From positions 2,924-66,923 of the forward strand of contig JAJEHF010000215.1 in the NCBI GenBank assembly GCA_022823865.1: a stretch of 64,000 nucleotides of DNA, read 5' to 3'. This document shows positions 1 through 64,000 of this stretch, piece after piece (positions within the stretch are counted from its first letter, which is position 1; each line of letters begins with the position of its first letter). The translations under genes were made by a program, and so were the position numbers. The notes under the pieces were generated by a model. It had not been told where the DNA came from. It worked only from the letters and a program-made list of their open reading frames with translations, and did no database searches. The DNA is from Bryobacterales bacterium (GTDB lineage Bacteria; Acidobacteriota; Terriglobia; Bryobacterales; UBA6623).

Positions 1-471
1 ATGCTAGCGATTCCATTGAAGAGCTACTGGAAGCCCGTGATCATCTTGAGCGCGATTCCCTTCGGGATGGTCGGTGCGATCTGGGGCCACGCGATCCTAG
101 GCATGGAAGTGAGCTTCCTGTCCATGTGCGGGATGGTGGCACTGGCAGGCGTGGTCGTCAACGACGCCTTGGTGATGGTTGCGTTTATCAACAAGAACGC
201 GCTCCGGAGAGCATCCCTGAAGAACGCCGTGCGACAGGCGGGCGAGGCGAGGTTCCGGGCGATCCTGCTGACCTCCCTGACTACCGCGGCGGGAGTGACG
301 CCGTTGATACTCGAGGAGAGTCTGCAGGCCCAGTTCTTGATTCCAATGGCGGTGGCCCTAGCCGCGGGCGTTCTGTTCGCTACTGCAGTGACGCTGGACT
401 TGGTCCCAGCGCTGTACCTCGTCATGGACGACATCCGGTCAGTGACTCGATGGATCGTTCACGGCACGTAG
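1..471 (+). CDS. RND (AcrB/HAE-type) efflux permease, C-terminal fragment; 5' end lies outside the window
   Basis: The ORF is open to the window edge. The sequences ...GMVALAGVVVNDALVMVAFINK... and ...AILLTSLTTAAGVTPLILEES... look like the last TM bundle of RND pumps. TAG stop at 469-471. Confidence 0.85.
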   Translation: MLAIPLKSYWKPVIILSAIPFGMVGAIWGHAILGMEVSFLSMCGMVALAGVVVNDALVMVAFINKNALRRASLKNAVRQAGEARFRAILLTSLTTAAGVTPLILEESLQAQFLIPMAVALAAGVLFATAVTLDLVPALYLVMDDIRSVTRWIVHGT

Positions 472-499
472 GATCCTGCACGGTAGCTTCCACTCGACA

Positions 500-515
500 C
501 CCAAGGGCCCTTGGG
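500..515. terminator. Candidate stem-loop after the RND gene
   Basis: 16-bp perfect GC-rich palindrome CCCAAGGGCCCTTGGG about 29 nt after the stop codon. There is no T-tract, so this is only a candidate. Confidence 0.3.
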
Positions 516-883
516 GGCGGCTGGCCTTCTGTTTCGGAAAGTTGCTCACAAGAACGCTCAACCGATTCCGGGATCCTGTCGGAGGAGTTGCGCCGAACGA
601 GCAGCATGGGGTTATCGCGGCACACAACTAGATCCCATTCGATCTCCTTTCCTTGATCGCCTGCCTCGGGCAGCTTCAGGAATGCCCGCCAAGACACGCG
701 AACTCCCTTATGACTCCCGTGTCAGTTGTGATGTCGCGCTAGACAGAACGTAATGGTCTTGTGTCCATTGTGCATGGTCGCCAGACAGCCCGCAGCAGTT
801 CTGTGGGTCAATTGTGTATGATCGCTAGCACATCGGCGGATGACCGGAACGGACTTCGATAGCCATTTCGGACTTCAGGGAAT

Positions 884-2074
884 TTGGATTTCATGGATAA
901 GTCTGAGCGACTTCGCGTCTTGAACACTCTTGCCGAGCACATCGCTAACGGTACGACTGCTGATGCTGGCGGCATCATGCGTGTACCGATGTCGGATTTC
1001 ACATGCCCAAAGCTCCTTGCGCAAGAGCAGGATGTGTTTTTTCGAAACACACCTTTGTTTATGGGGCTTTCCTCCGACCTGCCCGGACCCAATACATATT
1101 GGTCAGACAACGCAACAGGTATCCCGATATTGATGGTTCGAGACGGTGAAGGCGCTTTCAGAGCGTACGCAAACGTCTGTAGACATCGAGGGAGTAAAGT
1201 CGTCCTCGAAGGACGCGGCTCAAAGACGCGATTTACTTGTCCTTTTCACGCTTGGACATATGGAGTCGATGGCAGTCTTTTGAGTGTCTACAAAGATGGC
1301 CACTTCGGGAACTTGTCCAATGAGGATCTACCGCTCATCACATTACCCTCTGCGGAGATTCATGGGACTTTGTGGGTACGACCCACTCAAGGCGATCCTA
1401 TCGATGAGCACGAGTGTCTAGGTGGACTCCAAGACGACTTGGCTCATTGGAACATATCAGAACATCCGATTGCCGGGACGCAAGTCATCGATGCGCGGAT
1501 GAACTGGAAATTGGCAATCGATTCATACGGCGAGATCTATCATCTAAACATCCTCCATGCCAAAACAGCGGCCAAAGAAGCGCTGGGAAACTTGCAGGTG
1601 ATCGACACTTTCAACAATAACCTTCGCATGGTCGTCGCGAATCAGAAATTCAAGCTGATGCGATTGTTCATGCCGAACATGGGCATTTGGCCTTACAGGC
1701 AGATAACAGAAACTACGTATTTCTTCTACCCAAACGTCTTAATGTTGGTGGACACGTTTGGCGTAGACGTCGTACGTATTTTCCCTCTCGAGGACTCACC
1801 TACGAAATCCAGAACGATCCATACTTGGTACATTCACCCCAACGTACAACAACATTTCGAAACCCATGGGATGTCGTACGAGGACAGGCTTAGAGCATTC
1901 AGGGATGCCGTCGCAAAAGAGGACTACGTAATGGGAGAGGATGTTCAATTGAACGCTGATATAGGGATTCAATCAGAGATATTTCTTGGGAGAAATGAGG
2001 GGGCATTGCAGCATTTTCACAATGTGCGCCGATCTGGAATTGGTCGTGATTTGCTGCCAGTTGAGGATGTGTAA
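884..2074 (+). CDS. Rieske [2Fe-2S] ring-hydroxylating oxygenase, alpha (catalytic) subunit
   Basis: Rieske motif CRHRG...CPFHAW and mononuclear-iron motif EIYHLNILH in a full-length 396-aa ORF. The gene looks AT-richer than its flanks by eye. Confidence 0.85.
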   Translation: MDFMDKSERLRVLNTLAEHIANGTTADAGGIMRVPMSDFTCPKLLAQEQDVFFRNTPLFMGLSSDLPGPNTYWSDNATGIPILMVRDGEGAFRAYANVCRHRGSKVVLEGRGSKTRFTCPFHAWTYGVDGSLLSVYKDGHFGNLSNEDLPLITLPSAEIHGTLWVRPTQGDPIDEHECLGGLQDDLAHWNISEHPIAGTQVIDARMNWKLAIDSYGEIYHLNILHAKTAAKEALGNLQVIDTFNNNLRMVVANQKFKLMRLFMPNMGIWPYRQITETTYFFYPNVLMLVDTFGVDVVRIFPLEDSPTKSRTIHTWYIHPNVQQHFETHGMSYEDRLRAFRDAVAKEDYVMGEDVQLNADIGIQSEIFLGRNEGALQHFHNVRRSGIGRDLLPVEDV

Positions 2075-2076
2075 CT

Positions 2077-2099
2077 GACGTCCGGTTGTTTAGGACGTC
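2077..2099 (+). terminator. Hairpin immediately after the Rieske gene
   Basis: Inverted repeat GACGTCC-N9-GGACGTC begins 2 nt after the TAA stop (2072-2074). No T-tract follows. Confidence 0.35.
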
Positions 2100-2696
2100 G
2101 AACGTCACCGGGAGGACAACCCCAGCGGGGAGTCAATCGGGGCGGCGCTGCCCAAGAACGGTCGAAGCGTGACTCACGCCCGGGCCTCGGCTCCCTAAGA
2201 TGGCGACCCGTCGCCGCAGGGGGAACTCGCGATCTCCTTGTCCCGGCCCGGAGCCTATAGCGCTTTCAGCGCCGGCTCGGAACACACTCGCCGGGCACGG
2301 TTCGGATCCCCGGCAGGCTTGGGCTTGCTGGCGTTGAACGGTGCCCAGGTTTCCGAGCTCGTGGCAGGCATCCCACGGGCCTCCGCCGTCGTGATGGTGC
2401 ACTGATCCCAGAACTGAGACGCCACTTGTCCTATCGTCGGTCAATGCGCTGAGAATTGCGCGCAGGCCGAGCGTGGGACCGCAAGATTTGACCTCCGGTT
2501 AACACCGTGGCCAGACACCGGTATCGTCCTTTGAGTCAATTGGTTGCCGGCCAGACCGGGCGAGCTTGCTAGCGCGAGGGGGGCGGGCCCTGAGAGCAGG
2601 TGACGATGCTAAGATTGTGGCAGCTTGTCGTGCACACAGCACATCGGACTAGCCCAACAAGCGGTAATCGACTGACATCTGTCGAAGTCATGTGCT

Positions 2697-3971
2697 GTGA
2701 TACTGCCGGGCAGCAAGTCTCTACGGAAGATCGCGGTTGTCGGGCGAGGGACCGCAGGCTCCTTGGCGGCCGCCAGCGTAGCGCGGCTTCACCCGGACAG
2801 CGACCACGAGTTACACCACATCTATGACTCGCGCATCCCGGTCATCGGAGTGGGCGAGGGCAGTTGGCCGAGCTTGGTCGAGCATTTGCAACAACTGACA
2901 GGCCTTCCCCATGAAGCCGTCCAACAGCGCTTGGATGGGACTCGCAAGTACGGTGTTGCATTCGAGGGATGGGGTCGGTGCAACCGACACTTCACCCACT
3001 ACTTCACGCCGCAACAGGTGTCCTACGCCTACCACCTATCCGCCGACTTGATGGCAGAACTGTTGCAGGAAAGCACGCGCGCGCGGCATATCGACGCGAG
3101 GGTACTCAATATCACCAGGGTGGAGGGTGGCGCGCAAGTGGAATTCTAGGGCCTAGCGCCGGAACGCTACGACCTAGTCTTCGACGCCCGCGGGTTTCCC
3201 CGAAAACTCGATCCCGACCAGCACATCGACATTTCTTTCATCCCGACCAATACGTCCGTTATCCGCCGCTGTCCGCCGATCATCAACGAAGAGCAGGACG
3301 GCCCGGTTCTGAAACCCACCTATACCCGGGCGGTGGCGCGTCCACACGGCTGGATATTCGTCATTCCGCTCACAGCACACACTTCCTACGGGTACATCTT
3401 CAACCGCGATGTATCCAGCCTTGGCGAAGTGGAATCGGACTTTGACGCGTTCCTAGAGGCCGACGGCGTCTCAGAATGCGAACAACGCGCCGTGATTCCG
3501 TTTCCCAACTTCGTGCACCGTCAGATCTATGATGGCGCGGTGGCCCGGATCGGAAACGCGGCAGCCTTCATGGAGCCCCTGGAAGCAACGGCGATCGTTT
3601 CAGCCCAGCTACAGATTGGGATGGTTCTCCACTTGCGCCTCAACCGTTCGGTGGAGCACCTTGAGCGCGACTCTCCGTTGGTCAATCGATTTCTGATCAA
3701 TAACATCCTCTGCTACGGCCTGTTCGTCGGTTGGCACTATGCCTGTGGCTCCACGTACGACAGCGAGTTCTGGCGTTACGCTCGCGACCGCGCCTGGACA
3801 AAGTTCCGCAAGGCGGCGGATCCCGAACTGGTGGGCTGCGACGCGCTCCGCAAGTTTGACGAAATGATCGAACTGATCAGCCAGCCGGTTATCGGCAAGG
3901 CGGACTGGAATCGTATGTGCGGGGTCCCCCTCACCAGTTATGCCCAGATATCCCAGGGTCTGGGCCATTAG
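2697..3971 (+). pseudogene. Flavin-dependent (tryptophan-halogenase-family) halogenase interrupted by one in-frame TAG at 3147-3149
   Basis: FAD fold GxGxxG (KIAVVGRGTAGS) and a degenerate WxWxIP halogenase motif (GWIFVIP). ORFs 2697-3149 and 3333-3971 share one frame, and the translation reads sensibly straight across the stop (...GGAQVEF*GLAPERYDLVFDARGF...). Confidence 0.75.
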
Positions 3972-4317
3972 CCACCCATCCTGCTTAGGCAGCGATCTTG
4001 GCATGGAGCCGTGTGTGTTGATTCTTGCACTGCACGGGGCTCGAATGTCCTGGCGCAGGGCGCAACCTGCGGGCGTTGCGGACCCCCTCGAACGTCTTCC
4101 AGCGCGCTCTTCGAGCTTCAGAGTCTTGCAGAAGCTCGCGGCCATGGCGTCGTCGACGGACTGCCAGCCGGCACCGAGACCCGACCAACCCACACACGTG
4201 CGAGAAGCAGCTCGCGAAAGCGCGTCGAGGCGCGCTGCAATCCGCGGGCGCTGTGACAGATGCACCCGGAAAACGGTCGGCGGCGAGTGGGCACAGCACC
4301 TCCGCGTGAGTCCGACA

Positions 4318-5436
4318 TTAGAGGGCGACCGCTCCGGAAAGCACCATGAACACGTAGGCTTTCGCTTTCCGCAGCCGATTTTCCGAGATGACCAGCTTGA
4401 TGTGGTGAATGCCTCGTAGCAGCACATAGCGCCCGGACTTCCCGAAGAGCGTGGTCGGTTTCGAGACCCAGCCGGCAAGCGCCGCTAGCTTCTCCGGAAC
4501 TACATGATCCTCGTGGCTCAGCGCTTCCAGAAACGGGTCCCAATCCGTCAGGCCATCGAGCCAGTACCGTGAGTCTTTCGTAAATCTCTGCTTGACGATA
4601 ACCGTGAGGCCGAGCGTCGGGCCGAGCCCCCCTTCCTGGACGTCGATATTCGCCCCGGTCCTGACAATGCTGACGCGCTCCTGGAAGCGTGCAAGCACTG
4701 ATTCGACGGCCGAGATCTGACCCGGCCAACCCGCGCTCTTGAGATAGGAACACAATTCCTGCTGCGACTTGAAGCCCATGATCGCCAAGCGGACCGCCCG
4801 CGAACGAGACGGGAACACACCGAACGAATCCATGCGCGTGTCTCCCGGCTGTGCCAGGTAAACGCGTTCGACGATCTCCCGCTGGGCGCCATTCGTCTCC
4901 CACCCCAAGCAAGAAGCGAGCGCGTCAACCACCACACCTACATCGTTGACCTGACCGCCGGCTCCGACGATCGGTCGTTCGCCGGGCCGAAGGAACATTC
5001 CCGGCAGCGAACATCCGCCGTCCCGCGCCGAGCCGATGTCATATTCCAACATCAGCTTGCGGCCGACAATGTCACGGAGAGGCGAGTGCTCGGCGTCCAT
5101 TTGGCTGAACAGCCGCACGATCGCCCTTGCGGTCTGATCCGTGTTGTCGGTCCGAGCCCGCTTTCGGAAGAAAGCCGCCGTTCTAGTTCCGCTCGCCAGA
5201 GACGCGCCAAAGTCCGCAGCTGGTTCGCGTGCATGCAGCGGCAGTTCGAAACCGAATGGAAGGGCACCCATCGTGATCGGAAGCGTCCTCGCGCATTCGA
5301 GTATTCGCTCCCACTCCGTATCTCCAATGAGAACGGGCGAGACTCTGTTTCGAAAGTGCCCGAGCAATTCGCCCATGGTGCCGCCCTCTTCCGCGAGACG
5401 GTCTTGGGTGAGTACGACTGCCTCGTCAATGTCCAT
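4318..5436 (-). CDS. Hypothetical protein, last gene of the YcaO operon; possible ABBA-type prenyltransferase-like fold (speculative)
   Basis: 372-aa ORF with a GAGGAG RBS, starting 9 nt after the YcaO stop. I can name no motif. Paired beta-strand-like segments (LGLTVIVKQ, IHHIKLVIS, KAKAYVFMV) give only a weak ABBA flavour. Confidence 0.5.
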   Translation of the reverse strand: MDIDEAVVLTQDRLAEEGGTMGELLGHFRNRVSPVLIGDTEWERILECARTLPITMGALPFGFELPLHAREPAADFGASLASGTRTAAFFRKRARTDNTDQTARAIVRLFSQMDAEHSPLRDIVGRKLMLEYDIGSARDGGCSLPGMFLRPGERPIVGAGGQVNDVGVVVDALASCLGWETNGAQREIVERVYLAQPGDTRMDSFGVFPSRSRAVRLAIMGFKSQQELCSYLKSAGWPGQISAVESVLARFQERVSIVRTGANIDVQEGGLGPTLGLTVIVKQRFTKDSRYWLDGLTDWDPFLEALSHEDHVVPEKLAALAGWVSKPTTLFGKSGRYVLLRGIHHIKLVISENRLRKAKAYVFMVLSGAVAL

Positions 5437-5445
5437 ACAGTCTCC

Positions 5446-7800
5446 TCAGGCAATTACAGGCACCGGATTCAGATCGGCCTCGGCCAAAGGTTGCTCGCGA
5501 CGCCCCATGCTGACAGGCACGTCGTACAGGCGTCCGGGGGCGAATCTTGCCCAAAAATGGCGCATGCCCGGGACGATGACCCGAGCCACTGGCATTCCTA
5601 TGTCCGGCCGGGTCTGATCCAGCACCAAGAATTCCATGCCCCTGGCTTCGACGAGTGCCCGGCAATTCTCCACATCTTCGCGCGTATCGGTCGATTCGAT
5701 CACTGAGTATTCTGAAGCCTTGCGGAGCGGCTCGTCTTCCGCCGGCGCCAGCCAGGGACAATCGGCGAGCCGAACGGTTTTCCACCACCAAAGCGCCAGC
5801 GGATCATCGATCATGGGCCGACCGTCGCGCCTCCCTGGACGGGGCAGCCAGGTAAGGCACTGGTTCAATTCGCAAATCGCGCGCAGGGCCGCTATGTTTG
5901 GGTCGGCGTGGGCACCGGCGCCGTAAATGATGTCCTCCGTTTGGGCGCCCGGTCTGCGCGAGAGCGCAACGAACGTGGGGATGCCGAGATCGGAAGTGAC
6001 GTCGAGCATCCACAGGTCCCGCTCGTAGCCACCGTAATAGTCCGGGGCCGACGCGAGGTACTCGTCGTTGAAGCCGGAAAGATCGACGCCGGGAACTCGC
6101 AGCCGGTTGTACCACCAGATGGCGAACGCATCGCGCTCGGCCAGTTCATAGAAGCCTTGCGCTATGGCTTCTTCCAAGGTATTGCCCGCGGCGCAGCCGT
6201 TGGAATCGGCGATCAGGTCCGCAGGGCCACGCTGTTCGGCCGGCATGCTGTAGAGCATCGACGTCGGAAGGTAACGATGTCGCTGCTGCGTAAGCGACCA
6301 CACAGGTGTCCAATCGAGCTCTGCATCGGGATCGAGACGCTGCGGGACGATGTTATACGGGTGGCCCTTCGCGTTGATGCTCTTCGCGTCGTCAAGCTGA
6401 TCGTCGCTGAACAGCTGAGCGTCGTTTGGATGGATCGCTTCCTCTCCGCTGGCGAAGTCGATAAACCGCTTGCGGACTCGGATCTCGTCCCCACAGCAAG
6501 CGCCCGAATGGCGCTCGACCGCCTCGCAGAGGGCGCTGGCCCTGGATTGCTCTCGTGTGCTGCCCTTGCCCGCGCTCTTACTGCGCAGGCTGCGCCTGAG
6601 CGAACTCAACGTCCGACTTCTCATGCCGAGATTGCTCCCGGCCCAATAGACATGCAGCCAGGAATCGGTCTCAGCGGTCGTCCGCGACAACCAAGTCACG
6701 ACACCGCTGATCGGGCTCACCAAGTGGCGGTATTTCGCCAACGTGACTTCCGGCGCCACGGTGCGCGCCCCGCCGCTGTTTCGGTGCGTCTTGGGGCTCG
6801 CCTTCAGGCTCAGCGCAGCTGGCGGTCGATCCGGCCGGTACAACGCTTCGTCCCCACAGGCCAGACACTGCGGCCGGCGCATTACCGAGTGCCGGGAGCT
6901 TTCGAGTGTGCCGACATTCATCGCGATCGCCTGTTTGTGAATCGGGGCCAGCTCATCCAGCACGAGCCACTTGACGATCTCCCCTGCGATCAGCCCGTAC
7001 AGCGCTTCGAGCACTGCGGGCTGAGCCGCGAACGGCTTGAATGCAGCCTCCTCGCCGGCCAAGTTGCGCAGGAAGTTGTGGACTTCCTGATGGCTGCGCA
7101 GGCGGTAAGCCAAGCAGTCCCAGCACGGTCCTTGTCTATCCGCATGAAATATGGGGCCGAACAGCGCCTCCATGCCACGGGGTCGCACCAGTGTCCACGG
7201 CGCTCCCGTCTCGAGGCGGCACCGATTCACCACTGCCAGGTGTGACGCGAGATAGTCGTCGCAGACAAGGACGGTGAGCGTGGGATCGACAGTCCCCACG
7301 CTGGCGCCGCTATCTTCCAACTGCCGGATTAGCCGGCCGTCGTCACCCTCAACCTTGATGCGCGATTCCGCCAGTCGCTGCTCGACCCAGCGCGGCGATG
7401 CACCAAGCGACGACCAGTAGGCCGCCCGGCATCGGTCCATGCCATGATCGGCAGAGACGACATAGCCTTTGGCCGAGAGCGCAACAATCGCCGCACGAAC
7501 ATCGGCTGCGGCATGTGTGCCCTCAAGGGCCGCGACAGTCTCTTGCTGGGGGTGCCGGCCATCGAGCAACGGCAGCAGACTGCGATACAGCTTGCCGTGC
7601 AGCAAGGTATTGAACGACTCGGAAACCAGCAGCATTTGCTGTTCGCCGATATGGCGAAATCGCAGGTGCGGGGCCAGCGCGGGAAGCTCGACGAGGCCCT
7701 GGTCCAACGGAGTCGTTCTGGTCAGAATCCCATGCCTGGGATTGATGTCCGTCTGCGCTGGCATCTGGGATTTGCGCGCCGGGTCAGCCGACAAGCTCAC
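5446..7800 (-). CDS. Fused E1-like (cyclodehydratase C-type) / YcaO (SagD-type) azoline-forming cyclodehydratase
   Basis: 784 aa. The N-terminal half carries CxxC pairs (GPCWDCLAY, RRPQCLACG). The C-terminal half is YcaO-like (...GKGSTREQSRASALCEAVERHSG..., ...NGCAAGNTLEEAIAQGFYELAERDAF...) with a Pro-containing C-terminal tail (NPVPV). Size and architecture resemble PatD/TruD-type fusions. The GTG start overlaps the upstream stop (GTGA at 7797-7800). Confidence 0.85.
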   Translation of the reverse strand: MSLSADPARKSQMPAQTDINPRHGILTRTTPLDQGLVELPALAPHLRFRHIGEQQMLLVSESFNTLLHGKLYRSLLPLLDGRHPQQETVAALEGTHAAADVRAAIVALSAKGYVVSADHGMDRCRAAYWSSLGASPRWVEQRLAESRIKVEGDDGRLIRQLEDSGASVGTVDPTLTVLVCDDYLASHLAVVNRCRLETGAPWTLVRPRGMEALFGPIFHADRQGPCWDCLAYRLRSHQEVHNFLRNLAGEEAAFKPFAAQPAVLEALYGLIAGEIVKWLVLDELAPIHKQAIAMNVGTLESSRHSVMRRPQCLACGDEALYRPDRPPAALSLKASPKTHRNSGGARTVAPEVTLAKYRHLVSPISGVVTWLSRTTAETDSWLHVYWAGSNLGMRSRTLSSLRRSLRSKSAGKGSTREQSRASALCEAVERHSGACCGDEIRVRKRFIDFASGEEAIHPNDAQLFSDDQLDDAKSINAKGHPYNIVPQRLDPDAELDWTPVWSLTQQRHRYLPTSMLYSMPAEQRGPADLIADSNGCAAGNTLEEAIAQGFYELAERDAFAIWWYNRLRVPGVDLSGFNDEYLASAPDYYGGYERDLWMLDVTSDLGIPTFVALSRRPGAQTEDIIYGAGAHADPNIAALRAICELNQCLTWLPRPGRRDGRPMIDDPLALWWWKTVRLADCPWLAPAEDEPLRKASEYSVIESTDTREDVENCRALVEARGMEFLVLDQTRPDIGMPVARVIVPGMRHFWARFAPGRLYDVPVSMGRREQPLAEADLNPVPVIA

Positions 7801-10193
7801 ACCCGCGAGAGAAGCGTATCGATCTGCTCCCCGGCGCGGGCCGCGGTTCCGGCGACCGCCGAATTCAACGCATCAAGATCCTCGTGCCCGCAAGCGTTCG
7901 CAACCAGAGACTTGACCTTAGGGCCTGCCGCGGTCACGTCGAACCCTTCCTCCCCAATGAGGCGCGTGATGCCCTGCAAATCTCGCCAAGCGTTGGCGGC
8001 TTGCGACAGCGGCTCGGCGCCGGCGGCACTGAACACCGCTGCGGCAGTCGGAGCCGGATCGTCAAGGCCCGCTGCGAAACCTGTTAACTGCAGGAACCGC
8101 GCGGCCCTCTCGACATCATCCAGCCCGCCGCGCACACGAGCGTAGCTAGACACGCCAGGCTCGGCCCGACCTTCCGGCGCCTCGCGCAACTGGGCGATCA
8201 GGGACTCGTTCGCGGCGTACTCGGCAAGGGCTTCGCTCCGCGCTCGGTCGAAGTGCAGGCCGATTTCAGAACCGCCGGACTCGAACACGCAACGTGCCCG
8301 CGTAAGCGCGGGGATTCCTCCGGGAGCGACATTCCTGCAATGCTCCGCCAGTTCCGAGAGCGGCAGCACGAGAAGGGAACGCGAGCCGGGCCGAACCGGC
8401 GAGAACAACAGGCTGTCCTCTGCCAAGTCGGTCAGGGCCTTTCGAAAACGCCGGCGCAGGCGCTCGTGGTCGCCAGAGCGCCAGCCATCATGGACGAACA
8501 GCGTCTCGACTGCCACGCCGGGATAGACTTCCCGGCTGGCGAGGTCGCCCAAGAATATGGCGGCGACTCCACCCGCGCGCTGCGGCCCAACCCGTTCGAG
8601 AACATCCGCGACGACCGCGCCAAGCACGGTCGCAACCGACGCTTCCGCAAGATTGGACAGCGCAATCTTCGCCTCAGCAGGCGACAGGTTGCCGCGCACG
8701 ACATGCATGCCGATCTGAAATGCCTTGTCGTTCGACCAGTTTCGGACGATTTCAGCCGATTCCTTCGCATCAGCTGTCGGCAATTCGGCAATCATGTCCT
8801 TCATTTCCTGAACGCCCATTTCGCGCGTCCAGTAGAGTCTCGTCAGCCCACGCCGCGCAATCGCTTCGGATTGCTGATCCGGCCCGAATCCGCTCGGCAG
8901 GTCCAGATCCGTGAATTCGCGGTCCTGCAAGTTGTCGAGCAGCTCCGAGTTGCGCTCGATCGACTTGGCGAGCCGCGGGGCGGTGCCGAAAATCTCGACA
9001 ATCGCCTCGAAGGCATCAGGTCGCGCTGCGGAGGCCGGGCTGTCGTAGGCGCTCCAGTCCTCGATTTCTGGATAGAAGTGCATTCGCCATTGATCTACCA
9101 GCGGGTCCATCCTTGCGAACCAGCGCTTCGGCCGCAGCACGATGTTCATCATGTCGGCGTAGGTTCCCGGCAGCTCCGGCGATTCGTCCGGGCCACGAGC
9201 TTGGAGGAGCGGATAGTGGCGGGATGCCATCGCATGATGATCTGCATGCCGCTGCATGTTGAAGAACATCCAGTTGCTGAACTTCCAATCGGCACTCCAC
9301 GAGTGGCGTGGCAGCACCTTTTCCCAACGACCGTTCGGCAGACGGACCCGTCGCAAACCGTAGTGTTGAAAATAGTTGCTGATCTTCATCGAAAAGACGC
9401 AGCTCAATCCGAGAGAGGCAAAGACCAGAACGGCCCAGATCCCGCTCATCCAGAAGACTAGCCCGTACCAGAACGCAACAGCCGCTGCGTAGCGCCAAAA
9501 CGGATTGCTGTAGTGCCACATAGATCGCTGGCGCCGCGCAAGGCGTTCGCGGGCAACCTCCCAAGAATTGGTGAGGTTGCTTACAACCTCCTTGGGGAAA
9601 TACCTCCAGAAACTTTCGCCCTTTGGAGCGGATCCCACGTCATGCGGCGTGCCAACCTTCGCGTGGTGGATATAGACATGCTCCGTGGCATATTGCGGAT
9701 AGGAAGCACAAGCAAGGAGAAACTCCCCGAGCCGCCTTTCCCAAGCAAAACGCCGGTGAATGAGTTCGTGACCGACTACAAACACAGCCTGTGCTTCCAT
9801 GGTCAAGATGATTGCTAGGAGCACGTCTTCCCAGATTGAGAACGGATTCGCGACAAGGATCTGCCACATGCCGAAGATGAGTGTCGGCGGCCACAGAAAC
9901 GCCCACCCCCAGACGGGCAGATTGTGCCAGAACAAGTGGCGCTCTGACGTCTTCTCCGGGTCCATATTGCGGCCGTCGAGGCCCAGCGCCCGGTCAAGCG
10001 GCCCCGCGACGCTCATGAAGAGGAATGCCGGCAACAACCACCAGCCGCCATAGGCTGCGGCGAGAAGAATCAATGGAAAGATCCCTAGTGGCAGATAGTG
10101 CGGGATGGCGTTACGGATCGTAGGTTCGATTTCCTGGGTGGAGGCAGCCCTGTTCGAGCCCAAGCCACCACCTATAGCTGTAGCTTGCGGCAT
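7797..10193 (-). CDS. AlkB-like membrane di-iron hydroxylase fused to a degenerate GlnE-like nucleotidyltransferase domain
   Basis: His boxes HELIHR, EHVYIHH, NYFQHYGL and QRHADHH in the N-terminal ~400 aa. The C-terminal ~400 aa align by eye with the GlnE in this window, but GKLGGxELNxxSDVDL is replaced by GDLASREVYPGVAVET. GGIRDIEFLVQCLQ corresponds to GGLDDVERAARFLQ. Confidence 0.8.
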   Translation of the reverse strand: MPQATAIGGGLGSNRAASTQEIEPTIRNAIPHYLPLGIFPLILLAAAYGGWWLLPAFLFMSVAGPLDRALGLDGRNMDPEKTSERHLFWHNLPVWGWAFLWPPTLIFGMWQILVANPFSIWEDVLLAIILTMEAQAVFVVGHELIHRRFAWERRLGEFLLACASYPQYATEHVYIHHAKVGTPHDVGSAPKGESFWRYFPKEVVSNLTNSWEVARERLARRQRSMWHYSNPFWRYAAAVAFWYGLVFWMSGIWAVLVFASLGLSCVFSMKISNYFQHYGLRRVRLPNGRWEKVLPRHSWSADWKFSNWMFFNMQRHADHHAMASRHYPLLQARGPDESPELPGTYADMMNIVLRPKRWFARMDPLVDQWRMHFYPEIEDWSAYDSPASAARPDAFEAIVEIFGTAPRLAKSIERNSELLDNLQDREFTDLDLPSGFGPDQQSEAIARRGLTRLYWTREMGVQEMKDMIAELPTADAKESAEIVRNWSNDKAFQIGMHVVRGNLSPAEAKIALSNLAEASVATVLGAVVADVLERVGPQRAGGVAAIFLGDLASREVYPGVAVETLFVHDGWRSGDHERLRRRFRKALTDLAEDSLLFSPVRPGSRSLLVLPLSELAEHCRNVAPGGIPALTRARCVFESGGSEIGLHFDRARSEALAEYAANESLIAQLREAPEGRAEPGVSSYARVRGGLDDVERAARFLQLTGFAAGLDDPAPTAAAVFSAAGAEPLSQAANAWRDLQGITRLIGEEGFDVTAAGPKVKSLVANACGHEDLDALNSAVAGTAARAGEQIDTLLSRV

Positions 10194-10270
10194 AGCAGTC
10201 CCCCTAATGGACTATCGCTCCCTAGCATTGACGTTCATGTTACCACCGGATGACCCAACCTGCAAGTCCT

Positions 10271-11569
10271 TCAATCCCTTATGGTTTCGACAAGACGTTC
10301 CAGAGCTTCGATACAAAATGCCGAGGTCACTGCTTCCGATCCGTGCCCGATCCTCCCCACCGCGCCCCACTTCAAGAATTGGTCACCAAACGCGAGAAGC
10401 TCCGGCCAGCTACCGTCCTCGCGTTGCGAATCTATGAACGCCTCGACCTGGTGCTTCGCATCGACGCTCTCAAGGCTTCCGACGCTGTAAAGCGCCGATG
10501 CCGCCTGCGCGGCCTGAAGGACGTTGCCGAATCCTCCGTTGTTGTCGCACAGACCTCGGATGCGGTCCGCAAGTATCGGGCGGAGTTGATCGAGAGCAGG
10601 CTGCACACGAACCACGGCGCGAGCGATCGCATAGTAGATCGCGACCGTATCCGGATACCACTTGGACGAGCCGTCGAGGCGGTCTTCGGCGATCAAGTCT
10701 TCCAACCATCGTTGGGCATCTTTCGTTTCCGGATGGTCGCCTAAGTAGGCAATCACATTCGCATTGACAACTGGGTCAGATTCGAGGCGAAATCTTGACA
10801 CAACGTTGGGCTCATCGTCTTCTAGGACCCAAGTTGAGAAACAGCCGTTTTCGTCGCGATTCTTCAATATTCTTGGAACGTTTCGTCCGAGAAGAATCCA
10901 AGGATGATTCCCGCCGACCAATGAACACAGCGCAGTGCTGTCAAGATCCTGGGGAAGATGGCTGTAATAGCGCCAAAAGCCGGGATATTCAATGGTGTCG
11001 GCAAGGTACCTCTTGGTAGCGGTGCACATGGCCTTGGCCCGCGCTTCATTGCAACTCTCCAAGGCAAGCACGCACAGGGCTGAAACGAAAGGAGGCCTTT
11101 CGAAATGCCGTGGAATATCCGGATCAGCCGTGTTGAAACGGATGCACTGCCAAGCCCCGTTCTTGTCGATCGTGGATTCCAAGAATGCGAGACCGCGGCG
11201 GATGCTGTCTCTACCCGCTCTCGCAAGCGTCCCAGAGACGGCAGCGATGGTTCGGGCTCCCGTCGCTCCCCGGGCGGGCCGGGCCGGCGGCGCGGGGTCG
11301 TAGAGTGTCTTGCGAAGAAAATCGAGCGATGCTGCTCCGGCTTTCGCCGCGCTCCGTTCGGCGTCACTGAGTTTCCTACGTGGCGGTAGCACCACGTGCG
11401 TCGAGGAATAGGTCTCTTCGTGTACGTGAATCTCGTGGCCTTCGGGCAGCGTCACGCCGAATTCCTTCTCGAATGCTTCGCTAGGTTTCTCGAGAAGAAG
11501 TTCGCGAAAGTCATCGTCCTCGCCAGCTCTTGATACCAGAAAATCTTCTGCGCCGATAGGTTCCTTCAT
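10271..11569 (-). CDS. NHLP (nitrile-hydratase-like) leader domain fused to an alpha/alpha-toroid prenyltransferase/terpene-cyclase-like repeat domain
   Basis: The N-terminus DDDFRELLLEKPSEAFEKEFGVTLPEGHEIHVHEETYSSTHVVLPP...KLSDAERSAAKAGAA matches the NHLP leader pattern, including a Gly-Ala/Gly-Gly-type cleavage region. The remaining ~350 aa carry spaced repeats (KNGAWQ, YPGFWRYY, ENGCFSTW, DGSSKWY, NNGGFGN, EDGSWPE) typical of prenyltransferase-beta/squalene-cyclase repeats. Confidence 0.75.
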   Translation of the reverse strand: MKEPIGAEDFLVSRAGEDDDFRELLLEKPSEAFEKEFGVTLPEGHEIHVHEETYSSTHVVLPPRRKLSDAERSAAKAGAASLDFLRKTLYDPAPPARPARGATGARTIAAVSGTLARAGRDSIRRGLAFLESTIDKNGAWQCIRFNTADPDIPRHFERPPFVSALCVLALESCNEARAKAMCTATKRYLADTIEYPGFWRYYSHLPQDLDSTALCSLVGGNHPWILLGRNVPRILKNRDENGCFSTWVLEDDEPNVVSRFRLESDPVVNANVIAYLGDHPETKDAQRWLEDLIAEDRLDGSSKWYPDTVAIYYAIARAVVRVQPALDQLRPILADRIRGLCDNNGGFGNVLQAAQAASALYSVGSLESVDAKHQVEAFIDSQREDGSWPELLAFGDQFLKWGAVGRIGHGSEAVTSAFCIEALERLVETIRD

Positions 11570-11597
11570 TGATGTCTTCCTCGTCCCCGGGCCTTTG

Positions 11598-11617
11598 TCG
11601 AGGGCGAATCCTCGACA
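11598..11617 (-). other. 7-bp stem-loop in the 5' region of the NHLP-fusion gene
   Basis: GTCGAGG-N6-CCTCGAC, ~29 nt upstream of the ATG at 11569, within the 234-nt gap after the ABC genes. Function unknown. Confidence 0.3.
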
Positions 11618-11803
11618 GCCAAGCTGATTCGAGCACTCGGATCATCACAGCCCCAAACTACTCCAAGGCCGCCCCGGGGAGCAGGAGCGGGAGATGCTGT
11701 CACGACTCCGATCTTGGGCAGGGCGGGATGAAATCCTATAGCCGGCCATCCGATCCTCGCCCACCAATGGAACGACAGCTCCCAGGCGGTTCGCCCATTC
11801 GGA

Positions 11804-14746
11804 TCAGGCGATCTGCCTCTTGACCAGTTCCTTGAACACCCCGTCGACCTCCATCAGGTCGCTGAACGAGCCGCTTTGCACCACTCTTCCGGCCTGCAAC
11901 ACATAGATGTGATCAGCCTGTTCCAGAGTGGACAGGCGGTGCGCGATCACGATCCGGGTGGAGGTGAGGGCAGTGAGGTTCCGCATCACTTTGGCCTGGC
12001 TCTCGTTGTCGAGCCAATTGGTTGCCTCGTCGAACAGCATGATTCGCGGGCTACCGATCACCGAGCGGGCGATCGTCACGCGCTGACTCTCGCCGCCTGA
12101 CAGGACAGCCCCGCTGGTGCCGACCATAGTCATCATGCCCATCGGCATGCTCTTGATTTCGCTTTCAACCTCGGCGATCTGGACCGCCTTCCATACTTCC
12201 TCGTTCGCCACTTCATCGCGGTGACCGACCAGATTGTCCCAGAGATCCAGAGGATGCAGTCCGACCGATTGAGGCACGGCGCCAATCTTCCTGCGCACCT
12301 GTCTCAGGTTCAGATGTCTCAAGTCGCGGCCGTCGTAATACACCGCGCCGGCGGTCGGCCGGTCGATTCCAAGCGCAAGCCGGAACAGCGTGCTCTTGCC
12401 AGCACCAGACTCACCGGCAATCGCGACGAACTCGCCCGGGCGGGCGCGAATCGTGACATCGTCGAGAATCAGCGGGCCATCCGGATCGTAGCGGAAGGAA
12501 ATACGGTCGAACAGGAGTTCGCCACCCAGATACTCGACTGGCTGTCCTTCGACATCGCTCTCAGGAACTGCAGCGAGCAGCGGACGCATCTGATCGAAGG
12601 CCGGCAGCATGGCGGCAACGGTGCCGAAGGACTCGCCGAGCCGCGCGATGGCGGACTGGAAAGCGATGAAGACGGTGTAAACGACGAGAAAATCGCCGAC
12701 CGGGACGTTCCCCGTGCCGATCTCGACCGTTGCAAAAAGCAATACCCCGCCAGCAACAAAGGGGAGCGCGGCACCGAATGCCCGCAAATGTCCCTCCAGT
12801 GCGCCCAGTTCAAATTCCGCGCGTTTCTGCTCGCGATAATCCCGTGCCCAGATAGCGAAAGCCGACCCTTCCGCGTTTTCCACGCGCAGCTTGCCGATAC
12901 CCCCCACGATCTGGAAGAGCCGACCGGCGACACGACGCGCTGCGCCGAGCATTCGCGCATACGGTGGAATCTGGCGCAGCCCAAGGACGACGGTGATTAG
13001 CAGAGAAGCCAAGCTGAAGACGAGTGCGACAGTTCCGAGGGTGGCATCGTAGAAGAAGATGAGGCCGAGAGCCGGAAGCAGGAAGATGATCGACAGCAGG
13101 CTATCGGCGACGACTCCGTGCAAGCCATCGCGAAGATTCTGGAAGGTCATTCCCGACATCGCCAGATCTCCGGATGGATGTCGGTGCAGAATGCTTGGCG
13201 GAAGACGCATGAGGCGGTCCCAGAAGGCAGCCTCGACCCGAGACGCCGAGCGCCCCTCAAGCCGCATCATCGCTGTGCTTTGAAAGACGTGCAGCAGTGC
13301 CCCGAGCAGGCCAAACCCCGCCAATGCCACCGCCATGGCATATAGCGCCCCAGAGGTTTCACCGGCCATCACTTGGTTCGCGACGAATCCAAGCGCGAGT
13401 GCCGGCAGCAGCTTGATCAGACCGCCGGGAAGCCCGGCAATCACCAGCCGCGCCAATTCTGCGGCCGATCCCCGCAGGGCGATCCTCAGAAGGTCTGCCG
13501 GCTTCACAGTCCCCGACGGCAACGGGCGATAGAACACCCAAGCCTTCTCCCCAAGCGCACCGGCACGGCGGGCCGTGATGCGGACGCGGCGCTTGCTGAC
13601 CGGGTCGATTTCCCGGTAGCTTCCGAACATTCCCGGAAGTAGCGCTACGGGATGGCCGTCCTCGGCGCGGAATGCCAGCATCGCATTGCTGTCGCCGCGC
13701 CACCATTTCCGCTCGGATGTGAATCGCACGCGCCGGGCGCGTACCCCGGACGCATCGAGAACGTCAACGAGGCCGACTGGGGAGTCAGAAGGGCTCGGGC
13801 GCACTGGAATCTTGAAATCGATTCCTTCATGGCGACCAATGACTTGGAGGGCGTCCGCCAGAGCCGTGTCCTCGACGTTGGCGTGCCGGTCGATCGGCAG
13901 GTCATAAATGTTGAACAGCCTCTGCCGCGCGGCTTTTTCCGCCATGCGGCGGCTCGTTGTCCGCGCTCGTTCGAGATTCGCATCATCGACCACTGCCAGT
14001 CGGCGGTTAAGGCGTTCCAAATAGAAAGCAATCGAGTGAAAGGATGCGAGCGCCGGCAGCAGAGTGCCTTGCTGTGCCAGCGTTTCACTTGACTTGCCTG
14101 AGATCGTCACTTCGTCGAACAATGTCAGCCAGCTTGTTCGCGTCAGCGGTATCAAGGCTTCGTGCGGGCCGCTCGCACCGGCATGTTCTGCTGGGTCAGC
14201 GATGCCCATGAATAGGCTCGCGCCGAGCGGCGGCTCGGACACCCATACCACGCCACGCCGCACGGATAGCGTGCAAGGGGACAAGGTCTGAGTCAGGCCG
14301 GGCTCGGCCAGCGCAGTCGGCCTCGGAGGCCGGCTCACGAAGCGCGCAAGTGAGTCAGCAATAGCGGTCAGCCAAGTATCGGTCTGTTCTGCAAGCTCTG
14401 CCGGAGAAACGTCGGACAGGGAGGATGCCGGCAGACGTTTGAGAAGGGTTCCTGGCGATCCCTTGGCAATCAGGCTGAGGGTCGTGTCTTCGTCATTGCC
14501 TCGCTCGTCCGGTGCGACACCCGGCAGCAACCAGCCCGACTCGAGGCTCAGCAAATGCTGCGGGGTCGCCTGCTCCACCCCGTCCTTGAGTTCGATCAGG
14601 AAAAGGTTGACGGCACCCCGTTCGATGAACCAGACGCTATCCAGGTCGTCGAGTTTCAGCGGCAGGTTGCCGGCGCAGGGCACGGAAGCACCCGAGCGAG
14701 CCGCGAGCTCGGCAAGTGATGTGTACCCCGGACTTGTTTCCCGCAT
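11804..14746 (-). CDS. NHLP/NHLM-type bacteriocin export ABC protein ('ABC2'): cNMP-binding-like domain + non-catalytic C39-like domain + TMD + NBD
   Basis: 980 aa. N-terminal beta-roll-like segment (DSVWFIERGAVNLFLIE), a C39-like region without a catalytic Cys, Walker A GESGAGKST, signature LSGGESQR and Walker B IMLFDEATNWLD. The start overlaps the upstream stop (TGATG at 14744-14748). Confidence 0.8.
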   Translation of the reverse strand: MRETSPGYTSLAELAARSGASVPCAGNLPLKLDDLDSVWFIERGAVNLFLIELKDGVEQATPQHLLSLESGWLLPGVAPDERGNDEDTTLSLIAKGSPGTLLKRLPASSLSDVSPAELAEQTDTWLTAIADSLARFVSRPPRPTALAEPGLTQTLSPCTLSVRRGVVWVSEPPLGASLFMGIADPAEHAGASGPHEALIPLTRTSWLTLFDEVTISGKSSETLAQQGTLLPALASFHSIAFYLERLNRRLAVVDDANLERARTTSRRMAEKAARQRLFNIYDLPIDRHANVEDTALADALQVIGRHEGIDFKIPVRPSPSDSPVGLVDVLDASGVRARRVRFTSERKWWRGDSNAMLAFRAEDGHPVALLPGMFGSYREIDPVSKRRVRITARRAGALGEKAWVFYRPLPSGTVKPADLLRIALRGSAAELARLVIAGLPGGLIKLLPALALGFVANQVMAGETSGALYAMAVALAGFGLLGALLHVFQSTAMMRLEGRSASRVEAAFWDRLMRLPPSILHRHPSGDLAMSGMTFQNLRDGLHGVVADSLLSIIFLLPALGLIFFYDATLGTVALVFSLASLLITVVLGLRQIPPYARMLGAARRVAGRLFQIVGGIGKLRVENAEGSAFAIWARDYREQKRAEFELGALEGHLRAFGAALPFVAGGVLLFATVEIGTGNVPVGDFLVVYTVFIAFQSAIARLGESFGTVAAMLPAFDQMRPLLAAVPESDVEGQPVEYLGGELLFDRISFRYDPDGPLILDDVTIRARPGEFVAIAGESGAGKSTLFRLALGIDRPTAGAVYYDGRDLRHLNLRQVRRKIGAVPQSVGLHPLDLWDNLVGHRDEVANEEVWKAVQIAEVESEIKSMPMGMMTMVGTSGAVLSGGESQRVTIARSVIGSPRIMLFDEATNWLDNESQAKVMRNLTALTSTRIVIAHRLSTLEQADHIYVLQAGRVVQSGSFSDLMEVDGVFKELVKRQIA

Positions 14747-16956
14747 CAGCCTGCCCTGACCAGCTTGTAGTACGTGCCGTCCCGATCCGCAATCAATTCC
14801 TCGTGCGTGCCGCGCTGCACTTCGACGCCCTTGTCCAGCACGATGATCTCGTCGCAGTCCCGCACGGTGCTTAGCCGGTGGGCCACGATCAGGCAGGTAA
14901 CACCCCGGCGCCGCAGGGCGTCGTCGACATCTTCCTCTGTCGCGGCATCCAGAGCGCTGGTTGCCTCGTCCAGGATCAGCACCGTCGGGTTGCCCACCAG
15001 AGCGCGGGCGATTTCGAGTCGCTGCCGCTGCCCGCCGCTGAAATTCACGCCGCCCTCCTCGACGACGGTCGAATATCCGTTCGGCCTGACCAGGATTTCG
15101 TCATGGATGCGCGCATCTCGTGTCGCGGCGAAGATGGCTTCGTCCGGAACCGCTGGATTCCACAAGGTGATGTTGTCGCGCAGGGACGCAGAGAAGAGTA
15201 CGCATTCCTGATCCACCATGGAAACGGACTGCCGCAGCACTCCCTCGGGAATCTCGTCACGCAAATGGCCATCAAACAGAATCTCACCCGACCAAGGCCG
15301 ATAGACGCCCGCAGCCAGACGCGCCAAGGTCGACTTGCCGGATCCGCTGGGGCCGACCACGGCAACTCGCTGCCCTGGCTTGATCACGAGGCTGAAGTCC
15401 TTCAGCAAAGCTGGCCGGCTCTTATTGAAGCCGAAGGTGACGTCTCGCAGTTCGAGCTAGCCCGCAAGCTGGAGTCGGCCGTTGAATGTCGAAATTGACC
15501 CCGATTCGGTACCCCGGCGGCTGAAGACGGGGTCTTCGGCGGTCTTGGAGATGTCGTCGAGTCGTTGCAAATCGGTCGCAAGCTCCTGGCGCTTGTCGGC
15601 GAACTCTAGGAAGCGCCCGATAGGAGCCAAGAACATCTCAGCCAAGATATAGAAGCCAGCCAGCGTCCCTAGGGTCATTTCTCCGGTCATCACCAGCCCC
15701 CCTCCGACACCAAGGACCGCCGCGCTGCGGAGTCCGGCGACCAGGCCCGGAAGTGCGGTGTTGACGGAGCCCAGTTCGGAATAGAGCTGGCGCGCCTGCA
15801 GCTCGCGGGCCTGCTGACCGCTCCAGCGCGAGAAAAATCGGTCATCGGCCCCCGTCATGCGCAGGTTGTCCGCATGACTGAGCATCTGCATGCCGACGCC
15901 AATCAGCAACCCCTGCTCGCGCCTCATCGCCTGGCTTCGAACAGCCCGGGCCGCGTTGAGAAAGTGGGCCAGCATCCCGTGCAGCACGCCCAGGAGCACC
16001 ACAATCAGCGCGAGCAGGACATCGTATGTCAACATCGCGATGAGCAACACCGCACTCATCGCTATGTCGACAATGAGCACGATGAACTCGTCCGTCAGCT
16101 TCTTCGCGATCCGGTCCATCGAGGAAACCCGATCGGTCAAATCGCCCACCAGCCTGTGTTGAAAAAACTCCACCGGAAATCGCAGAAGCCGCGACAAGCC
16201 CCGACTTCGACCGATCACCGAAATCCGGATTGACAGCCGCTTCAGGAACCGGTGCTTGAGCAATGACAGGATGTATGTCAAGACGCCGCCGCCAATCAAG
16301 GCCACCACCAATCTGTCCCAAGCTCCATGATTTTCCAGAACGTCGTCCACAAATATGCTGAGAGAGATAGGAACAATGAGGGCTAACAGAGTCAACATAA
16401 ATCCGCAAGCAATTACCCCAGAAAGTATACTCCATGATCCGGCAAATAAAGCTCGCAATTTCCCGAGAAATCCGGACTGCTCTCCTCCTAGAGTAAAGTT
16501 GGGTCCGCGCTTGAACCGCAACGCAATTCCACTATATCCTTGGTTGAACTCCTCAGTGGAAATCTTGCGTCTCCCTGTAGACGGATCATTGAGATAGAAA
16601 CTGTTGGCATCGAAGCCTTCAAGAACAACGAAATGGCTGAACTGCCAAAACAAGATCAGTGGCAACTCCAGCCTCCTTAGTTGACCGGCACGTATGCTGA
16701 GTCCATTGCATTCGAGGCCGTAGTGTCTGGAAGCGCGCACGATGCTCGCCGCACTGCTTCCGTCTCGGCTCACCTCGCATTTCTCGCGCAACTCGGTGAG
16801 CGGCACCCACCGCCCGAAGTAGCCAAGCACACTGCCCAAACAGGCGGCGCCACACTCTGATGCGTGCATCTGCAACAGTACTGGCGTGGCTATCTTTCGT
16901 TTTATTGGGTCTGGTTCGGCGGTATTTCTAGAATTTCTAGAAGCGTGGATTGGCAT
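14746..16956 (-). pseudogene. C39 peptidase-containing ABC exporter (PCAT, 'ABC1') interrupted by one in-frame TAG at 15457-15459
   Basis: C39 catalytic region QMHASECGAACLGSVLGYFG plus FSHFVVLEG, a TMD, and an NBD ([29 protein letters not shown]). The two ORFs share a frame, and reading through the stop gives ...[36 protein letters not shown]..., a normal TMD-NBD junction. The start is coupled to the HlyD-like stop (TAAGATG at 16954-16960). Confidence 0.85.
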
Positions 16957-16957
16957 C

Positions 16958-17509
16958 TTACGATTGCCTCGGATCAAAGATTGCAGCCGGGGGATCTTCA
17001 GAAATTTCAATGATAATCTTGCATTCGGTTCCTGCAAGCGGGGACAGATCGTGGCTTGAGTCGATCGCGATAGTTACGCGATGCACGGACACTGGTGCCG
17101 CTGCCTCAAACGCAGCCACTTCCGCAGGTGAGGGCAGCGCCGAAATCGTCCTAATCTCCCCGTCTAGTGTGTCCGCTTCTCCATCGGCGATGTCTAACTC
17201 TATGACTGCTGGCAACCCGGCTCTAAAATGCGGCGCTGCCTCGTTCTCAACCCAAATGAGCGCTTGCACAGTCTGGTTGGCCCCAAGCAAGTCCTCGCCA
17301 GACTCGATCAGTACGCCGTCTACCGCAAGGCTACGGCCTACATTGCCGAAGAAGAGCCATGCCGCAAGGATGAACAGCAACAGCGCGATGACCGCGACAA
17401 GCTGACGCTCACGCGGTGTGGAGACTGTCAATAGCCGGTCGAGTTGTTCACGCTCCTCCTTGGCTTCCGCAACAGTACTGTGAAATGAATCGAATGGATT
17501 ATTGAACAC
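16958..17509 (-). CDS. Short HlyD-family (NHLM-type) membrane-fusion-like protein lacking the coiled-coil hairpin
   Basis: NPFDSFHS...EEREQLDRLLTVSTPRERQLVAVIALLLFILAAWLFFG is the typical HlyD N-terminus plus TM. It is followed directly by a ~130-aa beta-rich domain. The start is placed at the in-frame GTG at 17509, after a GGGAGG ~12 nt upstream. The longer ORF to 17788 would overlap the divergent gene and the predicted promoter, but the start remains uncertain. Confidence 0.6.
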   Translation of the reverse strand: MFNNPFDSFHSTVAEAKEEREQLDRLLTVSTPRERQLVAVIALLLFILAAWLFFGNVGRSLAVDGVLIESGEDLLGANQTVQALIWVENEAAPHFRAGLPAVIELDIADGEADTLDGEIRTISALPSPAEVAAFEAAAPVSVHRVTIAIDSSHDLSPLAGTECKIIIEISEDPPAAIFDPRQS

Positions 17510-17585
17510 GACCGTGCATTGCCTCCCAGTCGAGATCAGGTGACGACGAAGAGGAGATCTCTCGCTTTCAGCGCAGTTTTCGGCG

Positions 17586-17615
17586 ATTATATGCAATCTC
17601 GAGCCGCGGGGGCAA
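17586..17615 (-). promoter_or_regulatory. Candidate sigma70-like promoter for the export/RiPP-like operon
   Basis: On the minus strand TTGCCC-N18-TATAAT, ~75 nt upstream of the GTG at 17509, in the divergent intergenic region shared with the FG-GAP gene. Confidence 0.4.
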
Positions 17616-17733
17616 GTCTCTTCCTGACAGTGCAGCAGAGCAAGCAGGTACCGCGTGGTGGCGCTATCTCCTGTTCGACAGGCGACTGCTGGCGCGGCTT
17701 GCGCCGTCGCGCGCATAGTGTCACAGTAGCGGG

Positions 17734-19680
17734 ATGCGTTCGACTTGTGGCTTCTTGGTCTTCGTGCTGCTCGGGCAACTCTCGGCAACGGAGCTCGAAC
17801 GTGTTCGCTACAACGACCCGAGCCTCGAGGTGGATCTCGGAGTCGGACTGTGGGCCTGGCCGCTCCCTCTGGACTACGACCAGGACGGCGACCTAGACCT
17901 AGTCGTCTCGAGCGGCGGCTTGCCCTATGAGGGGACGTACTTCTTCGAGAATCCAGCCCCGCCGGGAAGCAATCCAGCGATGCCGATATTTCTGCCGGGC
18001 GTGCGCATCGGCGAATACCGTACCAATGCGCAGGTCTCCCACAACTCCGGCCATCCCGCTCTGATCACCACTCCGGGCGAAATGCACGCGACTTTCCACG
18101 AAGACGCCTACTCCAAACCCGTAGGACTGGATGTCCACACGGAGCGAGTCTACGCTTCCAGCGGCAGGCTGCGGGCGAAGCAGTGGAAGCTGGCCGACTG
18201 GGAGGGAGACGGGGACCTCGACCTCATCATTGGAGTGGGCGACTGGGGCGACTACGGCTGGGACGACGCGTTCGACCGCTCCGGCACGTGGACCAACGGC
18301 CCGCTGCACGGCTACGTCTACCTCGCCCTGCGCGAAGCGGACGGCACGTTCAGCGATCCTCGCCGGCTCACAGCCGCAGGGCTCGACGTCGATGTATTCG
18401 GCATGCCGAGCCCCAACCTGGCGGACTTCGACTCCGACGGCGACCTCGACTTGCTCTGCGGGGAATTCCTGGACGGATTTACCTACTTCGAAAACGTCGG
18501 CACGCGGGAACAGCCGCGGTTGGCCAAGGGCCGCCGCCTGCGCAGCGGAGACGAACCGCTCGCGATGGACCTGCAGATGATCACGCCGACCTCGGTGGAC
18601 TGGGATCGTGACGGCGATGTCGACTTGATCGTGGGGGACGAGGATGGCCGGGTCGCATTTGTCGAGCACACCGGCCGGCTCGAGGCGGGCATGCCGGTGT
18701 TCGCCCAGCCGCGGTATTTTCGCCAACGCGCCGAGTTCGTCAAGTTCGGCGCGCTGGTCACGCCGCAAGGGGTGGATATCGATTCCGATGGTGACGAGGA
18801 CATCGTCGCTGGCAACACCGCAGGCTATATCGGCTGGATTGAGAACTTGGGGGGCTACCCGCCGCGCTTCGCAGAACCGGCACTGCTACGGGCCGCCGGA
18901 ATGACCATTCGCATTCAAGCCGGACCGAACGGGTCCATCCAAGGCCCCTGCGAGGCAAAGTGGGGCTACACGACGATCGGTGTCGCCGACTGGGACGGAG
19001 ACGGGCTGTTGGACATTGTGGCGAACTCGATTTGGGGCCGCGTCGTCTGGTACCGCAACGTCGGCAGCCCGCACAGCCCTCGCTTTGAAGGCGGGCGCCC
19101 CGTGCGAGTGGACTGGCAGGCCACGCCGCCCAAGCCAGCTTGGAACTGGTGGAATCCGGGCGAGCGCGAGCTCGTCAGCCAGTGGCGCACGCGGCCCGTT
19201 CCGGTCGACTGGAACGCGGATGGACTGATGGATCTCGTGATGCTCGATCACGAGGGCTATCTGGCATGGTTTCGCCGCGTCCTCCATGACGGCCACGCCG
19301 TACTGCTGGCCGGCCAGCGGATCTTCGAATCCCAGCCGGCGTCCGACTACGACCGGCAGCACCGGGCCGTGAACAACCAGCCGGGCCCCCTCAGGTTGAA
19401 CTCCGACTGGGCCGGCAAGAGCGGACGCCGCAAGATCGACGTGGTGGACTGGGACGAAGACGGCAAGCTGGACATCATCGTGAACAGCACGAGCGCGAGT
19501 TGGATGCGTAACTTGGAAACCGACTATGGCAAGACCCGCTTAGTCGACATGGGACCGCTCTCCGAGACCAAGCTGGCCGGGCACACGTCGAGCCCGACCA
19601 CCGTCGACTGGAACGGCGACGGTAGGAGGGAACTCTTAGTTGGAGCCGAGGACGGCTTTCTCTACTGGGCCAAGCCGTAA
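17734..19680 (+). CDS. Secreted FG-GAP/VCBS repeat protein
   Basis: Signal peptide MRSTCGFLVFVLLGQLSA and repeated DxDGDGDLDL(I/V)VG Ca-binding-like motifs throughout. Confidence 0.8.
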   Translation: MRSTCGFLVFVLLGQLSATELERVRYNDPSLEVDLGVGLWAWPLPLDYDQDGDLDLVVSSGGLPYEGTYFFENPAPPGSNPAMPIFLPGVRIGEYRTNAQVSHNSGHPALITTPGEMHATFHEDAYSKPVGLDVHTERVYASSGRLRAKQWKLADWEGDGDLDLIIGVGDWGDYGWDDAFDRSGTWTNGPLHGYVYLALREADGTFSDPRRLTAAGLDVDVFGMPSPNLADFDSDGDLDLLCGEFLDGFTYFENVGTREQPRLAKGRRLRSGDEPLAMDLQMITPTSVDWDRDGDVDLIVGDEDGRVAFVEHTGRLEAGMPVFAQPRYFRQRAEFVKFGALVTPQGVDIDSDGDEDIVAGNTAGYIGWIENLGGYPPRFAEPALLRAAGMTIRIQAGPNGSIQGPCEAKWGYTTIGVADWDGDGLLDIVANSIWGRVVWYRNVGSPHSPRFEGGRPVRVDWQATPPKPAWNWWNPGERELVSQWRTRPVPVDWNADGLMDLVMLDHEGYLAWFRRVLHDGHAVLLAGQRIFESQPASDYDRQHRAVNNQPGPLRLNSDWAGKSGRRKIDVVDWDEDGKLDIIVNSTSASWMRNLETDYGKTRLVDMGPLSETKLAGHTSSPTTVDWNGDGRRELLVGAEDGFLYWAKP

Positions 19681-19708
19681 CGACGGGCTGCTTGGTGGGG
19701 AGATACGG

Positions 19709-19724
19709 GGCCAGCGCGCTGGCC
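19709..19724. terminator. Candidate stem after the FG-GAP gene
   Basis: 16-bp perfect palindrome GGCCAGCGCGCTGGCC ~30 nt after the TAA stop. No T-tract. Confidence 0.3.
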
Positions 19725-19752
19725 AAATCACGACCGGCAGAGGCCTGCACGA

Positions 19753-21279
19753 ATGCTATTCCTTGAGCGCTTGCGTCGCAACTGCCTGAAGCACGGCCCG
19801 AAGACGGCGATAGAGTTTCGCAGCGAGGGCGGCGCGGAGAGAATCAGCTACGACGCGCTGTGGCACCGCGTCATGGCGACCGCCGCCTGGCTGGCTGAGC
19901 AGGGCGCCGCCCCGGGGGACCGCGTGGCCGTCTGCTTGCCGAAGAGCTTGGCCGCGATCGAGTTGCACCTTGCGGCATGCAGCATGGGCGCCGTGTCCAT
20001 ACCGCTCAATCCAGCCTATTCGGCCCCCGAACTGGAGTACCTGCTGGAGGACTCGCAGGCAAGAGTGCTGGTCACGCCGCAGCGGCACCCCGGACAGGCG
20101 GGCCCCGGCGCGCTTGCAGTCGATTCGCCCACTCGTATCGTGGCCGTAGATCAAGATACCTTTCAAGGGTCTCTGCCGTCCGCAACCACTCCGTTTGATA
20201 AAGTTACGCTTTCTTATAAGTCTCCTGCACTGATGCTCTACACAAGCGGAACGACGGGACGCCCCAAGGGCGCGCTTATGTCGCATGGCAGCTTGACAGC
20301 AAACATCGACATGCTGGGCGAGGCCTGGCAATGGTCCGCGGACGACGTTCTGCTGCACGTGCTGCCGATGTTTCACGTGCACGGCTTGTTGGTGGCCTTG
20401 CACGGCGCGCTGCACGCGGGCGCGAGCGCCGTCGTGCGTCCATCGTTCGAAGCGAGCACGGCGCTGCGCGACCTTGGCGCGAAGGACTGCACCGTGTTCA
20501 TGGCAGTCCCAACCATGTACCGCCGCCTGCTGGCGGCGCTGGGCGGTGGCAAGCTCGACTTGGGGCACATGCGACTGCTGACATCCGGCTCGGACCGCCT
20601 GCCGGTCGAGGTCTTCGAGGCAATCGAGGAGCGCCTGGGGCACCGCGTGGTCGAACGTTACGGGATGACCGAGACCGGCATCATGCTGTCCAACCCCGTG
20701 GACGGAGCGCGCGTTCCAGGCCAAGTGGGAGTTCCCCTGCCGGGCGTGGAGATGCGCATCGTCAAGGAGGGCACTGGCAAGCCCTGCGAGCAAGGGGAGG
20801 TGGGGGAGCTGCAGACCCGCGGACCGCACCTGTTCTCGGGCTACTGGAACGATGCCGACAAGACCCGCAGGTCGTTCACCGGCGATGGCTGGTTCCGGAC
20901 CGGCGACCTTGGGCTGCGCGACTCGCTAGGGCGCTTCGAGCTCAAGGGGCGCATGACGGACCTGATCATCACCGGCGGCTTCAATGTGTACCCGACAGAG
21001 GTCGAACACGTGCTTGCGCGACATCCTGGCGTCCTGCATTGTGCCGTGGCGGGCGTTCCCGACGCGGATTGGGGCGAGACCGTAACAGCGTTCGTGGTCC
21101 GGGGAGATGCTTCCACGACCGCCGAAGAACTGGTCCAGCACAGCCGGGCGTCCCTGACCGCCTACAAGTCTCCCAAGCGGGTGGTGTTCGTGGACGCGCT
21201 GCCCCGCAACGCGATGGGAAAGGTGCAGAAGAAGGCGCTCGTAGCAGAGCTCGCCGCGGAGAGCCCGAAGCCAGCGTGA
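19753..21279 (+). CDS. AMP-dependent acyl-CoA synthetase/ligase
   Basis: AMP-binding motifs LYTSGTTGRPKGA and GWFRTGD, and a C-terminal lysine region (PRNAMGKVQKK). Confidence 0.9.
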   Translation: MLFLERLRRNCLKHGPKTAIEFRSEGGAERISYDALWHRVMATAAWLAEQGAAPGDRVAVCLPKSLAAIELHLAACSMGAVSIPLNPAYSAPELEYLLEDSQARVLVTPQRHPGQAGPGALAVDSPTRIVAVDQDTFQGSLPSATTPFDKVTLSYKSPALMLYTSGTTGRPKGALMSHGSLTANIDMLGEAWQWSADDVLLHVLPMFHVHGLLVALHGALHAGASAVVRPSFEASTALRDLGAKDCTVFMAVPTMYRRLLAALGGGKLDLGHMRLLTSGSDRLPVEVFEAIEERLGHRVVERYGMTETGIMLSNPVDGARVPGQVGVPLPGVEMRIVKEGTGKPCEQGEVGELQTRGPHLFSGYWNDADKTRRSFTGDGWFRTGDLGLRDSLGRFELKGRMTDLIITGGFNVYPTEVEHVLARHPGVLHCAVAGVPDADWGETVTAFVVRGDASTTAEELVQHSRASLTAYKSPKRVVFVDALPRNAMGKVQKKALVAELAAESPKPA

Positions 21280-21296
21280 TGCTGACGTGCCGCGCG

Positions 21297-24293
21297 CTAC
21301 TCAGTCTCGACAAAGATCGGGGATGACCACGCCACCTCCCCTTCCCGCCTCGGCTCGTCTTCGCTGAAGCTCTGGAGCACGCGCAAGTAGTAGAAACTCT
21401 CGCGGGGATTCGGCCTCGGTCGAATGCCGGTCTCGGGGCGGGACCAGTCCGTGATCATGACCGTCGGCCCCATCGAGGTGTCGCTGAAGTCCGCGTCCTT
21501 GTACTCGAACTCAACCTCGCTGCTGCCCTGCCCCTTGTGCGTGTAGACCGCCTTGTTGTTCTTGACAACCTCGACACTCAAGATCGGTCCGGTGCCGCGC
21601 ACCCGGACATTGAAGACGGGCGACTGGGCCGCGGAAATGACCGACCCCTGGTGCTGTCCTGCAGCATGGAAGTCGACAGCTATGTTGTCGGTCGACGCAT
21701 ACGTCCTCCGCTGGCGAAACGCGTCCAACAGATCTTCCCGCGTCGTCACGCCGTCAGGCACGATCAAGTTCGCGTACGAGATGTGGGTGGAGTAGTGGTC
21801 GCTGGAGGCGATGAACCCCATGCGGTAGCCCACGCCCAGAGCATTCTGGACCAAGCCCTGCTGGTGGGGTGCCGCGCCGGCCCGCCCCGGACCCGGCGAG
21901 CTGGGCAAGGCCGCCCGAGGGCCGCCCTGCGTCTCGTATGAGTTCCGGTCACCCTGATAGATCTCCGTCACCGGGATCACGTCGTCGTTGCGGCGCTTCC
22001 AGTTCGTTCCCATCGTCGTGGCCGGTGTGTGCGGAATGCCGATCCCGCCGGTACGGCGCAAGTAGGCCCACAGATTCAGCGGATCCGAGTCGAGCAGTTC
22101 GGGACGCTCTCGCACGTGCAGGCGCGGCACGCGCAGGCTGAACACGCCGCGCTGGGCGTGAAAGATGTTGCGATGGCCGAGAGGGAAATTCGGGGTGCGC
22201 TCGTAGCCGAAGAGCGGCGTGAAGCGTCCGGGCACATAGAAGAGGTCGGCCGACTTCTGTGTCCGCCAGAATTGGAACTCGTTGTCGGACTGCGGGTACT
22301 CGGGCTCGTCGGTATCCAGCCATTGGCCGTAGTTGTGGTCGCTGACGCCAAGGAAATCCAATTGCGCCGCATTCAGCGCGTAGCGATAGGCGTCGTACAA
22401 CGAGCCGTCTATGGCCCCGTCCATCGAAATCTCGGTGTGGCGGTGCAAGTCACCACGGACGACCTTCCACGTCCTGCCATCGATCTCCACGCGGTGGGCG
22501 CGAATGCGCGCGATGTCCCCGCTCTCGTCCGCATGGGTCGGTCGGTAGTCCGGCGCGGCGCTCGGTTCGAACGGCTCTAGCTCTACCGCGTCGCCTGCAG
22601 ACGGCACCCTTGCCCCATCAATGCGCATCACCGCCACATCGTGCCGGCGCGGCAGTCCCACCGGCATGCGGCGGCCGTCGCCGACCACCGCCGCTACTAG
22701 CGAAGCGCCGTCCCCCGCGGCCGTGCTGACGACCGTGTCCTGGCGGCTGGTGCTGCCCGAAAGCAAGACAGGGGCGATCCAAGCTTCTCCAGTCCAAGTC
22801 GTGGCGTAGAAGTCGAAGAAATGACCGCCCCAGCGCCCAGCTCCGCGCCACTGGTGCCGCAGGAGCACCCACACCTTGCCAGAGCCATCGACCGCCAGTC
22901 TCGGATTTTGGAAGAGAGCCGGGTTCAGGTACCCGGGCGTGGCCCCGGTGACGTGCTGGCTGGGCTGGCTCCACTTGCCATCCGCGAAGACCGCGACCCG
23001 CGGGAGGCGACCCGCGCGCGGGTCGTACAATCGCGAGCCCTGCTTGAGGTTGATGCGGTGCTTGGGATTCTCATAGCCATAGTCCTTGCCCCAGTTCGGA
23101 GCGCCTTCTTCCCATGCGACCCACACGCGGCCGGCCGCATCGACGGCCACATCCGCCTTCATTTCCGCGAACGGAGTGGCGGAGACCGCGACCGTCTCGC
23201 CCATGCCGTCGTCGGCAACCTCGCGCATCAGCAGGTCGAAACCCATCTCGCGGTACGAATCCCACGCCACCCAAGCGCTCCCCGCCGCATCAACGGCCAC
23301 CGCTGGCTCCCAATCGTCTTGATCGGATCGGGTAAGGTTCGATGCTTCGCCCCACGACTCGCCGTCGAAGCGGCGCAGCATGATGTCGCTCTGGGGCGGG
23401 CCGCCGGAGGGCGAATCCCGGTACCCGGCCCACACCACGTAGAAGCTCCCGTCAGGCGCCGTAGCCACATCGTGAAACGCATCGGGCCGGGGATCCTCGC
23501 TCAGACGAACCGGCGCCGACCATGCGGCGCCGTCCCAGCTCTTGGCAAAGATATCGAAGTTCCCGGTGCCCAACTCCTCCTGAAGCCCGTACACGCACCA
23601 GACCCGGCCTTGGCCGTCCTCTGCCAACGCGACCCGGAAGTGATCGCCCGGTGCCGTGACGGATTCCTGCTTAGACCAAATGCGCCCGTCCGTGCTGCGC
23701 GAGACGAGGACCTGATCGGCGCCGTCCAAGTAGTCGCCCTCGCGGCGCAGCGTCCGATACGACACCCACGCCAGCCAGTACTCGCCGGAATTGGTGCGCA
23801 ACAGGGCAGGGTCGTCGTCTTCCGACTCGCTGGACGAGACCACCAGCGGATCTGGAACCCGCTCGATGGCAATGTCGTCACCGAGATCTGGCGGGAAGTA
23901 CGGCGCTCCGTAGGGCAGGTCGGACGGCACGAACGTGGTGTCACCCTGGCGCGTGAAGAATCGGAAAGGCACGCTCTCCGGTCCGTTGAGCGAGAGAATC
24001 AAGCCCGGGGCGGCCACGTCGCCGCCCACGGACTGGGTCACGATGTCCCAGCGGTTGGGCGGCCGCAGACGGTCGTCATCGTGAAGATGCCAGCCAAGCA
24101 TGCTGCGCAGGCGCTCAGCATCCTCCACGCCACCGTTCCAGACCCTGCCGTGGGTGCGCCGTTGCGCAGCAAACGTGATCTTGAATGCCGATTCCGCCAA
24201 TGCGGAAACCGCAAAGCACCCAAACAGCAGCATGACCAGCAGCGGTCGGAGGCTGTTCATCACAGGCCTTCGGATCTCTGTACTGTTGCTCAT
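21297..24293 (-). CDS. Secreted protein: BNR/Asp-box beta-propeller-like region + PHP/metallo-phosphoesterase-like C-terminal region
   Basis: Start moved to MSNSTEI...(24293) ahead of the signal peptide LRPLLVMLLFGCFAVSALA. Asp-box SRSTDGRIWS and metal-site-like GDLHRHTEISMDG / GVSDHN. Function uncertain. Confidence 0.55.
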   Translation of the reverse strand: MSNSTEIRRPVMNSLRPLLVMLLFGCFAVSALAESAFKITFAAQRRTHGRVWNGGVEDAERLRSMLGWHLHDDDRLRPPNRWDIVTQSVGGDVAAPGLILSLNGPESVPFRFFTRQGDTTFVPSDLPYGAPYFPPDLGDDIAIERVPDPLVVSSSESEDDDPALLRTNSGEYWLAWVSYRTLRREGDYLDGADQVLVSRSTDGRIWSKQESVTAPGDHFRVALAEDGQGRVWCVYGLQEELGTGNFDIFAKSWDGAAWSAPVRLSEDPRPDAFHDVATAPDGSFYVVWAGYRDSPSGGPPQSDIMLRRFDGESWGEASNLTRSDQDDWEPAVAVDAAGSAWVAWDSYREMGFDLLMREVADDGMGETVAVSATPFAEMKADVAVDAAGRVWVAWEEGAPNWGKDYGYENPKHRINLKQGSRLYDPRAGRLPRVAVFADGKWSQPSQHVTGATPGYLNPALFQNPRLAVDGSGKVWVLLRHQWRGAGRWGGHFFDFYATTWTGEAWIAPVLLSGSTSRQDTVVSTAAGDGASLVAAVVGDGRRMPVGLPRRHDVAVMRIDGARVPSAGDAVELEPFEPSAAPDYRPTHADESGDIARIRAHRVEIDGRTWKVVRGDLHRHTEISMDGAIDGSLYDAYRYALNAAQLDFLGVSDHNYGQWLDTDEPEYPQSDNEFQFWRTQKSADLFYVPGRFTPLFGYERTPNFPLGHRNIFHAQRGVFSLRVPRLHVRERPELLDSDPLNLWAYLRRTGGIGIPHTPATTMGTNWKRRNDDVIPVTEIYQGDRNSYETQGGPRAALPSSPGPGRAGAAPHQQGLVQNALGVGYRMGFIASSDHYSTHISYANLIVPDGVTTREDLLDAFRQRRTYASTDNIAVDFHAAGQHQGSVISAAQSPVFNVRVRGTGPILSVEVVKNNKAVYTHKGQGSSEVEFEYKDADFSDTSMGPTVMITDWSRPETGIRPRPNPRESFYYLRVLQSFSEDEPRREGEVAWSSPIFVETE

Positions 24294-24659
24294 CTCAGAG
24301 TCTCTCCGTGGCGTAAGCTTCGGTGAACACCGCTTTGGTACCACAGAGAGATGGTCGCACACGTTGCGCGCTGCCTGCGGCTCCCGGCCGCGCTCGCAAG
24401 TCCGTTCCGGGGACTCCAGCAGATCGGGCGGGCAGCCTCGCACAAGACCGCTTCGGGGCATTAGCCCCACACGCTGGCGACCCTAACCGGGTTCATGGAC
24501 GGCACGTCGGCGGGCCCGGCTCGGGCTCGTATGCGAACGGTGGTTCCAGGCCACTTGCAGCGTCCCGGGGGGACGACTTGCGGTCGTTTCTCGGAGCCCA
24601 GAGGCAAGCGCTTCGGGAACTCTCACCCAGTTTGCCGCGGCGCAGCACGCCCAGCCGGC

Positions 24660-25706
24660 TTAATGCACGATGGTGCGCTGCCCGCCGAAGAGCGTGCCAA
24701 CCTTCTCGTCCGCCAGGCGCACCTGGACTTGATGCGGACTCAGCTCCTCGTCGACCGAGTTCGGGTAGTAGCCCACGATGTACTCCGTCGCTGCGAGATC
24801 GGCCAGAGAGCGCAGGATCTTGCGAATCACCAAGTTATTGAGCACCATTGGATCGAAACTCTGGCCGCCGGTCTTGGGGCCGATTTCGGCAAAGATCGCC
24901 TGACGCAACTCTTGCTGCCGCAACGCAGATTGCCCGCCAAGCGCACCGCCCGGCCTGCGTGACGGGCCAATGCCCCTGTTGGTGCGGCGGGATCCGGCTC
25001 GGTTGAGCTTGTCCCGAATTTGGTCATGTCCCAAGATGACCGGGTAGAGCGGGATCGCATAGGCGTTTGCTACTTGGATGACGATGTCGGGATCCAGTTT
25101 GGTCGTGCTGAACCCGTCCGAGAACACAAGCATCATCCGCGAAACGTTGCGGCCGCGACTTGAAGCGTCACGCGCGGTCTGAATGATCGCCTCGTAGATC
25201 CGGCTTCCGCCCGCTTGCGACTCGTAGGCCAGCTCGATCGCCCGATTCAGCTTCTTGTAGTCGCGGGTCGGCCCGGTGAAGCGTTTGAGCGAGCCTGCGA
25301 AACCGTAGACCGAGATCAGAACGTCCTTGCGGAGGCCTTCCAACAGCGTCTCGCGGATGCTGGTGAAGTCCAGCAAGTTCTTCATCATGACGCTGTGGCT
25401 GAAATCGATCAGAAAGATGATTTCTGTCGGCACTGTGCGGCCTGCTTCAGCCGGCTCACCGTCGCCGGCTGGCCCTTCGACGAACGCGATGTTCTGCTTC
25501 ACGCCATCCTCGTATAGCTCGAACGACGCTTTCCCCAAGCCGTTGACGGACGACTTTTTCCGATACACGTGCATCGGCACCACAACGAGGTTCGACTCGG
25601 TTCTGATGACAAGGCCGGAATCCTCGACCGTTTCCTCCGCTTCTTGCCCGAAGACCAACGCAGTGACCGCTAGGAAGCCCGCTAGGAACCGCACGATCGG
25701 TTTCAT
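24660..25706 (-). CDS. Secreted VWA-domain protein (VWFA-related 'acidobacterial' type)
   Basis: Signal peptide, then the N-terminal pattern ...IRTESNLVVVPMHV...FELYEDGVKQNIAFVE... and a MIDAS-like IIFLIDFSHS. As I recall, this is the pattern of the acidobacterial VWFA family. Confidence 0.75.
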   Translation of the reverse strand: MKPIVRFLAGFLAVTALVFGQEAEETVEDSGLVIRTESNLVVVPMHVYRKKSSVNGLGKASFELYEDGVKQNIAFVEGPAGDGEPAEAGRTVPTEIIFLIDFSHSVMMKNLLDFTSIRETLLEGLRKDVLISVYGFAGSLKRFTGPTRDYKKLNRAIELAYESQAGGSRIYEAIIQTARDASSRGRNVSRMMLVFSDGFSTTKLDPDIVIQVANAYAIPLYPVILGHDQIRDKLNRAGSRRTNRGIGPSRRPGGALGGQSALRQQELRQAIFAEIGPKTGGQSFDPMVLNNLVIRKILRSLADLAATEYIVGYYPNSVDEELSPHQVQVRLADEKVGTLFGGQRTIVH

Positions 25707-25915
25707 CGCCTAGCCACCGCGGCTGCCCGTTCCATCCCAGATGACGGTCGTCCATCTGACCGGTGACCGGAGTCTAGCACGGGCTCGCCTGCATTGAGCG
25801 GCGGATCGCGGTTGAATCAAATCCTGGTCGCCCAGCGCTTCCGCCAAAGTTGGCAGGTGGAGGGGTGGCGGAACAGTGCATACCGCCGCGGTGGGAGGGA
25901 CGCGCTTGAAACCGC

Positions 25916-28900
25916 GTGTCGGGCGCGCGCGCCATAGGACCATCCATGCTGTACGCAAATGCCAATCCGTCCTTGCGCGGGTCTGGCTCCGTGGATTCGA
26001 TACTCGCTGGCACTCGTGCTTCCCACGCCTGGAACCACAACAAGAAACGCTTGCGGGCACCCGTCCGAGCCGCCACCCAGCTCGGGCTCATAACGTGCCT
26101 GGCGCTATTCGTTGTGGTACCCGGACCCGCGCAGGAGGTCATGACGCTGCCGCTCGATGCCAACGGCAAGCCCGTGCTTCCACCCGGGGCCGTCACAGAA
26201 CCGGCCTACGTAATCGACGCCTTTGCGGGTACAGGCGAGCAAGGATTTCATGGCGATGGCGGACCGGCGATTGAAGCGCGCATCCACAATCCAGGGGGAA
26301 TCGTCGCAGATGCGGCAGGCAACGTCTATGTCGCTGACGTCAACAACGGGAGGGTGCGCCGAATCGATCAAGCCGGAATCATTACCACGATCGCGGGTAC
26401 CGGCGAGCGAGGCTCCGCCGGGGACGGCGGGCCGGCGGTGGAAGCGCAACTTCTCGGCCCGACCGCTGTCGCTCTGGATTCCAGCGGCAATCTCTATATC
26501 GCCGAGAGTGCTGGAAATCGAGTGCGCAAGATCGATGTCATGGGCAGGATCAGTACGGTGGCCGGCACGGCGAGGCGGGATCCCAAGGAGATGGCGGCCC
26601 CGCGGTTGAGGCGCAACTCAACTGGCCCGCGGCAGTGGTGATAGATGCAGCGGGCAACATCTTGATCAGTGACTCGAGAAGCCATCGCGTGCGCAAGGTC
26701 AGCCTCGACGGCACGATCACCACCATCGCGGGAACGGGATCCAGGGGTGGTAGCGGGGATGGCGGCGCTGCTACCGCCGCCCAACTCAACTTCGTCAGCG
26801 ATCTAGAGACAGACGCACTGGGCAACATCTACCTTGCTGACATCAACGAGGGCCGGATACGAAAGATCTCACCGACTGGCCGGATCACCACCATTGCAGG
26901 TGCCGGTGGCCGCCGGCACTCAGGGGACAGAGGCCCAGCGATCGACGCCGGACTGGAAACTCCCGGAGGCATTGTATTAGATTCTGCAGGGAATCTCTTT
27001 CTATCTGAATACTGGCCAGGCTGGCTCCGAAAGATCGACGCTGTGGGCATCATCGACACAATCGCTGGCACTGGCGAGCAACTCTCCACTGGAAACATGG
27101 GCTTGGCTATCGATGCCTCACTGGACAGGCCGGGCTATATCGCGGTGGACTCCGACGGCAACCTCTACATCAGCGAGTTCTTTGGGAACCGAGTTCGCAT
27201 TCTCAGGCCAACAGCCAAACTGTCGAGTCTTGCAGTGCCGTTGGGCACCAGCGGCGACTCCGTTGTGCTCACTATCACGCAGACCGGGTCAGTGCGCTGG
27301 AATGCCGGCCCGCTCGCGCATGGCACGGAAGCGTTTGCCACCAATGGGAACCGTTATGCATTGGAACAGACGGCAAGCGGAGCCATCGTGGCGACGTACG
27401 TTCCCCACCAACAAACGGTCGAACTGCACGAAGGGAAGACCGTCACCCTGATGGCCAGCGAGGACGGCGTCTGGCACATTGGCGACCGGGTTGCGGCGAA
27501 CGGCTATCGCCATGTTGAGGATGGCCAGGAGTACCTTCTGGAATGGACCGGAGCGCAGTGGAGGCTGGCCAAGTACACCATTCGAACGGTCGCGGGAACA
27601 CTTGATGTCGCCGAAGGAGTTCCGGCGACCGAGGCAAGACTCTTCAACCCCCACGCCGTTGCACTCGATTCCGCTGGCAACGCGTACGTGACGGAAGCCT
27701 CCAACAACCGTGTGCGGAGGATCGATACGTCCGGCTCGATCACGACGATTGCGGGAACAGGGGAGCAAGGCTACGCGGGTGACGGGGGGCCGGCCACACA
27801 GGCCGAATTTGACTCTCCGAGGGGAATCGGAGTCAACTGGCTCGGCGAGATCTTCGTGGCTGATTTCGGAAACGACGTAGTGCGCAAGATCGACGTTTTA
27901 GGGAGAATTTCCACGATCAGCACGAGCCGCCCGCTATTTAATCCAGACGGTTTGGCGCTGGACTTGTTCGGAAACATCGTGGTGGCCGAATCACATGTCC
28001 GAAATCACCTTGTGCGGCGGATCGACGTTCGTGGAAATCTCTCAACCATCGCCGGTGTAGCGGGACAGCGAGGCAGCTTTGAAGGGGGCAGCTCGGCAGC
28101 CAAGGCCCGGCTCTATTACCCGAGAGCTGTCGCAGCGGACCCAGCGGGCAACGTCTATGTTGCTGATAGCTTCAACCAGCGCGTGCGCAAGATTGACCCG
28201 ACGGGCACGATCAGGACAATTGCCGGAACAGGCGAGCGCGGCTACGCGGGGGACGGTGGACCGGCGATAGATGCCCAGCTTGCTAGTCCCAACGGATTGC
28301 TAGTGGATGCCGAAGGGAACGTGTATATTTCTGACTCTGGCAATTACAGGATTCGGAAGGTTGACTCGTCGGGAATGATCGAAACGATCGCAGGGACGGG
28401 CGAACCGGGCAATTTCGGGAACGGCGGTCCGGCAGTCGAGGCTAGGCTTAGATTCCCGAGAAACCTTGCGATGGATTCTTCTGGCAACCTGTTCATCGCG
28501 GACACCGGCAACCACACCGTCCGCCGGATCTCTGGGTCGGGCATGATCGAGCCGTTCGCGGGATCGGGCGAGCCTATCGACAAGCGCGATGGCGGTCCGG
28601 CCTCCTTGGCGCAATTTCATTATCCAAGTGACATCGCGGCCGATGCTGCGGGCAACGTGTATGTGCTCGACGCGAATCAGATTCGCAGGATTGATCCCAA
28701 CGGCACCATCACAACCATCGCTGGTACAGGCGAGAACGGTTACTCCGGCGACGGCGGTCCAGCCATTGCGGCAAAGCTACGGAATCCGTCGGAACTGGCG
28801 TTGGATGCTGCTGGAAACCTCTACTTGGCAGAGAGGTTTGGCAACCGCGTGAGAAAGATCGATGTTGCGGGCACGATTACAACGATTGCCGGAACAGGCG

Positions 28901-29583
28901 AGCGAGGATTCTCGGGGGACGGTGGGGCGGCGACCGAGTCCCAGCTCGGCAGCCCACGAGCCATTGCTGCGGATTCCGTAGGAAACGTCTACATTGCTGA
29001 CTCTTACAATCACCGCGTGCGCAAGATCGACACGTCCGGCGTCATCACAACTTACGTCGGTACCGGGGATCGCGACCGTACCTCCGAGTTCGGCTACGTG
29101 ATCTCGACCGGCCACGGGCAATCCGACTATCTGTGGGAGCCCGGCGGTATCGCCCCGGCGGCTGAGACGAGACTGTCGTCCCCATATGAGCTAGCAGTGG
29201 ATGCCAATGACATCCTGTACGTCTTTGACTCGGGAAACCGTTCTAGCTTCAATGCCCGGGTCGGCAAGATCGACACAGCGTCGTCCGAACCTCTCATCGC
29301 GCCGCTGCCGCCGATGGAGGTACCGCGTTTTGTGACTGGTTTCGACGTAGACGACTCCGGCAACGTTTTTGTCTTCTCTAGGGGGGCAGCCTTGATGTTC
29401 GATTCTGACGGATCGCGAACTACGGTAGCGGGTGGAGGAGAAACGCGGTTCATGGGTGACGGCGAACCGGCAGGAGGCGTGTTCATGGGACGGTTCGCCA
29501 ATATTGCGCTAGATGCCCATGGGAACATTTGGGTCGCCGATTCTTCGAGTCGGCGTGTCCATGTCTTGGAGCCCGTGCCATGA
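25916..29583 (+). pseudogene. Large secreted NHL-repeat protein with a -1 frameshift at ~26569-26570
   Basis: ORFs 25916-26641 and 26635-29583 are in different frames. At 26561-26580 the repeat consensus (V/I)AGTGE.G..GDGGPA is restored only if one G is added to acGGc (expected acGGGc). More than 20 NHL modules of the form ITTIAGTGE.G..GDGGPA..A.L..P.G...D..GN.Y.AD..N.R.RK. Confidence 0.8.
26215..29060 (+). repeat. Tandem array of ~40-45-codon NHL repeat units (coding repeats)
   Basis: Recurrent atcgc(g/c)gg(a/t)ac(a/g)ggcgag... / GTGE.G..GDGGPA units, visible in both protein and DNA. Coordinates are approximate. Confidence 0.7.
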
Positions 29584-30051
29584 GGGAGTTTGGGGCCTAG
29601 ATCCTACTGCGATTGCCAAGGAAACTTGGCGCGGTCGCTACGCTCCCTTAGCTAGAGATCTCATTTCGCCGCTCCCGGCAGTAGGCCCAGCGAGTCGGAC
29701 GTTGTGTGACCTACCGGCCCATGCCAAGCTGCAGACCATCGGCCTCGACCGCATGCCGACCCATCCGACGAACTCTCCCCTTGGGTTCTTCAGGATCCTC
29801 ATGCAACTCACTATAAATCGCTGAGAACAAAAGGATTAATACTACAAGTCTCTCATGTGGAGCTCAGCCTGGGACCCATTTCGTCAGTTAGCAGTAGAGG
29901 CGAAACCAATCGATCAGTTTTTTGCCGCTTTGGTCTCGGTTGCTTGCGCAGGTTGAGGGCAGAGCAGGAGCTTCATTAGCCCGACCGGTTATCCCCGTAG
30001 AATTCCGATGGCGTTGATGGCGACTGTGTTTGCCACGATGAACATTATCCG

Positions 30052-30062
30052 GTACACTGTAC
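30052..30062. promoter_or_regulatory. Palindromic candidate operator upstream of the toxin-antitoxin pair
   Basis: GTACA-C-TGTAC, 16 nt upstream of the GTG start at 30078, in an AT-richer intergenic region. Confidence 0.3.
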
Positions 30063-30077
30063 TAAATAAGGTGCAGG

Positions 30078-30434
30078 GTGGCAGGGCCCGCGAAACCACA
30101 GAAAATCCCTCTGGTGTTCTTCCGCACACTGGCTGGGAGAGAACCTGTCAGGGAATGGCTGAAAGGGTTGGATGAGGCTGAGCGTCAGGCGATAGGCTTG
30201 GATCTGCTGCGGGCGCAATGGCGGTGGCCCGCAAGCATGCCACTGTGTCGCCCGATGGGCAATGGCCTGTGGGAAATCCGGACGGATTTGCCGACGAAAC
30301 GCACGGCGCGCGTATTCCTCTGCCCTTACCGCGAGCACCTCGTGGCTCTGCACGGATTCGTCAAGAAGACGTCGGCCACGCCGGAATCGGACTTGGCAAT
30401 GGCGCGGAAGCGCCAGAAGGAGCTGGAGCAATGA
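30078..30434 (+). CDS. RelE/HigB-like toxin (phage Gp49-like family)
   Basis: 118 aa with the pattern ...FFRTLAGREPVREWLKGL...GNGLWEIR....ARVFLCPYREHLVALHGFVKKT... typical of Gp49/HigB-type toxins. Its stop overlaps the next start (ATGA at 30431-30434). Confidence 0.7.
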   Translation: MAGPAKPQKIPLVFFRTLAGREPVREWLKGLDEAERQAIGLDLLRAQWRWPASMPLCRPMGNGLWEIRTDLPTKRTARVFLCPYREHLVALHGFVKKTSATPESDLAMARKRQKELEQ

Positions 30435-30709
30435 GTGAAGAGAATCTGGGATCGAGCATCGATGAATTCCTCGAGGAGGAGGGCACCCTTGAGGAGGCGC
30501 AATCGCAAGCGGTCAAGGAGGTCGTCGCGTGGCAGCTTGCCGAGGCCATGAAGACGAGGAAGATCTCGAAGAAAAAGATGGCTGCGTTGCTCAAGACGAG
30601 CCGCTCGCAAGTGGACCGGCTGCTCGACCCGAGGAATGACATTACGCTGGGTAGCCTGCAACGAGCGGCAGCTGTAGTCGGACGCCGAGTGAACATCGAA
30701 CTAGTCTAG
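30431..30709 (+). CDS. XRE/HigA-like HTH antitoxin
   Basis: 92 aa, with an acidic N-terminus followed by the HTH ...KISKKKMAALLKTSRSQVDRLLDP.... Translationally coupled to the upstream toxin. Confidence 0.7.
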   Translation: MSEENLGSSIDEFLEEEGTLEEAQSQAVKEVVAWQLAEAMKTRKISKKKMAALLKTSRSQVDRLLDPRNDITLGSLQRAAAVVGRRVNIELV

Positions 30710-30817
30710 GGGCGGTGGGCGACATCAGCTCACATTGCCGCGTCGGTGACTGCACCCCTTAAATACGAATAGACGTAGAACAAATTTGGTGTTAGTGTAG
30801 AATCTAATAACAAGGAG

Positions 30818-33214
30818 ATGGCGACAATGCCTCCATCAATCAGTCCCGCGAGCCAGTCTGGACAAACAAGCGGAACGATAGTTCGACGGCAGCCGAGCCC
30901 ATTGTCCCCGCGTGACAGCTCGCTCGCTGGCGTGATCGCGCGATTCGAATCCCTGCACCGCGAATCCAGCACGCCAATTGCAGCCATCCGCACTCAGCCG
31001 GCGCGGGAGGCACGCTTTGCAGAGATTCCCGCCACGACCGACCCGCGCATCCGGGCGGCGCTCGCAAGCAAGGGGATCGAGCAGTTGTACGTCCACCAAG
31101 CGCAGAGCCTCGAGCAGATCTCGGCAGGGAGAAACGTGGCCGTGGTCACCCCAACCGCGAGCGGAAAGACGCTGTGCTACAACCTGCCGGTCCTGAACGC
31201 GCTGGCCGCCGATCCGGCCGCCTGTGCCCTGTACCTGTTCCCAACCAAGGCGCTGGCCGTGGACCAGCTTGAGGAGTTCAACCAGCTCGGAGACGCTCTC
31301 GGCTCGGACATCCGGGCCTATACCTACGATGGCGACACGCCCTCCGACGCCCGGCGGGCGATCCGCAGGCGCGCCAACGTGGTTCTCAGCAACCCGGACA
31401 TGCTGCATGCCGGGATGCTGCCCCACCACACGCGCTGGGCGCGCTTTTTCGAACACCTGCGCTACATCGTGATCGACGAGCTGCACGCCTATCGCGGAGT
31501 GTTCGGGAGCCACCTCGCCAACGTGCTGCGCCGCCTCAAGCGGATCGCCGCGTTCTACGGCTCCGAGCCGCAGTTCGTCTGCTGCTCGGCCACCATTGCC
31601 AACCCCAAGGAGTTGGCGGAGAACCTCACCGAAGAAGACTTCCAGCTTATCGACGACAACGGGGCGCCTAGCGGCGAGAAGCACTTCGTCTTCTACAACC
31701 CGCCGGTAGTCAATGCCCAGCTCGGCATCCGCCGCAGCTACATCAACGAGGCCCGCCGCATGGCGGAAATCTTCCTCGAGCGCGGGCGCCAGACACTCGT
31801 CTTCGCGAACAACCGCCTCGCGACCGAGGTGCTCACGCGCTATCTCAAGGAAGCGCTCGGCCGGCGGCCCGGGGTGCCCGCGCAGGTCCGCGGCTACCGC
31901 GGCGGCTACTTACCGCGAGAGCGCCGGGAGATCGAGCGCGAGCTGCGCGAGGGGCAGATCCTCGGCGTGGTCGCTACCAACGCGTTGGAGCTCGGCATCG
32001 ACGTCGGGTCGCTGGACGCGGTTGTTCTGGCAGGCTATCCCGGCGCGATCTCGTCCACCTGGCAGCGCGCCGGAAGGGCGGGACGGCGCAACGACGTCTC
32101 GATCGCGGTGCTGGTCGCCTCGTCCGCCCCCTTGGATCAATACGTCGTCGAACATCCCGAGTACTTCTTCGACGCATCGCCCGAACACGCCCACGTCAAT
32201 CCCGACAATCTCGAGATCCTCGTGAGCCACCTCAAGTGCGCTGCCTTCGAGCTGCCCGTTCAGGTCGGCGAGAAATTCGGCCCGCACGACACCGCTGACC
32301 TGTGCAGTTTCCTAGAAGAGACCGGCGTGCTCCATCGGGCCGGCGACTCCTGGCACTGGACATCGGAAGCCTACCCGGCCGATGCCATCAGCTTGCGCAA
32401 GATTACCAGCGACAACTTCGTCGTCGTCGATGACAGCGACGATTCCAAGGTCATCGGGGAGGTCTCCTTCCCGGCAGCGCTCACGAGCCTCCACGAGAAG
32501 GCGATCTATATCCACGAAGGCCGCCTGTACCACGTCGAGCGCTTCGAATACGACGAGCGCAAGGCATACGTCAAGCAGGTCGAGTGCGGCTACTACACAG
32601 ATGCCATCGAACACGTGCAGGTCGAGCCGCTAGAAGGTTTCGACGACGAGAGCTTGGGGCCGGCAGTGGCCAGCCACGGCGAAGTCCGGATCACGCGTCG
32701 GGTGGTCGGCTTCAAGAAGATTCGCTTCCACACGAACGAGAACGTCGGCGATGGCAAGCTGTCGATGCCCGAGCAGGAGATGCACACGACGGCCTTCTGG
32801 CTGCACTTCCCGATGGAATTCCTGGCTTCCCTGCCCTACTCGACGACCGAGAAGCGCGACGGGCTGATCGGGCTCGGCAACGTCCTGCGGACCGTCGGCG
32901 CGCTCGTCATGATGTGCGATGCCCGCGACCTCGGCGTTTCCAGCCTGAACTCCCAATCCGGCCCGGACCAGCTGCTGGATCCGGAGGTTTACCTATACGA
33001 CAACTTCCCCGGCGGGATCGGGCAGAGCGAACCGCTGTTCCGGCTACGCGAATCGATCTGCGCCAAGGCTCGCGAGCTACTCGAATCTTGCCCCTGCGCC
33101 ACGGGATGCCCCAGTTGCGTCGGCGCTCCGGGAGAGGTTGGGCCGAAATCCAAAGAGGTCGCACTCCGGCTTGCGAGCACCCTAGTTTCCGACCAGAGCA
33201 GCCCCGCGGCGTGA
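30818..33214 (+). CDS. mrfA: DEAD/DEAH-box helicase with C-terminal Zn-ribbon (YprA/MrfA family, DUF1998)
   Basis: Walker A TPTASGKT, DExH box VIDELH, and a C-terminal CPCATGCPSCVGAP motif. Paired with a YprB-like exonuclease gene. An alternative ATG at 30827 has better spacing from the AAGGAG. Confidence 0.75.
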   Translation: MATMPPSISPASQSGQTSGTIVRRQPSPLSPRDSSLAGVIARFESLHRESSTPIAAIRTQPAREARFAEIPATTDPRIRAALASKGIEQLYVHQAQSLEQISAGRNVAVVTPTASGKTLCYNLPVLNALAADPAACALYLFPTKALAVDQLEEFNQLGDALGSDIRAYTYDGDTPSDARRAIRRRANVVLSNPDMLHAGMLPHHTRWARFFEHLRYIVIDELHAYRGVFGSHLANVLRRLKRIAAFYGSEPQFVCCSATIANPKELAENLTEEDFQLIDDNGAPSGEKHFVFYNPPVVNAQLGIRRSYINEARRMAEIFLERGRQTLVFANNRLATEVLTRYLKEALGRRPGVPAQVRGYRGGYLPRERREIERELREGQILGVVATNALELGIDVGSLDAVVLAGYPGAISSTWQRAGRAGRRNDVSIAVLVASSAPLDQYVVEHPEYFFDASPEHAHVNPDNLEILVSHLKCAAFELPVQVGEKFGPHDTADLCSFLEETGVLHRAGDSWHWTSEAYPADAISLRKITSDNFVVVDDSDDSKVIGEVSFPAALTSLHEKAIYIHEGRLYHVERFEYDERKAYVKQVECGYYTDAIEHVQVEPLEGFDDESLGPAVASHGEVRITRRVVGFKKIRFHTNENVGDGKLSMPEQEMHTTAFWLHFPMEFLASLPYSTTEKRDGLIGLGNVLRTVGALVMMCDARDLGVSSLNSQSGPDQLLDPEVYLYDNFPGGIGQSEPLFRLRESICAKARELLESCPCATGCPSCVGAPGEVGPKSKEVALRLASTLVSDQSSPAA

Positions 33215-33234
33215 AGTAGCCGAGGCGACGCACG

Positions 33235-34518
33235 ATGCAGCGCATTACCCAAGGCGACATCGACGCCCTGCGGCGACGCATGCAGCTACAGGATCAACGC
33301 CCAGTTGGCAGCCCGCCAGAGCCGCAAGGTGTGGGTCGGGTACCACCGGTCGCGGCGCTCGACCAAGGAATCGAGGGTACGGAACAAGTCACACCGCTCG
33401 GCAGATTCTTGCTGCAAGAGCATTTCTACCCCAACGAGCGGTCTCACGGCAGCGTGCAAATCGGATGCCTGCAGGACTTGCCGTGCGATGCCATGCACGA
33501 CATTGGCGGCGAGCACATGCGCTCGACGGACGCCAGGCGCTGGGTGTTCCTCGATACCGAGACCACCGGCTTGGCCGGGGGCACCGGCACGTGCGCGTTC
33601 TTGGTCGGCATCGGAATGATCGAGGACGGCGGCTTCCGCGTGCAGTTGTACTTCATGCGCGACTTTGACGAAGAGCCCGCCATGCTGGATGCACTGGCCC
33701 AGACCCTGGCCCAGTACGACACCGTCATTACCTTCAACGGCAAGGTGTTCGACGTGCCGTTGCTGGAGACCCGCTACCGCCTAAAGCGACAGCGAAATCC
33801 GTTCCACAGCATGGACCACGTGGATCTGCTGCATCCCGCGAGGCGGCTCTGGAAGGAGCGTCTCGGCAGCTGCCGCTTGACGAACCTGGAGTCCCACGTG
33901 CTAGGCGTCGAACGGCAGGGCGACATCCCCGGGGCGCTGATCCCGCAGTGCTATTTCGACTACCTGCGCAGCGGTGACGCCAGCAAGCTGGCTGCCGTGT
34001 TTCACCACAACGTGCTCGACATCGTCTCGCTAGCGTGCATCAACTCGGTCCTGCTGACCGTGCTGGCCGCGCCCGACCGCGCCGGCCTGCGCCACGGCCA
34101 GGACATCCGCGGCCTGGCTCGCTGGCTGAACAAGCTTGGCAAAGAGGGCCAAGCCCTGGCCCTGTACCGCACGGCGATCCGCAGCGGGCTGCCCCGGAGA
34201 GACCTCTTCGCGGCACTCTGGGAAACCGCCCAGATCGAACGCCGGGCTGGACGCCACGATGAGCAAGTCCAGCTGCTGCGCGATCTGGCGCGCGTGAGCG
34301 CCATGCACAGGGCTGCCGCCTTCGTGGAGCTGGCCAAGCACTACGAGCACCGCCTCAAGGACTACGCACTCGCCCTGAAGATGACCCGCAACGCCCAGCG
34401 CGACGCTCCGTCCGAGGAACTTTGCCACCGGGAGCGCAGGATCCTCCGCAAGCTCAGCGCGGCCGCCAAGGATGGCGAGGCAGGAGCTCCAGGGCCTGGG
34501 GGCGATTCACTGGGCTAG
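33235..34518 (+). CDS. mrfB: RNase H-like (DEDD) exonuclease with TPR-like C-terminus (YprB/MrfB family)
   Basis: WVFLDTETTGL exonuclease motif I. Lies immediately downstream of the YprA-like helicase. Confidence 0.7.
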   Translation: MQRITQGDIDALRRRMQLQDQRPVGSPPEPQGVGRVPPVAALDQGIEGTEQVTPLGRFLLQEHFYPNERSHGSVQIGCLQDLPCDAMHDIGGEHMRSTDARRWVFLDTETTGLAGGTGTCAFLVGIGMIEDGGFRVQLYFMRDFDEEPAMLDALAQTLAQYDTVITFNGKVFDVPLLETRYRLKRQRNPFHSMDHVDLLHPARRLWKERLGSCRLTNLESHVLGVERQGDIPGALIPQCYFDYLRSGDASKLAAVFHHNVLDIVSLACINSVLLTVLAAPDRAGLRHGQDIRGLARWLNKLGKEGQALALYRTAIRSGLPRRDLFAALWETAQIERRAGRHDEQVQLLRDLARVSAMHRAAAFVELAKHYEHRLKDYALALKMTRNAQRDAPSEELCHRERRILRKLSAAAKDGEAGAPGPGGDSLG

Positions 34519-36279
34519 GCCAAGCTCCCGCTCCAAGCGGAGCTTGCGGTCCAGCAGCTTAGGCAGGTCGGCAGTGCTACCGCTGCGCCCGATGTGCCTC
34601 AGCAGATCTTGGTACTGGTCTTCCAGCGCCTGCCTCTGCAGAGCCGCAAGCAGGTCTTCGCCGTCGGCCAGCGTGGGCGTCGGGCGATCCCGGTCGAAGA
34701 CCAAGCGCGCCAAACGCTCCCGGTCAGCACCATCCAGACGGCCTTCGACGGCTTCGTAGCGAAACGGGCCGTCCGCTTTCTCGACCGCCCTGAGCGCTGA
34801 CAAGATCTGACGGCTCGGCAACCCTCGCTCGGCGATCTCGCAGGCCTTTTCCAAGAACTGCTGGCGCGCCCCCTCTTCGCTCACCAGCAGGACTACCAAC
34901 AGCCGCTCGCTTGGAGAGAGGCCGTCCGCCTGGGCGACCGGCGCGGCTTCGCTGCGAGAAGACGGCTTGGCGGCGCCGCGCAACTTAGCCAGCGCGAGGC
35001 TCTGTGGCAGCCCGATATGCTGCGCCAAGTCCGTGACCGTGGTGGCTTGCTGCACTTCATCAGGGAGCAAGACGACCGATCGCAGCAAATGCTCGAACGC
35101 CTTGGTCCGGCCATCGGAGGTCGACAGGTCGAACTGGGTGCGCGAGCGGTCGAGCAGCCAGTGAAAGTAGGCCGGCGCAGCTTCCAGCTGCTGGCGATAA
35201 CTCTCCCCCCCGTGTTCGCGGCAGTACTCGTCAGGATCCAGCCCGCTGGGCAGTTCCAGCACGCGCACGCTCAGGCCGTCTCGCAGGAGCATTTCCACGG
35301 AGCGCTCGGCGGCCGCCTGGCCGGCAGAGTCGGAATCGAAGTTGACCACGACCGTGTCGCAATGGCGGCGGAGCATGCTGATCTGCCTCGATGTCAGGGC
35401 CGTTCCGCAGGTTGCGACAGCGTTGCGGATGCCAGCCCTCCAGACGCCGATCACGTCCATGTAGCCTTCGACGAGGACCGCCAGATTGCTCTGGCGCATC
35501 GCCGTGCGCGCGCGGTGGATGTTGTACAGCACCGCGTTCTTACGGTAAATCGGCGTCTCGGGCGAGTTCAGGTACTTGGGCTGGCGGTCCGCTTCGAGGC
35601 TGCGCCCCCCATAGCCGATGAGATTGCCTCCATCGGAGTGGATGGGGAACATGAGCCGATCGCGGAAGCGCGCGTAGACGGAGCTGTCCCGGTCGGACTG
35701 GCCCACCAAGCCGGACTCCAGCACGTGCGATCGCCTGAGATCCTTGCCCTTCAGATAGCTCATGAGCGCGTCGCCGGACGGAGCGTAGCCCAGCCCGAAT
35801 TCCTCGATCTCTTCAAGGCCGAGGCCGCGCTGCCTGAGATACCGCATGGCTCCGGCGCCGCGCCTGGACTTGAGCTGCTCCACCAAGAATCGCTGCGTGA
35901 ATTCGTGGACCTGTAGCAGGCCTTCGCGGGTACGCGCCGCGGCATCGGCACCGGGACCGCCGCCCTTGCGCGGCATTTCCTTGCCCTGTTGCTGGGCCAG
36001 CAGCTTGAGGGTTTCGATGAAGCTCAGCCCCTGCAGCTCCATGAGGAAGCTGAACACATCGCCGCTCTTGCCACAGCCGAAGCACTTGTAGATTTGCAGC
36101 GCGCCGTGGACCGAAAACGAAGGGGTCTTCTCGGTATGGAACGGGCACAGCCCCAGATAGCGGTTCCCGGACTGCCGCTTCAGGCGCACGTGCGCCCCGA
36201 CGACACTAACTATGTCGGCGGCTGCCTTGACCTCCTGGGCGAAGTCCATGCTGCTGCGCGAGGCGCGGCCCGATGCCAC
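34507..36279 (-). CDS. dnaG: DNA primase
   Basis: Zinc finger CPFHTEKTPSFSV...YKCFGCGKSGD and TOPRIM region LVEGYMDV...NFDSDSAG. 590 aa. Confidence 0.95.
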   Translation of the reverse strand: MASGRASRSSMDFAQEVKAAADIVSVVGAHVRLKRQSGNRYLGLCPFHTEKTPSFSVHGALQIYKCFGCGKSGDVFSFLMELQGLSFIETLKLLAQQQGKEMPRKGGGPGADAAARTREGLLQVHEFTQRFLVEQLKSRRGAGAMRYLRQRGLGLEEIEEFGLGYAPSGDALMSYLKGKDLRRSHVLESGLVGQSDRDSSVYARFRDRLMFPIHSDGGNLIGYGGRSLEADRQPKYLNSPETPIYRKNAVLYNIHRARTAMRQSNLAVLVEGYMDVIGVWRAGIRNAVATCGTALTSRQISMLRRHCDTVVVNFDSDSAGQAAAERSVEMLLRDGLSVRVLELPSGLDPDEYCREHGGESYRQQLEAAPAYFHWLLDRSRTQFDLSTSDGRTKAFEHLLRSVVLLPDEVQQATTVTDLAQHIGLPQSLALAKLRGAAKPSSRSEAAPVAQADGLSPSERLLVVLLVSEEGARQQFLEKACEIAERGLPSRQILSALRAVEKADGPFRYEAVEGRLDGADRERLARLVFDRDRPTPTLADGEDLLAALQRQALEDQYQDLLRHIGRSGSTADLPKLLDRKLRLERELGLAQ

Positions 36280-36288
36280 GAAATGAGA

Positions 36289-36948
36289 CTAGTCGAGCAC
36301 CTTGACGCGGATGTTCTTGTACATTACGACGCTGCCGGGATCGTGACCTTGCAGGGCGAACGTGCCAGTGTCCAGCTTGCGCAGGGGAAAGTTCTGACCG
36401 CGACCGCTCGAGAGCGGGCGCAGGCCATCCCAGTCGTCCGGCTGGACCCAGTTGGTTACCAGGTCGTCGTTGACGTAGATCTTGACGCTGTTGCCGCGCA
36501 CGACGATGTGCTCTGTGAACCATTCGTCGTCTTTCGCCGGCGGCACTAGGTTGTCGGAGACTCCGTACAGCCCGCCCGTCTTGCGAGGGTCCCGGTCGAA
36601 CGTATTGTTGACTTGGACTTCGAAGCCCTTGTCCGGCCAGCCGGTCTCCTGATAGGCGGTATGGAAGTAGATTCCGCCGTTGGAATTGTTCTTGGCGAGC
36701 ACGTCGACCTTAAGTTCGAAGTTGCGGAAGTTGGCGCCGGCCACCTTGCCGTCATAGAACAGGTGAGCGCGGGGGCCTTGGGCAAGAATCACGCCGTCCT
36801 TGATCTTGAATGTGTCGGGGTTTTCCGTGCTCAACTTCCAGCCGTCAAAGCTGGAGCCGTCCCAAAGGTCGACCCACCCGTCCTCATCGGCGAACGACGG
36901 GGACGCGAGCAAAGCGACAGCGCAAGCAACGTGAATCAGTACTCTCAT
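36289..36948 (-). CDS. Secreted DUF1080 / 3-keto-disaccharide hydrolase-like protein
   Basis: Signal peptide, then ...GWVDLWDGSSFDGWK...FKIKDGVI...FELKVD...NSNGGIYFH..., the typical DUF1080 pattern. Confidence 0.75.
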   Translation of the reverse strand: MRVLIHVACAVALLASPSFADEDGWVDLWDGSSFDGWKLSTENPDTFKIKDGVILAQGPRAHLFYDGKVAGANFRNFELKVDVLAKNNSNGGIYFHTAYQETGWPDKGFEVQVNNTFDRDPRKTGGLYGVSDNLVPPAKDDEWFTEHIVVRGNSVKIYVNDDLVTNWVQPDDWDGLRPLSSGRGQNFPLRKLDTGTFALQGHDPGSVVMYKNIRVKVLD

Positions 36949-37119
36949 AACACGGTCATTGTACTAGAGCACCCCATGCTCCCAGCCGGGAGCCGGCCTC
37001 TTTCGGGATCGAGCTCATCCACCCTCGCGCATCCTGAGTCGCGCCTTCGCTGCGTCCAATGCAGGGTTCCGCGCCTGAGCCGGTCCGGCCGGTCCCTGCG
37101 GCGGGCCTTTCGCTGCTAT

Positions 37120-39036
37120 ATGATGGCGGGCAACACCATGCCATACCGCCCCACTCGGCGAGCGTTCATGCAAAGCGCCGCCCTGTCCACCGCGGCGCTG
37201 TACGCGCGGCCAGCCAGCTCTTACATCTCCGCCGCTGGCGACTGGCGCCACTACGGCGGCTCGCTGGGAGCCACGCGCTACTCCGAACTGGACCAGATCA
37301 ACCGCTCCAACGTCTCCGAACTCAAAGTTGCCTGGGTTCACGCGACCGGCGACAGCCAAGCCCGTCCTGCGACCAAGATCGAATGCACGCCAATCGTGGT
37401 CGATGGCCGCATGTATGTCACCACTGCCCAAGTGCAGGTCCGGGCACTCGATGCGACCACTGGGGAGATGCTCTGGAACTTCGACCCCTTCGAGGGGATC
37501 CAGATGCGCCGCTCGAAGGGAGTAAACCGAGGCGTGGCGTATTGGTCTGACGGCAACGACCGACGCATCTTCATGTCCGGGTCAGCGCAGGACTACCTGT
37601 ACTGTCTCGATGCCGATACCGGCAAGTTGGTGCCGGAGTTTGCGGATGGCGGCGTACTCGACATGAAACTGCACCTAGATCGCGACATGCCGGACTCCGT
37701 TCGTTCCTACTACGCCAGCCCTCCGGTGATCTTTGAAGACATGCTTCTGCTGGGCGGCGGGTCCGGCAGCGAAGGGCCGGCACCAGCCGCCCCCGGGCAC
37801 ATCCGCGCATTCGACGTGCGCACGGGCAAGCGGCTGTGGATCTTCCACACAATTCCGCACCCGGGCGAATTCGGCTACGAAACTTGGGGCAAGGACAGTT
37901 GGAAGACCGCCGGCGGCGCGAACAACTGGGGCGGTATGAGCCTCGATCCAGAGCGCGGGTGGCTGTTCGTCTCGACCGGATCGCCGACATACGACTTCTA
38001 CGGCGCGGACAGGCCGGGGGCCAATCTCTTCGGGAACTGCGTCATCGCCTTGGACGCACGCACTGGCGAACGCCAGTGGCACTACCAAACGATTCACCAC
38101 GACCTATGGGACTACGACCTTCCCGCACAGCCCGTGCTGGCACGGCGCAAGAACGGCGATCAGTGGCAAGACCTGGTAGTGCAGATCTCCAAACAGGCCT
38201 TCTGGTACATCTTCGACCGCGCCAGCGGCGAGCCGATCTGGGAGATCGAGGAGCGGCCGGTGCCCGACTCGGACATGGAGGGCGAGCACGTCTACCCGAC
38301 GCAGCCGTTCCCGACGAAGCCACCGCCGTTCGCGCGCCAGGGCTTCGAGAACGACGACTACATCACGGACATTTCCGAAGAGTCGCGCGAGTACATCAAG
38401 AGGCGCCTGAAGGACCTGCGACGGGGAATGCTCTATACGCCGCCCAGTCGCGGCGGAACGGTGTATAACCCGGGAACCGTCGGAGGAACCATCTGGGGCG
38501 GGACCAGCCACGATCCCGAGGCCGGCCTGATGTTCATCAACACCAACAACTGGCCGAAGTTCTTCACGCTCGTGGACGCACCCGAGGGGCTCGGCTACCC
38601 GCTCATGCATACCGGCTATCCGTTCTTCGTCGATCAGGACAAGTATTCCGCAGCCAAGCCGCCGTGGGGCGAACTGCTGTGCTTGGACCTGGCAAGCGGC
38701 GATTACCTCTGGCGCAGGCCAATCGGCGAGTATGCGGAGCTGAAGGCCAGGGGCATCGAAGGAACGGGCACATTCAACGTCGGCGGCTCGATCGTCACCA
38801 AGGGCGGGCTGCTATTCCTCGGCGCGACGCAGGACGAGAAGTTCCGGGCGTTTGATACCAGCTCGGGGAAGATCCTGTTCGAACACCAGCTCTCAGCTGG
38901 AGGCTACGCCACGCCATCCACCTATGCCGTCGATGGCAAGCAGTACGTGGTCATCGCCGCCGGTGGCGGAGGACGCGACATTGGCAGCGGAGGAAGGAAG
39001 TCGGGTGATGAGTTCGTGGCATTCAGGCTCGAGTAG
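37120..39036 (+). CDS. PQQ-dependent (quinoprotein) dehydrogenase, Tat-exported
   Basis: Start moved to the ATG at 37120, because the upstream part of ORF 36613 is antisense to the DUF1080 gene. Tat-like RRAFMQSAALS and beta-propeller W-motifs (...HHDLWDYD...). 638 aa. Confidence 0.8.
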   Translation: MMAGNTMPYRPTRRAFMQSAALSTAALYARPASSYISAAGDWRHYGGSLGATRYSELDQINRSNVSELKVAWVHATGDSQARPATKIECTPIVVDGRMYVTTAQVQVRALDATTGEMLWNFDPFEGIQMRRSKGVNRGVAYWSDGNDRRIFMSGSAQDYLYCLDADTGKLVPEFADGGVLDMKLHLDRDMPDSVRSYYASPPVIFEDMLLLGGGSGSEGPAPAAPGHIRAFDVRTGKRLWIFHTIPHPGEFGYETWGKDSWKTAGGANNWGGMSLDPERGWLFVSTGSPTYDFYGADRPGANLFGNCVIALDARTGERQWHYQTIHHDLWDYDLPAQPVLARRKNGDQWQDLVVQISKQAFWYIFDRASGEPIWEIEERPVPDSDMEGEHVYPTQPFPTKPPPFARQGFENDDYITDISEESREYIKRRLKDLRRGMLYTPPSRGGTVYNPGTVGGTIWGGTSHDPEAGLMFINTNNWPKFFTLVDAPEGLGYPLMHTGYPFFVDQDKYSAAKPPWGELLCLDLASGDYLWRRPIGEYAELKARGIEGTGTFNVGGSIVTKGGLLFLGATQDEKFRAFDTSSGKILFEHQLSAGGYATPSTYAVDGKQYVVIAAGGGGRDIGSGGRKSGDEFVAFRLE

Positions 39037-39113
39037 CCGACCGGCAAGATGGGCTGGACTCTTCCGACGCGGCGCGTGCGCATAGATCAGTGCGCTCGTC
39101 TCGATGAAGGCTG

Positions 39114-39344
39114 TCAGCGGGCGTTGACTTCATCTCGATCGAAACTGTAGCCGTCGGGCATGGGACATGCACGGGCTCCCATGCGGCCGATCGCCTGCAC
39201 CCGGATCTCGGGCTTCGCCACTACAATGCGGGTCGGAGTAGCCGCCACGACTTCCAGTTCGTCGCCTGGCTTCAGACCTAGTGCGTTGACCAATTTCTGT
39301 GGCAGCCGCACTCCCAAGCTATTGCCCCACCTCGAAACCGCCAT
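39114..39344 (-). CDS. AbrB/MazE/SpoVT-family antitoxin-like DNA-binding protein (no cognate toxin present)
   Basis: MAVSRWGNSLGVRLPQKLVNALGLKPGDELEV is the swapped-hairpin AbrB/MazE signature. Only 77 nt separate its stop from the next gene. Confidence 0.7.
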   Translation of the reverse strand: MAVSRWGNSLGVRLPQKLVNALGLKPGDELEVVAATPTRIVVAKPEIRVQAIGRMGARACPMPDGYSFDRDEVNAR

Positions 39345-39461
39345 GGTGTTTCACGACATCCTTGTCCACGAGGATATCGCCGTCTGCACCGGCCACGGGC
39401 CGACAGCCGACCGCTACAAATCGACCAAGCTGTCCTAGGCGGCGTCCACGCAACCGGCACT

Positions 39462-42389
39462 CTATCCGACCCCATGGAACGCCTTGCCGAAGACTTCCCG
39501 CACCTGCTTCCTCGTTGCATCGACGATCTCCGCCAAGGAGCCCTGGCGGGCCTCGTTGGGAAGCCAGCGGGAGACTAGCGCCCCGAGCAGCTCGCGCTGC
39601 CATTCCGTGGGCGGCAGGTCATGGGCCGAAGTCCCGGTCGACACACGCACGCCGTGGTCGAGGGAGCGGAGCACTCGCGTGGCGTGCAGCAGCGTGTCCA
39701 AGTCAGGTCCGAACGCCGGATCGGTCTTGCGTATGATCTCGATCCTCTGCGGCGTATTGAGCGATTCGTAGAACGCCTCGGCGTGGCGCAGTCGCCAGTA
39801 GAGCAGGATGAAGTCGATGTCGTAATAGCCGCCAGGGCCGGACTTGAGCGGCTTGGCCGCACCCTGTTCCGCCTCGAGGCGCATACGCATTCGCAGCAGC
39901 AGCGCGGCAAACTCGTCTTCGTGGGAAAAGCGCTGCCACAGCACATCTTGCAACTTGGCCAAGAATTCCCTTCCCACTTCCGCGTCGCCAGTAATGTTGC
40001 GAGCCTTCATGTAGGTAATCGCTTCCCACGACTCGGCCTTGCCAGAGAAATACGCCAAGAACTGCGCCTCTGTCTGGACCAAGTCGCCGTTCCGGCCCAA
40101 CGGTCGCAGCCGAGCATCGATCGTAAACATCTGGCCATCGGCCGTATAGCTGCTGACAATGTCGATGATCCGGTTGGCGACCAGCGTCCAGAGCTGGATG
40201 CGGGGAGCTTCGCTGTCGGGGATCACGAAGGCTACGTCGGCGTCAGAGCCGAAGTCGAACTCGCGCATGCCCAGCCGACCGAGAGCGATGACGCGGATCG
40301 CCCGAGTCGGGTCAATGGCCTCGCGCTTCTGCGCAGCTGCTTCTCGCGTCGCAAGCGCGTGGGCCGCTCGCATGATGCCTTCGGCTAGGTCGCTGGAGTT
40401 CGAGAGCGTCGCGAATACATCGTCCCCGTCGCAGATGCTGCGGGTTTGGATCGATAGCATCTGGCGCCGATACAAGCGCCGCAGAGCGCCGGCGGTATCG
40501 TCCGGGTCTTGGTCGACCGCCATGATGTGCTCAAGCGAGCGCGGCATGGGCTCTGCGGTCTCCCCAACATCTCCGGCGATGACGGCGAGGTCTTCGGGGA
40601 AGCGCAACAGGTAGCCGCCGAAGTGGCTGCTGTAGTCCACCAATTGCGCGATTCGCGGTACCACATCCGGATTGCCGGACAACACTTGCAGCACGGAGGG
40701 CATCCCGACGATCCTCTCCAAGAGCTGCTCCAGCATGCGGTTGCCCCACCGCAGATTGACGCTGTCGAAACTCTCCGCAAGAGGTGCCGAGAACTGCCGC
40801 AGGCGCGGCAGGTGGACCCGCCACACCGACGACGCGATCGGGGCCGCACGGTCTGACGAGGCTGATTGGTGCCCGGGCGAAGGTTGCACCCTGGCCGTGG
40901 GCTTGACGGCGGGCTCTCGCTGGCCGCGTATCACCCGGTCGTAGATTTCGCTCACCGACCGGCAGCAGTCCTCGATGTCGGATCGCAGTGACGCGGGGGC
41001 TTCCGGGCTCCGGCCCTTGCCCATCTGAATCGCTACGCGGCAGGCCGCTTCTTCGTTCGTCGGCAGTTGGTGCGTCTGCTGGTTATTCGCCAGCTGCAGC
41101 CGGTGCTCCACCGTCCTGAGAAAACTGTAAGCGCGGAAGAGCCTGCCGTAGTCGTGGTCAGCGAGATACCCTTTCTCCCGCAAGCGATGCAGCGCGTACA
41201 TCGTGCCGCCGCTGCGCAAGAACGTGTCCTGCCCACCGTGCAATCGCTGCAAGCACTGCACCAGAAACTCAATGTCGCGGATGCCGCCCGGGTCCAGCTT
41301 GACGTCCAACGCCGTGGCCGGCCGTGACCTGCGCGCCTTCTGGATGCGGTCGCGCGTGACCGCAAGGGTCTCGATTTGCGAAAAGTCCGTGGTCGTGCGG
41401 TAAATGCGCGGCGTGACGACATCAAGAAACATGCGCCCCAGCCTCAGGTCGCCCGCCACCGGCCGGGCTTTGAGCAGCATCTGCAACTCCCAGTCGCGCG
41501 CCCGCTGGAAGTAGTAGTGCGTCGCGGCTGAGATCGGGTACACCAGCTCCCCCGCGTTCCCTTCCGGGCGCAGCCTGAGGTCAATCCGGTAGCTGAAGCC
41601 CTCCGGCGTGACGACCGAGAGCATGTTAGTTAGCCGCTTGGCCAGCTTCACGGTGAAGTCGCGGTTGGTCGTCACTACCGGCCCGTGCGTATTGCCATCG
41701 CCCGTGTGGATATACATCAGGTCAACGTCGGAACTGTAGTTCAGCTCTGCCCCGCCGAGCTTGCCCAGCGCTATGACCGCAAATCCGCAGATGATCTGCC
41801 CCTCGCGGGCGTCGCACAGCGGCCGGCCGAAGCGCCGCACCAGCTGCTGGCGGATATGGTCGTGCGCTGCCTGGATCAGGGCGTCCGCCAAGCTAGAGAG
41901 GTCCCGCGCGGTCTCGGCCAAGGGAGCGAAGCCGAGCAGGTCTCGCATCGCGATCCGCAACATGTGCCGCCGCTTCAGCCGCGCCAGCTGCACTGCGACC
42001 ACCTCGTCGGAGGCATCGGCATAGAAGGAGCCGATTTCCGAGCGGAGCTCGCCGGCAATGGTGGGCCGCTCGAGATTCTCCGGCTCCAGCGCCCAGCGCA
42101 GCAGTTCGGGCTGGCCCAGCAGAAGGTTTGACAGGTAGCGGCTGTTGCTAAAGACCGTCAGCGCCGCATAGACTGCCTTGCCATCGAAATCTTCGGGACG
42201 GGTGCCGGGCGTCGTCTGTTCGCAGAACTGCAACAGGCGCTGCAGCGCGCCGACCGGATCCGGCAACGGGTCCAGAAGGCGGGGAATCCGAGCGATCGCA
42301 CGCCCGGAAAGGTGCTCTGAGAGGCCCTCAAGCAACGCGGGCACGCGCTCGTCGATGCTGGATCTGGCGACGACCGACATCGGCAGCAA
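39462..42389 (-). CDS. glnE: Bifunctional glutamine synthetase adenylyltransferase/adenylyl-removing enzyme
   Basis: 975 aa with two nucleotidyltransferase cores (GKLGGAELNYSSDVDL and GRLGMREFDFGSDADV), each followed by a GlnE helical domain. Confidence 0.9.
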   Translation of the reverse strand: MLPMSVVARSSIDERVPALLEGLSEHLSGRAIARIPRLLDPLPDPVGALQRLLQFCEQTTPGTRPEDFDGKAVYAALTVFSNSRYLSNLLLGQPELLRWALEPENLERPTIAGELRSEIGSFYADASDEVVAVQLARLKRRHMLRIAMRDLLGFAPLAETARDLSSLADALIQAAHDHIRQQLVRRFGRPLCDAREGQIICGFAVIALGKLGGAELNYSSDVDLMYIHTGDGNTHGPVVTTNRDFTVKLAKRLTNMLSVVTPEGFSYRIDLRLRPEGNAGELVYPISAATHYYFQRARDWELQMLLKARPVAGDLRLGRMFLDVVTPRIYRTTTDFSQIETLAVTRDRIQKARRSRPATALDVKLDPGGIRDIEFLVQCLQRLHGGQDTFLRSGGTMYALHRLREKGYLADHDYGRLFRAYSFLRTVEHRLQLANNQQTHQLPTNEEAACRVAIQMGKGRSPEAPASLRSDIEDCCRSVSEIYDRVIRGQREPAVKPTARVQPSPGHQSASSDRAAPIASSVWRVHLPRLRQFSAPLAESFDSVNLRWGNRMLEQLLERIVGMPSVLQVLSGNPDVVPRIAQLVDYSSHFGGYLLRFPEDLAVIAGDVGETAEPMPRSLEHIMAVDQDPDDTAGALRRLYRRQMLSIQTRSICDGDDVFATLSNSSDLAEGIMRAAHALATREAAAQKREAIDPTRAIRVIALGRLGMREFDFGSDADVAFVIPDSEAPRIQLWTLVANRIIDIVSSYTADGQMFTIDARLRPLGRNGDLVQTEAQFLAYFSGKAESWEAITYMKARNITGDAEVGREFLAKLQDVLWQRFSHEDEFAALLLRMRMRLEAEQGAAKPLKSGPGGYYDIDFILLYWRLRHAEAFYESLNTPQRIEIIRKTDPAFGPDLDTLLHATRVLRSLDHGVRVSTGTSAHDLPPTEWQRELLGALVSRWLPNEARQGSLAEIVDATRKQVREVFGKAFHGVG

Positions 42390-42470
42390 TCCGCAGAATA
42401 CCCCAGCGGCCGCCGGCGACCTGCGAGAATGACAAGATAGCGGCCCGCAATCCAGCGAGCCAACGAGGCA

Positions 42471-43271
42471 ATGCTCACACGCAGGATGTTCACACTCGGC
42501 GCGGCGGGCGCGGCGGCCCTCAGCGCCGAGACCCGCCAGGAAAAGGCCAAGCGGTTGGTCGACGAGGCGTTTGCGGCGATCGGCGGGCAGAAATTCCTAG
42601 ACATCCAGACCCAAGTTCGTGCCGGTCGGGCGTACTCCTTCTACAACCGACAGGTGCGCGGCACGGCCCGGATTACGATCTATGACCGCTTCGATGAAAT
42701 GCAGCCCGACGCAGGTGACGACTGGCTGCCGCTCAAGCGGCGCGAAGTCTATACCGAGAAGGGCGACTACTATGCGCTGTTCCTCAACGGCGCCGGGTTC
42801 GAAGTGACCTACCGGGGCACGGTGCCGCAGCCAGAGGACTACATGCAGCGATACCGCTTGGAGAGCCGGCGCGACATCTTCTACTTCATGCGTTACCGCA
42901 TGCAAGAACCCGGGCTGTACTACTACTACAACGGCACCGAGATCGTCGACAACGTGCCGGCCGACTCACTCGACATCGTGGACGCCGAGGGCGAGGCGAT
43001 CACGCTGTACCTGAGACAGGCGGACGGCTTGCCCTTGCAGCAGGAATACTTGCGGCGCGATCCCAAGACGCGCATACCGTACGAGGAGAAGTCCGTCTTC
43101 GGCCGCTACAAGCCGGTGGGCGACGTGTTGATGCCATGGATCATCCGGCGCGAGCGCGACGGAGACAAGGTCTTCGAGCTGTACGCCGACAGCTACGAAA
43201 TCAACCGTCCCCTGAGCGGAGACCTGTTCACTGTGCCGAACGACCTGCCGATGCTGCCGCCCAATCCGTAG
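42471..43271 (+). CDS. Secreted hypothetical protein
   Basis: 266-aa ORF with an N-terminal signal/Tat-like segment (MLTRRMFTLGAAGAAALSA). I can name no motif. Confidence 0.5.
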   Translation: MLTRRMFTLGAAGAAALSAETRQEKAKRLVDEAFAAIGGQKFLDIQTQVRAGRAYSFYNRQVRGTARITIYDRFDEMQPDAGDDWLPLKRREVYTEKGDYYALFLNGAGFEVTYRGTVPQPEDYMQRYRLESRRDIFYFMRYRMQEPGLYYYYNGTEIVDNVPADSLDIVDAEGEAITLYLRQADGLPLQQEYLRRDPKTRIPYEEKSVFGRYKPVGDVLMPWIIRRERDGDKVFELYADSYEINRPLSGDLFTVPNDLPMLPPNP

Positions 43272-43283
43272 CGCTCGAGCCCG

Positions 43284-43883
43284 CTAGCGGTTCAGCCAGC
43301 GGTCGGAGAGCTGGTGAACCGCAACGAACAGGGCGACCAGCAAAGCGCACGCGACCACAACCAGATATAAGTGGTCGGCGGCGAGCTCCATAGCCCTGTC
43401 GCCATAGCGGACGCCGAGAAACACCACCCCGAAATAGCGCACGACTCGCGAGAAGCCCACGGCAAGGCAGAACCACCCCAGAGGCATCTGGAAGATTCCG
43501 GCGGCCAAGACGACGGGCTTCATCGGCAGCGGGAGCGGGATCATGGCGACAGGAATCAGAGCGGCGGCACCCCACTTGCCGACCAAGTCACTCAGCCGCC
43601 TGATGCCGCGCTCGGTAATCCGCTTCCGGAGCATCGCCTGGCCCGCCCGCCGCGCCAAGTAATAGAGCGTCACGCTGCCGATCACGGATCCCACGGTGCC
43701 GAGCCCGGCCGCCCAGTAGGCGCTCTCGGGGGTGGCGATCGCCTGCGCCAAGAGCAGGGCGTCAACGCCCTGCGGCATGGGAATGAACGCGCTATCGGCC
43801 AGCGCGATCAGGAATACACCCCATGGTCCCAGAAAGCCCGCCGCGGCGGCCACCCACTCCCCAAGTTGACGGACGAATGCCAA
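43284..43883 (-). CDS. DedA/YqaA-family (VTT domain) membrane protein
   Basis: 199 aa and multi-TM. The pattern ...LADSAFIPMPQGVDALLL... and ...GKWGAAALIPVAMIPLPLPMKP... is typical of YqaA/DedA proteins. Confidence 0.65.
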   Translation of the reverse strand: MAFVRQLGEWVAAAAGFLGPWGVFLIALADSAFIPMPQGVDALLLAQAIATPESAYWAAGLGTVGSVIGSVTLYYLARRAGQAMLRKRITERGIRRLSDLVGKWGAAALIPVAMIPLPLPMKPVVLAAGIFQMPLGWFCLAVGFSRVVRYFGVVFLGVRYGDRAMELAADHLYLVVVACALLVALFVAVHQLSDRWLNR

Positions 43884-43924
43884 GGCGGTCGATTTCCCAT
43901 TGTGGCGTATATTCGGACACAGGC

Positions 43925-44767
43925 ATGCCGAGCGCCCGGGACGTCCCCCTGCACTCTCCCGTAGAGTTCCCCGCGGGCAGCCGTCTCGTGCGAGGCCACC
44001 TCGCCCGCAAGTCCCGTTCGCTCGCTCTGGTGGTGGCCGAGGATGGCCGGGAATACAACGTCCGTTGGCCGCTCCTGCAGCATCACCGATCCGGAGTGCG
44101 CAAGAACGTCAGCCTGGCCAGCGAGGAGCGCATGGCCGGCTTTCTCCCTGGAGCCGAAGTCTCGTTCCCGTCGCGCTCCGACACGCTGCGGGGTGTGGTC
44201 GTTCGCAATGGTCCGAAGCGCGCCCGCATCGCCTGCGATGGAACTGAGTACAGCGTGCCGTATGGCTTGCTCAAGGCGGTCGATTCACAGGCGCGGGAGA
44301 GCAACCAACGGCGGCTATCCAAGTGTGTCGCGGAAGCCGAGGCGCTCATCCAGCGGCACGGTCTGGATGGCTGGAGCTTCCAGTTCGACAGCGCCCAGAA
44401 ACGGGCCGGCGCGTGCGTGTTCAACACCAAGGTGATCAGCCTCTCACGCTTCTACTGCATCAAGGCCGGCGACGCTCAGGTTCGCGACACGATCCTGCAC
44501 GAAATCGCGCACGCACTGGCCGGTCCCAAGCACAACCATGACGCGACTTGGAAGCGGATAGCCCGCTCCATCGGCTGCACCGCCGACCGCTGCCACACTG
44601 TCGACTTCGCCCCGGCGAAGTACATCGCGTCGTGCTCTCGCTGCGGCTGGAACCAGAAGAAGAACCGCCGCCTGCGCGGGGGCGTGTGCAAGACTTGCGG
44701 CCAACCCGTGACCTACCGAAGGTTCACCGAGCGAGAGTGGGAGGCGTGTTCTCAGCAGCACGGCTGA
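43925..44767 (+). CDS. SprT-like zinc metalloprotease-domain protein with C-terminal Zn ribbon
   Basis: HExxH motif (ILHEIAHAL) and CSRCGW...CKTCG. Start moved to the ATG at 43925 to avoid overlapping the divergent gene. Confidence 0.7.
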   Translation: MPSARDVPLHSPVEFPAGSRLVRGHLARKSRSLALVVAEDGREYNVRWPLLQHHRSGVRKNVSLASEERMAGFLPGAEVSFPSRSDTLRGVVVRNGPKRARIACDGTEYSVPYGLLKAVDSQARESNQRRLSKCVAEAEALIQRHGLDGWSFQFDSAQKRAGACVFNTKVISLSRFYCIKAGDAQVRDTILHEIAHALAGPKHNHDATWKRIARSIGCTADRCHTVDFAPAKYIASCSRCGWNQKKNRRLRGGVCKTCGQPVTYRRFTEREWEACSQQHG

Positions 44768-44845
44768 TCCAAGTGACGGTAGGTCGCTCGTCGGCGAAAT
44801 GCCCGCGTCCTGAGTCTCGCCCCCAGTTGGCGCGTCGACAGAATA

Positions 44846-45733
44846 CTATGCTTCGATCCGGACTCGACCGCGGTCGAAGTCCCGTTTCAGGTGGCTATAT
44901 GGGTGGCGCCGGTCCTGCGGTCGCTTCAGCTTGACGCGTTCGACCCAGTCCTCATACGCGATTCCGGGATTCTGGAGAATGATCTCGAACGCAATGAATC
45001 TGTGGGAATCCGGTTGGTATGGATTCGCCTCAACCGTCGGAAACAACCGCTTTCCCTTAATGTCCCGCCAAAGTGGCCGATTGCTCACGGATTGAGACTG
45101 ACGGCGCTTCTCACGGATCTGAATCTGATAGTCGGCCGTCTCCTGAAGCGGTATGACCTGCTGCACGTCGAGGAATACGCTGTTGTCGTGCTTATACGCC
45201 GAGAGGCGGACGCATCGGATGTCGAGGTCGCTATCGTTTAGCCACATCACGGTCGTGGTGATCTCTTTCGAGAAGCCTTGGCTGACCAAGACGATTCGAA
45301 CGTTGCGCGCGAATCTCTCTTCATCCGCCTCGGCCCAACCTAGGAACTCAAGAATCAGCTGTTGCGGGTCGGATTCATCCTTGGTCGGATCCATGAAGTC
45401 GCGATAAGCTTCGACGGCCTGTTGGAACGTCATTGCGGACACCATCGCCGCATAGCGCAGCGCTTGTAGTTCCATATGGCCACCGTCCTGCGTGCGCTTC
45501 AGCTCGATGACGACCAGATCCCCACTGCGGTCCAGCCCGAGCAGGTCAATGCGTCTCGAGCTGCTGTCCCACTGGCTGTATTCCTCCGAGATGATGAGGG
45601 TATCCGGGGAGACGATGTCAATCTGGTCGCGAAGGATTCGCTGAAGATCCTCAGCTTCGCGGATCCCTTCCTGAACAAGCGACGTGTCGGCGAGTCGGTC
45701 GAGACCGTTTCCTGCCAACCGGTCGAGTGCCAT
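44846..45733 (-). CDS. PD-(D/E)xK (NucS/DUF91-like) nuclease-domain protein
   Basis: ...RRIDLLGLDRSGDLVVIELKRTQDGGHMELQALRYAAMV... carries the D...E-x-K nuclease core. The gene looks AT-richer than its neighbours by eye. Confidence 0.6.
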   Translation of the reverse strand: MALDRLAGNGLDRLADTSLVQEGIREAEDLQRILRDQIDIVSPDTLIISEEYSQWDSSSRRIDLLGLDRSGDLVVIELKRTQDGGHMELQALRYAAMVSAMTFQQAVEAYRDFMDPTKDESDPQQLILEFLGWAEADEERFARNVRIVLVSQGFSKEITTTVMWLNDSDLDIRCVRLSAYKHDNSVFLDVQQVIPLQETADYQIQIREKRRQSQSVSNRPLWRDIKGKRLFPTVEANPYQPDSHRFIAFEIILQNPGIAYEDWVERVKLKRPQDRRHPYSHLKRDFDRGRVRIEA

Positions 45734-45881
45734 AGATCCTCACTTTAGACCGCTGAGGCTGAATCCGACACAGATCAGCCGGCCTCTCTTTTCCTGTCCT
45801 AGACCATGGGTGGGGCTGGGCCTACGACGAGCCAATGCCTCGTTTGCGGTGTCGAGCACCCCGTCCACTACACCGGACTCA

Positions 45882-48854
45882 TCACGCGCTGCCTTCAAGC
45901 GTTGCGAGAAACGTGATCAAGTCGATCAGCTCCTGCGTGGTCATCGCGCTGACAAGGTCATCCGGCATGATCGAGAGCTTGCCCTGACGCCGCTCCAAGA
46001 TGTCCGACGGCACAAGCTGGAACTCGTCCGCGGCTTCGTTGCGCAGCACGACGCGCTCCGGCGTGTCTTCGATCAGGATCCCCGTCAGCAGGCCATGGCT
46101 GGCCGTGTCCAAGATCCACGAGACATACTCGTGGGAAATTCCGGCACTCGGGTGCAGGATGGCATTGAGCATGCCCTCCTTGCCGTACTTCGACGCGATC
46201 GCTGCCAAGCTCGGTCCAACGATCTCCTCCCCTACGGACAGCGAGTGACATTTGGCGCAATTGGCCCCGTCCCTGCGATGGTAAACCTCACGGCCACGCT
46301 CCGCGCTACCCACCCCTTCCACGATTTCGCGCACTCGGACCACCGGACGCTCATTGCTGCTCTTGGGAGCTGGAAGGACCCTCGCGGCTCGTTCACGAAC
46401 TTCGGGATCACGGGATGTATTAACCACGCTGGTCGCCACGGCGCGCATTTCGCCGGGCAATTCGAAGGACTCCTCCATGTCCAGCAGCAGTTTCGCGCCA
46501 TCTCCGCGGCGCCCGAGAACGCGGACCGCCTCGCTGCGGACTTGATTGGGCGCAGTAGATAGGATCAGGTCACGCAGTGTTTGATCGAGGCCTTCAGCCG
46601 ACGCGGCCCACAGCCCTTCGATGGCGGCGATGCGCAGGGCGTCGGGCCCTTCGGACAACTGCTGCGAGAGCATGGCTTCGGCGGCACTGCCGCCGATGGC
46701 GCCGAGCGTCTTGATCGCAACCACACGGTCGGCTTCCTCAGCTGCGCCGTCCGCTGCCAAGCGTCGCAACTGGGGGGCCAGCGAGGGATTGGCGAGCAGC
46801 GCCGAGAGCTCGAGCGCGGCCGAGCGGGTCTCGGAATTAGCCAGAGCCCTTCCGACCGCAGTGACCAGATACGGCTCCGCTCGTTGATCGCTCCATTCGC
46901 TGAAGACCTGCTTGGATAGCAGATACAGGGCGCGGTTGCGAACCTCGCCACTCTCTGCCGGGTCGCCGGCCATGCCCGCGACCGTTCGGGCCACCCCTGC
47001 GCTCGGCTGCCAGCCGAGAGCATCCAGGGCCTTGAGGCGGTCCTCCACGGGCCGCGACCGGTCCCGAGCGATCCCGGTGAGGTAGGTGCGAGAGGCCGGG
47101 GCCTGAAGCACCCAGTACAAGTCGCCCAGCTTGGAGCTCCACGCAGGATGCTTGCGGCGCAGCGCTCTAAACAACCCATCCTCGGCACCATCCGCAGCAA
47201 TCCCCAGCGCGCCGAGATACCAGCGGTCAGCACCTTCATATCCGTCCGCAAGGCTTAGCCAAACTTCCTCTCTTTGGGCGGTGTCGAACCCTCGCAGCAT
47301 CAGTGCCGCTTCGCGGCGTACCTGAGCATCCGAGTCTATCGCCAGCTGCGCTACACGCTGATAGTGGTCAAGTTCGTGGTGTCTCGAGACGCGCAGTCCG
47401 AGTATGCGGAAGCGCGGATCGTCCGCCTCCAACGCATCCTCCAACGCGCCCCGACCTGCCTCGCCGAGCGGAGCCAGCAGCCACAGGGCCCTTGCTCGCA
47501 TGGTGTCGGAACCGCTCTGCCAAGCTTCCAAGAGCAGTTCGCGGCGCTCGTCTTCGCCGCGCAGCAGCAACTCCTGGTAGGCACGGTAGCGAGTGGCCTG
47601 GTTAGGCGAGCCGAAGGCGGCCAAGAGTCCGGCACCGCTCTCAAGATCCAATTCCGGGACCGAGCCGCGGTGGCCGATCGGAGCAATCCGGAAGATCCTG
47701 CCGCGCTCGACATCAAACATGGCGTGCCCGCCCACGACCGGGTCTTGCCAGTCCGCCACGAAGACCGAGCCGTCGGGAGCGACCGCGATGTCGCTGGGCC
47801 GGAAGATCGGATCGGTGCTCGTTACCGTGTTCTCCGCCTCCATCTCGTAGCCGGCGCCAGCGGGGCGCACGAAGAACGTCTGGATCAGGCGCTTGCCCGG
47901 CTCGGCATGCAGCAATTGGTTGCGGTACTTGGCGGGCAGCAGTTCGCCCTCGTACAGCACCAGCCCCGTCGGCGAGCCCGGTCCGGTGCGGGCCACGTAC
48001 GGCAGTGTGCCGGGCCGCTCTTCGTGAAAGTGCGTGCCCCGGTCCTCCCGCCAGCGCCTGCCCCCGGGACCCCAGTAGCCGAAGTTGGCCCCTTCCATCA
48101 CGTACAGCAGGCGGGTCCACTGGTTGCCGTCGTCATCGTTGTCGGTTTGCCAGATCGAGCCGAAGGAGTCCAGCGCGACTTCGTAGGGATTGCGGGCATT
48201 GTGGGCGAGAACGCGAAAATCGCTGCCGTCGGGCCGCACCGTCTGCACCGTGGCGGCGTAATAGGGTCCCTCGCGGCTGCTGCGGAACGACTTGCCCGAG
48301 CGATCCGTGGTCTGGAAGCCCTGATCACCGGAATTGAAGTAGTAGCGGCCGTCATGCCCGAACATCACGACGTGCAGGCCGTGGTCGTGATCCACTCCGC
48401 TCCAGCCGCTGAGCAGCGTCTCCTTCGAGACGATCCTGTCGTCCTCGTCCTTGGTGTAGACGAACAGATCCGGTGACTGGGAAACAATGACCTTGTTGCC
48501 GAGCACGGAAATGCCCAGCGGGGCAAGCATGTCGGCATGCTGGTCGAAGACCTTGCGGGAATCGGCCTGTCCGTCGCCGTCAGTGTCCGCTAGGATCACT
48601 ATGCGGTCGCCGCTCTCGTCGTTCTTGGGCCGGCTCCTGAGATCGCTGCGGTAGTTGACTGACTCGATGAACCACACGCGCCCGCGCTCGTCGATATCAA
48701 AGTTGGTCGGGTTCACCAGCAGCGGCTCACTGGCCCAGAGCGTCATCTCCAGTCCCGGCGCGACCTCGAATTCTTCACCGACAGTTGGCGAGGAAACGCT
48801 ACAGGCGGTCAGAGCTAGGACCGCCGCCACGGCGATACAACGGAAAACGGTCAT
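45882..48854 (-). CDS. 'Membrane-bound dehydrogenase domain' / HEAT-repeat / c-type heme-binding protein
   Basis: Start moved to MTVFRCIAVAAVLALTAC (lipoprotein-like signal). N-terminal beta-propeller-like domain, a long HEAT-like middle and a C-terminal CAKCH heme motif. This architecture is common in Planctomycetes, Verrucomicrobia and Acidobacteria. Confidence 0.75.
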   Translation of the reverse strand: MTVFRCIAVAAVLALTACSVSSPTVGEEFEVAPGLEMTLWASEPLLVNPTNFDIDERGRVWFIESVNYRSDLRSRPKNDESGDRIVILADTDGDGQADSRKVFDQHADMLAPLGISVLGNKVIVSQSPDLFVYTKDEDDRIVSKETLLSGWSGVDHDHGLHVVMFGHDGRYYFNSGDQGFQTTDRSGKSFRSSREGPYYAATVQTVRPDGSDFRVLAHNARNPYEVALDSFGSIWQTDNDDDGNQWTRLLYVMEGANFGYWGPGGRRWREDRGTHFHEERPGTLPYVARTGPGSPTGLVLYEGELLPAKYRNQLLHAEPGKRLIQTFFVRPAGAGYEMEAENTVTSTDPIFRPSDIAVAPDGSVFVADWQDPVVGGHAMFDVERGRIFRIAPIGHRGSVPELDLESGAGLLAAFGSPNQATRYRAYQELLLRGEDERRELLLEAWQSGSDTMRARALWLLAPLGEAGRGALEDALEADDPRFRILGLRVSRHHELDHYQRVAQLAIDSDAQVRREAALMLRGFDTAQREEVWLSLADGYEGADRWYLGALGIAADGAEDGLFRALRRKHPAWSSKLGDLYWVLQAPASRTYLTGIARDRSRPVEDRLKALDALGWQPSAGVARTVAGMAGDPAESGEVRNRALYLLSKQVFSEWSDQRAEPYLVTAVGRALANSETRSAALELSALLANPSLAPQLRRLAADGAAEEADRVVAIKTLGAIGGSAAEAMLSQQLSEGPDALRIAAIEGLWAASAEGLDQTLRDLILSTAPNQVRSEAVRVLGRRGDGAKLLLDMEESFELPGEMRAVATSVVNTSRDPEVRERAARVLPAPKSSNERPVVRVREIVEGVGSAERGREVYHRRDGANCAKCHSLSVGEEIVGPSLAAIASKYGKEGMLNAILHPSAGISHEYVSWILDTASHGLLTGILIEDTPERVVLRNEAADEFQLVPSDILERRQGKLSIMPDDLVSAMTTQELIDLITFLATLEGSA

Positions 48855-49369
48855 TGGTTCGATTCTACCGAGCGCCCAGGTCGTCCCCGCGTTGGCTAGG
48901 GAGAATTGAAGATTCTGAGCGTGTGCACGTGGCACCAAAGTCAGATCTGAGCGTCGCTTGTCTGTTCGTATCGAGACCCTGGCCAACCGTCCGAAGACCA
49001 AAACGAGGCCTCTGGGTGACGCCTGCAAAGGGAGCTTCAAGGCGTGATCGGTGCCATCGAGTATTGCCGGAAGATGTGACCTTCGTCCGTCGCAGGTGGG
49101 GCAGACCGTCGCTGCGGGGGCCAAGGAGGCCACCGCTCGTCGGCTAGAAGAGGCACCGCGTTCCTGCGCGACCTCAATGACACCAGCCGACGTCGGAGAG
49201 CATTTGCGCACAATGGAAAATAGGCATCGATACTGGGACCGGTCGAGGCCCGAGTCCCAGACGCTGTTCTTTCCGCGGCCACCGCGCGGCTCGCTGTGGT
49301 GACGCGGTGGACCGGTGGGTTTCGCGATATAGGCGTCAAGGCCGTGATTCCCGGGACCGCTGGGCTGCT

Positions 49370-52300
49370 ATGAGAATCATTTCCAACACCGGCACTGATC
49401 GCGTGGTCGATATCGTCCGGCCCAAGCTTCTGGCCGGTAATCGACTCGACCTCGCTTCCCAAACGCTATCGCTCTTTGCCTTTGGCGAGCTTGCCGGAAA
49501 TCTGGCTCGCTTAGCGGGCGCACGACTCATCCTGCCAACCGACGATACTGAGATCGATCTTCTGGGATCGAATGCGGACCGGTCCGCCCGCAATCGTCTG
49601 CAGGGGCGCTGGCTGGCCAGCCGTTGTGCGGCTTGGATCGAGAAAGCGGTCGACGTGCGCAAAGCAAACGGATCGATACCTCAGGGGGCCATCGTGCTGC
49701 GTGACGGCGATGGCCGTGCTGGGCAGGCCCTGCTCGGCTCGTTTTCATTCAGCACCGACGGGCTCGGCCTTGCACCGGGAAACTCGCTCAATCTGATTCA
49801 GGCTTCTGAGACGCCCGGAGAATGTGATCGGCTGGGCCTATGGTTCGATGCGCAATGGTCTGAGATGAGAGAAGAGACCGCCGCAAAGCAGGATCTCGTG
49901 GCGGCTCTGCGCTGTCTTGCTGCGCACCGCGCCCCATCCAGCATCTACGCGCTGATCCTGCACCACTTGTTCCGAACGGAGGGCGGCGAACTCGATGAAG
50001 AGCGAGTCGTAAAGTCGGCGACCGGGATTCGCGACACGGAAGTCTGGAAGAGACTGTTCAAGTTCCAGCGTGACGGGGTAGTTGGGGCCATCGACAAACT
50101 AGAGCAGTTCGGAGGCTGCATCATCGCTGACAGCGTAGGACTTGGCAAGACCTTCGAGGCGCTCGCGATCATCAAATACCACGAGCTCCGCAACGACCGC
50201 GTGCTTGTGCTCTGCCCGAAGCGGCTACGCGACAACTGGACGCTCTATCGCGCTAATGATCGACGCAACTTCCTGGCGGGCGACCGCTTCAATTACGACA
50301 TTCTGAATCACACCGACCTGTCTCGCGATGGCGGCTTGTCGGGCGATATTGACCTTTCCCATGTCAATTGGGGCAACTACGATCTCGTCGTAATTGATGA
50401 GTCGCACAACTTCCGCAATAAGCGTTCGCCACGTCAGGGCGGAGAGACACGGTACGACCGCCTCATGCACCGGATCGTCCGCGATGGCGTGAAGACTAGG
50501 GTCCTCATGCTCACCGCCACGCCCGTGAACAACCGTTTGGCCGACCTACGCAACCAGATCGCTTTCGCTACCGAGGGCAACGACACAGCGCTCGCGGATC
50601 ATGGTGTGTCCAGCATTGACGGCACGACGCAGCGTGCGCAGAAGCAGTTCAACCGCTGGCTCGAACTGGACGAAACCGAGCGTACGCCGACCCGGCTCGT
50701 CGACATGCTGGGGTTTGATTACTTCGCGTTGCTGGACCGTCTCACAATCGCCCGATCTCGCCGACATCTCAAGAAGTACTATGGCTACAGCGAGAGCGGG
50801 CGCTTCCCGGAGCGCCTCAAGCCGATCAACGTAAAACCGGATGTTGATCTCCGAGGAGAGTTCCCCTCGATCCGTGAGATCAATGCGGAGATCCGCCGCC
50901 TGAACCTCGCTGCCTACGCACCGCTCCGCTATATCCTGCCGCACAAGCGAGAGGCATACGACGAGAAATACAGCACCCGACTGCGCCGTGGAGGCGGTAC
51001 CTTCCGGCAACTGGACCGCGAGGAGAGCCTCGTCCAACTTCTCCGCGTGAACGCGCTCAAGCGAATGGAGAGTTCAGTCGCTTCGTTTACCTTGACGGTG
51101 CAGCGCCAGCTTGCCGATGTCGAAGCACTCTTGGCGCGTATCGAGGACCAAGCCGAAGAACTCGAGGAACTCGACATCGCGGACATAGATGTCGAGGACC
51201 CTGAGTTTGAGAGCCTCCTTGTAGGTCGTAAGGTCAAGGTTCTGCTTCAGGACGTTGATCTAGTCCGATGGCGGCAAGACTTGGTCGAGGACCGCAACCG
51301 GCTGGAGACGCTTCGTGCTGTGGCCGCACAAGTGACCTCCGACCGCGATGCCAAGCTCATTGAACTACGCGCAACAATCGAGCGAAAATGCCGCGACCCG
51401 ATCAACATCGGCAATCGCAAAGTCATTGTGTTCACTGCATTTGCCGACACCGCCCGTTATCTCTACGACGCGCTGGCACCCTGGGCACATGACCACTTGG
51501 GGGTTCAAGCCGCACTGGTTACCGGCGCGGGCCAAAATCAGGCAACCTTGTCTGGTCTTCGGCGTGATCTCGCATCCATCCTGACCGCCTTCGCGCCACG
51601 GACCAAGGAACGTCCGGATGACCTGGCGGCCGAAGGCGAGATTGATCTCTTGATCGCAACCGACTGCATCTCCGAAGGGCAGAACCTCCAAGACTGCGAC
51701 TGGCTCATCAACTACGATATCCACTGGAACCCGGTACGCATTATTCAGCGATTCGGCCGTATCGACCGCATTGGGTCACCCAACGATCACATTCAGCTCG
51801 TCAACTTCTGGCCCAACATGGAGCTTGAAGAATATCTCCGCTTGGAACAGCGCGTGAGTGGCCGCATGGTGCTTCTCGATATTTCGGCGACCGGCGAGGA
51901 GAACCTGATCGAGCAGCAGGCAGGCGACCCAATGAACGATCTGGTCTACCGACGCAAGCAACTCCTGAAGCTCCAAGATGCGGTGATAGATCTGGAGGAC
52001 TTGTCGTCGGGGGTCTCCATCGCCGATTTAACGCTGACCGATTTCCGGATCGATCTGGCGCACTATCGCAGGACCGATCCCGACGCATTGGACTCGGCTC
52101 CTCACGGTATGCATGCGGTCACCGTCACAGCTGATGAGGATATCCCGCCAGGAGCAATATTCTGCCTACGCGCAGAAGGAAGCGCAGCAGAGCATCACTT
52201 CCAGTCGAATTACCCTCTAGCGCCGCACTATCTGGTTCATGTCGGCCAGGACGGATCCGTGCTCTTGCCGTTCACTAGGGCCAAGGCGGTTCTCGACCGC

Positions 52301-52567
52301 CTGAAGGGGCTATGTGTGGGCAAGGACATGCCCGATCCGAGTGCCTGCGCTCGATTCGATGCCGCCACCCAGCAAGGCAAGGATATGCGGGCCGCGCAGC
52401 GGTCGCTGGCCGCCGCGGTTACCTCTATTGTTGGAACGGGCGAGGAACGCGCGATCGCCAGCCTGTTCTCTCCGGGAGGGACGCACGCGATCGCCGGCGA
52501 GTTCGCTGGAATGGACGATTTCGAGGTGGTGGCGTTTCTCATCGTGCTACCGGAGGACTTAGCTTGA
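49370..52567 (+). CDS. SNF2-family helicase with an extra ~180-aa N-terminal domain (PLD-like?)
   Basis: Start at MRIISNTG (49370). SNF2 motifs ADSVGLGKT, VVIDESHNFRNK and QRFGRIDRIGS. First gene of the defence operon. Confidence 0.85.
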   Translation: MRIISNTGTDRVVDIVRPKLLAGNRLDLASQTLSLFAFGELAGNLARLAGARLILPTDDTEIDLLGSNADRSARNRLQGRWLASRCAAWIEKAVDVRKANGSIPQGAIVLRDGDGRAGQALLGSFSFSTDGLGLAPGNSLNLIQASETPGECDRLGLWFDAQWSEMREETAAKQDLVAALRCLAAHRAPSSIYALILHHLFRTEGGELDEERVVKSATGIRDTEVWKRLFKFQRDGVVGAIDKLEQFGGCIIADSVGLGKTFEALAIIKYHELRNDRVLVLCPKRLRDNWTLYRANDRRNFLAGDRFNYDILNHTDLSRDGGLSGDIDLSHVNWGNYDLVVIDESHNFRNKRSPRQGGETRYDRLMHRIVRDGVKTRVLMLTATPVNNRLADLRNQIAFATEGNDTALADHGVSSIDGTTQRAQKQFNRWLELDETERTPTRLVDMLGFDYFALLDRLTIARSRRHLKKYYGYSESGRFPERLKPINVKPDVDLRGEFPSIREINAEIRRLNLAAYAPLRYILPHKREAYDEKYSTRLRRGGGTFRQLDREESLVQLLRVNALKRMESSVASFTLTVQRQLADVEALLARIEDQAEELEELDIADIDVEDPEFESLLVGRKVKVLLQDVDLVRWRQDLVEDRNRLETLRAVAAQVTSDRDAKLIELRATIERKCRDPINIGNRKVIVFTAFADTARYLYDALAPWAHDHLGVQAALVTGAGQNQATLSGLRRDLASILTAFAPRTKERPDDLAAEGEIDLLIATDCISEGQNLQDCDWLINYDIHWNPVRIIQRFGRIDRIGSPNDHIQLVNFWPNMELEEYLRLEQRVSGRMVLLDISATGEENLIEQQAGDPMNDLVYRRKQLLKLQDAVIDLEDLSSGVSIADLTLTDFRIDLAHYRRTDPDALDSAPHGMHAVTVTADEDIPPGAIFCLRAEGSAAEHHFQSNYPLAPHYLVHVGQDGSVLLPFTRAKAVLDRLKGLCVGKDMPDPSACARFDAATQQGKDMRAAQRSLAAAVTSIVGTGEERAIASLFSPGGTHAIAGEFAGMDDFEVVAFLIVLPEDLA

Positions 52568-53322
52568 CATCGTTCGATCCCTTCGTGGCGCTCGCGATCC
52601 CCCCTGACGCGCTCGTCGACCGCCGCGTGCCCAAGACGCTGCTGATCGAAAATGGCGCGTTCGCTGCGGGAGACCGGCGGCACATCCAAGAGGGGATCGA
52701 GGAATTGAGGTGGCTTGCGGCACTCAAGCCGACGACGATCAGCATCACCGAATATCGTGATGCCGAGCGGGAGTATCTTGAGATTGCCGTTCTGAAGCTC
52801 AATCTACGTCCAGCCGCACGAGGTGATCGCCTCGTCGAACTGGTTCACCGCGCCGTCCCCTATCCGGTGTTGCTGATCGCTTGGCGGGACGGGACGCCCG
52901 AGATCTCGCTCGCCCACAAGCGTCGGTCTCTGGGTGAAGCGGACAAGACAGTGATCGATAGCGAAATCTTTGTGGCACGTGCCTGCGGCGACCAGGCAAA
53001 CGCGCTGGTCATGTCGTTCCGGGATGCTCTCTCCCTAGCACGACAGCCCCGGCACACACTCCACGCCTTGTATCAGGGCTGGATCGATACTGTCCAAGCG
53101 TTCCGGGCGGCAACGATCACCGGCGCATTTCGCCTTCCCGCCACGACCCCAGCGGCGGCCGACCGGGAAGCCGCTCTCCGGGAATACCGCGATCTCAATG
53201 CTAGGATCGCCAATATACGTTCCGCGGCCAGCAAGGAGAAACAGATGTCCCGCCGGGCCGACTTGAACATCGAACTTGCGCGCCTGCGCGCACAGCGCGA
53301 TTTTGCTCGTGCCAGACTGTGA
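52564..53322 (+). CDS. DUF4391-like protein
   Basis: The TTG start overlaps the SNF2 stop (TTGA at 52564-52567). The layout (...VPYPVLLIAW...ISLAHKR... and C-terminal KEKQMSRRADLNIELARLR) matches my memory of DUF4391 proteins that sit between SNF2 and methylase genes. Confidence 0.6.
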   Translation: MTSFDPFVALAIPPDALVDRRVPKTLLIENGAFAAGDRRHIQEGIEELRWLAALKPTTISITEYRDAEREYLEIAVLKLNLRPAARGDRLVELVHRAVPYPVLLIAWRDGTPEISLAHKRRSLGEADKTVIDSEIFVARACGDQANALVMSFRDALSLARQPRHTLHALYQGWIDTVQAFRAATITGAFRLPATTPAAADREAALREYRDLNARIANIRSAASKEKQMSRRADLNIELARLRAQRDFARARL

Positions 53323-53336
53323 AGGAGATTCGCGTC

Positions 53337-55325
53337 ATGGAGAAGATTATTGCCGGTGAACCGCAGGCCCGCTCGGCGGATATCATCGCCGACAATCTCG
53401 AAAGGCTGAAGGCCTTGTTTCCTGAGGCATTTACTGAAGGCAAGGTAGATTTTGCGGTGCTACGGCAGCCTCTCGGCGACAACGTGGACGAGAGTGATGA
53501 GAAATACGGCCTCAACTGGTACGGGAAACGCCGTGCACGGCAGCTAGCGCTCACACCCTCGCTTGGGACATTGCGCCCCTGTCCGGAGGAAAGCGTCGAT
53601 TGGGATATGACACAGAATCTGATGATCGAGGGCGATAATTTGGAGGTTCTAAAGCTCCTTCAGAAGAGTTATTCAGGTAAGGTCAAGCTTATCTATATCG
53701 ACCCTCCCTACAACACCGGTAAGGATTTCGTCTATTCGGACAATTATCGTGACAATCTACAAAACTACTTAGAGAGTACCGGGCAAACCGACAGCAGTAA
53801 CAGCGGTACGTTTTCATCAAACTCTGAGACCTCTGGAAGATTTCATACCTATTGGCTCAATATGATTCTACCGAGGCTGTACCTTGCTAGGTCACTGCTA
53901 CGGAAAGACGGAACAATCATGATCAGCATTGACGATACTGAAGTTGCTCATGTCCGACTAATTATGGACGACATTTTTGGCCCTGAGAACTTTATCGCCG
54001 AAATAGTCTGGGAGGGGGCCAACAAGAATGACGCACGGCAGATAGGCATTTGCCATGAGTACGTCATAGTATATGCCAAGAACCGTGAGAGCCTTCAGCG
54101 CGACTGGGGGTTGGACAAGGAGGGAGTGCAACCCGTACTCCAAGAAGTAAAACGCCTCAGAGGTTTACACGGCACCGATTACTGTGCGGCTTCTGAAGAT
54201 CTGGCAGGCTGGTTCCGAGCCAACAAAGCCAAACCAGCATTCGCAAATCGCCGGTTCAGAAATATTGATGCAAGGGGTGCGTACAAGGAGGATGATCCGA
54301 CCGCACCGGGGGGACGAAAATTCGAATTGCGGAATCCAAGGACTGGACAAGTTATTCCTCTCAGACAAAATCGAGGGTGGAGCTTTGACCAAGAGAGATT
54401 CGATCGGTTAGTGGGAGATGGAAGAATCACATTCGTGACGGAGACGAGCGTAATGGTTCGTCGTTATTTGCACGAGACGGACAAGCTAACTCCTCCAAGT
54501 GTCTTCTATCAGCCAGCACGTTCTGCGTCGGAACGACTCAATCGCATGATGGGTGCGCAGATTTTTGACTACCCGAAGGATGAAAGCATTTTAGGAAAAT
54601 TCATACAAATGGCGACTGACGATGACCCAAACGCTATTGTGATGGATTTTTTTGCTGGATCCGGTACGACAGGGCATGCTGCATTGGAACGAAATTCGTT
54701 AGATAATGGCAATCGTCGCTACGTCCTTGTTCAGCTTCCTGAACCACTTGACTCAAAGAAGAGCCACCAGAGAGCCGCTACCGATTACTGTGACGAACTC
54801 CGTAGACCACGCAGTATCGCCGAACTCACGAAGGAGCGTCTGCGCCGCGCGGCGCAGAAAATCAAGGATGAGAATCCCGAGTACACCGGCGATCTCGGCT
54901 TCCGCGTCTTCAAACTCGATACATCCAACATCCGTGCGTGGAATTCGAAGCCAGACAATCTGGAAGGCGCACTGCGTGCGGCTCTCAACCATGTCGAATC
55001 GGGCCGCACCGAAGAGGACATTCTCTATGAGCTGCTTCTAAAGCTCGGTCTCGATCTCTGCGTTCCCATCGAGACCCGGACGATTGCCGCTAGGGCCGTG
55101 CATGCGGTTGGTGCCGGAAGCCTGATTGCCTGCCTCGACGAGGCGATCTCCAGCGACGAGGTTGAGCCGCTAGGGGCTGGCATCGCTGACTGGCATGACA
55201 TCCTCGATCCCGCTGGCGAATCCACTGTTGTCTTTCGTGACAGCGCGTTCGGCGATGACGTCGCCAAAACGAACCTCACCGCAATCCTTGAGCAACGCGG
55301 TCTCGGAAATGTCCGAAGCTTGTGA
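53337..55325 (+). CDS. Site-specific DNA methyltransferase, beta-class N6-adenine (type III Mod-like)
   Basis: Motif IV IYIDPPYNTG precedes motif I DFFAGSGTTGHAA. AAGGAG RBS 9 nt upstream of the ATG. This is the AT-richest part of the operon by eye. Confidence 0.9.
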   Translation: MEKIIAGEPQARSADIIADNLERLKALFPEAFTEGKVDFAVLRQPLGDNVDESDEKYGLNWYGKRRARQLALTPSLGTLRPCPEESVDWDMTQNLMIEGDNLEVLKLLQKSYSGKVKLIYIDPPYNTGKDFVYSDNYRDNLQNYLESTGQTDSSNSGTFSSNSETSGRFHTYWLNMILPRLYLARSLLRKDGTIMISIDDTEVAHVRLIMDDIFGPENFIAEIVWEGANKNDARQIGICHEYVIVYAKNRESLQRDWGLDKEGVQPVLQEVKRLRGLHGTDYCAASEDLAGWFRANKAKPAFANRRFRNIDARGAYKEDDPTAPGGRKFELRNPRTGQVIPLRQNRGWSFDQERFDRLVGDGRITFVTETSVMVRRYLHETDKLTPPSVFYQPARSASERLNRMMGAQIFDYPKDESILGKFIQMATDDDPNAIVMDFFAGSGTTGHAALERNSLDNGNRRYVLVQLPEPLDSKKSHQRAATDYCDELRRPRSIAELTKERLRRAAQKIKDENPEYTGDLGFRVFKLDTSNIRAWNSKPDNLEGALRAALNHVESGRTEEDILYELLLKLGLDLCVPIETRTIAARAVHAVGAGSLIACLDEAISSDEVEPLGAGIADWHDILDPAGESTVVFRDSAFGDDVAKTNLTAILEQRGLGNVRSL

Positions 55326-55351
55326 AAGCAAGTAGAGCCCAATTGAGCATC

Positions 55352-56125
55352 ATGGCCCGCCGACACCACTACAGGAATCCTCCCATCGAGGAGGCACTCT
55401 GCGAGTTTCGCTTCGAGCCTGGGCGAGACTGGAATCTCACGATTCCAGGAAGGCTGCAAACGGTTCTTGGGGAGGCTTACTCCGGCAGGCCAAGAGAACA
55501 GAGGGCTATTGAAGTAGATCTAGGTCTGGGAAGTGCCCTGCCTTCCGGTTTGCAATTCCGGCAGGGGCTCGCCAAGGTTCAGTTGGTGACCGCAGATGGA
55601 AAGCGGTCAGTAGGCGTGGGGAAAGACTCGCTCAGTGTCCACATGTTGCGACCGTACCAGCGGCAAAGCGAGGAAAGCCAAGCTGGCTGGGACGAATTCA
55701 AGTTACGGATATCGGAAGCACTGGATGCCTACTGGAAGGTGGCTCGCCCCAAAGGTGTCAAGCGGGTCGGCGTCCGATACATCAATAAGCTCGTGGTCCC
55801 TAGTGGCAGCATCGAGCTTGAAGATTATCTTGCTTGTGGCCTTCCCCAAACTACAGCGCTGCCAGAGACCGCGAGCAGCTTCGTCAGTCGAGTGGAGTAC
55901 GCTTTCCCTGGTCCGGTGCGTCTGATCCTGACACTCGGCACTGTTCCGGCCTCACGGGAAGGCGTCCAAGAGTTGTTGGTGGATCTCGATGTCATCCGGG
56001 AGGATGCCGAGCCACTGGATCAACGTCAGGCAAGCAAGGTGGTTGAAGAGTTGCGGGCTAGGGAGCGCCAAGTGTTCGAATCTGTCATTACAGACAAGGC
56101 GAGGAGGCTGTTCGATGCGGATTGA
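55352..56125 (+). CDS. TIGR04255-like uncharacterised protein
   Basis: The N-terminus MARRHHYRNPPIEEALCEFRF matches the Y.n.PI.EA..E.RF start that I recall for the TIGR04255 family. ~257 aa. An alternative GTG at 55322 would overlap the methylase stop. Confidence 0.55.
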   Translation: MARRHHYRNPPIEEALCEFRFEPGRDWNLTIPGRLQTVLGEAYSGRPREQRAIEVDLGLGSALPSGLQFRQGLAKVQLVTADGKRSVGVGKDSLSVHMLRPYQRQSEESQAGWDEFKLRISEALDAYWKVARPKGVKRVGVRYINKLVVPSGSIELEDYLACGLPQTTALPETASSFVSRVEYAFPGPVRLILTLGTVPASREGVQELLVDLDVIREDAEPLDQRQASKVVEELRARERQVFESVITDKARRLFDAD

Positions 56126-56840
56126 ATCAAAGTCCATTGCTTCTGCCAGAACTTGGACGGCCGACCAGGCAACCTCGGCAACTCCGGATCGTTCACACCG
56201 TTCATCGAAGGATTCTCGGATCGTGGCACTAGGAAACGACTCGCTCGCGACGCTTCCCGATGCAGCGGTGTTGAGAATGGCTACGCTCGAAGCCAGACTC
56301 GCATCGTCCCTTCGATCGGATGCAATGAGCCATGCGGCGTGGTCGCCGCCGACCAGTGATTCCGGTGCTCTGCCGGAGATCCTGAGCTACCTGGCGAGCA
56401 CTGACGAACAACGTTGTGTGGAGCCTGTCGCTCATGCACAACTTGAGCGGCAATTGCAAAATGCCTTCGAACGCCAACCGTTTGAAGACGGAATCGATCA
56501 TGCCGCGGACGACATAATTCAAGAGGCATTGCAAACACCCTACCAGCACGTCGCGCTGGAGTGGCTACGGTCGTTCGCCCTAGACACAGAGAATCCTGTG
56601 TTTGCTGCCTCCACGCTGAGGTGCCTTGGGCGCGTAGAGAACTTGGGCACCCCTATATGGAGAACCGAGCTCGTGCGGGAGGGCCTGATGATGGAGGACC
56701 TTGAGATGCGGGATGCTGCGATTCAGACGGCGGAGAATTGGGGAGACAGGGAGATGGTCGAGGTTCTCCAAGCGCATACCGAATCGAACAGTTTGCTCCG
56801 CAGATATGTTGAAGATGTGATCAGCGATCTGAGCGAGTGA
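56115..56840 (+). CDS. Hypothetical protein with C-terminal HEAT/ARM-like repeats
   Basis: ATG at 56115 with a GAGGAGG RBS 7 nt upstream; overlaps the previous gene by 11 nt. The C-terminus ...MEDLEMRDAAIQTAENWGDREMVEVLQAH... is HEAT-like. Confidence 0.5.
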   Translation: MRIESKSIASARTWTADQATSATPDRSHRSSKDSRIVALGNDSLATLPDAAVLRMATLEARLASSLRSDAMSHAAWSPPTSDSGALPEILSYLASTDEQRCVEPVAHAQLERQLQNAFERQPFEDGIDHAADDIIQEALQTPYQHVALEWLRSFALDTENPVFAASTLRCLGRVENLGTPIWRTELVREGLMMEDLEMRDAAIQTAENWGDREMVEVLQAHTESNSLLRRYVEDVISDLSE

Positions 56841-56843
56841 TCG

Positions 56844-57356
56844 ATGTCGATGTTCGTGGCACGCAAGATTTCGAGCTCAAAATGGGAGAAGCATCCTGAG
56901 TTCGCCGAGGGCGAAATCCAGGCAGATGCGGTGACCGCCGACCTACGGACCAATAAAAATGTGCTTTCGTTCTGGCGTTGTCAAAGCGGCGAGATTACGG
57001 ATGTCGAAAACGTGGCTCTGGCAATCGCAGCGGCAGCGGACCGCATCGAGAAAGTCGATGTGGTGTGGCTGCCCACCGACCAGCTTCTCGAAGATCGCCA
57101 GACATTTATGGACAGCCCCGGCCGGACCCCGGTCGCCGATCTCGTTGATAGTCACGTGGACCTCAGCAGACTTGATCTCGTGCGGCTTGGGCGGCTCGCG
57201 AACCGGGTAGTGGAAGCTATCGGAGCGGGCCGTACACAACGAGTTCCCAGAGCGCGGGTAAAGAGCCTCCTAGTGAATGCCGTACTAACGAATCGAATCG
57301 AGCCCGAGCGGCTGTCGGAGAAGATTCGTAGGGCTCTGAATGCCGAGGGAGGCTAA
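56844..57356 (+). CDS. Hypothetical 170-aa protein
   Basis: Begins 3 nt after the previous stop. The N-terminus ...ARKISSSKWE....EIQADAVTADLRTNKNVLSFW... recalls an unnamed family I have seen in defence islands, but I cannot assign it to a family. Confidence 0.45.
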   Translation: MSMFVARKISSSKWEKHPEFAEGEIQADAVTADLRTNKNVLSFWRCQSGEITDVENVALAIAAAADRIEKVDVVWLPTDQLLEDRQTFMDSPGRTPVADLVDSHVDLSRLDLVRLGRLANRVVEAIGAGRTQRVPRARVKSLLVNAVLTNRIEPERLSEKIRRALNAEGG

Positions 57357-57359
57357 CTG

Positions 57360-57614
57360 GTGCATAGGCGTCAGACTATTCTCTGCTCAAGCAACCAAGA
57401 TCAATCGTTCGTTGCCGAGGTCCCCGAGACACGTAGGGGCATGAAGTTGGGCGCTGATCAGGGAACTGTCCACCGGCGCGTCATTGACGCGATGCAGTTC
57501 TGGATCGAACAGGCACAGGAACGGGGACGGCCCCTCCTGCACCCTAACGGCCAACTCCTGATGCTCGCCGACCGCGTGTGGCAACAACCACAGCAAGCAC
57601 CTCTCCAGCCATGA
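57360..57614 (+). CDS. HicB-like (antitoxin-fold) small protein, diverged
   Basis: GTG start with a GAGGGAGG RBS 7 nt upstream. ...SFVAEVPETRRGMKLGADQGTVHRRVIDAMQFWIEQAQERGRPLLHP parallels the HicB pattern ...fvAevPeLpGc.a.G.T.eEA....eA...wie.a.e.G.piP.P. Its stop overlaps the Res start (ATGATGA). Confidence 0.45.
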   Translation: MHRRQTILCSSNQDQSFVAEVPETRRGMKLGADQGTVHRRVIDAMQFWIEQAQERGRPLLHPNGQLLMLADRVWQQPQQAPLQP

Positions 57615-60337
57615 TGAAGCTCCGTTTCGAGCCCGACCTCGATTTTCAGTTGCAAGCGGTGGATGCCGTATGCGGTCTCTTCCGCGGTCAGGAGATATGC
57701 CGGACCGAGTTCACGGTCACGCGGGATCCACTGGACCCACAAGAGCGACTGGCGTTTTCTCAGAACGATCTCGGAGTCGGCAATCGACTGACCCTGCTCG
57801 ACGACGAGATTCACGAGAACCTGAAAGACATCCAGCTCCGCAACGGTCTGCCGCCGTCCGAGTCGTTGCACTCGGGGGACTTCACTGTGGAGATGGAGAC
57901 CGGGACCGGCAAGACCTACGTATATCTGCGCACGGTCTTCGAGTTAAACAAGCGCTACGGCTTTACCAAGTTCGTCATCGTCGTGCCGTCGGTCGCGATC
58001 AAGGAAGGCGTCTACAAGTCGCTCCAGATGACAGACGACCACTTCCGTGCGCTCTATTCGGGCACGCCATTCGATTACTTCCTCTACGACTCGACAAAGC
58101 TCGGCCAAGTCCGCAATTTCGCCACTAGCCCGCAAATCCAGATCATGGTGGTAACAGTCGGAGCCATCAACAAGAGGGATGTCAACAATCTCTACAAAGA
58201 CAGCGAGAAAACAGGCGGCGAAAGGCCGATCGATCTCATCAAAGCCACCAGACCTATTCTGATCGTGGACGAGCCCCAAAGCGTGGACGGTGGCCTCGCA
58301 GGGCGAGGCAAGCAAGCCCTCGACGCGATGAATCCGCTCTGTACGCTACGGTACTCGGCGACACATGTGGATAAACACCACATGGTCTACCGGCTCGATG
58401 CCGTTGACGCGTATGAACGCAAGCTGGTCAAGCAGATCGAGGTGGCGTCCGCCAACATCGAAGACGCCCACAACAGGCCCTATGTCCGGCTGATCTCAAC
58501 AAACAACAAACGCGGCGTCGTCAGCGCCAAGGTCGAAGTCGATGTCGAAGTCGCCGGACATGTACGGCGCAGCGAGAGGGCGGTCCACGATGGCGACGAT
58601 CTCGAACAGGAGACGGGGCGGGTAGTCTATCGCGATTGCCGCGTCGGCGAGATAAGGGTTGGGAAAGGAAACGCACTCATTGAACTGCGGGTGCCGGGCG
58701 GCGAGCACTTTCTCCGGGAGGGCGAAGCCTACGGCGATGTGGATGCATCAGCCGTCCAGCGGCAGATGATACGACGGACCATTCGCGAGCATCTCGATAA
58801 AGAGAAACGCTTGCGTCCACAGGGGATCAAGGTCCTGAGCCTCTTCTTCATCGATTCTGTGGAGCGCTACCGTCGCTATGACGATGCGGGCCAACCGTGC
58901 AAAGGTGACTATGCCCGAATGTTCGAGCAGGAGTACCAGCGCCTTGCTCGCCATCCCGACTATGTTTCGCTGTTCGAAGAAGTGGATCTCACAGCGGATG
59001 TCGTAGATGTCCACGATGGCTATTTCTCGATCGACAGGAAGGGGGGCTGGACGGATACCGCCGAAAACAACCAAGTCAATCGCGACAATGCTGAGCGTGC
59101 CTACAACCTCATCATGAAGGAAAAAGAGAAGCTACTGAGCCTCAACGAGCCTCTCAAGTTCATCTTCTCCCATTCAGCATTGCGCGAGGGTTGGGACAAC
59201 CCCAATGTCTTCCAAATCTGCGCTCTGCGGGATATCCACACCGAGCGTGAGCGGCGGCAGACCATCGGACGCGGCCTGCGTCTTTGCGTCAATCAAGGCG
59301 GTGAGCGCTTGCGTGGCTTCGAAGTGAACACGCTGACGGTAGTTGCAAGGGAGAGCTACGAGGAGTTCGCAGAGAACCTCCAACGGGAAATCGAGGAAGA
59401 TACTGGAATCCGCTTCGGGGTCATCGAGCCGCACCAGTTCGCACAGATTCCAGTTATCGACGATGATGGAGCAAAGTCCGTTCTTGGGTTCGACAAGTCG
59501 CAGGTCCTGTTCGACCATCTACAGGCTGAAGGCTACCTCGACGCAAAGGGGCGAATACAGGACTCCCTACGCAATGCGATCAAGGCCGATAGTTTCTCGA
59601 TTCCTCAAGGATTTGTCGAGCAGCGGACTGACATCGGTTCCGTTTTGCGCAAATTCGCTGGTCGATTTGAAATCAAGAATGCAGACGAGCGCCAAGCCGT
59701 CCGCCCGCGCCAAGCTGTGCTGGACGCCGCAGAGTTCAAGGCATTGTGGGACCGCATCAAGCACAAGACTACCTATCGCGTGGCCTTCGACAACAAGGCC
59801 CTTCTAGAAAAATGCGCCGCTGCGTTACGCAAAGCACCACCAATCCCAAGAACGCGGCTGCAATGGCGTAAGGCCGACGTGTCCATCGGTCAGGCGGGAG
59901 TACAGGCTACCGAAATCGCCGGGGCGTCGACGGTCGTTTTAGATGAGGTCGACATCGAGCTGCCAGACTTGCTCACGGAGCTTCAGGACCGGACGCAGCT
60001 CACTCGGCGCAGCATCCACAATATTCTTGTTGAAAGTGGGCGCCTCGACGATTTCAAGCGGAATCCGCAGCAGTTCATCGAAATTTCCGAGCAGGCCGTC
60101 AATAGTTGCAAGCGACAGGCACTCGTGGACGGCATCAAGTACCAGCGAATCGGGGATGAGTCCTACTACGCCCAAGAACTCTTCGAGCAAGAAGAGCTCA
60201 CCGGCTACCTCAAGAACATGCTCGATGCCCAGAAATCGGTCTATGAGAAAGTCATTGTAAGCGGACGTTATATCTCGGTCCGCCGGGACGTAATACCCGG
60301 CCCAGGACTTAAAGTAATACCTCAGCCCAGTTTCTGA
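57611..60337 (+). pseudogene. Type III restriction enzyme Res-subunit helicase, apparently truncated before the C-terminal endonuclease domain
   Basis: Helicase motifs METGTGKTY, ILIVDEPQS and HSALREGWDNPNVF. After ...KSVYEKVI the expected DS.vE...PD-(D/E)xK segment is absent. The last ~26 codons (VSGRYISVRRDVIPGPGLKVIPQPSF) are unrelated, and the DNA there is AT-richer. Confidence 0.65.
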
Positions 60338-60404
60338 CGACCACAACATGTAGTGGTGTAGGCCGCACCTAAAAACGGTCCTGCGCTGGCGCCAACGAGG
60401 TCGA

Positions 60405-60836
60405 CTAGAAGCGGAGGACGCCTCGCGCAACTCGGTCAGATTCGGCTGTCCGGAGGTCAGGCAGGCGTCGTCGCAGAGCCTTCAGCGAGAGCACTGGGTA
60501 GCCGCGCCTGGCCGCTTCGGATTGGTAGCGGCGAAGGGCGGCAGCGACGCTCGAGCGCGGAATTCGCCGGTATTCCGCCGCGAGCAGTTGCAAGGCCTCG
60601 GCGGGCAGCTTGACCCTGGGCCGGCCGCCGCATGGGGCGCCCCGATTACGGTCTAGCGCTCGCGAGTTGCCGAGATTGTTTTCGCGCCATCGCCTCCAGA
60701 GGTACAGGCTGGCCCGGGAGACGTTGCGCTTGCTCGCGACGATGACGGCCGCCGCGCTCCAGCTCATGCCGCTAGCGGCAAGGCGGTCGCAATCGCTCAA
60801 GCACTTAGCCCTGAAGAATCTATCGGGTTGCGGCAT
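60405..60836 (-). CDS. HTH DNA-binding protein; possibly the N-terminal fragment of a Mu/Tn-type transposase or a phage regulator
   Basis: HTH-like ...SGMSWSAAAVIVASKRNVSRASLYLWRRW..., then ...GRPRVKLPAEALQLLAAEY...GYPVLSLKALRRRL..., which resembles Mu-type DNA-binding subdomains. No catalytic domain follows. The start (60836 vs 60896) is uncertain. Confidence 0.4.
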   Translation of the reverse strand: MPQPDRFFRAKCLSDCDRLAASGMSWSAAAVIVASKRNVSRASLYLWRRWRENNLGNSRALDRNRGAPCGGRPRVKLPAEALQLLAAEYRRIPRSSVAAALRRYQSEAARRGYPVLSLKALRRRLPDLRTAESDRVARGVLRF

Positions 60837-60892
60837 GGAGATGATTATACGGCCCCTTGAAGGCCTCTTCAAGCATCGCTGAAGGGCATTTC

Positions 60893-61870
60893 TCACGCCG
60901 TGGGAACCTCCGCCGTGACGCTGGTCGAATAGCCGCCGCCGCTGATCCGGTGCACCGCCCGAACGCAGATCCAGCGACGGTCGAGGCCGTCCCTGAAACC
61001 CTTCAGGCGCAGCTCCGCCTCGGCCGCGACCTCGGGCTTTCCGGGCTCCAGCTCGATCGCCAGCCGGCCGGTGCCGCGCAGCAGCTCTCGCAGTTTCGCG
61101 CGAGCGGCGTCGCGCGCCTCTCCGGAGCTCGGATACAGCCGCCGCAGCGCGTAGACCGGCTCCCCCGATCCCGCCTCCTCGGTGACGCTGCCGGCCGCCT
61201 GAGCGTCGCGCCAGCGCGCCGTCACGGCGCTATAGTCGCCCCTGTCGGCCAGCGAGGCTCGCCAGCGCGAGGCGTCGGCCGGCCCGATCTCGACGGCCGG
61301 CATGCGCCTGCCGGTGGCGCTGGAGGCCTCCCCGCGCGGCACCAGCAGCAGCTTCCCCTCGGCCGGCTTCGCGATCGCGTCGTAGTCGCGGGCGACCCTG
61401 GTCAGCAGGTGCAGGTCGGACTCCTCGGTCTGGTCCAGGTGAGGGATCCGCACCGCTCGCAGGGACTCTCCGACGCGGCCTTCGAGGCCGTGCTCGGAGG
61501 CGATCCCGGCGACCAGCTCGCCGAGCGAAACATCGCTCCAGGAGCGCGACTTGCGAGACTTCAGCGAGCTGCGCATGTCGGCTCCCCGGGCGCGGATCAC
61601 CAGCGTGTCCGGCGGCCCCTCAAGGGCCGTCTCGTCGACCGTGAACTCTCCGGCGGGAGTCATCTTACCGTCCAGCCAGCCCAGCGAGATCGACAGCCGG
61701 GAGCCCTTGCGCGGCAGCGCCACCGCCCCGTCGCGATCGTCGATCCGGATCTCGGCCGAGTCGGACTGCTCGCCCGCCTCGTCGGTCACCGACAGCTGCA
61801 GCAGGCGGTCGCGGATCGCCTCGGTGGCGTCCTGGGACTCGTCGACCTCGATGCGAAAATCGGGCGTCAC
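60893..61870 (-). CDS. Phage late control protein D (P2 gpD-like tail/baseplate hub protein)
   Basis: 325 aa with the gpD-like pattern ...PDFRIEVD...DITDRLLSLSVTDEAG..SD.AEI.IDDRDG... and ...DQTEESDLHLLTRVARDYDA.AKPAEGKLL.VPRG. Confidence 0.85.
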   Translation of the reverse strand: MTPDFRIEVDESQDATEAIRDRLLQLSVTDEAGEQSDSAEIRIDDRDGAVALPRKGSRLSISLGWLDGKMTPAGEFTVDETALEGPPDTLVIRARGADMRSSLKSRKSRSWSDVSLGELVAGIASEHGLEGRVGESLRAVRIPHLDQTEESDLHLLTRVARDYDAIAKPAEGKLLLVPRGEASSATGRRMPAVEIGPADASRWRASLADRGDYSAVTARWRDAQAAGSVTEEAGSGEPVYALRRLYPSSGEARDAARAKLRELLRGTGRLAIELEPGKPEVAAEAELRLKGFRDGLDRRWICVRAVHRISGGGYSTSVTAEVPTA

Positions 61871-61874
61871 GCGA

Positions 61875-62084
61875 TCACTCCCAGAGCCTCACGGCCTCGC
61901 TCCGCCTGCTCTCGGCGGGCAGCTCCGGCAGCTCGATGAGCACTCCGGCCGGCAGCAGCGGGCCCCTGTCCGCCAGCCCGGGATTGGCCTCCAGCACGAC
62001 CTCGGCCGCGCCGGGCCGCGGGCCGTAATGCCGGCGGCTGATGGCGTCGACCATGTCGCCCTCGCTGGTCAGGTACGCGGCCAT
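61875..62084 (-). CDS. Phage tail protein X (P2 gpX-like)
   Basis: 69 aa. ...GDMVDAISRRHYG......VLEANPGLA......LPAGVLIELPE is the gpX/LysM-like pattern. Confidence 0.8.
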   Translation of the reverse strand: MAAYLTSEGDMVDAISRRHYGPRPGAAEVVLEANPGLADRGPLLPAGVLIELPELPAESRRSEAVRLWE

Positions 62085-62087
62085 TGC

Positions 62088-62492
62088 CTAGCCCTCCCCG
62101 TCCTCTCCGTAGAACGCGAGCGAGATCTGGAATTCGACCTTTCGGGGCGCCCCGCCGGCCAGGTGCGCGCTGCCGGTATCGCGGATCCGCGTGATCACCC
62201 ACAGGCCGAGCACCTTCCCGTCGCCGCCCACCAGGCGCAGCGGCTCGCCCTTGGCGGCCTCCGCGCGCATGGCGTCCAGCTGGCCCAGCCCCCCGCGCCA
62301 GGCCGGGTAGATCGTCCCGCGCAAATCGATCGTGTCGTCCCCCGGCCCCAGCCACTGCCGCGCCGGCGTCCGGCCGACGCGGTCCTGCCGGTGCCAGCGG
62401 TATTCCTGCGCGCGAGAAAGCTCGCCGTAGGCCGCCGTCGAGACCGAGAAGGCGTATGCTCCGAGCTTCAGCAGCTGCGCGTCATCCGGCAT
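62088..62492 (-). CDS. Phage tail protein U (P2 gpU-like)
   Basis: 134 aa. ...LGAYAFSVSTAAYGELSRAQEYRWHRQDRVGR.PA.QWLGPGDDTIDL.G.IYP... is the typical gpU pattern. Confidence 0.85.
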   Translation of the reverse strand: MPDDAQLLKLGAYAFSVSTAAYGELSRAQEYRWHRQDRVGRTPARQWLGPGDDTIDLRGTIYPAWRGGLGQLDAMRAEAAKGEPLRLVGGDGKVLGLWVITRIRDTGSAHLAGGAPRKVEFQISLAFYGEDGEG

Positions 62493-64000
62493 CGTAGAGT
62501 CCCTCCAGGCGGCCCTGCCGCTGGGCGTCCTCGAGCTTCTCGATCACGCGGTCCGCCAGCTCCTCGGCGCTCTCCCCGGGCAGCTGCTGGATCGAGATAC
62601 GGACATTCCACGTGACGGAAGGAGCGGGCGCAGGCTCGGGACGGCGAGCCTCGGAAGGCTCGGCGCGGATCTCCGCTGCCGGCAGCGGAGAGTCCGGTGT
62701 CGTGTCCGTATCGCCCGCGGGGATTCCCGCGGCCGCCAGCGGGACCGCCAGCGCCGTCGCGGCAGCGGCCGTCGCCAGGCGGGGCGCGCGCCTGCCGCCC
62801 AGCTGTCGCGCGGCCGGCTTGCCGGACTCCTCGATCCCGGCCTGCTCGATCTTCCCGGCCAGAGCCGGATCGTGGAACACTTGGCTCGCGAAGGAGCCGA
62901 TCTTGTGCCCGGCGAGACCGCCCGCCACGCTGCCGAGGAGCCCGCCGATGACTGTCCCGACGACCGGCACGACCGACCCCAGCGCCGCTCCCAGCGCCGC
63001 GCCGGCCATGGCGCCGCCGATGCCTCCGGCCTCTTTCGTCACTCCGGCCGCCTTCTCCCCGGCGCTGAGCTTCTTGTCGAGCAGCGTGCCGCCTATCGCG
63101 GCCGCCCCGATCAGGGCGCCCGCGATGCCGGCCTTGCCCTTGAGCATGCCGAGCGCCTGCCGGCCGCGGCCGCGGCCGAATTCGAAGACCTTGCCGGCAA
63201 GGCCCCGGAAGCCGCCCTTGCGCAGGCCTCTGAGCTTGTCTCCCAAGCCCCGGAAGCCCCGTCCGGCCTTGCCCGGGGGAGCGCCCCCGGCCGGGCCGCC
63301 GATGGCATCCGCGAGCACCGCTGCCTTGCTCCTGCGGGCCTGTTTCCCGAGGAACGCGATCGCCAGGCCCAGGTTGGTGACGGCGGTAACCACCGGCGCG
63401 GCGATCAAGGCGACGGCGCCGGCGGCTCCCAGGGCGCCGACGAGGATTCGCGTCCAGACGGGCGCCCCCTCCGCGAAGCCGGAGATCTTCTCCGCCAGCC
63501 ACTCGACCATCGGGGCGGCCGCCTCCAGCGCGGGGATCAGAGCCTCCCCGATCTTCAGGCCGACCTCGTTCCAGCGCGCCTCCAGCTTGTCCATCCTGGC
63601 GTCGAAGTTGTCCTCGTCGGCCGCGTCGACCGCGTCGCGCACCGCTTGCGCGCCTCCCTCGCCGGCAGCGCGAATGTCGGCCTCGGCGGCTCGCAGCGCG
63701 TCCGCCTGCCCCCACAGCGAATCGAAGAAGCGCACGGCCTCCTCGGACCCGAAGGCCTGCCTGAGCGCCTCGCCGCGCTCGCTCGCGCCCATGCCGCGGA
63801 ACTCGCGCTGCACCTGCTCGAGCAGGTCCGCCAGCGGCAGGACGTTCCCGCGCGCGTCCAGCGTCCGGACGCCCAGGCCCTGCTCGCGAAAGTACTCGTC
63901 GGCCTTGGCCGCGTTGGCCGCCAGGGCCTTCAGGGCCGTGCCGGCCTCGCCGGCCTCCATCTTCGACTGCAGCATGCCCAGCGCCGCGAACTGCGACTCC
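62482..64000 (-). CDS. Phage tail tape-measure protein (gpT-like), N-terminus outside the window
   Basis: The ORF is open to the window edge. Ala/Gly-rich with a TMP core (...EAGTALKALAANAAKA...) and hydrophobic Gly-rich segments. Overlaps the gpU start by 11 nt. Confidence 0.8.
   Translation of the reverse strand, partial: ESQFAALGMLQSKMEAGEAGTALKALAANAAKADEYFREQGLGVRTLDARGNVLPLADLLEQVQREFRGMGASERGEALRQAFGSEEAVRFFDSLWGQADALRAAEADIRAAGEGGAQAVRDAVDAADEDNFDARMDKLEARWNEVGLKIGEALIPALEAAAPMVEWLAEKISGFAEGAPVWTRILVGALGAAGAVALIAAPVVTAVTNLGLAIAFLGKQARRSKAAVLADAIGGPAGGAPPGKAGRGFRGLGDKLRGLRKGGFRGLAGKVFEFGRGRGRQALGMLKGKAGIAGALIGAAAIGGTLLDKKLSAGEKAAGVTKEAGGIGGAMAGAALGAALGSVVPVVGTVIGGLLGSVAGGLAGHKIGSFASQVFHDPALAGKIEQAGIEESGKPAARQLGGRRAPRLATAAAATALAVPLAAAGIPAGDTDTTPDSPLPAAEIRAEPSEARRPEPAPAPSVTWNVRISIQQLPGESAEELADRVIEKLEDAQRQGRLEGLYDAG

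Follow-up and report, generated by a model that had tools for sequence, protein, structure and literature searches.

A sponge-symbiont locus of the srp proteusin family with conserved genes that look like isoprenoid-handling enzymes

The window, i.e. the whole stretch of 64,000 nucleotides that was analysed, is best explained overall (probability about 0.85) as carrying a member of the srp (sponge-derived RiPP proteusin) BGC family of a Bryobacterales (Acidobacteriota) symbiont. Along its whole length, the adjacent halogenase shares 80% identity with SrpI as published, and the precursor found on a sister contig shares 83% with the published SrpE and agrees with it in core, YcaO-binding motif and AG boundary. 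The original prediction, made from the window only, had regarded the gene combination as undescribed; this view is not supported, as the combination is that of the srp family, which was published in 2021 and is spread over many sponge-symbiont phyla. The founding paper is reportedly that of Nguyen et al. (J Am Chem Soc 2021, doi 10.1021/jacs.1c03474).

As described in the srp literature (follow-up papers PMC10286304, PMC10858898 and PMC12537861; surveys bioRxiv 10.1101/2023.06.09.544420 and PMC11832590), the core LCCCW follows the SrpE leader, …(I/L)TEEQLEA(I/V)SAG, SrpC, a fused YcaO enzyme, turns the three core cysteines into thiazolines, and the flavin enzyme SrpI adds bromine to the C-terminal tryptophan. 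In the accessible srp papers that followed the founding one, the three accessory genes are given no function, and no prenylated srp product is reported in those that could be searched.

The precursor gene is seen on a near-identical metagenome contig (L086, 99.99% identity to window positions 1-12074), where it encodes a canonical 83-aa NHLP precursor ending in …EAVSAG-LCCCW, the core being LCCCW, as in 60 of the 61 SrpE copies. Its position on that contig, 1770-2021, corresponds to -1118 to -867 of the window, i.e. 868-1119 nt to the left of position 1, a placement that rests on the near-identical contig, the window itself ending short of srpE. The gene falls outside the window because an RND transporter gene and a Rieske oxygenase gene separate it from the enzyme genes, an arrangement that differs from that of the srp BGC. 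No short NHLP precursor is found when the 64-kb window is searched with the SrpE HMM, so that the predicted absence of such a precursor is correct within the window and incorrect for the locus, where the canonical gene lies only about 0.9 kb further on; the proposal of a protein-sized substrate is not supported either. The Rieske gene is possibly an accessory gene to the srp cluster: it is missing from the closest relative (L005), and copies with 62-86% identity occur in four other srp loci.

The conservation of the cluster is documented by 50 loci from many phyla in which the gene of the 432-aa protein is flanked on either side by 9 kb or more. Within 10 kb of this gene, the 372-aa gene is found in 49 of the 50 loci, SrpE and the YcaO enzyme in 45 each, the AlkB fusion in 42 and the halogenase and the transporters in 38 each. 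The 432-aa, 372-aa and 798-aa proteins are conserved members of the srp core and not oddities of one locus.

Table 1. Features of the srp locus in window coordinates
Feature	Position	Strand	Basis or remark
Rieske ring-hydroxylating oxygenase alpha-subunit gene	893..2074	+	Pfam Rieske/Ring_hydroxyl_A, NCBIfam; between cluster and srpE
SrpI-type flavin-dependent peptidyl-Trp brominase gene	2697..3971	+	Pfam Trp_halogenase on the identical L001 gene; 80% to SrpI
372-aa protein, predicted ABBA (PT-barrel) aromatic prenyltransferase fold	4318..5436	-	AF2 model and Foldseek
SrpC-type fused wHTH/E1-like/YcaO cyclodehydratase	5446..7800	-	TIGR03604 271, TIGR03882 134, PF02624 317 bits; PF21084
AlkB-type membrane di-iron oxygenase with degenerate GlnE-like nucleotidyltransferase, 798 aa	7797..10193	-	PF00487 97.6 bits; weak PF03710
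432-aa protein: NHLP-like domain, residues 1-78 (nt 11336-11569), and variable Pro/Ala/Arg linker	10271..11569	-	TIGR03793
D208-L-D210-S-T-A213, equivalent to the general-acid motif DxDDTA in class II terpene cyclases	10931..10948	-	aligned to DADSTA of 8paj
NHLM-type ABC2 permease/ATPase	11804..14746	-	TIGR03797 663 bits (cut-off 709)
C39 peptidase-containing ABC transporter (PCAT, NHLM ABC1)	14746..16956	-	TIGR03796, both halves
183-aa membrane protein	16958..17509	-	TIGR03794 19.6 bits, profile positions 6-56 only
Promoter-like TTGCCC-N18-TATAAT	17586..17615	-	77 nt upstream of first gene

The minus-strand ORF positions given in the original prediction are borne out by the ORF coordinates between 4318 and 17509, and the co-directional arrangement stands; the count of eight genes becomes seven, since the PCAT ORF is one gene with an in-frame TAG. 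The proposed junctions are also recovered, namely TAAGATG at 16954-16960, TGATG at 14744-14748, GTGA at 7797-7800 and the 9-nt gap at 5437-5445, which contains GGAG; the gap between the ABC2 gene and the gene of the 432-aa protein is 234 nt, and the cyclodehydratase gene has an alternative ATG start at 7764. The promoter-like site, reading from 17615 to 17586, matches 10 of the 12 consensus positions, and both hexamers and the block around the -10 element are kept in the 91%-identical relative L005; by count such sites are not significant (2 found, 3.2 expected). Among the cluster genes there is indeed no SagB-type dehydrogenase, lanthionine enzyme or rSAM enzyme.

The convergent Trp-halogenase gene, which defines the family, is missing from the original prediction. 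It has an in-frame TAG at 3147-3149, where the sister contigs have GAG, and the PCAT gene has a single in-frame TAG at 15457-15459, a one-base difference from the CAG of the sister contigs. The two PCAT halves lie in one frame and match TIGR03796 profile positions 2-479 and 495-710; the gene is intact (736 aa) in L001 and L002, and in homologues this codon encodes Q, R or S. These premature TAG codons, which also distinguish the locus from the srp BGC, have the consequence that this copy, as written, would allow neither bromination nor processing and export. It is possible, if somewhat doubtful, that the cluster is inactivated and decaying, with real TAG codons and a strain in which no brominated product is made and exported. 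Over 21.3 kb, this copy differs from two independent sister contigs at only two sites, each of which gives a TAG, one in the brominase gene and one in the PCAT gene, and a stop codon occurs at neither position in any of the homologues. However, neutral decay predicts something other than two nonsense changes unaccompanied by silent or missense changes, the remaining genes are all intact, and both TAG codons may come from consensus errors or from an engineered or edited sequence.

The 432-aa protein is encoded in 260 species, the identity of its toroid being 73-93% across phyla. The prediction of a leader-like N-terminus on an alpha/alpha-toroid protein agrees with the profile searches, in which the N-terminal domain scores 48.5 bits with TIGR03793, slightly below the cut-off of 50.9, and is matched by the SrpE HMM with an E-value of 2e-11. 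The SQHop_cyclase_C profile is matched by all 16 homologues, relatives in the toroid family match TIGR01787 and squalene/oxidosqualene cyclase models (1e-10), and the Foldseek matches of the fold include drimenol synthase, 8paj/8pak and MstE. The domain family comprises 1008 representatives, mostly free-standing proteins of 300-350 aa. The middle aspartate of the DxD[D/S]TA motif is invariant in the 34 family representatives compared, 22 of which have DxDD; the srp-type toroid has a serine in place of the third aspartate of canonical class II cyclases. Judged by these similarities, the C-terminal domain is one of a family of class II terpene-cyclase-like proteins that have a single domain and mostly stand alone.

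MstE and 8paj/8pak likewise consist of one alpha/alpha-barrel domain (about 320 aa) with QW-type repeats, and the acid motif of 8paj (DADSTA) is at the same position as DLDSTA of the 432-aa protein. The prenyl chain that MstE cyclises already sits on an aromatic ring, and the toroid is proposed to follow the same logic. The similarity is remote, however (profile versus 8paj, E-value 0.06), the srp toroid has an additional N-terminal NHLP-like domain, and its presumed substrate would be a peptide-bound prenyl group. The toroid could also be seen as a LanC-like or protein-prenyltransferase-beta-like enzyme working on the cysteine thiols of CCCW, a C-terminus that resembles a CaaX/CC prenylation motif. 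Pfam Prenyltrans is weakly matched by 5 of 16 members (best E-value 0.019), the GGTase-II beta subunit is also a weak match (E-value 0.64), and several cysteines and histidines are invariant in the srp subfamily. This reading is nevertheless very improbable, since the wider family has no conserved histidine, there is no LANC_like match, the feature conserved throughout is DxD[D/S]TA, the squalene cyclase models are matched by the relatives and the three core cysteines are known substrates of SrpC.

The 432-aa protein is most likely not the substrate of the pathway, because SrpE is found within 10 kb in 45 of the 50 related loci. In the reading that goes with the original prediction, it would be the substrate in a cluster that lacks a short precursor, modified by the YcaO and other enzymes, cleaved from its leader and exported by the PCAT. 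The N-terminus is a true NHLP homologue, its end is the small pair Thr-Gly, followed by the invariant AASLEFLRKTLYDPAPP with Ser81 and Thr88, and the window has no srpE; yet the proposal is extremely unlikely when the canonical srpE just beyond the window and the enzyme-type acid motif, common to the free-standing relatives, are considered as well. Moreover, the leader-like domain has neither the L(X)4L motif, which is the element bound by SrpI and C39 domains, nor the Gly-Gly determinant: the second Leu and the hydrophobic residue at -4, required for recognition by YcaO, SrpI and C39 domains, are absent. The residues at -7, -4 and -2 are Arg, Ala and Thr, (nearly) invariant in 16 aligned homologues, and Leu, Ile and Ala in SrpE.

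These conserved differences also speak against the unlikely variant in which SrpE is the substrate and the PCAT also exports the 432-aa protein as a further cargo. The NHLP-like domain would here serve as an export signal, and the cyclase would work on the lipopeptide once this has been released, in the periplasm or outside the cell. Class II terpene cyclases require no cofactor, the NHLP-like domain, flexible variable linker and globular domain resemble a leader plus its cargo, and in most loci the gene directly follows the two transporter genes. However, 7 of the 50 loci, e.g. in Nitrospirales, have no transporter genes within 10 kb and retain the toroid, the 372-aa gene, SrpE, the YcaO enzyme and the AlkB fusion, and the 183-aa "HlyD-like" protein is too short for a standard periplasm-spanning adaptor.

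For the 372-aa protein, searches of Pfam, NCBIfam and PDB sequences give no match and hence no sequence-level link to prenyltransferases. Its AF2 model (pLDDT 59, pTM 0.62) has five beta-beta-alpha-alpha units, and the best 50 Foldseek matches are all ABBA prenyltransferases, e.g. 6-DMATS, IptA, NphB, CloQ and LimF, the two structure models of this study being weak (pLDDT 50 and 59) and the TM-scores 0.3-0.5. With moderate confidence, the protein is predicted to be an ABBA-fold aromatic prenyltransferase. It resembles the bacterial 6-DMATS/IptA and the cyanobactin enzymes LimF and PagF in size (about 300-370 aa) and in the predicted five-fold alpha-beta-beta-alpha barrel, and the latter two also in the setting in a RiPP pathway; it differs in having no detectable sequence similarity to them, the assignment coming from one moderate-confidence model. 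The predicted fold and the class II cyclase motif of the toroid fit the side remark of the original prediction that the product may be isoprenoid-linked.

The fused E1-like/YcaO enzyme, including its wHTH domain, is upheld by the profile check. The AlkB-like protein is also as predicted: the FA_desaturase domain is matched and the boxes HExxH, EHxxxHH, NYxQHYG and HxDHH are kept in all homologues, while the GlnE-like domain has lost its DxD, as alignment gives A-V-E where the GlnE of the same genome has the catalytic DVD.

The annotation of the export genes holds for the C39 PCAT and the NHLM ABC2, which are the best matches for their genes. ABC2 carries an N-terminal extension of about 290 aa, and no domain is found in this part, where a dead C39-like domain had been proposed. 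The "HlyD-like" protein does bear a faint likeness to the N-terminus of NHLM HlyD-type proteins; it has just 183 aa, a size kept in 37 of the 50 loci, covers 51 of the 421 positions of TIGR03794 and is far under the cut-off of 156 bits.

An NHLP leader precursor, a PCAT with a second ABC transporter and a docking-domain-fused cyclodehydratase are shared with the NHLP/NHLM TOMM-type systems (TIGR03793/03794/03796/03797 with TIGR03882 and TIGR03604), reportedly described by Haft, Basu and Mitchell in 2010. The present locus differs from these in the missing SagB-type dehydrogenase, in the 183-aa adaptor and in ABC2 and HlyD-like proteins that score under the curated cut-offs. The mpr proteusin cluster of Methylovulum psychrotolerans (MprC/MprD) also has NHLP precursors with YcaO-made azolines, and the mpr and srp leaders are interchangeable for SrpI; in contrast, mpr has the azoline oxidase MprD and many precursors, and no halogenase, toroid, 372-aa protein or AlkB fusion.

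In the proposed pathway, SrpE would be the substrate, SrpC making thiazolines of the three cysteines and SrpI brominating the tryptophan of LCCCW. The 372-aa protein would prenylate the peptide, most plausibly at the tryptophan indole, the toroid would work on the attached prenyl chain with Asp210 as proton donor, and the AlkB-like oxygenase may oxidise the lipid part, each of these three steps being put forward with moderate confidence; no polyprenyl diphosphate synthase is identified in the cluster. The NHLP-like domain of the 432-aa protein might be a retained docking module instead of a cleaved leader, and could bind partner enzymes or the SrpE leader. From what is known of their families, the C39 PCAT would cut after Ala-Gly and export the product with ABC2. 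The mature product would be a pentapeptide that is brominated and prenylated, bears thiazolines and may be cyclised, and three conserved srp genes, that of the 432-aa protein included, look like uncharacterised isoprenoid-handling enzymes.

The genes on the minus strand at 4318-17615 of the window form a tight row and face a convergent gene for a Trp-halogenase of the SrpI type (see the table). The row had been described as an NHLP/TOMM operon of a combination not known from a described RiPP class and without a conventional short precursor. Judged by its sequences, the locus is a further copy of a known family, the srp (sponge-derived RiPP proteusin) clusters. The Gemmatimonadota locus L003 shares this gene set, and beside its gene of the 372-aa protein it encodes a canonical 83-aa NHLP precursor that ends in EAISAG-LCCCW; the LCCCW core is the signature of srp clusters. 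When compared with the sequences in the supplement of PMC10286304, the window halogenase is 80% identical to the published SrpI over the full length, and the local precursor is 83% identical to the published SrpE. In the srp literature, the fused YcaO cyclodehydratase SrpC converts the three core cysteines into thiazolines, after which the flavin-dependent SrpI brominates the C-terminal tryptophan.

The precursor is encoded just outside the window. Inside the 64 kb, a tblastn search with SrpE and an HMM built from 59 SrpE sequences and run on every six-frame segment of 20 aa or more both match only the N-terminus of the 432-aa protein; the scan of the window for C-terminal CC[WFY] ends yields no short precursor, and none of the ORFs inspected in the 346-nt spacer next to the halogenase gene is precursor-like. 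A look-up of the Rieske oxygenase gene near the left edge retrieved longer contigs of the same population that carry the left flank. Position 2889 of one of these (L086, scaffold_696) corresponds to window position 1, with 99.99% identity over 12,074 nt, and its positions 1770-2021, 868-1119 nt beyond the left edge, encode the canonical srpE (MRDGDAML…EAVSAGLCCCW), which is the kind of nearby short NHLP precursor that the original prediction itself had named as evidence against a precursor-less operon. This precursor scores 71 bits with TIGR03793 (cut-off 50.9). The gene is also present in the MAG JAJDTX010000131.1. On an NCBI MAG contig that is 95% identical (L085) the same srpE lies about 3.9-4.2 kb past the left edge, with a full-length RND gene in between.

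Features of the srp locus and of the reference GlnE gene in the window
Feature	Coordinates	Strand	Remarks
Rieske ring-hydroxylating oxygenase, alpha-subunit	893-2074		
Trp-halogenase (SrpI-type)	2697-3971		convergent to gene row
In-frame TAG, halogenase	3147-3149		GAG to TAG
Spacer, 346 nt	3972-4317		
372-aa protein	4318-5436	minus	seventh in transcription order
YcaO protein, 784 aa or 772 aa	5446-7800	minus	sixth
798-aa protein (AlkB fusion)	7797-10193	minus	fifth
432-aa protein (toroid)	10271-11569	minus	fourth
ABC2, 980 aa	11804-14746	minus	third
PCAT (C39 peptidase-ABC transporter)	14746-16956	minus	second
In-frame TAG, PCAT	15457-15459		CAG to TAG
183-aa membrane protein	16958-17509	minus	first
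TTGCCC-N18-TATAAT	17615-17586		promoter-like
GlnE, full-length, 975 aa	39462-42389	minus	PF03710 340 bits; GlnD_UR_UTase domain

Seven genes, not the eight counted originally, make up the row, PCAT being one continuous frame with one in-frame TAG codon. The halogenase gene, by which the system is identified, had been missed, and the sequence of the four quoted gene junctions agrees exactly with the earlier description. The promoter-like sequence is also present at the proposed site. By count such sites are not above chance (2 observed, 3.2 expected); both hexamers are kept in the 91%-identical relative, though the flanking bases are more diverged. The Rfam scan of window positions 1-22000 gives no match, and the terminator scan finds nothing above chance.

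The YcaO protein matches TIGR03604 (271 bits, cut-off 219) as well as TIGR03882 (134 bits, cut-off 37), as expected from the proposed fused E1-like/YcaO cyclodehydratase, and has an N-terminal wHTH domain; it is classed as SrpC-type by these HMMs and this domain. The proposed lack of a SagB-type FMN dehydrogenase is borne out by searches of the eight cluster proteins with NCBIfam and Pfam and of ten further large window ORFs with Pfam. The family calls for the two ABC proteins are also confirmed by the HMM scan, with TIGR03796 on PCAT and TIGR03797 on ABC2. None of the three export proteins reaches the curated NHLM equivalog score: the PCAT halves score 427 and 366 bits (cut-off 853), ABC2 scores 663 bits (cut-off 709), and the 183-aa protein, proposed to be HlyD-like, has a faint match to TIGR03794 that covers just 51 of the 421 model positions (19.6 bits, cut-off 156). 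TIGR03796 and TIGR03797 are nevertheless the top-scoring models for the two ABC proteins. The dead C39-like domain proposed for ABC2 is not found, as there is neither a Pfam match nor, by BLASTP, any similarity to the C39 domain of PCAT. ABC2 has an N-terminal extension of about 290 aa (residues 1-290) in which no domain is detected and which precedes the region covered by TIGR03797. From family knowledge, PCAT would cleave SrpE after Ala-Gly and export the product jointly with ABC2.

The srp locus also has three accessory genes (for the 432-aa, 372-aa and 798-aa proteins) and a leader-like domain fused to a putative enzyme. When scanning one genome per species, the 432-aa protein is found in 260 species, with 66-91% identity to the window protein, from phyla that include Acidobacteriota, Nitrospirota, Nitrospinota, Gemmatimonadota, Binatia and Alpha-, Gamma- and Deltaproteobacteria. 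The 80 listed of these 260 carriers are all MAGs; the matches listed include Candidatus Poriferihabitaceae, Palauibacter and Rariloculus, and the carriers, whose genome records are shown without a host name, appear to be of sponge origin. The srp family is known as ubiquitous and highly transcribed in sponge microbiomes. Linkage was counted within 10 kb of the gene of the 432-aa protein in the 50 loci having at least 9 kb on either side. The 372-aa gene is present in 49 of these 50 loci, SrpE and YcaO in 45 each, the AlkB fusion in 42, and the halogenase and the transporters in 38 each. For at least three of the five loci seemingly lacking SrpE, the fetched stretch stops no more than about 2 kb from the halogenase gene, so that its absence there is probably a limit of what was fetched, like in the window. 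The three accessory genes are 70-95% identical across phyla, and their linkage to SrpE is nearly as tight as that of YcaO. In a few loci without YcaO inside 10 kb, the toroid and 372-aa genes remain together with SrpE; the proteins of both are therefore tied to the peptide no less closely than YcaO is.

Several further features of these loci were observed. Of the 61 SrpE copies, 60 have the core LCCCW; the single variant, LSCCW, is encoded at 17376 (minus strand) of L037, from a genome (CBDBZU010000004.1) that has two srp loci, L035 and L037. The alpha- and gammaproteobacterial loci L028, L042, L043, L069, L070 and L024 have the toroid gene, the 372-aa gene, srpE and the transporters, with neither YcaO nor the AlkB fusion within 10 kb, and in L007, L025, L080 and L084 the YcaO copy is more divergent (61-64% identity) and sited elsewhere in the locus. 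L003 is flanked by the gene of an MMPL/sterol-sensing-domain transporter (1684-3969) and by a TP_0789-like/DUF1329 gene followed by a 409-aa gene without Pfam match (16515-18595); both the MMPL/sterol-sensing and the TP_0789-like/DUF1329 families are associated with lipid export.

The 432-aa protein consists of three parts: residues 1-78 share homology with the SrpE leader, a linker follows, and residues ~115-432 form a highly conserved domain. The leader tag proposed for this protein is recognizable, in that the NHLP model matches residues 9-71, with a score (48.5 bits) just below the cut-off of 50.9. Before its cleavage site, SrpE has the sequence I-T-E-E-Q-L-E-A-I-S-A-G, with Ile at -12, Leu at -7, Ile at -4 and Ala-Gly at -2/-1. 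The equivalent segment of the 432-aa protein, L-S-E-A-E-R-E-A-A-R-T-G, has Leu or Phe at -12, Arg at -7, Ala at -4 and Thr-Gly at -2/-1, and it departs from the pattern of leaders that C39 PCATs cleave (hydrophobic residues at -12, -7 and -4; GG, GA or AG at -2/-1). Neither Arg72 nor Ala75 varies across phyla. The authors of PMC10286304 mark LTEEQL in their supplement as the YcaO-binding motif, and the srp literature describes L(X)4L as the motif to which SrpI and, by analogy, C39 proteases bind. Within the NHLP-like domain the helical nucleus is conserved, and it is the best-predicted section of the N-terminal half in the AlphaFold model. Export of the 432-aa protein as PCAT cargo is a live rival. 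We infer that the NHLP-like domain is a retained docking module with the NHLP fold and not a cleaved leader.

After residue 78 there is an invariant stretch (AASLEFLRKTLYDPAPP) and then a variable linker of Pro, Ala and Arg. The profile of the C-terminal domain retrieves 1008 representatives at E ≤ 1e-3 from a library clustered at 50% identity, most of them free-standing proteins of 300-350 aa, the NHLP extension being restricted to the srp type. The hallmark of this family is DxD[D/S]TA, with the middle Asp in all 34 representatives and DxDD in 22 of the 34; the srp-type motif is DLDS(T/S), and in the window protein (DLDSTA) Ser replaces the third Asp. DxDD(TA), carried by an alpha/alpha barrel with QW repeats, is the general-acid motif of class II terpene cyclases, such as squalene-hopene and copalyl diphosphate synthases. 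In the profile alignment, PQDLDSTA is placed over PADADSTA of PDB entry 8paj, a 365-aa monodomain "squalene-hopene cyclase"; the literature search for this entry finds no paper that mentions it. A QW-type repeat matches squalene-hopene cyclase (E 0.04), SQHop_cyclase_C matches the 432-aa protein faintly, at its cut-off (25-26 bits), and 14 of the 34 relatives match the squalene/oxidosqualene cyclase model (best E 1e-10). The AlphaFold model of the toroid is poor (pLDDT 50), and its first Foldseek matches, being drimenol synthases, 8paj/8pak and MstE, are to be taken solely as support for the sequence evidence. A Zn site as in LanC-like proteins or protein prenyltransferases was considered and rejected, as the absence of a His conserved throughout the family of the toroid domain argues against it. 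The sequence motifs, with the model in support, suggest that the toroid may be a class II terpene cyclase of the monodomain branch. In front of each of the nearest free-standing relatives (39-43% identity) lies an FAD-linked-oxidase-like gene (L089 1-1161, L090 1-528), and one of these two loci is from the same sponge-type metagenome as L003; on these short contigs, with scant context beyond the oxidase gene, the two genes may be a separate terpenoid module.

The 372-aa protein (79-96% identity among the matches listed) belongs to no sequence family and has no sequence-level match to ABBA prenyltransferases. Its model (pLDDT 59, pTM 0.62) has five beta-beta-alpha-alpha units in succession, and its 50 best matches in Foldseek are without exception ABBA aromatic prenyltransferases, with probabilities of about 1.0 and TM-scores of 0.4-0.5; they include the bacterial 6-/5-dimethylallyl-tryptophan synthases, IptA, DMATS1, AnaPT, NphB, CloQ, EpzP and the cyanobactin enzyme LimF. 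An ABBA (PT-barrel) prenyltransferase fold is thus moderately supported by the predicted structure. Both AlphaFold models are weak because the alignments are shallow, all homologues being at least 73% identical, and their weakness counts against the isoprenoid reading.

The 798-aa protein conforms to the proposed AlkB-like protein with a dead GlnE-like domain. It matches PF00487 (FA_desaturase) with 97.6 bits and GlnE weakly, and its His boxes HExxH, EHxxxHH, NYxxHYG and HxDHH (residues 142, 171, 273 and 316) are intact and conserved in homologues. [quoted passage not shown] Nearly all homologues of the toroid-adjacent subtype have Ala in place of the first carboxylate. Glu and Asp are retained in a second subtype, which is more divergent.

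It is possible, at a probability of roughly 0.3, that srp products are peptide-terpenoid hybrids that go beyond a brominated tri-thiazoline pentapeptide, made with the 372-aa protein as ABBA prenyltransferase and with a cyclase recruited via its fused leader-like docking module. Cyclodehydration of SrpE by SrpC and its bromination by SrpI have been shown elsewhere; the 372-aa enzyme would prenylate the core, with the Trp indole as the most plausible site, the toroid would cyclise the prenyl chain with Asp210 as proton donor, and the AlkB-like enzyme would oxidise the chain. MstE cyclises a prenyl chain that is already joined to an aromatic ring, and the proposed toroid step follows the same logic. 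RND or MMPL transporter genes adjoin several loci, which weakly fits a lipophilic product. No polyprenyl synthase is seen in the cluster, which counts against prenylation, and the searchable literature holds neither a reported prenylated srp product nor proteusins linked with terpene cyclases or prenyltransferases.

To the left of the window, the flank is polymorphic within one population (L085 5900-8968 versus L086 2748-2756). Between srpE and the Rieske gene, one version of the contig contains a complete 1052-aa RND (ACR_tran) gene and a 116-aa ORF, and the other has a deletion of ~3.1 kb there, with a 219-aa remnant left; the window starts beyond this junction and its sequence excludes the polymorphic stretch. 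Against the closest genome, L005, the Rieske gene stands out as an insertion. Its homologues (62-86% identity) occur in the srp loci L015, L018, L029 and L052, three from Nitrospira/Nitrospirales and one alphaproteobacterial, and the gene may be a mobile accessory with a tailoring role.

Among complete genomes, the closest is that of the Bryobacterales MAG OZ241997.1 (91% nucleotide identity). Two independent metagenome contigs from ENA, L001 and L002, encode the 432-aa protein with an identical sequence. Over 21.3 kb, the window differs from these contigs by two bases in all, at 3147 and 15459, and each difference yields an in-frame TAG codon, one in the halogenase gene and one in the PCAT gene. 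Homologues from more than 50 loci have E or D at the halogenase codon and Q, R or S at the PCAT codon, and no stops. Frameshifts in the halogenase gene, suspected from the ORF list, were ruled out, the gene being a single frame with one TAG. Neither neutral drift nor random error would be expected to turn both of two substitutions into stops, each in a key gene; these amber codons could be an artefact of the sequence, or they could mark true inactivation or a loss of function under selection.

The locus is mostly an ordinary find, one more copy of a known cluster family, and it illustrates that the edge of a window can make a RiPP operon look precursor-less. The reading of the accessory genes as prenyltransferase, class II cyclase and oxygenase offers a concrete prediction for the missing srp chemistry that is testable by MS. 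If true, an enzyme would bear a copy of the leader of its own substrate as a docking module, and such a natural fusion of a leader-like domain with a tailoring enzyme would bear on how large, structured NHLP leaders are recognized.

Follow-up and report, generated by a model that had tools for sequence, protein, structure and literature searches.

RiPP recognition elements and catalytic domains are known to share one polypeptide in the laboratory-made fusions of LynD and LctM, which carry the leader in cis, and in borosin precursors such as OphMA, which hold the enzyme and the core on one chain. Few biosynthetic clusters of sponge microbiomes are as widespread or as strongly transcribed as the srp proteusin clusters, published by Nguyen et al. 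in 2021. In the literature that we examined, only three of the roughly nine conserved srp genes have an assigned function, and the gene names srpA, srpB, srpD, srpF, srpG and srpH were not found in the searchable literature. The precursor SrpE was experimentally shown to be the substrate of the YcaO enzyme SrpC and of the brominase SrpI (PMC10286304, PMC10858898), and the binding of SrpI relies on the leucines of the leader motif L(X)4L (PMC12537861). In NHLP precursors, a short hypervariable core with many Cys, Ser and Thr residues comes after the leader site (Haft 2010). As for the C39 domains, the replacement of Leu by Lys or Asp at position −7 strongly impairs the cleavage by LahT150, while a charged residue at position −4 abolishes it (PMC6363468).

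In the window analysed here, a stretch of 64,000 nucleotides from a Bryobacterales bacterium (contig JAJEHF010000215.1), we found an open reading frame (10271..11569, minus strand) encoding a 432-residue fusion of an NHLP leader, a tether and a class II terpene-cyclase-like barrel. Judging from homology and structure models, this protein is most probably an enzyme of terpene-cyclase type that has a leader-like docking domain of its own. Similarly to the LynD and LctM leader fusions and to OphMA, it carries both a RiPP recognition element and a domain of catalytic type in a single chain, but it differs from them all in that the leader stands N-terminal to an accessory enzyme-like domain. Furthermore, unlike the laboratory fusions, it is natural and widespread, and unlike OphMA it has no core peptide, the true precursor being the product of a separate gene. 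A preliminary description of this DNA had regarded such arrangements as undescribed; this holds for the architecture and function of the fusion, of which we found no account in the searchable literature, but not for the srp cluster, which was published in 2021.

The reading frame starts with an ATG preceded by a Shine-Dalgarno-like sequence (GAGGAAG), and no other in-frame ATG occurs before codon 130. These features rule out both a mis-joined frame and a true start lying downstream of the leader, an objection that the preliminary description had itself raised; the protein-level conservation of the leader, seen in 198 sequences of over 150 genomes, also speaks against both. The leader domain comprises residues 1–78 (11336..11569, minus strand). 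Its residues 9–71 match positions 7–70 of the 77-position NCBIfam model TIGR03793 (leader_NHLP), with an E-value of 5.8e-13 and a score of 48.5 bits, slightly below the cut-off of 50.9. The domain also matches Pfam NHase_alpha (6.8e-4) and, in the PDB, the nitrile hydratase alpha chain (3e-4) and the NHLP NMR structure 8TB1 (3.6e-3, residues 11–79), and the AF2 model shows helices over residues 7–37 (pLDDT 88–93). As in SrpE and other NHLP precursors (TIGR03793), the approximately 78 N-terminal residues have the NHase-alpha-derived leader fold, and the gene has the corresponding genomic association with NHLM export genes (ABC1, ABC2 and HlyD) and a TOMM-type YcaO cyclodehydratase.

The leader ends with AERSAAKAG/AAS (the slash marks the site), where Gly78 occupies position −1, and this end aligns column for column with the AG/LCCCW cleavage site of SrpE, in keeping with the Gly-Ala-type site noticed in the preliminary description. 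The fused leader is only 32–34% identical to the SrpE leader. Position −7 is occupied by Arg72 (nt 11354–11356, minus strand) and position −4 by Ala75, where SrpE has Leu and Ile. Counted over the 198 fused leaders, position −7 is Arg in all 198 and position −4 is Ala in 196, while Gly is invariant at −1, position −2 is small (Thr/Ala) and position −12 is Leu/Phe; the hydrophobic −4/−7 pattern of Gly-Gly-type sites is therefore missing. By contrast, all 59 SrpE precursors possess Leu/Met at −7 and Ile/Val at −4, and the contrast persists in fusions that have diverged by 50%. In all fusions, the L(X)4L motif on which SrpI and the YcaO RRE domains rely is broken (L...R). As compared to the ProcA/LahT and CtA/PCAT1 cargos, the fusion likewise has a leader ending in a small residue and Gly and a gene adjoining that of a C39 ABC transporter, but it lacks, at −7 and −4, the hydrophobic residues that LahT150 requires.

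Unlike in SrpE, what follows the leader is not a short hypervariable Cys/Ser/Thr-rich core but a conserved segment of 19 residues and a folded, enzyme-like domain of 314 residues. The segment 79–97 (AASLDFLRKTLYDPAPP; 11279..11335, minus strand), directly after the Gly-Ala-type site, is the best-conserved stretch of the N-terminal part (mean conservation 0.875), with invariant Ser81 and Leu85, and is kept in 50%-identical fusions. The linker formed by residues 98–118 (11216..11278, minus strand) is variable (conservation 0.58), and the AF2 confidence falls below a pLDDT of 50 at residues 56–65, 75–85 and 102–108, which points to a flexible tether.

The C-terminal domain (residues 119–432; 10274..11215, minus strand) is an (alpha/alpha)6 barrel according to Foldseek, to a PDB profile search and to the AF2 model, in which the pLDDT exceeds 90 across residues ~112–432. 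It matches Pfam SQHop_cyclase_C (1e-5), and its Foldseek matches with E-values of 3e-12 to 1e-6 are AsDMS (cyclase domain, 3e-12), MstE (4e-9), 6ij1, 8pak/8paj, SsDMS and SHC; small cyclases of bacteria are also among its matches. A QxxDGSW motif occurs at residues 382–388, and D208-L-D210-S-T (10934..10948, minus strand) is a variant DxD(S/T)T general-acid motif. In the HMM alignment to drimenol synthase (DDLDTTS in the wild type versus DDLNTTS in a mutant entry), Asp210 aligns with the catalytic Asp, namely the general acid D323 of the "DXDT" motif (PMC12232559), and it is invariant in 117 sequences. The barrel is thus, at the level of the model, a monodomain class II terpene-cyclase fold that has kept the general-acid Asp. 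It shares with MstE and the cyclase domain of AsDMS the same single alpha/alpha-barrel fold and an Asp at the aligned position of the DxD(D/T/S)T motif. It differs from them by its low sequence identity (17–20%), its N-terminal RiPP leader domain, the invariant Cys215 and Cys419 particular to its family, and its occurrence in RiPP rather than terpenoid clusters. As regards other barrels, no LanC match appeared in Foldseek and no LANC_like or Prenyltrans match in Pfam, and the alpha-2-macroglobulin TED barrel was rejected on Foldseek ranking and TM-scores. The preliminary description was right in joining an NHLP leader to a folded alpha/alpha domain of squalene-cyclase type, but not in its mention of the prenyltransferase-beta type, for which the RabGGTase-beta matches of Foldseek are poor (E~4e-4, TM ~0.27, rmsd ~15 Å).

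A partner of the barrel emerged from the same cluster. The gene at 4318..5436 (minus strand) encodes a 372-residue protein, hereafter g372, with no match in sequence searches of Pfam, NCBIfam and the PDB. Its AF2 model (pLDDT 83.7) comprises five beta-beta-alpha-alpha units, and its top 50 Foldseek matches are all ABBA prenyltransferases; g372 models as an ABBA-fold, aromatic-prenyltransferase-like protein. This pairing parallels MstE, the substrate of which is first made by an aromatic prenyltransferase. The family HMM of g372 matches the N-terminal halves of three g372::barrel fusions (P0218, P0254 and P0221; 4e-21 to 6e-16), whereas a pairwise BLASTP of g372 against P0179 was not significant, the link to barrel fusions having emerged only through the family HMM. 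Besides, g372-like genes and stand-alone barrels share NHLP/PCAT clusters with unrelated cores, such as AYY (with P450s), SSWNCSCRTC and GSCDMFGYSLDWGSY. Together, the co-occurrence in several kinds of NHLP/PCAT clusters and the fusion elsewhere show that the barrel and g372 are partners. Neither g372 nor the g372::barrel fusions possess a leader.

We identified 1053 homologues of the fusion protein, the best 120 of which are all about 433 residues long with full coverage; the homologues are 67–93% identical and come almost throughout from sponge-symbiont MAGs. The fusion is encoded in at least 155 species-level genomes of at least eight phyla, and the leader-barrel architecture recurs in 198 distinct sequences, in which the leader (0.80–0.88) is conserved like the barrel (0.86); these two facts exclude a chance fusion. 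Leaderless relatives of the barrel recur in other NHLP/PCAT clusters beside g372 homologues, and the barrel is fused elsewhere to prenyltransferase-like, terpene-synthase-like and P450 domains, including one Trp_DMAT-like::barrel fusion.

The neighbourhood of the fusion gene is that of the srp clusters. Downstream of it on the minus strand are genes encoding a 798-residue protein (7797..10193) and a SrpC-type YcaO cyclodehydratase with winged-helix, TOMM leader-binding (TIGR03882) and YcaO domains (5446..7800). The former, a conserved srp component, is the "AlkB" enzyme of the preliminary description; it does have an AlkB-like FA_desaturase domain, but fused to a GlnE-like nucleotidyltransferase. 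Directly upstream on the minus strand lie NHLM_micro_ABC2, which has no peptidase and bears an N-terminal extension of ~290 residues (11804..14746; TIGR03797, E = 6e-199), NHLM_micro_ABC1 with its C39 peptidase, TMD and NBD (14746..16956; catalytic Cys/His signature present) and a HlyD-like protein (16958..17509). All three exporter genes had been noticed before, but the C39 frame is interrupted by an in-frame TAG (15457–15459), and the HlyD-like protein is a mini version of 183 residues, which matches only positions 6–56 of the 421-position TIGR03794 model (E = 3.6e-4). This mini protein is present in 53 loci and is 78% identical to the 183-residue product of the closest related locus, L001. 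A SrpI-type Trp-halogenase gene (2763..3971, plus strand) also contains an in-frame TAG (3147–3149); its product is 95% identical to the L001 halogenase, itself PF04820-positive. TAG recoding was rejected as the cause of these internal stops, since TAG also terminates the halogenase gene and a 1057-residue frame.

Across 84 loci, with titles of sponge-symbiont MAGs, the fusion gene is syntenic with the genes of YcaO (72/84), the halogenase (48/84), PCAT and SrpE (59/84); g372 is found in 73 of them, and in most of them ABC2 immediately precedes the fusion gene. The fusion gene therefore belongs, as a conserved accessory gene, to the srp proteusin clusters, and, from the gene order, its product is probably the "SrpA" of the published cluster. 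In the 59 loci, the fusion gene adjoins the gene of SrpE, a conventional NHLP precursor of 83 residues (...EAISAG/LCCCW), and the earlier idea that the folded domain takes the place of the core, with the fusion as the cluster precursor, does not hold at the level of the family. A separate conventional precursor, which the preliminary description had itself named as evidence that would speak against it, occurs in most loci but not in the window, where tblastn searches with the fused leader and SrpE revealed neither a second leader-bearing gene nor a degraded srpE (best E = 0.27–0.6), and where the usual srpE slot (3972–4317) aligns only with L001. The srpE gene is missing in the clade of the window, and its absence, together with the in-frame TAG codons that interrupt the transporter and the halogenase, indicates that this copy of the cluster may be partly inactive. 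Meanwhile, the fusion gene of the window retains all family-invariant residues, and the srpE-less clusters L001 and L004 retain intact YcaO, halogenase and PCAT genes.

We propose, with a probability of about 0.5, that the fusion works in the cytoplasm as a tailoring enzyme and is held in place by a leader mimic. Among the three readings offered in the preliminary description, that of a leader-mimic domain tethering a terpenoid-binding protein to the modification complex fits best with Arg−7/Ala−4, with the rarity of signal-like N-termini in the barrel family and with the leaderless g372. Inside the cytoplasm, the barrel and g372 would together tailor the ribosomal peptide: g372 would attach an isoprenoid to the peptide, and the barrel would protonate and cyclise the peptide-bound isoprenoid, or at least bind an isoprenoid. 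The fused leader would stay on, instead of being removed for export, and serve as a docking module for the winged-helix/RRE region of YcaO, for the transporter or for the precursor's own leader. That it is a mimic rather than a cleavable leader is suggested by the consistent substitution of the −7 and −4 residues that C39 and SrpI recognise. Two observations weigh against a mimic, namely that the invariant Arg−7 exceeds what a merely uncleavable mimic needs, and that the invariant Gly−1, the small −2 residue and the flexible site are as in a cleavable double-glycine-type site. The placement of the gene after ABC2 in most loci, the make-up of locus L089 described below and the intact YcaO, halogenase and PCAT genes of the srpE-less L001 and L004 likewise count against the proposal. 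Extending the proposal, we tentatively suggest as a possibility that srp and a broader range of NHLP/PCAT clusters make peptide-terpenoid hybrids, the core being prenylated by g372 and the isoprenoid undergoing class II cyclisation by the barrel, and that the srp cyclase acquired a leader in cis, re-tuned to Arg−7/Ala−4 for docking to leader-recognising machinery without cleavage. Against an isoprenoid stand the heterologous srp work, which, as cited in the papers examined, describes thiazolines and bromination only, and a variant SrpE core, LCCCS (L087), without an aromatic acceptor. To our knowledge, the class II cyclisation of a peptide-bound isoprenoid has been reported in no RiPP, and we found no paper combining RiPPs and class II terpene cyclases in the searchable literature.

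It is possible, but rather unlikely, that the bond after Gly78 is cut by the C39-ABC1/ABC2/mini-HlyD system and that the ~350-residue barrel leaves the cell through it; the barrel would then act on, or bind, the exported peptide outside the cytoplasm, where a class II cyclase could in principle work since it needs no cofactor. The invariant Gly−1 with a small −2 residue, the flexible region around the site, the C39 catalytic residues and the conserved order of ABC2 followed by the fusion gene are all consistent with export, as is locus L089, in which the fusion accompanies PCAT, ABC2 and a HlyD-like gene in the absence of a short precursor. This reading of the fusion as PCAT cargo, also raised in the preliminary description, is weakened by Arg−7 and Ala−4, which stand where C39 domains need hydrophobic residues, and by g372, which is leaderless and forms fusions with the barrel that look cytoplasmic. 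Sec or lipoprotein signals do occur on a few barrel homologues, but a signal-like N-terminus was found in only 6–7 of 263 barrel proteins, about 97% being signal-less. A stably folded alpha/alpha barrel of 350 residues is a passenger unlike double-glycine PCAT cargo and, as far as we know, greatly exceeds the known PCAT substrates in size; our literature search on PCAT cargo of large size yielded nothing relevant. In Nitrospirales, the fusion persists in loci from which the adjoining transporter genes have been lost, which would count against export, but such loss does not discriminate because these genes are absent in only 4 of the 52 loci with full flanks.

The two other explanations concern what the barrel does. 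It is unlikely that it is a non-catalytic protein, binding the hydrophobic (lipidated or brominated) product or an isoprenoid as a carrier, a chaperone or a means of self-protection, with the leader delivering it to the transporter or the modification complex. The catalysis by the barrel is a prediction from fold and motif, the barrel accompanies the export module regardless of the core chemistry, and in the fusion clade Ser replaces the third Asp of DxDD; however, the general-acid Asp is invariant family-wide, drimenyl-diphosphate and drimenol synthases are catalytically active with DxD(S/T)T variants, and the fusions of the barrel to prenyltransferase-like, terpene-synthase-like and P450 domains point to a role in an enzymatic pathway. 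It is very improbable that the fusion is instead a protein-sized substrate, delivered by its leader to YcaO, the halogenase or the desaturase-like enzyme and modified in segment 79–97 or in the barrel; the earlier suggestion of a YcaO substrate gained no positive support. It would agree with the invariance of Ser81, with the ability of SrpI to brominate leader-fused proteins with a terminal Trp (PMC10286304), and with the persistence of YcaO and halogenase genes in srpE-less clusters (the window, L001/L004, L007 and L014). Yet the L(X)4L motif is lost from every fusion, the fusion has no C-terminal Trp and no Cys near the leader, the post-site segment is conserved instead of hypervariable, and most clusters contain SrpE as a bona fide precursor.

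If a cytoplasmic tailoring enzyme is indeed tagged by a leader mimic, RiPP biosynthesis would have a new way of recruiting its enzymes, a natural counterpart of the engineered leader-enzyme fusions and a ready-made design for engineering. If the barrel is exported after all, a bacteriocin-type PCAT would be able to carry an enzyme-sized passenger. Among the srp genes lacking an assigned function, those of g372 and the fusion resemble a prenyltransferase/class II cyclase pair, from which we predict that the mature srp product may carry a (possibly cyclised) isoprenoid. If true, this would explain why the precursor, YcaO and the brominase alone may miss the real compound, and the fusion thus hints at an undescribed lipid (terpenoid) chemistry on the srp peptides.

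The fusion gene (10271-11569, minus strand; 432 codons) starts with an ATG, preceded by a GAGGAAG Shine-Dalgarno-like sequence, and has no alternative in-frame ATG upstream of codon 130. The preliminary description had assigned an NHLP leader to its first part, and this was borne out: the NCBIfam leader model TIGR03793 matches residues 9-71 (E=5.8e-13) at 48.5 bits, slightly below the curated cut-off of 50.9; Pfam NHase_alpha also matches this region, as do nitrile hydratase alpha-chain structures and an NHLP leader solved by NMR (8TB1). The leader is indeed joined to a large folded domain, the C-terminal 314 residues, which give weak SQHop_cyclase matches and are modelled by AF2 as an alpha/alpha barrel (pLDDT >90). 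In an alignment of 198 distinct fusion sequences, the mean conservation per column is 0.80 for residues 1-60, 0.82 for residues 61-78, 0.875 for residues 79-97, 0.58 for residues 98-118 and 0.86 for the barrel. The fused leader is thus constrained as strongly as the enzyme-like domain, so that neither a mis-annotated start, with the true one downstream of the leader, nor faulty assembly nor gene decay can account for it.

The family is widespread, with 1053 matches to the fusion among 5.8 billion proteins searched; the best 120 of these 1053 are all 427-466 aa long (mostly 432-433), with near-full coverage and 72-93% identity. Scanning one genome per species yielded relatives in 155 genomes, and the 80 loci retained (67-91% identity) come nearly all from sponge-symbiont MAGs. 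The taxa comprise Bryobacterales, Terriglobia and Vicinamibacteria, together with Alpha-, Gamma- and Deltaproteobacteria, Nitrospirales, Nitrospinota, Ca. Palauibacter, Longimicrobiales, Binatia, Ca. Poriferihabitaceae and Thermodesulfobacteriota. The nearest relative of the window is a Bryobacterales chromosome (L001/L004, 91%).

The best structural match of the fusion model is the cyclase domain of AsDMS, the drimenol synthase of Aquimarina spongiae (E=3e-12 over 323 columns), and the type II meroterpenoid cyclase MstE matches at 4e-9; these two are the single-beta-domain class II cyclases (PMC12232559). Several ~340-aa bacterial cyclases, drimenyl-diphosphate synthase and squalene-hopene cyclase match as well. 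Of the prenyltransferase-beta/squalene-cyclase repeats initially proposed, the cyclase half stands, whereas a protein prenyltransferase beta subunit is a poor structural match (TM 0.27). In a family profile built from 117 members, the invariant Asp210 (QDLD210STA) aligns to the Asp of AsDMS DDLDTT, which is an Asn in mutant structure entries; this Asp is the general acid of AsDMS, D323, in a 'DXDT' motif (PMC12232559). The motif is mostly D[LVM]DDTA in stand-alone relatives and DLDST in the fusion clade, the latter variant being seen in active drimane synthases. By the structural matches and the Asp210 alignment, the barrel has a class II terpene cyclase's fold and catalytic acid, and it is predicted to be an enzyme; that it is a non-catalytic binder we regard as improbable. 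The fusion differs from the single-domain cyclases, with which it shares this fold and acid, in carrying a leader and sitting in a RiPP cluster. Cys215 (10925-10927) and Cys419 (10313-10315) are invariant across the barrel family and His222 (10904-10906) is near-invariant; AsDMS has no equivalents at the aligned columns, and these residues may form a metal site or serve another family-specific function.

As first described, the genes directly upstream of the fusion gene encode NHLM_micro_ABC2 (ABC2), the C39-bearing NHLM_micro_ABC1 (ABC1) and a HlyD-like ORF. ABC2 has an N-terminal extension of ~290 residues (approx. 11804-12680) beyond the coverage of TIGR03797. The mini-HlyD (16958-17509, minus strand) has ~183 aa versus 421 positions in the TIGR03794 model, a length kept in 53 srp loci, whereas the HlyD-like proteins of other NHLP clusters have 244-301 aa; unlike a full membrane-fusion protein, it may not span the periplasm. 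Downstream lie an AlkB-like FA_desaturase::GlnE-like nucleotidyltransferase fusion (798 aa; 7797-10193, minus strand), a conserved srp component present in 62 of 84 loci, a winged-helix/TIGR03882/YcaO protein and a 372-aa protein without family match (4318-5436, minus strand). A genuine GlnE is encoded elsewhere (39462-42389). The remainder of the window is ordinary chromosome, with a GC content of 0.74 at 62001-64000 versus ~0.62 in the remaining window.

When all ORFs of the fetched loci were mined for short precursors, a conventional 83-aa NHLP precursor, ending in ITEEQLEAISAG/LCCCW, was found a few kb from the fusion gene in 59 of 84 loci. On the fusion, the barrel stands in the place of a short core, as had been stated, but a separate short precursor usually accompanies it. 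This precursor is SrpE of the 'sponge-derived RiPP proteusin' (srp) clusters, which are known to occur in several phyla and to be strongly transcribed in sponges; the YcaO enzyme SrpC forms three thiazolines in SrpE, and SrpI brominates its C-terminal Trp (PMC10286304, PMC10858898). The conserved srp set comprises the mini-HlyD (183 aa), ABC1 (C39), ABC2, the fusion, the FA_desaturase::GlnE-like protein, YcaO, the 372-aa protein, SrpE and the halogenase, with the fusion gene coming straight after ABC2 in most loci. In loci such as L019 and L060 the genes run fusion, desaturase, YcaO, 372-aa protein, SrpE, (mini-HlyD, ABC1, ABC2), halogenase. Lettered in this order, YcaO, SrpE and the halogenase receive their published C, E and I, which makes the fusion probably 'SrpA'. 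Two complete srp clusters (L029 and L030) lie on contig CBDBZU010000004.1, and both have a fusion gene and an srpE. Three Nitrospirales loci (L012, L013, L036) miss the adjacent transporter genes, and a 74-aa ABC2 remnant directly upstream of the L013 fusion gene (9796-10017) points to a deletion in that locus.

The usual srpE slot in the window, between the 372-aa gene and the halogenase (3972-4317), contains no precursor gene and aligns solely to the closest relative L001; srpE is likewise absent from this slot in the nearest Acidobacteriota relatives. Among other Acidobacteriota loci, L005, L007 and L014 have no srpE either, whereas it is present in L015 and L031. ABC1 (14746-16956) carries an in-frame TAG (15457-15459, minus strand), a Gln codon (CAG) in the 89%-identical L001 protein, with whose intact 736 aa it aligns over the full length; the TAG separates the transmembrane region from the ATPase and reflects either a nonsense mutation or an error in sequencing. 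The SrpI-type Trp halogenase gene (2763-3971), too, has an in-frame TAG, at codon 129 (3147-3149, plus strand), which is a Glu codon (GAG) in L001, whose protein is 95% identical. TAG serves as a normal stop elsewhere in the window. Because of these two TAGs and the missing srpE, this srp copy may be partly inactive, or its sequence erroneous; its fusion gene keeps all family-invariant residues.

The fused leader shares its alignment register with true precursors, but its recognition residues differ systematically from those of SrpE. Comparing 198 fusions with 59 SrpE precursors, Gly occupies -1 in both (198 fusions), whereas the fusions have Thr/Ala versus Ala at -2, Ala (196) versus Ile/Val at -4, Arg (198) versus Leu/Met at -7, Glu (195) versus Gln at -8, and Leu/Phe versus Ile/Met/Leu at -12. 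The Leu-to-Arg contrast recurs between ~50%-identical fusions (L087, L089, P0123) and the precursors of four clusters. With the C39 domain LahT150, cleavage drops sharply when Leu-7 is replaced by Lys or Asp, and it is lost altogether when -4 is charged (PMC6363468). The L(X)4L leucines are the main SrpI contact and also extend the RRE sheet of YcaO enzymes. Given the replacements at -4 and -7, the fused leader keeps the folded NHLP nucleus and has lost the tail features expected of a substrate. Without a hypervariable core, with altered recognition residues and a score just under the cut-off, the fusion does not belong functionally to the NHLP precursor family. Both Arg-7 and the segment AASLEFLRKTLHDPAPP are invariant, and this implies that they would make a specific contact.

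Export of the fusion as PCAT cargo would fit the invariant Gly-1, the flexible cleavage-site region (pLDDT <50 at residues 75-85), the linkage of the fusion gene to ABC2 and locus L089, where a fusion and a transporter set occur without a short precursor; it is nevertheless less likely, with Arg and Ala at the -7 and -4 positions on which LahT150 depends, signal-like N-termini in only 6-7 of 263 barrel-family proteins and a 372-aa partner that has no leader. A role as protein substrate of the YcaO/AlkB enzymes is far less likely again, since SrpE usually stands beside the fusion. From the changed recognition residues, the mostly signal-less family and the leaderless partner, we favour a cytoplasmic enzyme for which a leader mimic serves as the tether; such a tether was among the readings first offered, and the precursor role was not retained.

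The precursor closest to the fused leader (43%) belongs to an L084-type cluster that already has a barrel gene, suggesting that the fused leader may have arisen when a precursor gene fused to a neighbouring barrel gene. The variant srp-like cluster L087 has a precursor ending in AAG/LCCCS (6523-6804), without Trp, and no halogenase; it encodes a B12-radical-SAM enzyme, an amine oxidase and a methyltransferase, and still the fusion and prenyltransferase-like gene. In L089 (10001-21308), the ~50%-identical fusion lies with an amine oxidase, a HlyD-like gene, a PCAT, ABC2, an MMPL/sterol-sensing transporter and a methyltransferase, and no YcaO, short precursor or 372-aa homologue occurs within 10 kb of it.

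With the barrel alone as query, an exhaustive search yielded 763 relatives, the majority being leaderless, 300-340 aa long and 30-45% identical; some larger ones carry the barrel at the C-terminus. Among six leaderless members examined in contig context, a C39-PCAT adjoins the barrel gene in five (four of these with an ABC2-type transporter also in view), and a short NHase_alpha-like ORF lies nearby in four. Three of these ORFs are full precursors with unlike cores: ESASG/AYY (with two P450s), EMAAGG/SSWNCSCRTC and QMAGG/GSCDMFGYSLDWGSY. The fourth, an 88-aa NHLP-like ORF beside the PCAT/ABC2/barrel set of L091 (738-1004), ends in LVLPPRIEDQS, with no Gly-Gly site or core.

A homologue of the 372-aa protein occurs in four of the same six contigs. 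Its family HMM also matches the N-terminal ~340 residues of three larger relatives (P0218, P0254, P0221; E=4e-21 to 6e-16), whose C-terminal halves are the barrel; another, P0179, has a weak Trp_DMAT-like domain in place of the 372-aa-like half. AF2 models the 372-aa protein (pLDDT 83.7, pTM 0.84) with five beta-beta-alpha-alpha units, and the model's top 50 Foldseek matches are all ABBA aromatic prenyltransferases (E=2e-5 to 1e-3, TM 0.4-0.5), Trp prenyltransferases and the peptide-prenylating LimF among them. Meroterpenoid pathways, including that of MstE, typically use a prenyltransferase first and a class II cyclase next.

The preliminary description knew of no precedent. This holds in part: the srp cluster family is already published, but we found no description in the searchable literature of a leader-cyclase protein, of such a protein paired with one resembling ABBA prenyltransferases or of the re-tuned leader, nor any work joining RiPPs with class II terpene cyclases. 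The recurrence of the prenyltransferase-like/cyclase-like pair in NHLP/PCAT clusters suggests that it acts on a ribosomal peptide. We propose, with a probability of about one half, that the fusion is a leader-tethered tailoring enzyme of the class II terpene-cyclase type, which would act with its ABBA-prenyltransferase-like partner on srp-type peptides.

Follow-up and report, generated by a model that had tools for sequence, protein, structure and literature searches.

Nested modules as a candidate reading of an eight-gene operon around a type III restriction-modification pair in a Bryobacterales bacterium

Do eight tightly packed genes built around a type III restriction-modification pair encode one machine, or several systems nested in each other? 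The question arises from a locus in a window of 64,000 nt, the whole stretch of DNA that was analysed (contig JAJEHF010000215.1 of a Bryobacterales bacterium, positions 2,924 to 66,923). Its eight genes (G1-G8) all lie on the + strand at 49370-60337 and were originally predicted to form a single coupled defence operon. The junctions were checked in the sequence, and all of them were confirmed as first listed.

49370..52567, + strand: G1, Swi2/Snf2-family ATPase, 1065 aa (Pfam SNF2-rel_dom 1.5e-10, Helicase_C 5.9e-13)
52564-52567: overlap TTGA between the SNF2 gene G1 and the DUF4391 gene G2
52564..53322, + strand: G2, DUF4391 protein, 252 aa (Pfam PF14335 3.4e-62, full length); then a 14-nt gap with AAGGAG before the Mod ATG at 53337
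53337..55325, + strand: G3, type III Mod, beta-class N6-adenine methyltransferase, 662 aa, intact (PADLOC MTase_III 1e-208); then either GTGA at 55322 or, if translation starts at the ATG at 55352, a gap of 26 nt
55352..56125, + strand: G4, TIGR04255-family protein, 257 aa, first cassette gene (NCBIfam TIGR04255 2.5e-30)
56115-56125: 11-nt overlap of G4 and G5
56115..56840, + strand: G5, 241 aa; the C-terminal half is conserved, helical and HEAT-like, the N-terminal part variable (weak Pfam HEAT_2); then a 3-nt gap, 56841-56843
56844..57356, + strand: G6, 170-aa alpha/beta protein of a large uncharacterised family, third cassette gene (AF2 model, homologues); then a 3-nt gap, 57357-57359
57360..57614, + strand: G7, HicB-like small ORF, 84 codons (70-aa orthologues in relatives L011 and L012, 41-46% identity)
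57611-57617: ATGATGA at the junction of G7 and Res
57611..60255, + strand: G8, type III Res reduced to the helicase/translocase part, with 882 homologous codons (PADLOC REase_III positions 1-875 of 989)

Homologues and gene calls favour the G4 start at 55352. The SNF2, DUF4391, type III Mod and type III Res identities were borne out by Pfam and PADLOC, and, as anticipated, no tool (PADLOC, NCBIfam profiles) assigned the whole locus to a characterised system. The predicted stretch of non-coding DNA on the left of the operon measures 368-515 bp, depending on the start called for the left gene, and contains a conserved segment.

49133..49369, + strand: upstream leader common to relatives (DNA homology to the Bryobacterales relative L011 from ~49133, to L012 from ~49182)

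This leader marks the left edge of the island and probably holds the operon promoter and 5' UTR; a promoter search found no promoter-like site above shuffled controls. Relatives from two other assemblies have the same eight-gene order with an intact Res, and in a fourth relative (L012) IS elements interrupt this set of genes. Both this conserved order and the tight coupling of every junction would suit one integrated eight-component restriction-like machine, in which the cassette (G4-G6) and HicB-like proteins serve the type III enzyme and SNF2/DUF4391 as adaptors or regulators. We consider such a machine unlikely, in view of the distribution of its parts described below.

Mod covers positions 5-620 of 621 in the PADLOC MTase_III profile and matches Pfam N6_N4_Mtase (2e-27). 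Its translation contains DPPY and then FAGSGTT, the catalytic motifs being intact, and no simple-sequence repeats were found in the gene. One domain of the protein has a distinct history.

53937..54776, + strand: Mod target-recognition domain, residues ~201-480 (identity profile, G+C 0.42-0.54)

The domain shares 30-45% identity with the closest relative (L109) and 55-82% with an Entotheonella locus (L025); against L109, the C-terminal end of Mod is 90-100% identical and the N-terminal part 62-93%. The dS of Mod is 1.5, compared with 0.15-0.4 for the neighbouring genes. An AT-rich centre of the operon had been noted originally. The G+C content of the locus (0.47-0.60) is indeed below that of the flanks; however, the minimum lies inside Mod (53.5-55.0 kb) and not in the four inner genes (0.56-0.59). 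Judging from these sequence comparisons, the AT-rich centre is the target-recognition domain of Mod, swapped by recombination. With the domain exchanged, Mod probably has a specificity different from those of its closest relatives.

Res had been taken as a whole gene, and the loss of its nuclease domain in the window copy was overlooked. Homology ends at 60255 in 10/10 Res relatives, and the frame then runs on through 27 codons of foreign DNA to the stop ending at 60337. Aligned with the 1037-aa Res of plasmid pOLGA2 (64% identity), the window protein stops matching at its residue 882, which corresponds to residue 916 of pOLGA2. The missing ~118 codons comprise the whole PD-(D/E)xK nuclease domain: this region contains NPDWAV...ETK in relatives, and Pfam RE_endonuc (PF19778) is found in their Res but not in that of the window. 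No trace of the missing domain was detected within the whole window, and Res is intact, at 994-1000 aa, in the two nearest relatives. The junction between Res and the foreign DNA recurs in four assemblies from two samples, and the short direct repeats GGACGTTATA and GGACGTAATA, 23 nt apart, lie just inside it.

60256..60404, no strand assigned: foreign DNA fused to Res, source of its final 27 codons and of the stop at 60335-60337
60405..64000, - strand: P2-like phage tail cluster, running past the window end (Pfam Phage_GPD, PhageMin_Tail; gene calls)

The tail cluster has a G+C content of 73-75%. Its members include a 163-aa MuA-like DNA-binding ORF, gpD, gpX, gpU and a tape measure protein, and the gene calls comprise Tail_X, GpU, TAC, tube, sheath and baseplate V/W/J/I. 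The 163-aa ORF matches phrog_310 (transposase, 1e-8) and Pfam HTH_Tnp_Mu_2 (0.0026). The segment fused to Res is probably the end of a phage-derived element; neither the opposite end of the element nor the lost 3' piece of Res was found, so that the truncation is compatible with an insertion and with a deletion alike. From its sequence, the window copy has very likely lost restriction. The Mod/Res pair, with Mod intact and its target-recognition domain exchanged, would presumably still methylate and hydrolyse ATP; DNA cutting would be gone because the nuclease domain, as placed by the known EcoP15I-type domain organisation, is missing. Like the type III enzymes EcoP15I and EcoP1I, the window Mod matches the full-length profile with the beta-class motif order, and the window Res aligns with EcoP15I Res (PDB 4ZCF) over the helicase part (9e-59). 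Unlike in these systems, mod and res are 2.3 kb apart with four ORFs between them, an SNF2/DUF4391 pair stands ahead of mod, and Res lacks the C-terminal PD-(D/E)xK nuclease.

The loss of the Res nuclease, the invasion of the 3' end by a phage element, the near-neutral evolution of G7 and the erosion of Mod and Res at many related loci could also mean that the whole window locus is an inert relic, unselected since Res was lost and with a merely inherited operon structure. However, 7 of the 8 ORFs are uninterrupted, with dN/dS of 0.11-0.36 against a relative at a dS of only 0.15-0.4 (an average that includes the time before the truncation), Mod retains its catalytic motifs, and the cassette is maintained elsewhere without Res. 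We therefore hold an inert relic to be quite improbable.

The first two genes form a pair. G1 matches the PADLOC model 'HKD+Snf2' (C3a139, 5.5e-111) at profile positions 159-947 only, and PHROG phrog_26785 at 1e-243. DrmD models are its second-best PADLOC matches; it reaches 157 bits against the DrmD equivalog, whose cut-off is 610. At the level of sequence pattern its N-terminal domain resembles PLD but lacks the catalytic His, the position being occupied by an invariant Q in 8 G1 homologues, and it is predicted to be catalytically dead. DUF4391, for which a structure-database search returned no solved relative, is the obligate partner of G1, its gene lying directly 3' of the SNF2 gene in 15/15 plasmid and viral loci. 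The dN/dS is 0.12 for G1 and 0.36 for G2.

The order SNF2-DUF4391-Mod-Res had been put forward as a recurrent module of uncharacterised mechanism, and both points held. It is invariant in all 15 plasmid and viral DUF4391 loci examined. The module occurs on plasmids of Paraburkholderia (pOLGA2), Shewanella (pSBAL67801), Aeromonas (pAhD4-1) and an archaeon (Methanomethylovorans pMETHO01), in 9 IMG/VR contigs and in close relatives of the window locus, with partial copies in Acetobacter and Desulforapulum, and full-text literature searches turned up no functional study of DUF4391 or of the module. RefSeq annotates the plasmid copies, without a system name, as 'helicase-related protein - DUF4391 - site-specific methyltransferase - DEAD/DEAH helicase'. 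They share with the window the four families, their order and the SNF2/DUF4391 overlap (72, 49, 48 and 64% identity for the four pOLGA2 proteins). They differ in that mod and res are adjacent or separated by other small inserts, Res is full-length, and the TIGR04255 cassette is absent from all 15 plasmid and viral modules.

Two known systems link an ATPase to adenine methylation. Class 1 DISARM also combines an SNF2 ATPase (DrmD) with an N6-adenine methyltransferase (DrmMI), but the window G1 falls under the DrmD cut-off, and DrmA, DrmB (DUF1998) and DrmC are absent by Pfam, PADLOC and NCBIfam. MANTIS (Gao_RL, BREX-related type 2) consists of an accessory ATPase (MtsA, DUF499 AAA+) that loads and activates the methyltransferase, a small co-regulator (MtsB, DUF3870), a hemimethylating N6A methyltransferase and a helicase-nuclease (MtsD, an active HKD nuclease fused to SF2) (bioRxiv 10.64898/2026.09.23.753747). 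Its logic is shared by the four-gene module and sets a precedent for an accessory ATPase in methylation-based defence, whereas the module here has an SNF2 ATPase with a putatively dead PLD-like domain, a DUF4391 partner and a PD-(D/E)xK-type nuclease. By analogy with DrmD and with MtsA/MtsB, the translationally coupled SNF2/DUF4391 pair, which is upstream of this Mod/Res subfamily in every DUF4391 locus examined, may serve the type III enzyme as a second ATP-driven accessory, be it as loader, activator or checkpoint.

Four inner ORFs do separate Mod from Res, but the predicted four-gene insertion is a conserved three-gene cassette (G4-G5-G6) plus one extra ORF. PADLOC gave no matches for G4, G5, G6 or DUF4391, and PDB profile searches gave nothing for G4 or G6. 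G4 scores 106 bits against TIGR04255 (cut-off 30) and belongs to a family of 462 cluster representatives at E<=1e-5. Two beta-alpha-beta(n)-alpha halves make up its AF2 model (pLDDT 80.6), and the best PDB match of G4 in a fold search is a weak one, AdoMetDC, with an E-value of 8.6e-5 but a TM score of 0.29. The HEAT_2 match of G5 is weak (0.004, residues 149-229), PF13646 being found in one homologue, and distant loci align to G5 over the C-terminal ~110-150 residues only. The AF2 model of G6 has a pLDDT of 93.7, and its fold search returned no match in PDB (best E 0.65) or in BFVD (best E 0.025). The G6 family comprises 2640 representatives of 50%-identity clusters at E<=1e-3, nearly all of them stand-alone proteins of ~170 aa, and matches PHROG phrog_10743 (1e-22). 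Its invariant polar residues are R7, K13, W14, D28, R35, S42, W44, T95, H104, D106 and D111.

G4, G5 and G6 occur together in 72 of 80 species genomes, and these 72 span more than a dozen phyla. In 7 of the 72 species the cassette lies between a complete or almost complete Mod and Res, and 4 of these embedded cassettes lack SNF2 and DUF4391. The remaining 65 species have solo cassettes, without intact flanking Mod and Res. Internal stops are rare in the solo copies (G4 1, G5 0, G6 3), and the median dN/dS is 0.16 for G4, 0.22 for G5 and 0.18 for G6; the solo cassettes are thus intact and under purifying selection. Even the 11-nt G4/G5 overlap recurs in a solo locus (L013). About 10 of the 65 have remnants of the Mod 3' or Res 5' end directly at their edges at the DNA level, and in sequence similarity the embedded cassettes are scattered among the solo ones, indicating repeated loss of the restriction-modification genes.

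These data count against the composite eight-component system with adaptors that was first proposed: the cassette persists alone in 65/72 species, 15/15 plasmid and viral modules do without it, SNF2/DUF4391 is missing at four embedded cassettes, and the almost neutral G7 is missing from most loci. On the side of one machine, the cassette lies between mod and res across several phyla, G6 overlaps the Res start in several lineages, and the scars at solo cassettes make the mod-res junction the only original context in evidence. The inner genes are largely an independent insertion, as the autonomy of the cassette and the existence of the module without it imply; nonetheless, insertion of the cassette in type III operons is old and recurrent. 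The G6/Res overlap and the scars point to a long and specific tie to these operons, perhaps one of functional dependence and not of hitch-hiking. On balance we lean, with modest confidence, towards a nested composite of three separable modules and one relic rather than an eight-subunit machine. The cassette and the SNF2/DUF4391 pair are good uncharacterised targets.

Within this nested composite, the ancestral home of the cassette would be the mod-res junction, where it would be read through from the restriction-modification operon; it would also work alone, in unrelated genomic contexts, and persist after mod and res erode to scars. It is proposed to be a self-contained toxin-antitoxin-like or abortive-infection conflict module, and as a guess, G6 could be the effector, the HEAT-like G5 a binder or inhibitor, and the TBP/Bet v1-like G4 a sensor. 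PrrC, a single anticodon nuclease encoded in the EcoprrI type Ic operon and restrained by its type I host enzyme, is a comparable arrangement. The hmaABC operon is an insertion hotspot for other defence genes (PMC11232893). Both resemble the window in that a separate conflict module is co-expressed from within a restriction or defence operon; unlike PrrC, the insert here has three uncharacterised genes and survives loss of the host operon.

An ordinary small-molecule-binding, metabolic or regulatory trio that was carried into restriction-modification operons, with no conflict system involved, is in our estimate an improbable alternative to such a conflict module. The 125 ORFs flanking solo cassettes fall into 95 Pfam families, none recurrent. 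Most are housekeeping genes (e.g., ThiC, PdxJ, aminotransferases) and well under a tenth look defence-related, so a defence-island system is not favoured. Proteins of the G4 fold class (TBP/Bet v1/AdoMetDC-like) typically bind ligands, and many hosts appear by name to be sponge-associated MAGs, suggestive of a niche-specific trait. Against this, the cassette is patchy across phyla at ~50-59% identity throughout, pointing to horizontal transfer, restriction operons harbour it repeatedly, and its flanks hold no conserved metabolic neighbour. Moreover, besides the PHROG match, similar three-gene cassettes that end with a distant G6 homologue occur on the minimal mobilisable plasmid pYWS30-1-6 (7.5 kb) and in the accessory region of the temperate phage Ab105-1phi. 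TIGR04255 is not detectable in the first genes of these Acinetobacter cassettes, so the parallel is carried by G6, at 25% identity.

The remaining ORF, G7, would be an optional passenger under almost neutral evolution. Comparison with the nearest relative gives it a dN/dS of 0.90, and with two others 0.75 and 0.61; the values for the other seven genes are 0.09-0.36. The stop codon of G7 is gone, so that the reading frame enters the Res start, it has no Pfam match, and the source's gene caller did not call it. None of the 65 solo loci has G7, and 5 of the 7 embedded ones lack it too; it is probably decaying, and its status as a functional gene is doubtful. In L012 the orthologue has the domain PF15919 (HicB_lk_antitox), a likeness to the HicB antitoxin of HicAB systems, but no HicA partner is annotated at the window locus or at those of its relatives.

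The original prediction had described eight co-directional ORFs at 49370-60337 (G1 to G8), joined throughout by overlaps or short gaps. All of the junctions were re-checked in the sequence, and each was found as stated.

Junctions between the eight ORFs of the operon
52564-52567: TTGA overlap between G1 (SNF2 ATPase) and G2 (DUF4391 protein)
Mod ATG at 53337: 14-nt spacer with AAGGAG between G2 and G3 (type III Mod)
55322, or ATG at 55352: GTGA, or alternatively a 26-nt spacer, between Mod and G4 (TIGR04255 protein)
56115-56125: 11-nt overlap between G4 and G5 (HEAT-like protein)
56841-56843: 3-nt spacer between G5 and G6 (170-aa protein)
57357-57359: 3-nt spacer between G6 and G7 (HicB-like ORF)
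57611-57617: ATGATGA between G7 and G8 (type III Res)

Gene calls on the metagenome scaffold KELL22-1 scaffold_433 (69.7 kb; source samples SAMN22237340 and SAMN22237341) match these starts, except that the ORF at 57360-57614 is uncalled. The genome nearest to the window's locus is a Bryobacterales (Acidobacteriota) MAG. Promoter and terminator scans of the locus gave no signal above shuffled controls, and an Rfam search of 48.5-61 kb of the window returned no match. The mod and res genes are not adjacent: the Mod stop (55325) and the Res start (57611) are 2285 nt apart, and four ORFs occupy this interval. The predicted four-gene insertion is present as four ORFs, but it consists of a three-gene cassette (G4, G5, and G6) plus a passenger ORF (G7). 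A single composite eight-gene machine was not borne out, as the inner genes form an independent and far more widespread cassette. The locus consists of separable modules nested together, and the earlier interpretation was half right. We find a type III restriction-modification system plus accessories. No tool or paper assigns the whole locus to a characterised system. The cassette and the SNF2/DUF4391 pair are what make it interesting, rather than the arrangement of eight genes as such.

The identities proposed for the outer genes (SNF2, DUF4391, type III Mod, and Res) were upheld by profile searches. G1 matches Pfam SNF2-rel_dom and Helicase_C, the PADLOC profile 'HKD+Snf2' (5.5e-111) and, over nearly its full length, PHROG phrog_26785 (1e-243; function not recorded). 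G2 matches DUF4391 (3.4e-62); a single-sequence search of DUF4391 against PDB sequences gave no match. In the window, the DUF4391 gene lies directly 3' of the phrog_26785 or 'HKD+Snf2'-type SNF2 gene with overlapping stop and start, and the same adjacency was seen in all 15 other loci, plasmid and viral. The pair precedes, in the same orientation, a type III Mod and then a same-subfamily Res, the latter shortened in the window. DUF4391 genes were located on 12 plasmids, and six of those loci were inspected. In all six, an SNF2 'helicase-related protein' gene overlaps or abuts the start of DUF4391 and a type III Mod follows; Res lies 3' of Mod in four and is lost or fragmentary in two. Nine IMG/VR contigs carry the matching gene order. 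The inner genes are absent from all 15 plasmid and IMG/VR loci. Across most of these loci, identity is 40-54% for Mod and 45-72% for Res, with lower values in the two most distant viral loci, and the hosts of the four-gene module span Proteobacteria, Thermodesulfobacteriota, and one archaeon. The outer four genes are therefore a real recurrent module, as had been proposed. The proposal that it is mechanistically uncharacterised also holds, since full-text searches yielded two incidental mentions of DUF4391 and no functional study.

Some minor features of the module vary between loci. On several plasmids a small ORF of 65-85 aa, annotated once as HTH, lies directly upstream of the SNF2 gene and may encode a controller protein.

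Small ORFs directly upstream of the SNF2 gene in comparison loci
L094 5536-5733: small ORF
L095 5337-5573: small ORF
L096 5310-5546: small ORF
L005 6469-6726: small ORF

No counterpart of this HTH or hypothetical ORF was found upstream of the pair in the window. In L012, a close relative, an IS21-type element (transposase and IstB; L012 5593-7868) lies between DUF4391 and Mod, and several kb of IS and other genes (L012 12660-19700) part the HicB-like gene from Res. The junctions interrupted there are also used as insertion points in L097, L106, and L107/L108.

We compared the operon with known methylation-based systems. It resembles type III restriction-modification in the beta-class Mod and SF2 Res motifs, but differs in that the window Res lacks the C-terminal PD-(D/E)xK domain and mod and res do not form a two-gene unit. 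Type III enzymes hemimethylate an asymmetric site and cleave when two unmodified sites lie in inverse orientation. In 8 homologues, down to 33% identity, the first 230 residues of the SNF2 family protein have a PLD-like pattern in which an invariant Gln occupies the position of the catalytic His, and from this substitution we infer a probably inactivated PLD domain. G1 scores 157 bits against the DrmD equivalog of DISARM class 1, whose cut-off is 610. Neither DrmB (DUF1998) nor DrmC (PLD) was detected among the eight proteins, and DrmA appeared only as a weak generic helicase match of G1. DISARM was ruled out by this sub-cut-off DrmD score and by the missing DrmA, DrmB, and DrmC. MANTIS/Gao_RL is defined by the DUF499 AAA+ protein MtsA, the DUF3870 protein MtsB, and the HKD-active PLD-SF2 protein MtsD (bioRxiv 10.64898/2026.09.23.753747). 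Pfam searches found neither DUF499 nor DUF3870 among the operon proteins, and G1 carries Q for His in its PLD-like pattern, so this identity was excluded on family content. Hma was excluded on family content as well. In MANTIS, a hemimethylating methyltransferase is loaded and activated by an accessory ATPase together with a small co-regulator, and a helicase-nuclease restricts (bioRxiv 10.64898/2026.09.23.753747). Functionally, MANTIS is still the closest analogy for the SNF2/DUF4391 module. The SNF2-DUF4391-type III arrangement is a compact relative of BREX, DISARM, and MANTIS found in bacteria and archaea. How extra-ATPase, methylation-based defences such as these three work is currently being worked out. 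We found no experimental work on the arrangement, in which one could cleanly ask what an additional ATPase contributes to a well-understood restriction enzyme.

Mod matches PADLOC MTase_III (1e-208) over profile positions 5-620 of 621. Its translation has IDPPYNTG before FFAGSGTTG, the order of a beta-class N6A/N4C methyltransferase with motif IV (DPPY), target-recognition domain, and motif I (FxGxG). The AT-rich centre noted in the original prediction does exist, but the lowest G+C of the locus lies in the middle of Mod and not in the insertion. Residues 201-480 share 30-45% identity with the closest relative and 55-82% with the Mod of an Entotheonella MAG. Outside the target-recognition domain, identity to the closest relative is 90-100% at the C-terminal end and 62-93% in the N-terminal part. 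The mid-Mod divergence reflects an exchange of the target-recognition domain and does not belong to the insertion. Such exchange is common in restriction-modification systems. No simple-sequence repeats hinting at phase variation of mod were found. Among loci with the cassette between mod and res, Mod is split into two ORFs or shortened in L019, L033, and L044 (8000-9975); these are either true pseudogenes or the product of frameshift errors in long-read MAGs.

The restriction subunit of the window is incomplete. Res retains the SF2 motifs GTGKT, DEPQ, and QTIGRGLRL in its translation and matches Pfam ResIII (4e-10) and EcoP15I Res (9e-59). The PADLOC Res profile is covered at positions 1-875 of 989, leaving 876-989 unmatched. 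The alignment with the Res of the Paraburkholderia plasmid pOLGA2 (64% identity) ends at residue 882 of the 908-residue window protein, which pairs with residue 916 of the 1037-aa pOLGA2 protein. Beyond this break, pOLGA2 and a Bryobacterales orthologue carry the nuclease motif ...YDSDVE...NPDWAV...FV(A/V)ETK. In comparison with ten Res relatives, DNA homology stops at one base, window position 60255, and the last 27 codons and the stop are unrelated sequence. The missing nuclease domain was not found anywhere in the window (best E-value 0.8). The two closest relatives, one of them from a sister sample, have intact Res proteins of 994 and 1000 aa with Pfam RE_endonuc (PF19778), and in both the same host genes come next. 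The absent part of res measures ~354 bp, and genes for a 154-aa protein, PSCyt, and DUF1501 occur in relatives. Four assemblies from two samples span the junction, which rules out a chimeric metagenome assembly. In EcoP15I-type enzymes, a type III Res without the PD-(D/E)xK domain cannot cleave DNA; the restriction arm of the window copy is therefore very probably dead. Experiments consequently call for orthologues with an intact Res, available in the Bryobacterales MAG OZ242276.1 (~6.568-6.580 Mb) and in JAJEIX010000184.1 (GCA_022828025.1).

The sequence 3' of Res is of phage type. It begins with a 163-aa ORF that has a MuA-like DNA-binding domain and matches phrog_310 (1e-8), followed by P2-like tail genes.

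Phage-type feature beyond Res
window 60405-64000 (-), with comparison locus L112 1-11600: tail module in P2 order with the 163-aa ORF at its end

The tail module is complete, with baseplate V/W/J/I, sheath, tube, chaperone, tape measure, U, X, and D genes, and could be a prophage or a tailocin. Its G+C content of 73-75% exceeds that of the island (~57%) and of the remaining window (~62%). The end of Res was lost through either insertion of the phage element or an adjacent deletion.

To define the distribution of the inner genes, we scanned one genome per species with the G4 alignment and obtained 80 loci. G4, G5, and G6 occur together in the same order in 72 of them. By record titles, the hosts belong to more than a dozen phyla and include Acidobacteriota, Binatia, Latescibacterota, Gemmatimonadota, Chloroflexota, Spirochaetia, Nitrospirales, Bacteroidota, Verrucomicrobiota, several proteobacterial classes, and others. 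In seven loci the cassette is flanked immediately by Mod and Res of type III, each complete or almost so; SNF2/DUF4391 is also present in three of these seven, and the G6 stop overlaps the Res start in three (L019, L022, and L047). About 10 further loci retain only DNA-level, variably degraded remnants of mod and/or res. The Mod scars are the final 28-64 codons, stopping ~30 nt before G4, and the Res scars are the initial 28-90 codons, beginning immediately 3' of G6. The remaining cassette loci show no trace of restriction-modification within 10 kb. Flanks of solo cassettes, which lack intact neighbouring Mod and Res, contained 125 ORFs from 95 Pfam families, each present at most three times; they are mostly housekeeping genes, with few related to defence. 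Solo copies are well preserved: internal stops occur in one G4, no G5, and three G6 among 65 copies, and the median dN/dS over ~60 pairs is 0.16, 0.22, and 0.18, respectively. Embedded, scarred, and solo copies do not form separate groups by sequence similarity but are intermixed.

The most economical explanation places the cassette's origin at the mod-res junction of this type III subfamily. The flanking restriction-modification genes would have eroded repeatedly while the cassette was kept each time, most simply because it acts on its own. Intact cassettes beside mod and res scars are an unusually clear natural experiment, and a passenger module that outlives its host defence operon is informative about the assembly and erosion of defence islands. 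Judged by record names, many carriers appear to be sponge-associated MAGs (Binatia, Latescibacterota, Entotheonella, Spongiisociaceae, Porisulfidus, and RHO/CAR/jk18 bins). Sponge-type carriers among loci L014-L093 share ~50-59% identity with the window cassette across phyla, which points to exchange within the sponge-associated habitat.

The three proteins were examined individually. G4 scores 106 bits against NCBIfam TIGR04255 (cut-off 30) over profile positions 2-251 of 252, and we found no mention of this family in the literature. Its model (pLDDT 80.6) has two beta-alpha-beta(n)-alpha halves of the TBP/Bet v1/AdoMetDC kind. Matches to PDB folds are weak, the best being AdoMetDC (E 8.6e-5, TM 0.29), an AdoMetDC/Bet v1-type resemblance. 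In G5 the N-terminal part varies, and the C-terminal half is conserved and HEAT-like. G6 was modelled with a pLDDT of 93.7, and fold searches of PDB and BFVD gave no match. Profile searches of PDB sequences were negative for both G4 and G6. The G6 family comprises ~2640 clusters at 50% identity and has a set of invariant polar residues. Among the best 150 matches listed in a deep profile search, nearly all are stand-alone proteins of ~170 aa, so that fusion partners point to no function. PADLOC, Pfam, NCBIfam, and PHROGs returned nothing for G5, G6, and G7 beyond a weak HEAT_2 match (G5) and phrog_10743 (G6; function not recorded). The cassette is a trio from large protein families for which no function is recorded, and one of the three has a confident predicted fold without a solved counterpart.

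Distant G6 homologues (25% identity) end three-gene cassettes of similar gene sizes in Acinetobacter. One such cassette is practically the sole cargo of a 7.5-kb mobilisable plasmid, and its junctions match too, with a 14-nt overlap and then a 2-nt gap; the other lies at the accessory end of temperate phages. The first gene of these cassettes was tested as TIGR04255 with hhalign and NCBIfam, and both tests were negative. A distant TIGR04255 protein (32% identity) is encoded in a defence-rich stretch of Thermus brockianus pTB1 (L007 708-2777, 7120-12031), flanked by an Argonaute gene plus VapBC to one side and by cas6 to the other. The next gene there encodes a 147-aa hypothetical protein, not G5 or G6.

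We favour the reading that the cassette is a self-contained module of the toxin-antitoxin or abortive-infection kind whose effector is probably G6. Such elements would share its autonomy, mobility, and patchy cross-phylum spread, its occurrence both on a minimal plasmid and in accessory regions of prophages, and its survival after the decay of its neighbours. The cassette lacks defence-island context, which counts against a classical defence system. We consider it possible, at clearly less than even odds, that the trio is an undescribed autonomous abortive-infection or addiction system born at the mod-res junction and that SNF2/DUF4391 acts as an ATP-driven loader or checkpoint in the MANTIS sense. 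If so, a three-component conflict system is widespread (72 species genomes) and systematically outlives type III operons, and this type III subfamily would count as a dual-ATPase system of the MANTIS type.

The 84-codon G7 does not share the constraint of its neighbours. It aligns with 70-aa HicB-like proteins of two relatives at 41-46% identity, compared with 72-91% for the neighbouring genes. The L012 orthologue (46% identity) matches Pfam HicB_lk_antitox (PF15919), and the window ORF has no Pfam match and has lost its own stop. The dN/dS against the nearest relative is 0.90 for G7 and 0.11-0.36 for the other seven genes. None of the 65 solo loci has it, and five of the seven embedded loci lack it as well; we regard it as a passenger that is decaying or changing rapidly. 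No HicA was found among the called genes of the window's source record (L001) and the two relatives (L011 and L012), and the gene upstream of G7 is the 170-aa G6, unrelated to HicA. Three other assemblies of the same population (L002, L003, and L009) break in or beside this ORF, near ~57324, ~57639, and ~57270. The stretch at ~57270-57640 is the most strain-variable one, with 79% nucleotide identity to the sister strain compared with ~86-95% for its neighbours (Mod excluded), and the breaks suggest co-existing strain variants.

Further left, a nuclease gene lies ~3.6 kb from the operon.

Genes to the left of the operon
44846-45733 (-): NucS/Cas4-like nuclease
43823-44767 (+): adjoining SprT-like protein

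The nuclease matches PDC-S11, a PADLOC candidate single-gene system, at 1.3e-105 over positions 1-219 of 347. Because of this PDC-S11-type gene, the wider region around the operon may be a loose defence island.
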